27,272 nt of DNA from a virus (IMGVR_UViG_3300031472_000034:1-27272); one strand, 5' to 3'. Numbered from the stretch's first letter, positions 1 through 27,272 are shown. The notes: a model not told the origin generated them from the letters alone. Made by a program: numbers and translations.

Positions 1-2297
1 CCGTAGCCGTTATTGAGCGCATAGCGACACGTGGGGTAATCGTGGAAGTCGGCAAGATTGATGCCATACGGCTCAAGCGAGCCGACGTCCTGATATGCGG
101 TGGCGTAATTGCCCGATCCCGAGGCGAAGCCGACGACTTCGGGGATGTTGTTCGTTGCGGCAGCCTGAGAGTTCGTCGCCTGAAGCGAGCGAACGGCTTG
201 CGGCCACGTGCCGGAGATTGAGCCATTTGCGTCGGGCTCGTTGTAATTCTGGACCGCGTTCTGACATCCGGCTGGGAGCGGGTTGCTTGCGTCGGGCGTG
301 CCGCTAATGAAGTGGCCGCCCGCAGCGCAGAATGGAGTCACGTAATTTGCGATATTGGATGCGCCAAACGCGCCGTCGCGAACTTGGCGGATGCCGAGGG
401 TATTCAGACCCGCGATTAGCGCAGCGGCATTGCTGTACTGCCCATAGATCGCGTGCGTGTTAACGCCCATCGCGCCGGTCCACTCGCGTGCGCGCGATGG
501 CTGGACGCAGTTCGCCGTGCAAGCGATTGTCGAGACCGGGGTCCCGACCGGAGCTGGGGTCGGGTACGGCACGACCGTGTCGACGGGGATCGGGGTGACA
601 ACGGGCTGCGGGCTATCGGCGACACCCGAGGGGGGCGGCGGCTGGACCGCGGCGGACCAGCAGACCCATTTCGTGGACGAGTTCGTCAGCAACGCGATCG
701 AGAGCCCCGGCACCGCTTGATTTGCGGTCGTGGTGTCGGTCGCGTAATGGAACCCGTACTGCTCGGCCGAGTAGGCGCCGCTCGCGCCATCCGAGACGTA
801 GCCAGTCGGAACGGTCGGTGACTGGTTGCCCGCGCCGTTCGTGCCGCCATCGATCGCGATCCCGTAGACAATGACCGAGCCGATGCGCGGCGCCGTGACG
901 GCGGGGCACGAGACCGTCGCCGCATTGCCGGTATTCGACGCTTCTGCTGCGACCGGGAATTGCGAGTCGGCTCCCGTGAACGAATAGATATAGCCGTCGT
1001 TGGAACCGCCCTGAGACGCGGTGGAGTTCGTCTCGGTCGCTTCACCGGTTGAGACGTGCCAGCCGATTCCCTCGACGACCGAGAAGGCCGCGTCCGTCGC
1101 GACTTGCGCGAAGTTTGTGATGAGCGACGGGCCGTAATTGTAGTAATCGGTGAACCCGACGTCCACTTGTCCAGTAACCGGAGGCGGGGTCGGGGCCCAC
1201 GTGACCGTGTACGCCCCGGCGGTCGTGTATCCGCTGCTGACCTTTTGGATCGCGACGGGAGGCGGATTCGTCCCGACCGGAGCGGCCGTTGGCGTGGGCG
1301 AGGCGGGCGGCGCGGTCGGCGTGACCGTCGGAGCCTGCGTCGGTACCGGAGTAGCGGTCGGGGCGGTGGTGGGAGCAACCGTCGGGGCAGCCGTCGGCGC
1401 GACCGTAGGTGTCGCGGTCGGGGCTGCCGTGGCCGTAGGGGCCTGAGTCGGCGTCTGCGTCGCTACGGGCGAGGGAGCGGGCGTGGCGGGACTATGCGTG
1501 GGCGCCGAGGTCGGAGTCGCGGTCGGGGCGGGGCTCGCCGTCGGAGGAGCATTCGGAGCCGGGGTCGCGGTCGAGCCGGGCGCGCCCGTGAGGACGATCA
1601 GGACCTGGACAATGCTCGAATCGGAGCCCGACGAGGACTGCAGGGCGAAGCCGCCCTGGGTCGGGCCCGAGAGCGTGACGTTCGCGTTATCGTTGATCGC
1701 GCTGTAGAGGACGACTGGCTGCGAGCCAAACGGCCCGTAGCCGACGAAGCGGCCATTCGCGCCGAGCTGGACGTCGGCGGCCGAGCAATTTGTGAGGATT
1801 GAGCCGCTCTGGAGCGGGATGAGCTGCGAGCCGCACGACTGCGGGGCTGGGGTCGGGGACGGGGTCGGCGCGATCGTCGGGACCGGGCTTGCGGTCGGGG
1901 TCGGGCTCGCGGTAGGAGCCTGGGTCGGTGACGGCGTGGAGCCGGTCGGGACGGCGGTCGGGACGGCCGTCGGCGCGCTCGTCGGAGCCGCGGTCACGAT
2001 CGGGGTCGGGCTCGCGGTCGCGGAGCTCGTCGGAGCGGGTGTCGGTGTCGACCCGCAAGCCGTGCGCGTGAAACCGCGTTGCTGCTGCCGCGAGAGGCTC
2101 TCCCACGATGTTTCCGAGATGATCGTGCCGGCCGGGAAGCCGGGCACCAGCCCGATCGAGACGTACTGGTAGCACGACGCGCTCTGCGCGCTCGCAACCG
2201 AGCCGGGGATCGAGATCCCGCCCACGATCGCGGGCGTGCCGCTGAACGTGAGCGCAAGGGTGATGACTGCGGCGAGAACTCGGCGGACCAAGCGCAT
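1..2297 (-). CDS. Large secreted modular protein, 3'-truncated by the window edge (>765 aa): signal peptide, Pro/Thr linkers, beta-rich modules and a clan GH-A glycoside hydrolase domain
   Basis: Hand-translated open frame from ATG 2297 (SD GAGAGGA) to base 1; absent from the ORF track because it has no stop in the window. N-terminus MRLVRRVLAAVITLALTFSG...VASA|QS. C-terminal region has MGVNTH...LNTLGIRQVRDG...NYNEPD (NEP at 234-242)...LADFHDYP, typical of clan GH-A TIM barrels. Confidence 0.8.
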   Translation of the reverse strand, partial: MRLVRRVLAAVITLALTFSGTPAIVGGISIPGSVASAQSASCYQYVSIGLVPGFPAGTIISETSWESLSRQQQRGFTRTACGSTPTPAPTSSATASPTPIVTAAPTSAPTAVPTAVPTGSTPSPTQAPTASPTPTASPVPTIAPTPSPTPAPQSCGSQLIPLQSGSILTNCSAADVQLGANGRFVGYGPFGSQPVVLYSAINDNANVTLSGPTQGGFALQSSSGSDSSIVQVLIVLTGAPGSTATPAPNAPPTASPAPTATPTSAPTHSPATPAPSPVATQTPTQAPTATAAPTATPTVAPTAAPTVAPTTAPTATPVPTQAPTVTPTAPPASPTPTAAPVGTNPPPVAIQKVSSGYTTAGAYTVTWAPTPPPVTGQVDVGFTDYYNYGPSLITNFAQVATDAAFSVVEGIGWHVSTGEATETNSTASQGGSNDGYIYSFTGADSQFPVAAEASNTGNAATVSCPAVTAPRIGSVIVYGIAIDGGTNGAGNQSPTVPTGYVSDGASGAYSAEQYGFHYATDTTTANQAVPGLSIALLTNSSTKWVCWSAAVQPPPPSGVADSPQPVVTPIPVDTVVPYPTPAPVGTPVSTIACTANCVQPSRAREWTGAMGVNTHAIYGQYSNAAALIAGLNTLGIRQVRDGAFGASNIANYVTPFCAAGGHFISGTPDASNPLPAGCQNAVQNYNEPDANGSISGTWPQAVRSLQATNSQAAATNNIPEVVGFASGSGNYATAYQDVGSLEPYGINLADFHDYPTCRYALNNGY
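1261..1580 (-). repeat. Pro/Thr/Ala-rich low-complexity linker (PTAAPTVAPT-type repeats), second linker of the secreted protein
   Basis: Degenerate tandem gtcggg/gtcggc/gtcgcg units on the + strand encoding ...APTATPTVAPTAAPTVAPTTAPTATPVPT... Confidence 0.85.
1846..2055 (-). repeat. Pro/Thr/Ser-rich low-complexity linker, first linker of the secreted protein
   Basis: Encodes STPTPAPTSSATASPTPIVTAAPTSAPTAVPTAVPT...PTPSPTPAP; includes tandem gtcgggacggc units. Confidence 0.85.
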
Positions 2298-2318
2298 CTG
2301 GGCGTCCTCTCGGGAACG

Positions 2319-2344
2319 AAAAAGCCCCGCCGGGAAGGCGAGGC
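2319..2344 (-). terminator. Rho-independent terminator
   Basis: Minus strand GCCTCGCC-TTCCC-GGCGGGGC-TTTTT: 8-bp stem with one G-U pair plus a U5 tract, downstream of the lipoprotein gene. Confidence 0.75.
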
Positions 2345-2386
2345 GTAAAGGGCGAGACCGATGCGCGGTGATCCGCGCGGAGTAGG

Positions 2387-2776
2387 CTAGTGGACCGGCC
2401 GGTACACTACGGGCAGCATCACGATGCCAGCGGCTCTGGGAAGCGGATGACCGTGGCTATCGCGCGCCCCGATTGTGGCTTGGCCCGCGTCGAGATGCGT
2501 CACGATGAAGCGCGCGTCGTTGCTGACGTTTTGCGGGGAACCGACAATAAGTGGGACCGACGCGAACGGAAACCTCGCGCTGCCGTGCATGGCGTAGCGG
2601 ACGATCCATCGGCAACGCATGGCCGGCGGGACCTGCGCGCATGAGACGAACTCGCCGGACGTCTGCGGGGAAGCGGCGCGATCAGGCATCGCGAGCATTT
2701 TTGGCGCGCTCTGGGGCTTCGAGCTCGCGCAAGCGCTAAGCGCCAGGACCGCAAGCGCGGCGATCGTGCGGCGCAT
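2387..2776 (-). CDS. Predicted lipoprotein (129 aa)
   Basis: ATG 2776 lies 2 nt after the tail-fiber stop (TAAGGATG). MRRTIAALAVLALSAC is a basic n-region, hydrophobic h-region and LSAC lipobox. The 3253 start in the track overlaps the tail fiber and is rejected. Confidence 0.75.
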   Translation of the reverse strand: MRRTIAALAVLALSACASSKPQSAPKMLAMPDRAASPQTSGEFVSCAQVPPAMRCRWIVRYAMHGSARFPFASVPLIVGSPQNVSNDARFIVTHLDAGQATIGARDSHGHPLPRAAGIVMLPVVYRPVH

Positions 2777-2778
2777 CC

Positions 2779-4506
2779 TTACGTCCCGCGGCAGACGGTC
2801 GAGAACGTCGCGCCGCCATTCGTCGCTGAGCCAAAAAAGAGCGTCGAGCCCGAGCTCGCGCCGGCGAGATAGACGCCCCCGCCGTTCCCCGCCGGGCCGC
2901 TGAACGGCTGCGCGTTCTGGACCGTACTCGCGGGGTCGCACGAGAACGTGAGGTTCGATGCGAACGTCGCGCTGCCGCTGAGGTTGACCGTCGCGCAATA
3001 GTAGTTCGACGTGACGCCGCAATTTGATTGGCTGCTCGCGGTCGTGCCCGTGACGTAGACCTCGTGCCACGTATTGCTGACCGCAGCCCCGCTCGCGTTG
3101 AAGACCGGCGCGACAGGGGCCGTTTTGCTGTAGATCGTCCCGACCGACTGAACGCCTTGCGCGATCAAGCTGCCCGTCACGCCCAAGTCGCCGTTCTGAT
3201 TCATGCACGCTTTGTAGCCGACGTTCGACTGCGCGATCCCGAGCAACGTGCATTGGATTCCCTGCACCGTCGTGCCCGCGCCCGGCTGCGCGATCCGGAA
3301 CCCGTTGTTGCCGTTCGAGAGCCCGACGTAGGCGGTCGTGGGGTCGTTCGCTTGCAGGATGTAGGTCGGGGACGTGACCTGGCTCGAGAACGAGCCGCTC
3401 CCGATGCTGATCGATGAGCCCGAGTTGCCGACGACATTGCCGCTGATCGTCAGATTGTGCGTGACGTTGAATGCGTCGGCGGCAACGGTTCCGGCGTACG
3501 TCGCGTTGCCCGATGCGTCGATGTGCCCGATCTGGGTCAGCGTGCCGTTGGACGCGACGTTGAAGTACCGGAAACCGTATGTCGAACTGGTCGGCACGCT
3601 GAGATTGAAGCCGGGGCCAGGTGCCGCGTCATTTGCGATCGTCGGAAACGTCGGGCTCGGGGCGCCATTGGCTGCGAGAATCAAGGACGCGATCGAGAGC
3701 CCGGTTGTGGCCGGGACGTTGCTCAGGTTCGCGTTCGCGTAATCGCCGTGCGGGAGGTTGAATCCACCGCTCGCGTTAGCGGGCACGAAGCCGTAGAACT
3801 GGTTTGTCGTCGACAGCGTGACGTTCGATTGAGCGAGCGATGTTTGACCGTTCGCGACGAAGACGCTGGCAACGGGAACCCACCCGGCATCGGCCGCCGG
3901 AGCGACCGGAATCGCCGTCGTGGCGGAGCCGGATTCGATCTGGCACGCGACAAAGTCGTTCCGATCGCGATTCGCCGTCTGCGAAATGGTCGTGTTCGGC
4001 GCCGTCTCGAAGAGCTCGGTTTGCGGGGTCGCGTCGACCGTCTGAACTTGGCACTCGATGAGATCCGCAATCGACTGACCCGTCGAGGTCGGGGCCGTGA
4101 ACGGTCCGAGCGCGATCGTTGGTGTCGAGAGCGCGCCTTGCACGAAGATCTGCGTCGGATCGGCCGAGAGCTGGGTCGCGCCGGACCCGTAGACGTTCAC
4201 GTCATCCTGCTGGAACTGATAGACCGAGCCGCGCGTATTCGGCGCCGACGGACCAACTTGCACGAAAAGGCCGGTCGACGGCGTGACGGCGATATGGGAA
4301 AACGCGCCGTTCGTCGAGCCGAACATATCGTAGATGAGCTGGCCGAACCCGAGCCGCACGTCGCGCTGACTCTGGATGACCCATCCCGACGACAGGTTCA
4401 TCCCGTAGTAATCGTTGATGCGGTTGAGCGCGCTCGCCGGAGCGGATCCGATGAGCGCCGCGAGGGCAACAAAAAAAGACGCCCGTAGCGCCGATGCGAT
4501 TCTCAA
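2779..4506 (-). CDS. Tail fiber / receptor-binding protein with N-terminal signal peptide (575 aa)
   Basis: Located directly after the baseplate J and wedge genes. N-terminal region (LNRINDYYG...GLFVQVGP...GSVYQ...PTSTGQSIADLIECQ...APAADAGWVPVASVFVANGQT) resembles the baseplate-attachment domain of myovirus fibers. G/S/T/N-rich beta body. TTG start with SD GAGAGGA. Confidence 0.75.
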   Translation of the reverse strand: MRIASALRASFFVALAALIGSAPASALNRINDYYGMNLSSGWVIQSQRDVRLGFGQLIYDMFGSTNGAFSHIAVTPSTGLFVQVGPSAPNTRGSVYQFQQDDVNVYGSGATQLSADPTQIFVQGALSTPTIALGPFTAPTSTGQSIADLIECQVQTVDATPQTELFETAPNTTISQTANRDRNDFVACQIESGSATTAIPVAPAADAGWVPVASVFVANGQTSLAQSNVTLSTTNQFYGFVPANASGGFNLPHGDYANANLSNVPATTGLSIASLILAANGAPSPTFPTIANDAAPGPGFNLSVPTSSTYGFRYFNVASNGTLTQIGHIDASGNATYAGTVAADAFNVTHNLTISGNVVGNSGSSISIGSGSFSSQVTSPTYILQANDPTTAYVGLSNGNNGFRIAQPGAGTTVQGIQCTLLGIAQSNVGYKACMNQNGDLGVTGSLIAQGVQSVGTIYSKTAPVAPVFNASGAAVSNTWHEVYVTGTTASSQSNCGVTSNYYCATVNLSGSATFASNLTFSCDPASTVQNAQPFSGPAGNGGGVYLAGASSGSTLFFGSATNGGATFSTVCRGT

Positions 4507-4526
4507 TGGGAATCCTCTCTTGTGCG

Positions 4527-5546
4527 CTACGCGCCGCGGTTGTCGGCGTAGACGGGCTGGTAGCCGCCGGCCTTGACGAGCTGCACCATGTCGTCGAGCC
4601 CGCCGCTCGGGGCCCCGATCACACGCGCCGGATTATTCCGATTCGCATACACGAGCTCGACGCAGAGCTGATTCGCGACAAGCCCGACCTGCGCGCTTCG
4701 CGTCGGATCACTCTGCAGATCGAACGTCAAGATCGTCGGCACCACATCGGGCAACGTCCCGACGTCTTGGCCGCCCTGGATGTCCTGCGCCCCGAGCACG
4801 TCTTGCGCGAAATCGAGACCACCCGATCCGCCGGTCGCGGTTGGCTCAAAATCTTGCTGGCCGGCGATGTCCTGCGCGCCTTGAATGTCTTGCGCGGACG
4901 CGGTTGGGGCCGCGAGCGACCCGACCGACGCGAGCCACGCCTCGGCCACGAGCGCGATCGCGGCGAGCGTGCAGCGTGGCGACGAGATCAACGCCGTAAT
5001 TCTAGTAACGAAGAACGGATCGAGCTCGCCCGAGAACCGGATAAGATAGAGGCCGAGATAACGACGCGCCCAAGCGTCGACTTGCGTTCCCGTGCATGAC
5101 CCGAGCCGGATACTTGCGAGCAGGATGCGGGTCTGGAGATCGATCGACGTGAGCGCGACACCGAGCCAGCGCGCGAGCAAGTCGACATTCGCCGGTGCAT
5201 CTGCGAAACGGGCGTGCGGCCACTCGCGGCGCTGCAAATGAGCCCATCCGTTTCGGTCCTTCGAGGGGCTCTCGAACGTGGGGCACGGGACCGTTGTCAT
5301 CGATCCGTCCGCGTTCGGCGCGAACTCGATTGGGAGCGCCGGCGCGCGGCCGGGTTGACCCGAGAACGCGGCAATGTAGGTCTGGCCGGGCGTGATCGGG
5401 AGCGAGCAGCCGCCCGCAACGTCAGTCGTGGCCGATGCGAGTAGCGTCGAGGCGAGGATCGGGGTACCGGCTTGCCAGACGCGCAGGATAATGCCCGGCG
5501 AGAGCGCGCAGCCGTCGACGTCGGTGAACGCGATCCGGACCGCCAT
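4527..5546 (-). CDS. Baseplate wedge protein (P2 gpI / Mu gp48-like) with an extra N-terminal domain
   Basis: Between baseplate J and the fiber. The segment IRLGSCTGTQVDAWARRYLG...RFSGELDPFFVTRI...RCTLAAI matches the usual 'A.G..LD......G..R..GE.D..FR.RI' pattern. Confidence 0.65.
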   Translation of the reverse strand: MAVRIAFTDVDGCALSPGIILRVWQAGTPILASTLLASATTDVAGGCSLPITPGQTYIAAFSGQPGRAPALPIEFAPNADGSMTTVPCPTFESPSKDRNGWAHLQRREWPHARFADAPANVDLLARWLGVALTSIDLQTRILLASIRLGSCTGTQVDAWARRYLGLYLIRFSGELDPFFVTRITALISSPRCTLAAIALVAEAWLASVGSLAAPTASAQDIQGAQDIAGQQDFEPTATGGSGGLDFAQDVLGAQDIQGGQDVGTLPDVVPTILTFDLQSDPTRSAQVGLVANQLCVELVYANRNNPARVIGAPSGGLDDMVQLVKAGGYQPVYADNRGA

Positions 5547-5550
5547 CGCG

Positions 5551-6744
5551 CTACTCCTGCGTCACGGAGACGCCGCTCACGACCGCGATCGTGCCGTAGG
5601 GCACCGGGATCGAGGCGTAGCCGCCGTTGAGCAGCAAGTCATCAACGGCCGCGATCCCGGGCACGAGTTGATTGCCGAGCGCGTCACGACCCGTGAGCGC
5701 GTTGTAGGCACCCGAGATCTTGACGAAGTTCGACTGGATATTGCCGGGCTTCTGAATCGGCGTCATCCCGACGCTGTTGACGTACGCGGTCAAGGCAGCC
5801 GTAGCGGCCGGCTGCAACGTCGCCCACGGGACCGTGCCGTCGGGCCGGATGAACGCCGTGATCTGGACCGAGAGCTGCGCGGGCGCATACACGGCGAACT
5901 GCATCCCGCCGGACCGGATTGCGTCAACGGCCGCGTATGCAACCGCAAGCTGGGCCGGGGTTGACGCACCGCCAAGCGGCGCGACGAAGATGCTCTCCCA
6001 CCCGAGCAGCGTCGCGCCCGTCTGGGTCAAGCAGTCGCCGACGCTCACGAGGAGGCCAGTCGCCGCGGCGGCGGTGTAGGAGGCAAGCGGGGTGCCGGTC
6101 AGCCCACCCGCAATTTGAATCTTGAAGCGCGAACGAACGCTCGCGTCCGATTCTGCATCGGTCCCGTTCGTGAAAGCCGCCGGGTTCGTGACGGATTGAA
6201 ATGGCGGCGCGCCCGACTGACCGAGACCCGAGACGATCGTCGCGACGGTGTTGGGAAGCGTGTTGCCGATCGAGCCCGCGCTCGTGCACGAGACCGTCGC
6301 CATGATCTCGGTCGTGTTAGCCGGGAACACGTAACCGCTCGGGCCCTCGTTGCCGTCCGACACAAGCACGTACTGCAACTGATCGGGCGAGCGAGAGAAG
6401 ACGGTCCCGAATGGGATCGTGACCGGGACCGAGGCCGCGCTCGCGAGCGATAGCGAGACGAGTCCCGTCGCGGCATTGCCGCCAGCTCGGAAGATGCCGT
6501 ACGGGGCAACGAGCTGGTCGAGGTCCGCGCCCGTCGCGCTATCGACGTCCACGACACCGGCCACGTAGCCGACCTCGCTTTGAACCGCGAACGCGCCAAA
6601 TGCGGCAGCATCGAAGATCGCGCCGAGTTGGGAGAGGTCGTCTGTGCTCCAGGGCGTGATCCCGTATGCGACGCAGTCGGCCTGGTACTGCTGCACCATC
6701 GCGGCAACGATCTGTTGGCGCGTAAGAAATCCTGGCAGCGGCAT
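5551..6744 (-). CDS. Baseplate J-like protein (P2 gpJ / Mu gp47)
   Basis: Motifs ATGADLDQLVAPYGIFR, ATGLV, IPFGTVF, GSIGN, VTNPAAFTNGTDAESDASVRSRF; 397 aa. Confidence 0.92.
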   Translation of the reverse strand: MPLPGFLTRQQIVAAMVQQYQADCVAYGITPWSTDDLSQLGAIFDAAAFGAFAVQSEVGYVAGVVDVDSATGADLDQLVAPYGIFRAGGNAATGLVSLSLASAASVPVTIPFGTVFSRSPDQLQYVLVSDGNEGPSGYVFPANTTEIMATVSCTSAGSIGNTLPNTVATIVSGLGQSGAPPFQSVTNPAAFTNGTDAESDASVRSRFKIQIAGGLTGTPLASYTAAAATGLLVSVGDCLTQTGATLLGWESIFVAPLGGASTPAQLAVAYAAVDAIRSGGMQFAVYAPAQLSVQITAFIRPDGTVPWATLQPAATAALTAYVNSVGMTPIQKPGNIQSNFVKISGAYNALTGRDALGNQLVPGIAAVDDLLLNGGYASIPVPYGTIAVVSGVSVTQE

Positions 6745-6777
6745 CGCGCCTGCTTTCTCGAATCGCCTACGAAGCGT

Positions 6778-7203
6778 TCAGGGATACTGAAGCGTAACGA
6801 CGAACCCGGTGACCGTCGTGAAGCCGACGATGAACGCCAGCGGGTCAACGCTCGTGAACGTGACGGTCGGGGCTGGCTGGGCGACAACGTCATCCATTGT
6901 CGCGAGGCCAGCGAGTACACGGTCACGGATCTCGCTCGCGGCGACCTGCGGATCAAGGCTGTCGACGAGTCGCTGCAACCCGACGCCGACTGTTGGGTGA
7001 AACGCATCGTCGGGCGCGTAGTAGCGACCAGTCGACGAGTCGTACGACCCGGGGGACTGGCTTAGCAGAACGCTAATCCGCTGCTTCGTCGCGAGCGGGG
7101 CGCGAGGCGCGTCAACGACGCCCACGATATCGCCAGTGAGTGGGTCGAACGAGATGTCGCCGCCGACCGGGCAGAGCATCTCGACTCGTGTCGCGGCGGC
7201 CAT
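6778..7203 (-). CDS. Baseplate wedge / sheath initiator (gp25 / gpW-like)
   Basis: 141 aa between spike and J; GDISFD...GD...KQRISVLLSQSPG...FHPTVGVGL pattern. Confidence 0.7.
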   Translation of the reverse strand: MAAATRVEMLCPVGGDISFDPLTGDIVGVVDAPRAPLATKQRISVLLSQSPGSYDSSTGRYYAPDDAFHPTVGVGLQRLVDSLDPQVAASEIRDRVLAGLATMDDVVAQPAPTVTFTSVDPLAFIVGFTTVTGFVVTLQYP

Positions 7204-7206
7204 GCG

Positions 7207-8001
7207 CTACTCCTCGGATTCGCTGACGGAGCTTCCCTGAGCGGTCACGCCCGCGAGTCGTGGAGGCGGAACGCCTGGGCCGCCCTGGACACTCGCGGCG
7301 AGCGTGGCAAGGCCCGTTTGCGCCGATGCGAGCACGCCGTTAACCGCCGCTTGCAGATACGACTCTGTCACGATCGCGTCGGAGGACGAGAGCCCGTCCA
7401 TCCCGATCTCGATCGTCTTCGACGCGCCCTTGAAGATGATAACCAGCGGGCCGAGCTTGAGCGTCAGCGTGTTCGCGTTGTCGTCGACCGTGAGGCCGTT
7501 TCCGGCAGTCGTCAGGACCGAGAGGAGCGCACCCGCGAGCACCCGCGTCGCAGCTTTCCCGTCGCCTTGATTCGCGTCATTCGTTTGCCGGATGTACGCA
7601 TCGATCGGGCCCGGCGTCCCGAGTTTCTGGTATGCCTGCCGATGAACGAGGTGATTCTCGCCCGCGAGCGCGCCTGGCGAGTCATCCGTGCCGTGCTCAA
7701 GGATTGCTCGGTCTCCGGATGCGCCGCGCACGACGAGCACGCGCTCGCCGCCACGCGGACCGCTCTGAAAACCATTTGCGGGCGTGAGAAGCTGAATTCG
7801 CCGCCATACCATCGGCTGCGCGGCCGAGTCACCATCGTCGACCTGCGCGAGCGACTCAAGATCGACAACGTCAACCACGCCTTCGCTCGGATCATAGGTG
7901 CCCCGTAGCACGACCCCGTCGAGCCCCATCTCGTGGCCGCGATCGTGTAGCACCTGCGCCACGATCGTCTTCACGGACGAGACGTATCGGCCGAAGTTCA
8001 T
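7207..8001 (-). CDS. Baseplate central spike (gpV / Mu gp45-like), 264 aa
   Basis: Likely ATG at 8001 (MNFGRY), 2 nt after the hub stop. OB-fold-like YDPSEGVVDV...GFQSGPRGGERVLVV followed by a beta-rich segment (PGALAGENHLVH...GLTVDDNANTLTLK). Confidence 0.7.
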   Translation of the reverse strand: MNFGRYVSSVKTIVAQVLHDRGHEMGLDGVVLRGTYDPSEGVVDVVDLESLAQVDDGDSAAQPMVWRRIQLLTPANGFQSGPRGGERVLVVRGASGDRAILEHGTDDSPGALAGENHLVHRQAYQKLGTPGPIDAYIRQTNDANQGDGKAATRVLAGALLSVLTTAGNGLTVDDNANTLTLKLGPLVIIFKGASKTIEIGMDGLSSSDAIVTESYLQAAVNGVLASAQTGLATLAASVQGGPGVPPPRLAGVTAQGSSVSESEE

Positions 8002-8003
8002 GC

Positions 8004-9461
8004 TCAGAGACCCGATTGAGGAAGCTCGTGATTGACGGCCTCGACCGTGATCGCCCAGCCATCCGAATCGCCCGCCGGATCGTCGCCTTGCGGCGTCGAC
8101 ATCCGGTGCTTGATGCTCTGGGCGCGATAGCGCTTCGGCGGCGCGACGCCCGACAGCACGATCGGCCCAGGCGAGCCGCTCGCACCGCCACTCGTCACGT
8201 CGCGTTCGCTCGACGTGCTGTTGAATGCCGTCCACGGCACGTTCTCGACGTCGAATACCGCCCCACGCCTCAGCGCCGCGACCGTCAACGGCGTCGCCGT
8301 TACCTCGAACGTGATCTGGTATTCGGCTCGCGAGAGTTGATTCCAGAACGTGAGTCGGCGCGCGTTCGCGTACGCAAGATCCACATAGGGAATGCGGAGG
8401 ATATAGTGCTCTTTCCCGTCGTCGTGCGAAAACCCGGCGGAGCCGGTTTGCTGCACGCCACCCGACGACGTCGAGGTATTCGACGACGTGTTACCCTTCG
8501 AATCGATGCTAAACGAAGATGAGCCGTTCCCGCCGAAGATCGGGTGCGAGAACGTATCGACGTTCTTAACCGTCGTGACAGGTTTCCCGTTGACAGTTTT
8601 GGTCCGGTGGTGACTCGCGCTGCGACGCTTCGGATTCGAGACCCGGACGTCGACCTTGATGTTCTTGTTATACTGCGGTGAGTGCTTGCCGCTGAACGAG
8701 TTGAAGTCGCGCCCGAAGAGGAGCGTGATTGAGGGCGCCGGGTTGTCATCCGTCGCGACGTAGTAGAGCGTCATGCCGTCGCCATACAGGCGAGCGCCAT
8801 CTGCCTCAGCGCAACTCTGCAACACATCCCAGACGCGCGCGTCACGCAGCCCGACAACGAGCTCCTTGCCGAACACCTGGGCCATCGTAGCCGCGTTCGC
8901 GTCCAGTCCGTCGCCGATCACAACCTGGAAGCCGTAGCGCGTCCCAACCGCGCGAACGAAGTCGGTCGATCGCTGGCCCGAAGCCGTCGTGGTGATTTTG
9001 GCAGCGGTCAAGATCGAAATGAACGACCGAGCCGAGAACGTCACCTCGCCTGCGAGCCAATTCGGCTCCCAGTTGTCGATGACGCCAAGAAAGACTTGCT
9101 CGAGCTCGCTGATGTTCGCCGGCGCGACCGCATCAGGGTCGGCCGGGAAACCGGCGCGAATCTCAATCGGGACCGACCCGTCCTGCGCGAGCGAGTCGGC
9201 GAGTTGGACGCTCCAATCGGGCATATCGGCCAGCGCGACCGTGACCGTCGCGGTATCGGTCTCGCCATGCGCGTAGAGCTCGACGCCTTGATCGATCGGC
9301 TCGACCGCGTACCCGTTGATGATCGCGAGCCAGCGCGGCGCGTAGTGCTCGTCGCCACCGTAGAATTTGAGCGGGCCCTGCTCGGTGAAGTCCTCGAACT
9401 GGATGCGTCGGTGCGCGGAGGCCGTGACGTGGCCGATGATCGGAAGATTCGAGTCCGTCAT
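8004..9461 (-). CDS. Baseplate hub protein (gpD / Mu gp44-like)
   Basis: 485 aa; IEIRAGF...VFLGVIDN...VTFSARS...LTAAKI...WDVLQSCAEADG..LYGDGMTLYY; ATGA overlap with the upstream gene. Confidence 0.75.
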   Translation of the reverse strand: MTDSNLPIIGHVTASAHRRIQFEDFTEQGPLKFYGGDEHYAPRWLAIINGYAVEPIDQGVELYAHGETDTATVTVALADMPDWSVQLADSLAQDGSVPIEIRAGFPADPDAVAPANISELEQVFLGVIDNWEPNWLAGEVTFSARSFISILTAAKITTTASGQRSTDFVRAVGTRYGFQVVIGDGLDANAATMAQVFGKELVVGLRDARVWDVLQSCAEADGARLYGDGMTLYYVATDDNPAPSITLLFGRDFNSFSGKHSPQYNKNIKVDVRVSNPKRRSASHHRTKTVNGKPVTTVKNVDTFSHPIFGGNGSSSFSIDSKGNTSSNTSTSSGGVQQTGSAGFSHDDGKEHYILRIPYVDLAYANARRLTFWNQLSRAEYQITFEVTATPLTVAALRRGAVFDVENVPWTAFNSTSSERDVTSGGASGSPGPIVLSGVAPPKRYRAQSIKHRMSTPQGDDPAGDSDGWAITVEAVNHELPQSGL

Positions 9462-10405
9462 GCCGTCGTCCCGACGCCGCTGATCGGCGGCAAGATGAGG
9501 CGCTTCTGGGAACCGCGATCGAGAAAGAGCGACGCGAGCCCGTTCGCCTTCGCGATCGCGGTCGCGGAAATCGTCGGCTCGAGACCGGGGTAGTATTGCG
9601 CCCCGAGCTTGAGCAACGAAGTCGAGGCTCCGTCGACGAGCACCGACGACGGCGACTGGCCGCGCGTGATATTGGCCGCGAGGACGCGCAGCGCTGAAAG
9701 ATGCGACGTTGCGGGCAAGACAGCGGCGGAGAGCGCCGGTAGTTTGCCGAGATACGCTTGCGCACGGCCGATCGCCGTCGTGATCGTGGTAAGGGCCGAC
9801 CCCGAGTTCGCCGATCCCGACGCGACGGGCCCGATCGACGCGACCGCCGCATCGATGTCACTCTGCGAGACGAGCGAACCGCTCGCGCCCGGGTCGACCG
9901 ACAAGATCTCGCCATAGCTGCTCGACGCGCTACTGAGATTTGACGCCACGGCCGAGTCGACGCTTGCAGCCGGCGATTTTGCCGTCGAGCTGAGGTCTGA
10001 CTGGACGCTCACCGCAATGTGGTACAGCGCGTGGAACGCCTGATACCACGTGACGACGAAGTCCAAGACGATGACGCGGTACGTCTTGATGCGGCCGGGC
10101 TTCCGCCAAGTCAGTGTCGTCGCTTGCTGCGAATTCGCGAGTGCCTCGAGGATCGCGATTTGCGAGTCGGCATTTTCGAAGAACTCGCCGTCCCAGGCAA
10201 CGTCCTTTGGATGCGACCCGAGCGTTTGGGTCCGGACGCGGCCACCGATCGCGATCTTCTTGACCACGATGGGCGTGACGCCGAACGCGATCTCGCTCGG
10301 AGCCTCGTCGATCGCAAACGTGCAGCCGCCGATCGTCAGCGGGTCGTCGCCCGCTCCGGAAGTCGCCGTCGCAGAGGCCAAGAGAATCGAGGGAACCGCG
10401 ACCAA
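9458..10405 (-). CDS. Tail tube initiator / baseplate protein with C-terminal degenerate LysM (gpU/gpX-like)
   Basis: LTIGGCTF..DEAPSEIAFG...IGGRVRTQTLG...DVAWDGEF; C-terminal SLLKLGAQYY...IAKANGL...LILPP; TTG start with SD GAGGGGG. Confidence 0.7.
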   Translation of the reverse strand: MVAVPSILLASATATSGAGDDPLTIGGCTFAIDEAPSEIAFGVTPIVVKKIAIGGRVRTQTLGSHPKDVAWDGEFFENADSQIAILEALANSQQATTLTWRKPGRIKTYRVIVLDFVVTWYQAFHALYHIAVSVQSDLSSTAKSPAASVDSAVASNLSSASSSYGEILSVDPGASGSLVSQSDIDAAVASIGPVASGSANSGSALTTITTAIGRAQAYLGKLPALSAAVLPATSHLSALRVLAANITRGQSPSSVLVDGASTSLLKLGAQYYPGLEPTISATAIAKANGLASLFLDRGSQKRLILPPISGVGTTA

Positions 10406-10423
10406 GACGACCCCCTCGCTAAA

Positions 10424-10783
10424 TTATGCCGTTGCCGCGACGGCCTCGCCCGGATAGAACTGCAGGCCGCACGCACGGCAGGCTGATCGCACGCTATTCG
10501 GCGCCGCCTCGAGCGCCGCGCGCTTCATCGCCATGCGGCGAGGCAGCATCGCGAGCGACCATAGGCCAAAGATCGATAGCCACGCGCCGAGCGTCACGAC
10601 CGACAGGACGATCACGATCAAGGCGTCTCGCCCGGCTGCCTTCTTGAACCGATACCACGCCAGCAAGTCAGGGTCGCGACTCAGAAAGTCGAGCTGATGG
10701 TCGAGCATCCCGCTCCCACATCGAAGGCACTGGTCTGGGACCTCAACGGGCGACATCCCGAATCCAAACGCTTGATACGACAT
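10424..10783 (-). CDS. Small membrane protein with CxxC-TM-CxxC architecture (moron-like), 119 aa
   Basis: MSYQAFG...CLRC...ALIVIVLSVVTLGAWLSIFGLWSLAML...CRAC; occupies the gap between the tape measure and tube initiator genes. Confidence 0.65.
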   Translation of the reverse strand: MSYQAFGFGMSPVEVPDQCLRCGSGMLDHQLDFLSRDPDLLAWYRFKKAAGRDALIVIVLSVVTLGAWLSIFGLWSLAMLPRRMAMKRAALEAAPNSVRSACRACGLQFYPGEAVAATA

Positions 10784-10789
10784 GGCGCG

Positions 10790-10795
10790 AGTATA
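10790..10795 (-). promoter_or_regulatory. Putative -10 box (TATACT) for a leaderless transcript
   Basis: TATACT-CGCGCC-ATG: near-consensus -10 box 6 nt upstream of ATG 10783, with no SD and no clear -35. Confidence 0.5.
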
Positions 10796-10820
10796 CCGCG
10801 CGTCCAACTCGTATGCGCGT

Positions 10821-13379
10821 TTAGTGCGCGGGAACGAGAAGAGAAGATCCAAGCCGCGGCCCCGTCGCGCTGCCGCGGTTTGAGCCGGAACCCGATGCCG
10901 CCGCATTCGAAGAGCCGTTCCAGAAACGGTCCAGGATGTCGATCGTCTGCTCGGCGTGCTGCTGCGGTGTGCCCTTCGGCAGATTCAGATTCACGGTCGT
11001 CGGCCCGCGGGAGCTGCTCGCGACGGGAATCGTCTGAAGCGGTGTCGCGGCCCCGCGGTTGCGCGCGTTCCGAGGGTCGTAGCTCATCGCGCTCGGGTCA
11101 TTCGGGCCGCCCCGACCCGCTGCCATTGCTCCCGCACCCAACGAGTCGAAGAACGAATTCCCTGCGTTCTTCTTCATCGCAGCGGCAAGCTGCGCATCCA
11201 GTCCGGAGCTGAACTTCGAATTGTCGAAAAGTAGATCTTTCCAGTGCGACTGTGCGTACGCGAGCGCGGTTCCAGCAGCCGACATCAGTCCCTTGATCGC
11301 GGCGGAAAGCCATTGCCCAATCGTCCCGAACGCGTAGCCGATCGTATAGCCAATCCCGGCCTTATTCTTCTCCCACCAGATCCGGACTTGCTTGACCATG
11401 TCAAGCCCGCCGCCCCCAAATAGGAGCTTGAATGCTTCGCGAAAAGCCTCAAGGGCGACGAGCACTTCCGGAATTCCGGTCTCAAGCCCAAGAATCCCGA
11501 TCGTGACCCGCGGGAGCCACTTGGCCGCGAGATCGCCGATCATTCCGCCAAAGCGGCCAAGCGGCCCCCCGAGCTTTCCGAGTGAGTGCTCGACGACTTC
11601 GAACAGGTTGGCTCGAACGGCCCCGTGCTCACCGGCTCGGCGGATTCCAACACTGGCGCCGACCCCGACGCTATGCCGCGCCTCATGCTCGGCAATATGT
11701 GCGAAGATCCGCAGGCCGCCCAGCACCTGGGCGAGCTTCACGACGCCAAGACCGGCACCGACTGTCAGCGCGCCGGTCGCGACGGCCGATTCGCGCGGGT
11801 GCGTCGAGAGAAACGTTGCCGCCCCGCCAGTCGCGCTCGATAGCATCGAGACGAAATGCGTAAGCGGCGCGATCAGCGGGCCAGCGAGGATTGCCGAGAG
11901 CGTTGCGAAGTTCGTTGCCAGGAGCTGCGACTGATGGTTTAGCGACGACATCAGCCGCACTTGAGCCGTCTGGAGATCGGGAATACGGGCGAGCGTCGCC
12001 GTCACGGCCTTGCCCTGCGCAATCCCGGTGTCGCTCGAGAATGCGCCCGCGATTAGCGAAGCGTTCGTGCTGAACGCGCCCGACAGAAGTTGGCCGTATT
12101 CACGTCCGCGCCCCTTGCCGAATTGATGGCGCGTTTGGTTAAGCGCTGCGAACAGAGCCTCGGGATCGAAGTTTCCAGCCCGATCGATGAAGCGCGAGTT
12201 CCCGTGCGCATCGAGCAATCCGAGCCCGGCTTGCGCCGCGTACATCTTGTCACTCGACGGCGAGCGCAGGTTCCGAAGCATCATGTTCAGACCGGTGCCC
12301 GACTTACCGCTCCCGTAGCCGAGACGATCGGCGCGCGCCGCCAGCTTGAGCACTTCTTCGGGCGCGACACCCGCCTGCACGAACGACGAGCCGAAATACT
12401 TGATCTGGGTCTGCATCGTTTTCAGCGAGTCGGGCATGTCGTTGCTGATCTTGTATTCGGTATTCATGAACGGCGCGAGTTGTGCAGCCGTCCGAAGATT
12501 GAGCATGTGCGAGAGCGCAGCCATCTGGGCCGCCGATTGCTCGAACGGGACGTGATTCTTGCCGAGAAACTGCGTATCGGCGAACTGCGCGATCGGCATC
12601 GCGAGTTGGGCCATGTCGCGCGGGTTGTTGAGCCCCGACGTCGCCATCGTGCGCAGCAGGTTCATCGAGTCGGTCACCGACTGGGCGGTGTTCATCGACA
12701 TCCGCATCGCAATCGGCAAGAGATTCTTCTGGACGTAGCCGTCCGGGAGCACCTTCCCCTCGCCCATCGCGAGCCCGGTCTGGATCATCGAGTCTTGAAG
12801 GTTCGCGCGCTCCTTCGTCCCGATCGCGAGCGTAGCAAGCGACACTAGGCCGCCGACGCCAGCAGCGCTGCCGGCGAACCGCATCGCTCCGCCACCAGCC
12901 GTTGCGGCCGCGCCCGCTCCAGCCGCACTCGCGGCACCAGTCCGATTCACCGTTCGAAGGCTAACCGAAGCGGTACGGGCGGCGGCCGTGACGCCTTCGA
13001 GTCGCGCAATCACACCAGTGAACGCGGTATCTGCTTCTGCCGCGAAAGCGGTTGTGGACGCGCCCATCGATTCGACCGACGCATCATACTTACTAGCCGC
13101 ACGCTCGGCCTCAGTCGACATCGCGCCGAGTTTAGCCCCGATGGCCTCAAAAGCGACCGCGATTCGATCCGCCATTGGGAGAATCGATTCAAGTACGGTT
13201 CGGACCTGAGAACCGACGCGGCTAAATGCCGCGAGTGCCTCTGAGGCCCCCGCGGTCGACTTCTCGAGCGCCTCAATGGCCTCGGCCGCTTGAGCCGAAT
13301 ACTTCGCGATTGCGCCGAGCTCGCGCTGGGCGTTCGACTTGAAAAGGTACTCTGCGCCAATCAGGTAGCCGTCAGCCAT
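10821..13379 (-). CDS. Tail tape measure protein (852 aa)
   Basis: Long Ala/Gly-rich helical protein after the chaperones; core resembles TP901-type TMPs (GSGKSGTGLNMMLRNL); ATG 13379 with SD AAGGAG. Confidence 0.88.
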   Translation of the reverse strand: MADGYLIGAEYLFKSNAQRELGAIAKYSAQAAEAIEALEKSTAGASEALAAFSRVGSQVRTVLESILPMADRIAVAFEAIGAKLGAMSTEAERAASKYDASVESMGASTTAFAAEADTAFTGVIARLEGVTAAARTASVSLRTVNRTGAASAAGAGAAATAGGGAMRFAGSAAGVGGLVSLATLAIGTKERANLQDSMIQTGLAMGEGKVLPDGYVQKNLLPIAMRMSMNTAQSVTDSMNLLRTMATSGLNNPRDMAQLAMPIAQFADTQFLGKNHVPFEQSAAQMAALSHMLNLRTAAQLAPFMNTEYKISNDMPDSLKTMQTQIKYFGSSFVQAGVAPEEVLKLAARADRLGYGSGKSGTGLNMMLRNLRSPSSDKMYAAQAGLGLLDAHGNSRFIDRAGNFDPEALFAALNQTRHQFGKGRGREYGQLLSGAFSTNASLIAGAFSSDTGIAQGKAVTATLARIPDLQTAQVRLMSSLNHQSQLLATNFATLSAILAGPLIAPLTHFVSMLSSATGGAATFLSTHPRESAVATGALTVGAGLGVVKLAQVLGGLRIFAHIAEHEARHSVGVGASVGIRRAGEHGAVRANLFEVVEHSLGKLGGPLGRFGGMIGDLAAKWLPRVTIGILGLETGIPEVLVALEAFREAFKLLFGGGGLDMVKQVRIWWEKNKAGIGYTIGYAFGTIGQWLSAAIKGLMSAAGTALAYAQSHWKDLLFDNSKFSSGLDAQLAAAMKKNAGNSFFDSLGAGAMAAGRGGPNDPSAMSYDPRNARNRGAATPLQTIPVASSSRGPTTVNLNLPKGTPQQHAEQTIDILDRFWNGSSNAAASGSGSNRGSATGPRLGSSLLVPAH

Positions 13380-13448
13380 AAAGGGCGGCTCCTTTCGATC
13401 GTCGCGCGATCTCACGTGCTATGCTCGGTCGGTGAGCGCGAGCGCGGC

Positions 13449-13583
13449 GTGCAGTACCTAACCCTGTTCGGACTCGGAATCTGGCTCGCGGTTTCGCTTC
13501 AGCGACCATCGAAGCCACCGCGAAGTCGCATCCGGGGCATCTTCCGCCGAGCAGCGACACGAGCGCGCCGTCGCAATCAGTAG
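13449..13583 (+). CDS. Possible small antisense-oriented membrane peptide (44 aa)
   Basis: GTG-started MQYLTLFGLGIWLAVSLQRPSKPPRSRIRGIFRRAATRARRRNQ fills the roughly 200-nt gap; extended -10 TGCTATGCT at 13417-13425. Confidence 0.35.
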   Translation: MQYLTLFGLGIWLAVSLQRPSKPPRSRIRGIFRRAATRARRRNQ

Positions 13584-14077
13584 CGAACTTGCGACGCGGC
13601 GGCGGTCTCGGCCGCTGCAAGGAACCGCACGAGCGGCTGAACGTCGCCACGCGCGAGCGCCTGAACGGTCAGGTACATTATGCGCTGGACGACAGGCGTG
13701 ATCTCCTGGATTCCGATCCAGATCGCCGGCCGCGGGGGCAGATTGTGCGGCGCGTAGCCGTACTCAAGCCAGACCATCCGCTCGTCGTTCGTCGCGACCA
13801 CGAACCCGCCATCCCGCATCGCGAGTTCGAGCGAATTGCGGAGCTCGCCGGAGCGGAAAAGCGGGTCATTTTCGGAGTAACCGAGTCGGGCACGCTCGGT
13901 CTGGGTCGCCGCCGCAAGCGGCGCGAGCTTCGAGACGTCGCCGAAGACGTTGGTGATGCTCGCAAGAACGAGCCGTCCGATCGCCTCTCGGGTGAGCGCC
14001 TCGGTCACAAGTGACGCGAGCCAGACTCGCCGGGAGTGCTCGGCATAGCGCCGCGCCGACATCGAGATGATCGGCAT
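13577..14077 (-). CDS. HK97 gp10-like / virion morphogenesis neck-tail component
   Basis: LAAATQTERARLGYSENDPLFRSGELRNSL...VWLEYG...PPRP motif set. Confidence 0.7.
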   Translation of the reverse strand: MPIISMSARRYAEHSRRVWLASLVTEALTREAIGRLVLASITNVFGDVSKLAPLAAATQTERARLGYSENDPLFRSGELRNSLELAMRDGGFVVATNDERMVWLEYGYAPHNLPPRPAIWIGIQEITPVVQRIMYLTVQALARGDVQPLVRFLAAAETAAASQVRY

Positions 14078-14080
14078 CGG

Positions 14081-14302
14081 CTACCTCGCTCTCGACCGTC
14101 GTGGTCGATCGTTCGGGGTGTCGTTTCCGCCCTCGCCCTTGATCTCGACGAGAACGGACTTCACGAGCTGCGGCTCGGGTCGTCTCACCCAGCGGGAGTG
14201 TTTGAAGTCCCAACGGCCTTGGCGCGCTTCCCCGACCGCGATCGAAAGCGCCTCGGTCTCGCTGTCCGTCATCGCCATCGTCTCGTCATACGTGAGCCGC
14301 AC
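14081..14302 (-). CDS. Tail assembly chaperone C-terminal extension (gpT-like), probably expressed by -1 frameshift
   Basis: Frame is open from the slippery site at 14350-14356 into this ORF (...LKKLVGAYRGVANLVALDVVRLTYDETMAM...). Confidence 0.7.
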   Translation of the reverse strand: MRLTYDETMAMTDSETEALSIAVGEARQGRWDFKHSRWVRRPEPQLVKSVLVEIKGEGGNDTPNDRPRRSRAR

Positions 14303-14313
14303 GACATCGAGCG

Positions 14314-14685
14314 CTACGAGGTTGGCGACTCCTCGGTAGGCGCCGACGAGTTTTTTAGGTTCGCGGCCTCCGCGTTGAACGCGCGCCCGTACGCTCCAAG
14401 CAACTCGTCGAGTTCATTTGCCGTAAGGCGCTGTAGCCGCTCGTCGAGCAGCAGCATACTCGTGGCCGGTGGAAGCGGATGCCCGTCGATCGCCTGCATC
14501 GCCATCCCCATCCGGTAGTAGGCCATCTCGATCAGATTCGTCGACTCGAGGATCTTCGCGACCCGCATTGACTCAAGCCCGTTGAGCTCGACGAACGAGA
14601 TCTCGCGCCCGCTGCTCTCGCACACATGCGTCGAGACGGATCGGCCGTGCGCGGCCGCATGGGGCGCAGGTGCCTTGGCCGGCAC
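14314..14685 (-). CDS. Tail assembly chaperone (gpG-like)
   Basis: 123 aa directly after the tube (TAGTG overlap); ends ...EAANLKNS, with a slippery heptamer at L-K-N. Confidence 0.8.
   Translation of the reverse strand: MPAKAPAPHAAAHGRSVSTHVCESSGREISFVELNGLESMRVAKILESTNLIEMAYYRMGMAMQAIDGHPLPPATSMLLLDERLQRLTANELDELLGAYGRAFNAEAANLKNSSAPTEESPTS
14350..14356 (-). other. Programmed -1 ribosomal frameshift heptamer A_AAA_AAC
   Basis: CTA AAA AAC in the chaperone frame; the -1 frame is continuous with 14081..14302. Confidence 0.85.
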
Positions 14686-15191
14686 TATAGTGAGAACCCG
14701 TTCGTCACAAGCTGGTTGTCCTCGTCAACGCAGTCCATCGCCTCGAACTCGAACGCGATCTCGATGTCGCTGTTCGGGGCCCACTCGCCGGTCGTCGTGA
14801 TATTGAGGGTCGCCTGGATGAACGAGAAGTTGTCGATCGATCCATCGATGATATTACGCGTGATGGTCGCGATTGTGAACATCGGCTCGTCGCCATTTGC
14901 ACGGAAGCGCGCGTCCTTCGCGAGCTGAAAGCGCTCGATCGCACCGTTGTTCCGGCCGTACGTGAACTCGCCGTGCCACCCCATCGGGATCGTCCGGTTT
15001 TTCCGGAGCCCACGTGTCGTGATCGTTCGACGCTCGCGCTTCTCACGGTCCGGAACGGCGGTGAACCGCATGAAGTCGGGCCCGAAATCGTACTGCACAC
15101 CCTGGTCATCCGTAATGATGATCGCGCGGTCCGTGAAGATGTTGATCTTGCCGTTTTGCGTAGCGGCACCTGTGGGCAGCGGAAATCCCAT
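14685..15191 (-). CDS. Tail tube protein
   Basis: 168 aa directly after the sheath; GWHGEFTYGR...TITRNIIDGSIDNFSF...GEWAPNSDIEIAFEFEA. Confidence 0.8.
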   Translation of the reverse strand: MGFPLPTGAATQNGKINIFTDRAIIITDDQGVQYDFGPDFMRFTAVPDREKRERRTITTRGLRKNRTIPMGWHGEFTYGRNNGAIERFQLAKDARFRANGDEPMFTIATITRNIIDGSIDNFSFIQATLNITTTGEWAPNSDIEIAFEFEAMDCVDEDNQLVTNGFSL

Positions 15192-15223
15192 AACGACCTA
15201 CCTTTGAGAGACGAGGCGAAGAG

Positions 15224-16813
15224 TTAAAGGAAGCTGCCCGTGAGCGTGCCGCTCGCGTCGACCGAGTTGACGATGCGGCGGATCGTCTTGAGAAACGCGA
15301 GCTGCGACGTCGCGAACATCTCGCCCACGTCGGTCGTGGCCGGCTGGTTGTTCGACGCGCCGAGCGTGACTTTATAACCGCTGATGCGTCGCGCGCGCTT
15401 GAGGTTGCCGTAAGCCGTCTCGAGCGCTTTCTTGGCCTGCGCGCGCGTCCCGATCGTATCTTCATCGGCATCGTCGCCTTGAAGCGCTTCGAGATACGGC
15501 TGAAGCACCGCAAAGCCGAGCAGCATGATGAAGTTGCTCATCCGAACAAAGTTCGCTTGGCCGGTCGCGTCCTGGGCGCCACTCGCGTTGTTGCCATTCG
15601 CCATGACGAACTGCCCCGAGACCTGCTTCCAGTAGGTCGTCCCCGAGAGGCTGAGCTGGCTCGCCTCGCTGACGTTTGGCGACGTGCCGTCCTCGACCGA
15701 AAGGATCAGCGTGGCCGCGACCTTGTTCGCGAACGACTCTTCGGGCGCGCGAGATGCTTGCATGGCACACGAGAAGCCCATCGACGAGACGAGTCGCACC
15801 TGACCCATGATCCGGTCGAAGATGTTGACGAACTTCTTGACCGTAATCATGTCGGACTGCAACATCGCGTTCGCGGTCTTGGTCGCGATGAGATTGGTCG
15901 TTGTGGTGAATGCCGGAAAGGCGTAGATCCCCATCGCGAGGTTCGCTTTCGCGAATGCCTCCTGCGATGGGAACGACGCCGGATCGGTCAGCCCGCAGAC
16001 GCCGAATGTCGCGCCAGTGATATACTGCTGCGCCGCCGCGAGCCCGGACGTGGCACCCTGACTCGACGAGCCGAGCTGGATCGCGGTCGTGAGGCCGGAC
16101 GCGCCGTCCGTGCCGCCAGAAGCGGTCTGAGGGGCGGCGGCAGGAGCGCCCGCGCCAGCACCCGACGCGATCCAGACCCAATACCTCGAAGGCCCGCGCG
16201 AGCCGCCGACGCCGGAGTTGACAGCCGCCGAAAGGTTGGCGAGGAACGCTGCCTTATTGTACCCGCCGCCAACGGTCGCGTAAGCGATGATCGAGGCGAA
16301 CCGCTCGACCGATCCGTTTGCGATCGGAAGCGTCACGTCGTAGAGCGGATTCGTCGTCGTCGAAAGCAGGCTCGGAACCGTGACGTTCTGGCCGCTATTC
16401 CCGCGCGTTCCCTCACTGATGCCGATGTAGAACCCGAGCTGCGCGCCAGTCGTGTCGACCATCGGCATCTGGGCGGCCGTTTCGGTACCATCGCGTTGCG
16501 GGACGAGCACGATCGACGATAGGGCGAAGCCGGGATCCGCCGCGCACATCGCCTGCTCGAGCAACGGAGACCCGTACGGCTGACCGTTGACGAGCGGGTA
16601 CGAGCCCCCGATTGCATCCCAAAGAGAGCCATCATCCGTGCCGCTGACGATCGGGACGTTCGCCTTCCCCCACGTCGCCGGTCCGTAGAGGACGACAGTC
16701 GAGGTCGTGATGTTGCCAACACTGCTCGATGCGACGGGAGCCTTGTAGCCGTAGACCCCGTCGGCGGCAGGGACGTTGTACGGCGAATCGAGGATGGATC
16801 CAAGAAAGGACAT
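15224..16813 (-). CDS. Contractile tail sheath protein
   Basis: 529 aa; GVY...V..VVLYGPATWGKANVP, SGGTDGASG, SPEES.ANK-like segment, NFVRMSNFI, GASNNQP; SD GAGGT. Confidence 0.88.
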   Translation of the reverse strand: MSFLGSILDSPYNVPAADGVYGYKAPVASSSVGNITTSTVVLYGPATWGKANVPIVSGTDDGSLWDAIGGSYPLVNGQPYGSPLLEQAMCAADPGFALSSIVLVPQRDGTETAAQMPMVDTTGAQLGFYIGISEGTRGNSGQNVTVPSLLSTTTNPLYDVTLPIANGSVERFASIIAYATVGGGYNKAAFLANLSAAVNSGVGGSRGPSRYWVWIASGAGAGAPAAAPQTASGGTDGASGLTTAIQLGSSSQGATSGLAAAQQYITGATFGVCGLTDPASFPSQEAFAKANLAMGIYAFPAFTTTTNLIATKTANAMLQSDMITVKKFVNIFDRIMGQVRLVSSMGFSCAMQASRAPEESFANKVAATLILSVEDGTSPNVSEASQLSLSGTTYWKQVSGQFVMANGNNASGAQDATGQANFVRMSNFIMLLGFAVLQPYLEALQGDDADEDTIGTRAQAKKALETAYGNLKRARRISGYKVTLGASNNQPATTDVGEMFATSQLAFLKTIRRIVNSVDASGTLTGSFL

Positions 16814-16911
16814 GCGCTATACCTCGCAGTGGCGCGCAGGTTGAAAGAGGCTCTACGCGAGAGCGATCGGCACAGGCATGCGCCAGCCAGCGAGAGCCGC
16901 CGGCGAGGTTA

Positions 16912-17175
16912 CTACGGCTTCGGCGCCGCTCCGAGAACCGGTCCGTTGGGCACGCTTGCAATCGGCGGAGCGGCGACGCGCGCGACGGGCACATCCGAAA
17001 CATCCGATTTCGGCGCTTCCGCAGGCTTCTTCATCTCGCCGGCGCGTACGACGTACTGCCGGAGATGCGGGTGCTCGTCCTCGAGCTTCTGCGCGGTCTC
17101 TTCGTCGAGCGTGTCGCCCTTGTAGAGCTTCTTGTCGCCGATCACGATGTGATCGTCTGCAATGACGTGGTACAT
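16912..17175 (-). CDS. Small hypothetical virion-module protein (87 aa)
   Basis: ATG 1 nt after the upstream stop; MYHVIADDHIVIGDKKLYKGDTL...; Pro/Ala-rich tail. Confidence 0.65.
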   Translation of the reverse strand: MYHVIADDHIVIGDKKLYKGDTLDEETAQKLEDEHPHLRQYVVRAGEMKKPAEAPKSDVSDVPVARVAAPPIASVPNGPVLGAAPKP

Positions 17176-17176
17176 G

Positions 17177-18052
17177 CTACGGCCCCCCGATGAGTTGCTC
17201 GTTGGTCGATTGACCCGAAGTTGCCGTCGCCGTGATGGCGACGATCGGCGTAAGCCGTAGCGGCACGACGAGGTCATATCTGGCGTTGAAAAAGAGATCG
17301 GCCCGCAGAAGCGAGTCGGTCTCGAGATTTTCGTTCGTCCGCCGCGGGCCCGAGACGTAGCGCGTCATGCAGAACGTCCCGTCGCCAAGTGGAAGCCAGA
17401 CGTCCTCGGATTCGTCGGTCCCGATCGCGTTGACGATCGCCTCCGGCACGTTCGCACGCAACGCCTTGCTGCTCGTCCATAGGGTCATCTGGACTCGCTG
17501 GACGCGCTGGGCCTTGCGCCGTAACGCAGACGCTGCGAGAACCGGCTTAACGACCGTGGCGGCTGCTCCGCTCACGCCGATCGTCGTACCGTTCGCGGTG
17601 ACCGAGAACGTAACGTCGGCGTCCATGACAGCGCTGAACTGCTGCGACACGCGAGCCGCAAGAGTCGCGAGCGTATCGGTCGCCGCGACCACGACGTAGC
17701 GATCGACCTCGACGCCCGCGGCGTTACGAACGATCACGTGAAGCGCGTTCCCGGCCACGATCACGCCGCCGAGCTCAAATGATGTCCTCGTGAGAGCCGT
17801 AACGGTCAAGCCGTTCGCCGCGGGTTTCGGGACGAGGCGTGCCGGACGAGTGGTTCGCGGCGATGGCCCGCTCGGCTCGACCGCCACGACATCGAGAACG
17901 TAGCCGCCACCGCGCGCAACGCTGCCGAGCTCGCCCGCATCGGTCCAGCCGTTCACCATCGGTGACGGAATCGGGGTCGTGATGTCGGCTGCCGTGACCG
18001 CATCGTAGGCAGCCGTAACGTGCGCGCTCAGGACCGCGTCGAGGCGAGTCAT
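17177..18052 (-). CDS. Putative tail terminator / tail completion protein
   Basis: Position upstream of the sheath; GW...L at the N-terminus, RRKAQRVQRVQMTLWT and LLRADLFFNARY at the C-terminus. Confidence 0.55.
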   Translation of the reverse strand: MTRLDAVLSAHVTAAYDAVTAADITTPIPSPMVNGWTDAGELGSVARGGGYVLDVVAVEPSGPSPRTTRPARLVPKPAANGLTVTALTRTSFELGGVIVAGNALHVIVRNAAGVEVDRYVVVAATDTLATLAARVSQQFSAVMDADVTFSVTANGTTIGVSGAAATVVKPVLAASALRRKAQRVQRVQMTLWTSSKALRANVPEAIVNAIGTDESEDVWLPLGDGTFCMTRYVSGPRRTNENLETDSLLRADLFFNARYDLVVPLRLTPIVAITATATSGQSTNEQLIGGP

Positions 18053-18099
18053 GGGGAATCAGCCATCAATTCCTCGCGCAAAGTTGGCGCATGTCGTCG

Positions 18100-18336
18100 T
18101 CAGTCGTCTTCGAGCAGCCAAGCTTTCGCCTTATCGACCATCATGTTCGCGTTCGCGACCGTAAGCGCACGGTCGCCGAAGAATCGAAGCTTCCCGGTAT
18201 CGCCGTCGCGCGAGATCGCGAAAACTTGCGCGTCGTCGGGAAGAGCGCTAAGTCGCGCCATGAGATCCGCTCGCGACGCAACCCGCTCGAACGCGGCGTC
18301 GACCCGCTGCGCGAACGTCTTATCGTCATTGCTCAC
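18100..18336 (-). CDS. Hypothetical protein (78 aa)
   Basis: GTG 4 nt after the upstream stop; MSNDDKTFAQRVDAAFERV...AKAWLLEDD. Confidence 0.55.
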   Translation of the reverse strand: MSNDDKTFAQRVDAAFERVASRADLMARLSALPDDAQVFAISRDGDTGKLRFFGDRALTVANANMMVDKAKAWLLEDD

Positions 18337-18340
18337 GGCG

Positions 18341-19117
18341 TCACGTTCCAATGTTAACAAGCAACATGATCGTCCCGAAGAATCCGCTGTAGCGCGTGGT
18401 CGCTTCGAGAACGAGGTATCGCTTCGACCCGACCGCGATCTCGTCGCGCTCTTGGATCGGTAGCGCTGGCGTGTAGCCGACAAACCGCGTCGCATCGCTT
18501 GAGGTCGGCTGCGCGTCTTCGCGAGACTGCCCCGTGCGACTTGTCGGCTCGATCCCAATCGGTACTTGGGCTGGCGTCGAGCCTGCCGGCTGGAAGGCGT
18601 AGGTCCCAGCGGTGAGCGTCAGGACATCCCCATCGGCCGTCGGGCCTTCCTCGACGTCCGCCTCCTCGTCCGAGACGATGTACGGGCCGGCGTTCGCTGT
18701 CGGCAGCGCCGAGGCCGCAGCTCGAGCGGGCGCGTCGACCGGCCGCGTGATCGTCGCGACCGACTCGGTCCGGACGAACAGTGCCTCGCGGGTCGGCCGG
18801 TGCTGGACGTACACGAAAGCCGCGCCGTCGAGCAGCGCGTTCGTCCCGTACTCCGACAGCACGTCCCCGAACTGCAGCCGCGTCCAATCGCAGTCGCCCT
18901 CGAAGATCACGAGCGAGAACGGCTCGTCCTCGATCACTTTCTTGCTGGTCGTCCGTTCAAGCACGACCGGAAAGCTCGATATAACGGGCGGCTGCGTCAA
19001 GATCGAACCGTTACTGCGTTGCGTAAGGCGGCGAACGTCGTAGCGCTGCCCGGTAATGCCGGCCGCGACCCCGCCTCCATAACCGATGATCCGATCGAGA
19101 TAGGAAGTGTATGCCAC
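18341..19117 (-). CDS. Putative head closure / head-tail joining protein
   Basis: Neck-region synteny; GTG start with SD GAGGT; two beta-barrel-like halves (LQFGDVL; IQERDEIAVGSKRYLV). Confidence 0.55.
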   Translation of the reverse strand: MAYTSYLDRIIGYGGGVAAGITGQRYDVRRLTQRSNGSILTQPPVISSFPVVLERTTSKKVIEDEPFSLVIFEGDCDWTRLQFGDVLSEYGTNALLDGAAFVYVQHRPTREALFVRTESVATITRPVDAPARAAASALPTANAGPYIVSDEEADVEEGPTADGDVLTLTAGTYAFQPAGSTPAQVPIGIEPTSRTGQSREDAQPTSSDATRFVGYTPALPIQERDEIAVGSKRYLVLEATTRYSGFFGTIMLLVNIGT

Positions 19118-19144
19118 GACGCTACCTCGACCGGACCTGAGTTC

Positions 19145-19699
19145 TTACGACGCCTTGGCGGCGGGCGGCGGGACAATCTTCGCGTCGGTCGCGGTCGCGG
19201 TCGCGGGCGGAGCCATCGGGGCCGGGGCCGGCTTCTTTACCGACCCAACTTCCTTTGCGCTCTCATCGGCATGCGCCTGACGGATCGCCTTCCAGTCAAC
19301 ATCCTCGGCGTCTTCGGGCTTCTTGGACTCCTCAATCTCGTAGTGGTCGAGGATCCCCTTCGCCACTGCGCGCGTGTAGCGGAGCTCCGACCGGAGCTTC
19401 GCATCCACGACCGGCTTCGGATGATGCTCCGAGGCCGCGTAGCCCATCTCGGCCCAGATGAATCGGCACGCGGAACTGATCGCGACGTGCTGCACCATCT
19501 GGTACATCGCCTCGGTCCCCTTCGCGCCAGTCGGCGGTAGCGCGTCAACGGAATCGCGCTTACCGAGCAGCGAATCGCACGCCTGGATCATCGCTTCGAG
19601 GACGGGCTTGCCGAAGTCGATATCGCCATCATAGACGCGATTCGCGCCCATGGCCGCAAGCGAGATTTCCTTGGAAACGGGTTCGATTTCGTTGGGCAT
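19145..19699 (-). CDS. Hypothetical protein (184 aa)
   Basis: ATG with SD AAGGA; coding-like composition; Pro/Ala/Thr-rich C-terminal tail. Confidence 0.65.
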   Translation of the reverse strand: MPNEIEPVSKEISLAAMGANRVYDGDIDFGKPVLEAMIQACDSLLGKRDSVDALPPTGAKGTEAMYQMVQHVAISSACRFIWAEMGYAASEHHPKPVVDAKLRSELRYTRAVAKGILDHYEIEESKKPEDAEDVDWKAIRQAHADESAKEVGSVKKPAPAPMAPPATATATDAKIVPPPAAKAS

Positions 19700-19735
19700 G
19701 AGGCTTCCTTTCGCGCCGCGATGCGGCCGAGCGAT

Positions 19736-19770
19736 TTGATATGCTCCCCGGCCTGAACGCCGGGGTTTCC
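19736..19770 (-). mobile_element. IS200/IS605-family right-end-like hairpin remnant
   Basis: Minus strand GGAAA-CCCCGGC-GTTCAG-GCCGGGG-AGCATA-TCAA: GAAN, hairpin with TTCAG loop, AG, terminal TCAA. No tnpA or tnpB in the window. Confidence 0.45.
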
Positions 19771-19791
19771 GCCGCGACGCGGAACGATGAT

Positions 19792-20610
19792 CTAAGCGAT
19801 CGCGCCTCTACCGCGCCGACCACCCGAGAGAAACGTCGCCCCATTGGCGCCAAAGAAAAACTGCGCGAGCCGCAGGCGGTAAAAGTTGTAGACTTGCAGC
19901 CGCTTATCGGCCTCGTTTTGCGCGAACGCGACCTTCTGCACAGACGCAAGCTGCGCCACGTCAGAAGCCGACGCGATCTTCGACTCGAGGTAGTCACAGA
20001 TCGGGACCAGCCCGTATACGGAGACCGGATTGCCGCTCGGTTCCTGGAACGCCTGAGAGACGGTCGGGAGTGTGCCTTGCGACGCGACGTAGGCTCCAAG
20101 GGCCGCAGGCGAAAGCGAGATATTGAACGCGACGGGAGTGAGGGCCTGAATCGTCAAGGATGCCTGCGACGCCGAGCGCAACCCGCCCGCTTCGTGCGGG
20201 CCAGCGGTCGCGACGTACGGCGAGCTCGTCATGTTGATGGCGAGCGCGAGATTCGTCGTGATCTGAAAGAGTGGCTCGATTGTTGTAAGGTCGTACGGCG
20301 TCGGGGCGTATGACCCGAGATCAATCGGCATCTCGGTGCCGCCGGTCATTGCCAACGCCGACACGCCGAGCGATGATCCGGCAAGGACCTGGCCCGTCAG
20401 CACGATCTCGGCGATCGGCAAGCCCGTCAATACCGACTCTTCCGACGGACTGAGATTGAGCAGCCGCTCGCTCAGCGCGCCGGGCTGCGAGTAATACGGG
20501 ACCGACGGATCGTACGCCGCCAGCCCGTAGCTGAACGAATTGTTCGCGATCCCCATGACCGGGACGTTGAGGTGGCGCGAGATCGCGGTGATCATCGATT
20601 CCGATAACAC
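19792..20610 (-). CDS. Putative head-tail adaptor protein
   Basis: Second gene after the capsid; helical N- and C-termini (MLSESMITAISRHL..., ERLLNLSPSEESVL, NEADKRLQVYNFYRLRLAQFF) flank a beta-rich insert. Confidence 0.55.
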   Translation of the reverse strand: MLSESMITAISRHLNVPVMGIANNSFSYGLAAYDPSVPYYSQPGALSERLLNLSPSEESVLTGLPIAEIVLTGQVLAGSSLGVSALAMTGGTEMPIDLGSYAPTPYDLTTIEPLFQITTNLALAINMTSSPYVATAGPHEAGGLRSASQASLTIQALTPVAFNISLSPAALGAYVASQGTLPTVSQAFQEPSGNPVSVYGLVPICDYLESKIASASDVAQLASVQKVAFAQNEADKRLQVYNFYRLRLAQFFFGANGATFLSGGRRGRGAIA

Positions 20611-20628
20611 GCGCCGCCCCTTCCGATC

Positions 20629-20976
20629 TTAGACGCGCGCCATCCGCGCGCCGGCCGTGTGCAACAGCCCAAGCGTATAGGGGTCCGAGACGACCGCGCC
20701 CTCGACGAGATGCAACGTACTTCCCGGACCCACAACCCCCGCGAAATTCGCCGACATCCGATGCGCGAAGGACGGGTCGAACGGCTGATCATCCGACGTC
20801 ACTCTCGGGGCCGCCAGAGCCGCTGCGAGCTTCATCTTGAGATCATCGGTCTCGACCATCGCGTCTTCGAGCTTCTGACGCAGCACCGTGTTCTGCGACT
20901 GAAGGGCCGCCACTTCACCACCGACCAGAGTCGATGAGTCGAGTGGCGGCACGATCCCGCCGGGAGCCGGCTGCAT
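20629..20976 (-). CDS. Hypothetical capsid-adjacent protein with coiled coil (115 aa)
   Basis: ATG 20976 with SD GGAG; EVAALQSQNTVLRQKLEDAMVETDDLKMKLAAAL heptads. The longer track start overlaps the capsid gene. Confidence 0.65.
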   Translation of the reverse strand: MQPAPGGIVPPLDSSTLVGGEVAALQSQNTVLRQKLEDAMVETDDLKMKLAAALAAPRVTSDDQPFDPSFAHRMSANFAGVVGPGSTLHLVEGAVVSDPYTLGLLHTAGARMARV

Positions 20977-21032
20977 AACCGCGTGCTCTCCGAAGGGATC
21001 GATTCCTTCAACCACGTTTCGGGGACGCCCCA

Positions 21033-22499
21033 CTAGGCCGCAGACCCCATCTCGATGAGGACCTCGCGCTTGTAGCGCGAGTAGTCCGTCGACGGGATGA
21101 CGAGGGGCGTCGAGGTGACGTCGGTCGCGACCGCGTGACCCATCTGCCACGACCACGTCTGGGTGACGACGGTCGCTTCGGGGTCGAGCGGCTGGCGGGT
21201 AACCATCTTGACGCCGTCGACGAGACGGATGTCCGTCGCGCCTGCGGGGCCGATGCTCCCCTCGTCGTCGAGATCGGCACCGGACGCGCGCTTCGCAGCG
21301 CGCTCGAACCCGAGCGACGGCGACTTCACGATGCAGCCCATCCCGCACACGAGCGCGTGACGCGCCACGACGTTAGACTGGCCCGGGATCGAGAAGACCG
21401 GGTTGTAGTTCGTCTCGACGAACTCCAACTCAAGCGCGCGGTTGGTCTGACCGCTCGTGAAGAACGACCCGACCTGACCCCACTGGCCTTGCGTGGCGGT
21501 CCGGAACCCGAGATCCTGTTCGAGGTCGGCCCAGAGCGCGGAGTCGATCATGCACGCGTACAGACCGTTCGGCATCTTCGGAACGCCGCGGAGCTTCAGC
21601 TTTGCCTTGGCCCGCGTCAGAATCGAGAGCGTGCCGAGGTCGGTGCCGGCGAGCTGCGCGCGCGAGAGCTTGCCGTTCGGGCGGATAACCGCCGAGCCAT
21701 CACTCGCCACCAGCACGTCGCCAGCCGACATTGCGAGCGTCGCGCCCGATCCCGCCGGGAGCTGAAGGATGACGTTTCCCGAGCGATCGTAGGCGGTGCC
21801 GGAACCCGCACCGGTCGAGGTATTGGTCGCATCGGGCGTCACGCCAACGACCAGCACCGTGATCGACGTATTGAACGACGTGCCGGCCTGCTGGCTGATG
21901 ATCGACGCGGCGAGCGGGTTCGCGGGGCTCGTCGGCTGCGGGACGCCAGGCGAGCCGCCAGCCGCGAGCGCGGCGGTGTAGGCCGTGTCGAACCCATTGA
22001 TATTGTCAACGTGGACCGTCATGTTGCCGCCCGTCGCGACCACCGTTCCGGCCCCTAAGGCGAACGTGTTGCCCGAGTCGGCCGCCGAGTACAAGTACTG
22101 CGCGGCGCGCGAGTCACGCGATTGCGCGGCCTGACCCGCGAGTGCTTGCCAGTTCGAGACGAACTCCGACGCGATCTTGGCCTCGTCGAGCTCGAGGTCG
22201 AGCGTCATCATGCCACGGCGCTTGGCAATCGTGGTCGTGTACTGCTCATACGAGAGTTGCTGCGGCGTGATGCCGTTGTTGAGGTCCGTGTAGACCGTCG
22301 CGGTCGGGACCACGTCTGACGTGATGGGCGGGAGCAGCGCGCGGCGGGTGAGCGTTTTGCTCTCGCCCACGCGGGCTTCGATGGGATCGGTCTCGGCAAG
22401 CTTATCGAAGCCCAAGAGCGGTTCGAGCGCGTCCTGGATCTTGCGCTCGAGGAAACCCCGCTGAACGAGCACGTTCGCAAGGGGCGGAATGAACGACAT
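21033..22499 (-). CDS. Major capsid protein (about 488 aa)
   Basis: QRGFLERKIQDAL, GESKTLTR, EQYTTTI, LAGQAAQSRD, KLRGVPKMPNGLYACMID, VTRQPLD, SRYKREVLIE; SD AGAGGA 9 nt before ATG 22499 (track uses GTG 22505). Confidence 0.85.
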   Translation of the reverse strand: MSFIPPLANVLVQRGFLERKIQDALEPLLGFDKLAETDPIEARVGESKTLTRRALLPPITSDVVPTATVYTDLNNGITPQQLSYEQYTTTIAKRRGMMTLDLELDEAKIASEFVSNWQALAGQAAQSRDSRAAQYLYSAADSGNTFALGAGTVVATGGNMTVHVDNINGFDTAYTAALAAGGSPGVPQPTSPANPLAASIISQQAGTSFNTSITVLVVGVTPDATNTSTGAGSGTAYDRSGNVILQLPAGSGATLAMSAGDVLVASDGSAVIRPNGKLSRAQLAGTDLGTLSILTRAKAKLKLRGVPKMPNGLYACMIDSALWADLEQDLGFRTATQGQWGQVGSFFTSGQTNRALELEFVETNYNPVFSIPGQSNVVARHALVCGMGCIVKSPSLGFERAAKRASGADLDDEGSIGPAGATDIRLVDGVKMVTRQPLDPEATVVTQTWSWQMGHAVATDVTSTPLVIPSTDYSRYKREVLIEMGSAA

Positions 22500-22505
22500 T
22501 GACAC

Positions 22506-22761
22506 TAATCCTCTGCGACCGCTGGTCGCGAAGTGCGAGTAGAGGACCCGTCAATGCGCCTGGCATGCTCCGGGTGAGTGCGCTCGCGCCGCCTGGGCCG
22601 AGATCGCGGGCGCCTCAACGATCAGCGCCATTGGAAAAGTTGAACCGGCCGGAGCGCGCTTGGCGCTGCGACGGCCGCATGAAACGGTGGAGATGTGTTA
22701 CCTGCGGGTTGGAACTCCGCGCCCCGGGCCTCGCGGCTTCAGGCATCTCGCGATGGTTTGC
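22506..22761 (-). promoter_or_regulatory. Structured ~255-nt capsid mRNA leader (candidate cis-regulatory RNA)
   Basis: Two GCGA-tetraloop hairpins, three CA(A/G)GC-pentaloop hairpins and an anti-SD stem (TCCTCT/AGAGGA); no convincing ORF. Confidence 0.5.
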
Positions 22762-23112
22762 CTACGCTGCGCTTGACATCGGGTCCCAGAAGCCAAGCCG
22801 ATTCACCGCATACGATGAAATGATCGATTGAATGCACTGCTCGGCAAGCACCTCGGCTCCGACTACCAATTCTCGGTCGAACCGATCGGAACTCGATATC
22901 GCGGGATCAATCAGATACACGCCACGTCGAAAGCGGCCTGATGCGGCTGCAGCATTCCATGCAAGCAGTACAACGCCCAATTCGTTGATTCGAGCAGCAA
23001 ATTCGGTTCCGTCCGGAACCGCGAACCCGAGGTCCCTGAAGCCATAGAACGCCGCCTTGGCCGACTCGTATTGAACCACTTTTGAGGGAACATCGCTAAA
23101 GCTGCTATACAC
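22762..23112 (-). CDS. Hypothetical protein (116 aa)
   Basis: GTG directly after the upstream TAA; visibly more AT-rich than the structural genes. Confidence 0.55.
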   Translation of the reverse strand: MYSSFSDVPSKVVQYESAKAAFYGFRDLGFAVPDGTEFAARINELGVVLLAWNAAAASGRFRRGVYLIDPAISSSDRFDRELVVGAEVLAEQCIQSIISSYAVNRLGFWDPMSSAA

Positions 23113-23316
23113 TTAGTCCGGCTCCTCAGTAACGAGATAGACGCGCGTGCCAGGCGTCTCACAGAGCGAACACCCAACTGGCCCGCGTTCGAGCGGGCTA
23201 TGCCACGCATACGGCTCGAGGTCAACGTCTCGGTGAACGACCATGATCTTCGAGTGACCGTCAACGACGGTCGGGACGAATTGATCAAAACGCGGGACGT
23301 CGAGGTCGTCACCCAT
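23113..23316 (-). CDS. Hypothetical protein with HxxxxxxxxxxCxxC (67 aa)
   Basis: ATG 2 nt after the upstream stop; MGDDLDVPRF...WHSPLERGPVGCSLCETP. Confidence 0.5.
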   Translation of the reverse strand: MGDDLDVPRFDQFVPTVVDGHSKIMVVHRDVDLEPYAWHSPLERGPVGCSLCETPGTRVYLVTEEPD

Positions 23317-23318
23317 AA

Positions 23319-23753
23319 CTACTCGACCCGCCGATCCATCACCGCCGCGAACGCCCAAGCCCATACAGCGTCGTAGCCCGCCTGAGCAGCAAACTTGACA
23401 AACTCATCCGCATACGCTGAAGCCTGCTTGATCCGCGCGACCATTTCGTCGCCGATGTGAATTGGGGCGTATCGACGATCGATCTGAAGCTGAGCGTCTT
23501 GTAGGGCACGTGCTTTGCTGAGGTCCCGGGCTAATTCGAAGTCCTGCTTGTCGGGACGACGATCTTCGTTATCGCGCAGCTCGTAGTACGGCACATTGCT
23601 TGATCGGAGCGGAACCGCGTGCCGTGTCCCAAACAACTCGCTCGGCGTGGAGATCTCGTAGATGTCCCAGCACGCCTTATTCGTCTCGCCTTCACCAGTG
23701 ACTTTATAGCGATAGACGGCCAGGTCACCAGGGTCTGATTCCTTCGCGTTCAC
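23319..23753 (-). CDS. Hypothetical protein (144 aa)
   Basis: GTG 2 nt after the scaffold stop (MNAKESDPGDLAVYRY...); the track start overlaps the scaffold gene. Confidence 0.6.
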   Translation of the reverse strand: MNAKESDPGDLAVYRYKVTGEGETNKACWDIYEISTPSELFGTRHAVPLRSSNVPYYELRDNEDRRPDKQDFELARDLSKARALQDAQLQIDRRYAPIHIGDEMVARIKQASAYADEFVKFAAQAGYDAVWAWAFAAVMDRRVE

Positions 23754-23755
23754 GC

Positions 23756-24499
23756 CTACCACCGCTGCGAAGAAGACGAGCCCAACAGCTCTTTTTCTTT
23801 CGCCGCGAACTGCTCGGGCGTCAGGCTGCGCCAATCCGTCTTGTCGCCGATCGGATTTGGTTTCGGTAGCGGCGGCTTCGGATCGCTCGGTTTAGGCGGT
23901 GCGGGCGGCGGATCAGAAGCCGGCGCCGCGAACAGCTCCGGGTACTCTTCCTTCACGCCGCGCACGAATTTGATGACCTCGAGCTCGTCGACTGACCCAT
24001 CGTCCTGAATCTTGAGCGCGCTCATGTCGAGGCGATCGAGAATCTTGACGTTCTTCAAGCCCGACGTGCGCGCGTGATCGCGAACCTCGTTGAAGACCTT
24101 AACGCGAGCGATCTCGGCTCGAGCGTCATCGCGCTCCCGCTCGACTACTTTGCGCTTGTCTTCTTCGCTTTTGGCGATATCCTGAAAGCGCTTCTCGTCT
24201 TCAGCCTTCTTGCGATCCTCGGCCTCGAACCGTTGCTTGAGCTCGTCACGCTCGGACGCGGCCGTCTTGGCACGGGTCCGGTAGTCAGCGTTCTGGCGAC
24301 GTAGCGACTTCGCGTACTCGGCGAGTTCAGCGGCCGTTTTCTTCGATAGGTCGTCGTCGGGCGGATCGCTTGGCGGATCGGCGGGCTTCGGCGGATCTTT
24401 GGGCTTGAGATCAGCCGACGGCTGCGGCGGATCCACTGGCGGATCGTTCTCTCTGAAAATCTGGAGATCAAAATACGGGAACGCGAGCAGGTCGGTCAA
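23756..24499 (-). CDS. Capsid scaffolding protein
   Basis: Pro/Asp-rich N-terminus, YAKSLRRQNADYR, long coiled coil, VKEEYPELF, C-terminal DWRSLTPEQFAAKEKEL; lies between portal and capsid. Confidence 0.85.
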   Translation of the reverse strand: MTDLLAFPYFDLQIFRENDPPVDPPQPSADLKPKDPPKPADPPSDPPDDDLSKKTAAELAEYAKSLRRQNADYRTRAKTAASERDELKQRFEAEDRKKAEDEKRFQDIAKSEEDKRKVVERERDDARAEIARVKVFNEVRDHARTSGLKNVKILDRLDMSALKIQDDGSVDELEVIKFVRGVKEEYPELFAAPASDPPPAPPKPSDPKPPLPKPNPIGDKTDWRSLTPEQFAAKEKELLGSSSSQRW

Positions 24500-24568
24500 T
24501 TCAGTTTTCCGTTTCTCTTCGCTTCAGGCGAAGAAGCGTGGCGCATCAGGCGCCGAGTTCACCGAAGA

Positions 24569-26260
24569 TTAGCCTGGAAGCCCCGTCCTTTCGGGCGAGG
24601 TCGTTGACGATGGAATCTTTGCCGTCTTGTCGGCCTCATCAGCCGCACCGACACTGTCCTGCGGCACGGCCGATTCGTCGGTCGGTCGTGGACCGAGCGC
24701 GCTTCCGCCCGTCCATGGCCCCTTATCTTTGAGGAACGGCTGATTGCCGTACTCAAGTGGCCCGAGGCCGCGCTTCTCGCGGATCTCGTTGACGGTGTAG
24801 ATGCCGGACGCAATCGCTTCGGCATCGATCTTGATCTGCTCCATCTCGGCGCGCATGTCGGCGTCGGTCGAGTCAGCCAAGACGGTTGTCGGCCACTCGC
24901 AGCGCATCCGAGCGCGCGGGTTCGCTTCAACAACATCGTCGATCGCGAGAATGCCAGCCGCACACCCGGCGAGAATCACCCGCACGAGCAACAGAAGCCC
25001 GCGCTGCCCGTAGGCGATACGCTGACGCTTCACGAGCAACCGCAGCATCTGTTGCAGCACCTCAAGCGCTCGGCCTGACATTGCCGGCCCTTCGGTCGAG
25101 GCCGCGTCGGCCTTCATCGCGCCGGCGACCTCAAGGCCCCACTCACGCAGCGTCTTGACGTACGACAGCCCGGTTTCGAGACCGGAGCCCGTCATTTCAA
25201 GCAGGCGCGCTTTGCCCTCAATGACGTTCGAGGCCGAACGGATCGTCTCACCGTTGGGCCCGACGAGCTCACGGCTCTGATTCGAGTCGCCGAACATATC
25301 GATCGTCGAGTTCGCGATGCCGGCGGTCGCGGAGCCGATCTCGCCACGCTCACGAACGAGCAGCGGGTCGGCCGCGTACCGGATCCCGCGACCAATCTGG
25401 GAGAGGATGCGGGCCATCTCGACCTGGATGTCCGCGCAGTCTTCATACGCGCATCGCCCGTCATCGTCTTTGTTGCCAAAGAGCAGACTGCGGAGGTAGA
25501 CCGCGTTGACGATGCCCCAATCGTGGGCAATCGCGGACCGCATCTCCCAGCGGATAATCGTCTCGTTGTAGTCGGCGCCACGAAGCTGCCCGAGGCTTTC
25601 GTAATCGACCGCCGCGAGCGGCTTGTAGTAGATCGTCGCTTGGGCCGTGTAGGCGACCTTTACCCAATACGGAGCATTCGGATCGACATCTTTCGGCATC
25701 GACTCGCCTACCGCAAGTAGATCGGCAGCGGTCGTCGGGTAGACGTACTCGAGCGTCTGAAGAATCTGAGATCCGGTCGTGGCCCATGTCGCCCGGACGA
25801 ACTTGCCCTGAAGGCATGTGAACGTCGGCATCCCGTTCGCGTCAACGTCCACGATGATCGCGCCAGACCCGGACGCTGACTTCTCGTACGCCTCCATCAT
25901 GACGGCGTCGAGCTGACAGTCGATCAGGATCGCGTCGACGTTTTTTTGGTCTTGTGCCGTCTCGGCGTCGCCACGCTCGGGCGAGTTCGTGGAGCCGCAA
26001 GCGATCCGGGCCATCTCGTCGTCGGCCCAGAGCGAGCCTGATGACTGATCGACCACGATGCGCGCGAGGTTGTATTTCACGGACGGGCGCCGTTTTGTCA
26101 GTGGGAGATATTCGCCGTTCGCTTCCTCGACCTCAAACGAGTAACCCAAATCGTCGAAGAACGAGTTATCGAGAAGTCGATCGAGCGCGTTTAGGCGCTT
26201 GTATCGGTTGGATGCGCCGGCGGGCGTACGAAGCGCGTTCGCGATCTCCGAATAGCCCAA
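24569..26260 (-). CDS. Portal protein (SPP1 gp6-like by motifs)
   Basis: 563 aa after terminase; RRPSVKYNLARIVVD, HDWGIV, LSQIGRGIRYAADPLLV, ARLLEM, SGRALE. Confidence 0.85.
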   Translation of the reverse strand: MGYSEIANALRTPAGASNRYKRLNALDRLLDNSFFDDLGYSFEVEEANGEYLPLTKRRPSVKYNLARIVVDQSSGSLWADDEMARIACGSTNSPERGDAETAQDQKNVDAILIDCQLDAVMMEAYEKSASGSGAIIVDVDANGMPTFTCLQGKFVRATWATTGSQILQTLEYVYPTTAADLLAVGESMPKDVDPNAPYWVKVAYTAQATIYYKPLAAVDYESLGQLRGADYNETIIRWEMRSAIAHDWGIVNAVYLRSLLFGNKDDDGRCAYEDCADIQVEMARILSQIGRGIRYAADPLLVRERGEIGSATAGIANSTIDMFGDSNQSRELVGPNGETIRSASNVIEGKARLLEMTGSGLETGLSYVKTLREWGLEVAGAMKADAASTEGPAMSGRALEVLQQMLRLLVKRQRIAYGQRGLLLLVRVILAGCAAGILAIDDVVEANPRARMRCEWPTTVLADSTDADMRAEMEQIKIDAEAIASGIYTVNEIREKRGLGPLEYGNQPFLKDKGPWTGGSALGPRPTDESAVPQDSVGAADEADKTAKIPSSTTSPERTGLPG

Positions 26261-26316
26261 TTGATGACTGCTTTCTTAAACGCACACAAAAGTGCGCGTT
26301 TCGGTTCGCGGCTCAA

Positions 26317-26439
26317 CTACACTGCTTTCCGTGCCGGTTGCCCAGTCGAAAGAGGCTGCGTATCCCCGCGCGTTACTTCGGCCGCGCGTCTTTTGACTTT
26401 GCGGCCGATAACGTTCGCTCGATGCTCAATTGACCACAT
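26317..26439 (-). CDS. Possible 40-aa basic mini-ORF
   Basis: ATG 2 nt after the terminase stop: MWSIEHRANVIGRKVKRRAAEVTRGDTQPLSTGQPARKAV. Confidence 0.25.
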   Translation of the reverse strand: MWSIEHRANVIGRKVKRRAAEVTRGDTQPLSTGQPARKAV

Positions 26440-26441
26440 CT

Positions 26442-27272
26442 CTATCGCGCAAAGAAGTCTCTCCCGTCACGCTTCGCACGCGCCTCGTACTCGCGCTGCG
26501 CACTTTCGGCGATCCGTTTCCGGAACCCGACCGCAAGATACGATGCCGCGTCGACCGCGTCGTGCCCGCTCGCGTGCGAGCCCTTGTCGAGCCCAGACCC
26601 GTTCGCGTTCCACTGCACATTTTCGACGCCTTGAAGCAAAGCCGGGCACTCGTCCATATCGATCGTCGCGCCGAACCCGTCACCCGACTTGAACTGCGCG
26701 TTGAAGTCCATGATCCGGTCCACGACCGGCCCGTTTCCGCTCGGCACCTGGAAGTCGAACTTGATTCCAGCACGCGTCAGCTCGTCAATGATGGTGGACC
26801 AGTTAGACGCAAGCCCGTCGATTTGCGATCGATTCCCACCCGAGGCGTCACCATACAGCACCACGCCGCCATGCCGTTTCGCGAAATCGCCGAACCGAGC
26901 GATGAACTCGCGCACGACATCGAGCGTGCCGGCTGATTGCTTCGGCGCGATCTCGCCGATGTACCGAAGAACGTGCTTCTGCCAGCCAGGCAGGGCTCGT
27001 GAATACCGGTGGCTAGGCGGACGGCTTAGTGTGATCTCGACGCCGTCGTAAATCGTTCGCTGCGACCATGCCTGGGCGATGACCGATCGCTGATAATCGA
27101 TGTTGAAGTCGAGGCTCCACAGCAACGGCTTCGTTTCATCGAACCCGCGCGGGATTTCTTCTGGCGGATCGCAATGCACGTCGCGGTCAAACTCGCGGAT
27201 CGCTCCACCACTCGCGGTCGCCCAGTGCCCGTCAATTTGCGAGGGCCACTGGCTCGGGGGTAGCGCTGACTC
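26442..27272 (-). CDS. terL: Terminase large subunit, C-terminal nuclease domain (5'-truncated by the window edge)
   Basis: Frame is open to the window end (ESALPPSQW...EFDRDVH); RNase H-like motifs LLWSLDFN, VVLYGDASG, GHDAVDAASY; directly upstream of the portal. Confidence 0.88.
   Translation of the reverse strand, partial: ESALPPSQWPSQIDGHWATASGGAIREFDRDVHCDPPEEIPRGFDETKPLLWSLDFNIDYQRSVIAQAWSQRTIYDGVEITLSRPPSHRYSRALPGWQKHVLRYIGEIAPKQSAGTLDVVREFIARFGDFAKRHGGVVLYGDASGGNRSQIDGLASNWSTIIDELTRAGIKFDFQVPSGNGPVVDRIMDFNAQFKSGDGFGATIDMDECPALLQGVENVQWNANGSGLDKGSHASGHDAVDAASYLAVGFRKRIAESAQREYEARAKRDGRDFFAR

Follow-up and report, generated by a model that had tools for sequence, protein, structure and literature searches.

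Particles of tailed phages are taken to be complete in the cytoplasm before lysis, and the lactococcal receptor-binding protein (RBP), TssK and eCIS anchor systems assemble in that compartment as well. The S74 chaperone found on some fibres is normally cleaved off. Exported products of tailed phages are known as accessories: Sec or SAR endolysins, spanins, exclusion lipoproteins and morons. In Ff/M13, pIII is a receptor-binding virion protein that has a cleavable Sec signal, is oxidised in the periplasm and is held by a C-terminal membrane anchor until assembly.

Docking of fibres and fibre-like trimers on a wedge has been described in several systems. In the T6SS, two TssG loops each insert three hydrophobic residues in the cavity of a TssK trimer, and this cavity is made by the first 15 residues of TssK (PMC6300606). 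The wedge of Pam3 has two triangular platforms for two fibres (PMC9942802). The eBAP3-5 anchors of eCIS form a comparable shoulder-type system (PMC12923769), and in T4 the long fibres join fibreless particles in a separate step (PMC3004832).

Among fibres of cultured phages, gp49 of Ralstonia phage Raharianne and gp600 of Komagataeibacter phage phiKX2 are signal-less proteins with the same N-terminal domain as the fibre analysed here (fibres of this type against our domain: tblastn E 1e-5; HMM E 3e-53). Raharianne, and also Albius and Hyacinthe, carry between the wedge gene and this ordinary fibre a 550-aa gene (Raharianne gp48, L025:10233-11885) with an apparent signal peptide at its start; over residues 64-550 its product is matched by tail or fibre proteins from 45 further Ralstonia phage records. 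The Raharianne wedge protein also has an additional C-terminal LD-rich tag.

The DNA that we analysed, called the window, is a viral stretch of 27,272 nucleotides. It is a fragment of a contractile-tailed phage (myovirus), with a CheckV completeness of 34%, and holds the following features.

6778..27179, minus strand: rest of the head-tail module, from PHROG and Pfam matches
5551..6744, minus strand: baseplate J wedge protein (PF04865, E 7e-23; phrog_6, E 2e-39)
4527..5546, minus strand: gpI/TssG-like baseplate wedge protein, assigned by its position after baseplate J, no signal peptide
4513..4519, minus strand: GAGAGGA, Shine-Dalgarno-like, 6 nt before the TTG at 4506, read from the sequence
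4506-2779, minus strand: tail fibre gene, 575 aa
4429..4506, minus strand: predicted Sec/SPI signal peptide, residues 1-26 (n-region 1-9, h-region 10-20, c-region 21-26 with an A-S-A end), called from the sequence, a feature conserved in 100 of the best 150 clusters
4471..4492, minus strand: terminator-like hairpin (stem 4492-4478) plus T run, overlapping signal-peptide codons 5-12
3781..4428, minus strand: N-terminal baseplate-attachment (shoulder) domain, residues 27-242 (model pLDDT 95, with fold matches)
3166..3780, minus strand: Gly/Ser/Thr/Asn-rich swappable shaft with Cys pair 419/434, mosaic among close relatives
2779..3165, minus strand: C-terminal tip domain and stop codon, with Cys 496, 504, 523 and 572 (model pLDDT 69)
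2387..2776, minus strand: predicted lipoprotein, 129 aa, signal ending L-S-A-C
1..2297, minus strand: large Pro/Thr-repeat protein with a signal peptide, truncated at the window edge

The head-tail module at 6778..27179 includes part of the terminase, the portal, scaffold, capsid, neck, sheath, tube, tape measure and hub region, and an N-terminal check of its ORFs found no signal peptide. Within it, two small ORFs between tube and tape measure (14081-14685, minus strand) resemble a tail-assembly chaperone pair, and a 119-aa gene directly after the tape measure (10424-10783, minus strand), conserved in L004, encodes a protein whose hydrophobic central part lies between two Cys-x-x-C motifs, one at either terminus. 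The fibre gene directly follows the baseplate wedge genes, an order shared by 15 loci, and starts 20 nt after the wedge gene, whose stop TAG is at 4529-4527. The lipoprotein gene begins 2 nt past the fibre stop, and L004 and L006 have similar genes in this position. Terminator-like sites lie at 4492 and 2344, the latter belonging to a strong hairpin (2324-2344, minus strand) between the lipoprotein and Pro/Thr-rich genes. The L006 counterpart of the Pro/Thr-repeat protein (L006:12884-20359) is a signal-bearing protein of 2491 aa with long Pro/Thr linkers between many domains, one of them glycoside-hydrolase-like by eye; a Pfam search of it gave nothing past a weak PT repeat.

The closest named relative of the fibre is 76% identical and lies in a Vulcanimicrobiota genome (L004). 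Matches were obtained in 5 of 401 Vulcanimicrobiota genomes, one of which (G170) was a false positive on a large transporter and was dropped; all five true copies in the remaining four genomes have the leader. On this kinship we infer that the host of the window phage is a member of the Vulcanimicrobiota. In G204 and G221 host genes flank the phage genes, which identifies these as prophages. Both (G204:C1, ~2.62-2.67 Mb, and G221:C33) end beside the same host block of fabH, fabD, fabG, acpP and ffh (named by eye), which suggests that they share an integration region.

The fibre frame opens with MRIASALRASFFVALAALIGSAPASA, followed by LNRINDYYG. A preliminary description of this locus had proposed a basic n-region, a hydrophobic h-region and an A-S-A box, and all three are present: the n-region has a net charge of +2, the top uncharged 10-residue window has a mean hydrophobicity of 2.69 (Kyte-Doolittle), and A-S-A ends the c-region. 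The strong Shine-Dalgarno that it placed before the TTG is GAGAGGA, and codon 27, which it had read as CTC at the mature start, is indeed CTC (Leu), leaving no usable start at the domain. The next ATG is codon 36 (4401), and no Shine-Dalgarno-like sequence lies ahead of it. Only 3 of the 27 ORFs in the window reach a hydrophobicity of 2.0 or more, namely the fibre, the lipoprotein next to it and the Pro/Thr-rich protein that follows. A simple signal-peptide rule, with thresholds chosen after the fibre sequence was known, was passed by 5 of 1864 start codons (both strands, whole window) at three sites: the fibre gene, the Pro/Thr-rich gene and one spurious plus-strand site. By signal peptide we mean here this n/h/c pattern together with its conservation.

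A first search for relatives returned 15 proteins, 13 of them with the leader; a fourteenth shows it at the DNA level, and P0015 is without it. Two viral scans for relatives found none, and a search of the ESM Atlas gave only unnamed viral clusters (0.91). Nine rows of the mature domain (eight leader-bearing, one leaderless) were used to build a profile, which matched 1823 clusters, and the best 150 of these were examined; because the profile comes mostly from leader-bearing rows, this sample leans to leader-bearing members. In it, 100 clusters have a hydrophobic extension of 19-64 residues, the hydrophobic h-region being part of the definition of the class, and 39 start at the domain; the rest are truncated (5), have a short extension (5) or have a non-hydrophobic one (1). 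One of the 39, P0007, had seemed a leaderless close relative but is mis-called, as its DNA (L004) encodes a leader.

The n-region is positive in 98 of the 100 extension-bearing clusters, and 88 have a small-x-small motif directly before the domain start, at the point where signal-less relatives begin M-D/N-R. Ala occupies position -1 in 82, and the n/h/c features are kept in ~90 of the 100, at 30-50% identity. Homology to relatives starts at L27-N28-R29, where the preliminary description expected it, and the M(D/N)R start that it gave for cytoplasmic relatives opens 30 of 38 as MDR or MNR. Its placement of the leader exactly in front of the domain holds as a rule but fails for P0005, P0017, P0028 and P0095, in which 4 to ~40 extra residues lie between the likely cleavage site and the domain. 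Met stands at +1, just past the cleavage site, in only 8 of the 100, so most extension-bearing proteins cannot start at the domain.

DNA was available for 85 loci with 69 distinct family ORFs; 8 of these carry a hydrophobic extension, 41 are closed off upstream by a stop no more than 19 codons away, and the other 20 are open upstream without being hydrophobic. The leader-bearing and leaderless states are thus both real. In a quick tree made from 158 rows less 5 truncated and 4 near-duplicate ones (149 rows in all), the leaderless proteins fell on one side of a branch with 99% support, except for P0007 and P0073. The latter, leaderless and cysteine-free, is nested among leader-bearing proteins, and possibly represents a return to the cytoplasm or a mis-called start. 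With six distant paralogues as root, a free quick tree of a 63-row subsample nested the leaderless proteins in the leader-bearing ones with weak support; when the leader-bearing rows were constrained to form one group, the tree scored higher by 42.9 log units and was not rejected (p-AU 0.935). The preliminary description had seen a selected acquisition of a signal peptide. Selection is borne out, and from the sequences compared the leader would be a genuine trait, under selection, of a large clade of fibres; acquisition over loss is favoured, with the rooted trees compatible with either direction.

The DNA that encodes the leader has a second property, the terminator-like hairpin at codons 5-12. 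Such a hairpin occurs in 8 of 12 leader-coding regions, compared with 3.7 expected from synonymous recoding, and in 3 of 16 host signal regions, compared with 2.7 expected. Four later loci gave 2 of 4 (L137 only with its corrected start), for a total of 10 of 16 compared with 4.0 expected (P 4e-4), in a pattern that was spotted after the fact and among related loci. Overall RNA folding of the start region does not stand out (z -1.17), and terminators are no more numerous in the region than in shuffles (5 vs 2.8 +/- 1.9). At leaderless loci, a terminator lies just upstream of the fibre start in 22 of 60 cases vs 1.4 in shuffles, and two of these translate in frame as LRAAFFV, close to LRASFFV in the window. 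These data suggest that a terminator has been retained at this operon boundary with the leader overprinted on it, and the leader may have arisen from this terminator.

The same overlap, and the similar Ala/Phe-rich text that terminators upstream of signal-less relatives yield in frame, could mean that there is no export signal, the leader being a mis-called start, a translated terminator with no role in the protein, or an uncleaved membrane anchor. We consider this very improbable in view of the n/h/c features shared by ~90 of 100 clusters at such low identity, the Ala at -1 in 82 of them, and the even-Cys signature described below. A mis-called start in particular was rejected, as the preliminary description had argued, because the Shine-Dalgarno stands at the TTG with none at codon 36, and because the n/h/c pattern is family-wide, with an extension in 100 of the best 150 clusters and small-x-small at the domain start in 88.

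Searches of Pfam and PHROG with the window fibre gave no match; the domain alignment gave one weak match in PHROG, in 1 of its 9 members, and nothing better than E 0.3 against PDB sequences. The predicted fold of the N-domain matched the lactococcal RBP (Z 8.6, rmsd 4.3, 144 aligned), the p2 baseplate (Z 7.7) and TssK (Z 7.6), values in a range that the fold tool calls common, and the first 13 of 15 matches were phage RBP, fibre, baseplate or T6SS/CIS parts. The best PDB match in Foldseek was TssK, at a weak E 0.039; the best in BFVD had E 3e-15, among many viral RBP matches. For the last 128 residues the matches were the Pam1 tailspike RBD (Z 7.6), the R2 pyocin fibre (Z 5.9) and AP22 gp53 (Z 5.7). 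The docking domain is the most conserved part of the protein, and shaft and tip are swapped among close relatives. As judged from sequence and predicted fold, the window protein is a myovirus tail fibre of the shoulder-domain type. With its leader and without a usable start at the domain, it would have a fibre-like function and would not be a standard cytoplasmic member.

An S74 fibre chaperone was matched in 19 of 22 relatives that had been hand-picked for a chaperone-like end, 12 of them above the cut-off. A transmembrane segment was found at the C-terminus of seven relatives, all leader-bearing; with a looser scanning window, P0014 and one leaderless protein were flagged as well. In these seven (P0004, P0005, P0006, P0034, P0061, P0066 and P0077) the terminus opposite the leader has an S74-like chaperone, a coiled coil and the transmembrane segment, with no Pfam S74 match in P0077. 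Proteins of the P0004 type would be tethered outside the inner membrane until self-cleavage.

The gpI/TssG-like wedge protein has two tandem triple-repeat loops of the AQDIQG type, at ~4895-4848 and ~4808-4761 (alignment A5), which by analogy with the T6SS we propose as docking sites for two fibre trimers. Loop type and fibre gene set agreed in all 15 loci compared. Seven of them (the window, L001, L004, L006, L029, L138 and L139) have signal-bearing fibres only, with a second loop that resembles the first (in L138 and L139 it only begins like it) and no WYLD-x-S-x-LD loop. The other eight (L002, L003, L027, L030, L134, L137, G204 and G221) have an extra leaderless paralogue just upstream, and their wedge proteins carry one repeat loop and one WYLD-type loop or variant. 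Four of the 15 loci were fetched after the rule had been written down, and all four fit; the two contigs of G302 and L007 were excluded, as they come without upstream DNA. Fisher's test gave p 1.6e-4 for the 15 loci, which are non-independent (the window, L004 and L006 are close, as are L002 and L003, and L138 and L139), and 0.018 for eight lineages before the last four loci. A search with the gpI-like protein returned only 2 proteins. In most loci of this group the wedge protein (4527..5546) has an N-terminal extension of ~90 residues, which proteobacterial wedge proteins and L030 do not have. L138 and L139 show no leaderless fibre in their modules; in both, baseplate J and the wedge gene are separated by another fibre-like gene, whose product is signal-bearing and Cys-rich (L138:4080-6731, 883 aa; L139:3350-6637, 1095 aa).

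That the wedge loops track the fibre gene set suggests that the exported fibre would still join the virion. Most simply, the repeat loop would be the dock for this fibre family and would have been kept, even doubled, for the exported form. No signal-less paralogue was present in the available DNA, fragments only, of the window, L001, L004, L006 and L029. Since the window itself is a fragment, a cytoplasmic fibre could be encoded elsewhere, and in the 8 of 15 loci that own a leaderless fibre, an exported one is not needed on the virion.

The protein could instead be an exported, fibre-derived decoy or surface protein that is never on the virion, with a cytoplasmic fibre from elsewhere arming the particle; its role would be receptor masking (superinfection exclusion) or action on host surface sugars. 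Besides the adjacent paralogue in 8 of 15 loci, several observations agree with this and count against a role in the virion. The fibre heads a run of exported, cargo-like genes (lipoprotein, Pro/Thr-rich protein), seven relatives have a transmembrane C-terminus, and L006 retains the block despite an apparent large deletion of most head and tail genes. On the other hand, the triple-repeat loop is kept or doubled exactly where only signal-bearing fibres occur, and the conserved docking domain with swapped shaft and tip is what working fibres have. Moreover, the gene sits in the fibre slot with a gap of only 20 nt to the wedge gene, positions 2000-7000 contain no sigma-70-like promoter (by a consensus that may not be the host's), and in at least six of the seven anchored relatives the membrane segment comes after an S74 chaperone, a part that is normally removed. 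We therefore regard a decoy as unlikely. As for L006, its large terminase frame fuses into the end of a gp25-like gene (L006:6460-7730) and the portal-to-hub genes are gone, with fibre and exported genes intact; it is either a cryptic prophage or a mis-assembly.

Cysteine content differs between the two kinds of fibre. Mature proteins have an even Cys count in 91 of 100 extension-bearing vs 18 of 38 leaderless clusters (Fisher p 1e-7, a value that overstates independence because the clusters share ancestry), and for the N-domain alone the counts are 97 of 100 and 23 of 38. Of Cys152 (4053-4051, minus strand) and Cys188 (3945-3943, minus strand), 51 clusters have both and no cluster has only one, and 13 clusters have a second pair in common. 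In the model (pLDDT 95), with the register taken from the secondary-structure string, Cys152 and Cys188 lie on opposite strands of one long hairpin at about equal distance from its turn. A pair that is always joint or absent points to folding in an oxidising compartment. VKOR is encoded in 4 of 4 host genomes tested, and DsbB was not found in these four. As a positive control for Cys parity, host signal-bearing proteins failed, with an even count in only 5 of 11, in a small and noisy set that includes lipoproteins, and this counts against the parity argument. Cys pairing goes with the signal-bearing side of the tree and is not a property of the whole family.

Taken with the conserved leader and the loops, we think it fairly likely that this is an exported, disulfide-bonded fibre that would dock on the wedge loops at lysis, as sequence, structural model and analogy all suggest. 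The precursor would be exported by Sec and trimmed at A-S-A, its disulfides would be made outside the cytoplasm by a VKOR-type pathway, and it would trimerise there, in some members by way of a membrane-anchored S74 chaperone. At lysis the compartments would mix and the fibre would dock on the triple-repeat loops of the cytoplasmic wedge protein, for which it would need to meet particles during lysis, before dilution. Cleavage falls at the first residue of the domain probably because the shoulder N-termini form the docking cavity, as in TssK, in which case a long leftover leader would usually obstruct docking.

A mixed fate was also weighed, in which export is inefficient or blocked late, some precursor is built into tails in the cytoplasm, air oxidation after lysis forms the disulfides, and the exported share is accessory. 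The 8 of 100 members with a Met right past the cleavage site fit this, as do the virion disulfides of Pam3 and Milano, for which the parts of the accounts considered report no export step, and the TTG start with its overlapping hairpin, which suggests regulated, low expression. However, 92 of 100 members are unable to start at the domain, an uncleaved hydrophobic leader of 26 residues on each subunit would, by analogy with TssK, cover the docking cavity, and paired cysteines go with the signal-bearing proteins, as noted above. We consider such a mixed fate quite improbable, though less so than the absence of any export signal.

For the lineage as a whole, we put at even chances a joint reading in which Vulcanimicrobiota myoviruses combine two-compartment assembly, dropped cytoplasmic fibres, fibre pick-up and an overprinted leader. 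Naked tails would form in the cytoplasm and fibres in the periplasm, where a membrane-anchored, self-cleaving chaperone would retain some of them, and tails and fibres would meet at or after lysis. Several members would be without cytoplasmic fibres, their baseplate loops rebuilt for exported ones; particles could take fibres from co-resident prophages or neighbouring cells; and the leader may be overprinted on the terminator found ahead of the fibre gene in related loci.

In the open-access literature searched, we found no description of exported fibres of tailed phages. Term searches of PMC12946066, PMC12143355, PMC12923769 and PMC10811340, two of which are fibre catalogues, gave nothing on exported fibres, and in PMC12923769 "signal peptide" occurs in the reference list only. 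The likeliest reading is an assembly route so far undescribed for tailed phages. If true, an exported, disulfide-bonded fibre fitted at lysis would be a new way to assemble a particle. It would explain how fibres can use disulfides, would make host-recognition parts swappable without a change of genome, and would mean that pipelines that file signal-bearing phage genes as non-structural cargo miss receptor-binding proteins. The proposed docking pair, a shoulder trimer and a short repeat loop, is small.

Of the systems above, Raharianne and phiKX2 share the gene arrangement of the window, the fibre coming after baseplate J and a gpI-like gene whose repeat loops are Gly-rich. Unlike the window fibre, theirs start M-D-R with no leader and are without Cys152/Cys188, and a cytoplasmic chaperone-like gene is often next. 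The shoulders of lactococcal phage RBPs (1358, p2) and TssK of the T6SS are like the window N-domain in predicted fold, at Z 7.6-8.6. TssK/TssG further share with the window two wedge loops, a three-fold hydrophobic pattern in each, and two trimers (PMC6300606). Cyanophage Pam3 and Agrobacterium phage Milano have disulfides in tail parts, and Pam3 docks two fibres per wedge; its bonds join fibre to wedge, whereas the Cys pairs of the window lie within the fibre, beside an export signal, and the portion of the Pam3 account considered makes no mention of an export step (PMC9942802). The exported accessories of tailed phages are, like the window fibre, late-operon phage genes that use host export, but they are not fibre homologues and have no matching baseplate docking loop. 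Ff/M13 pIII, the nearest precedent considered, resembles the window fibre by its route only, with no sequence relation, and Ff particles, unlike those of the window phage, leave by extrusion across the membrane without lysis and have no baseplate.
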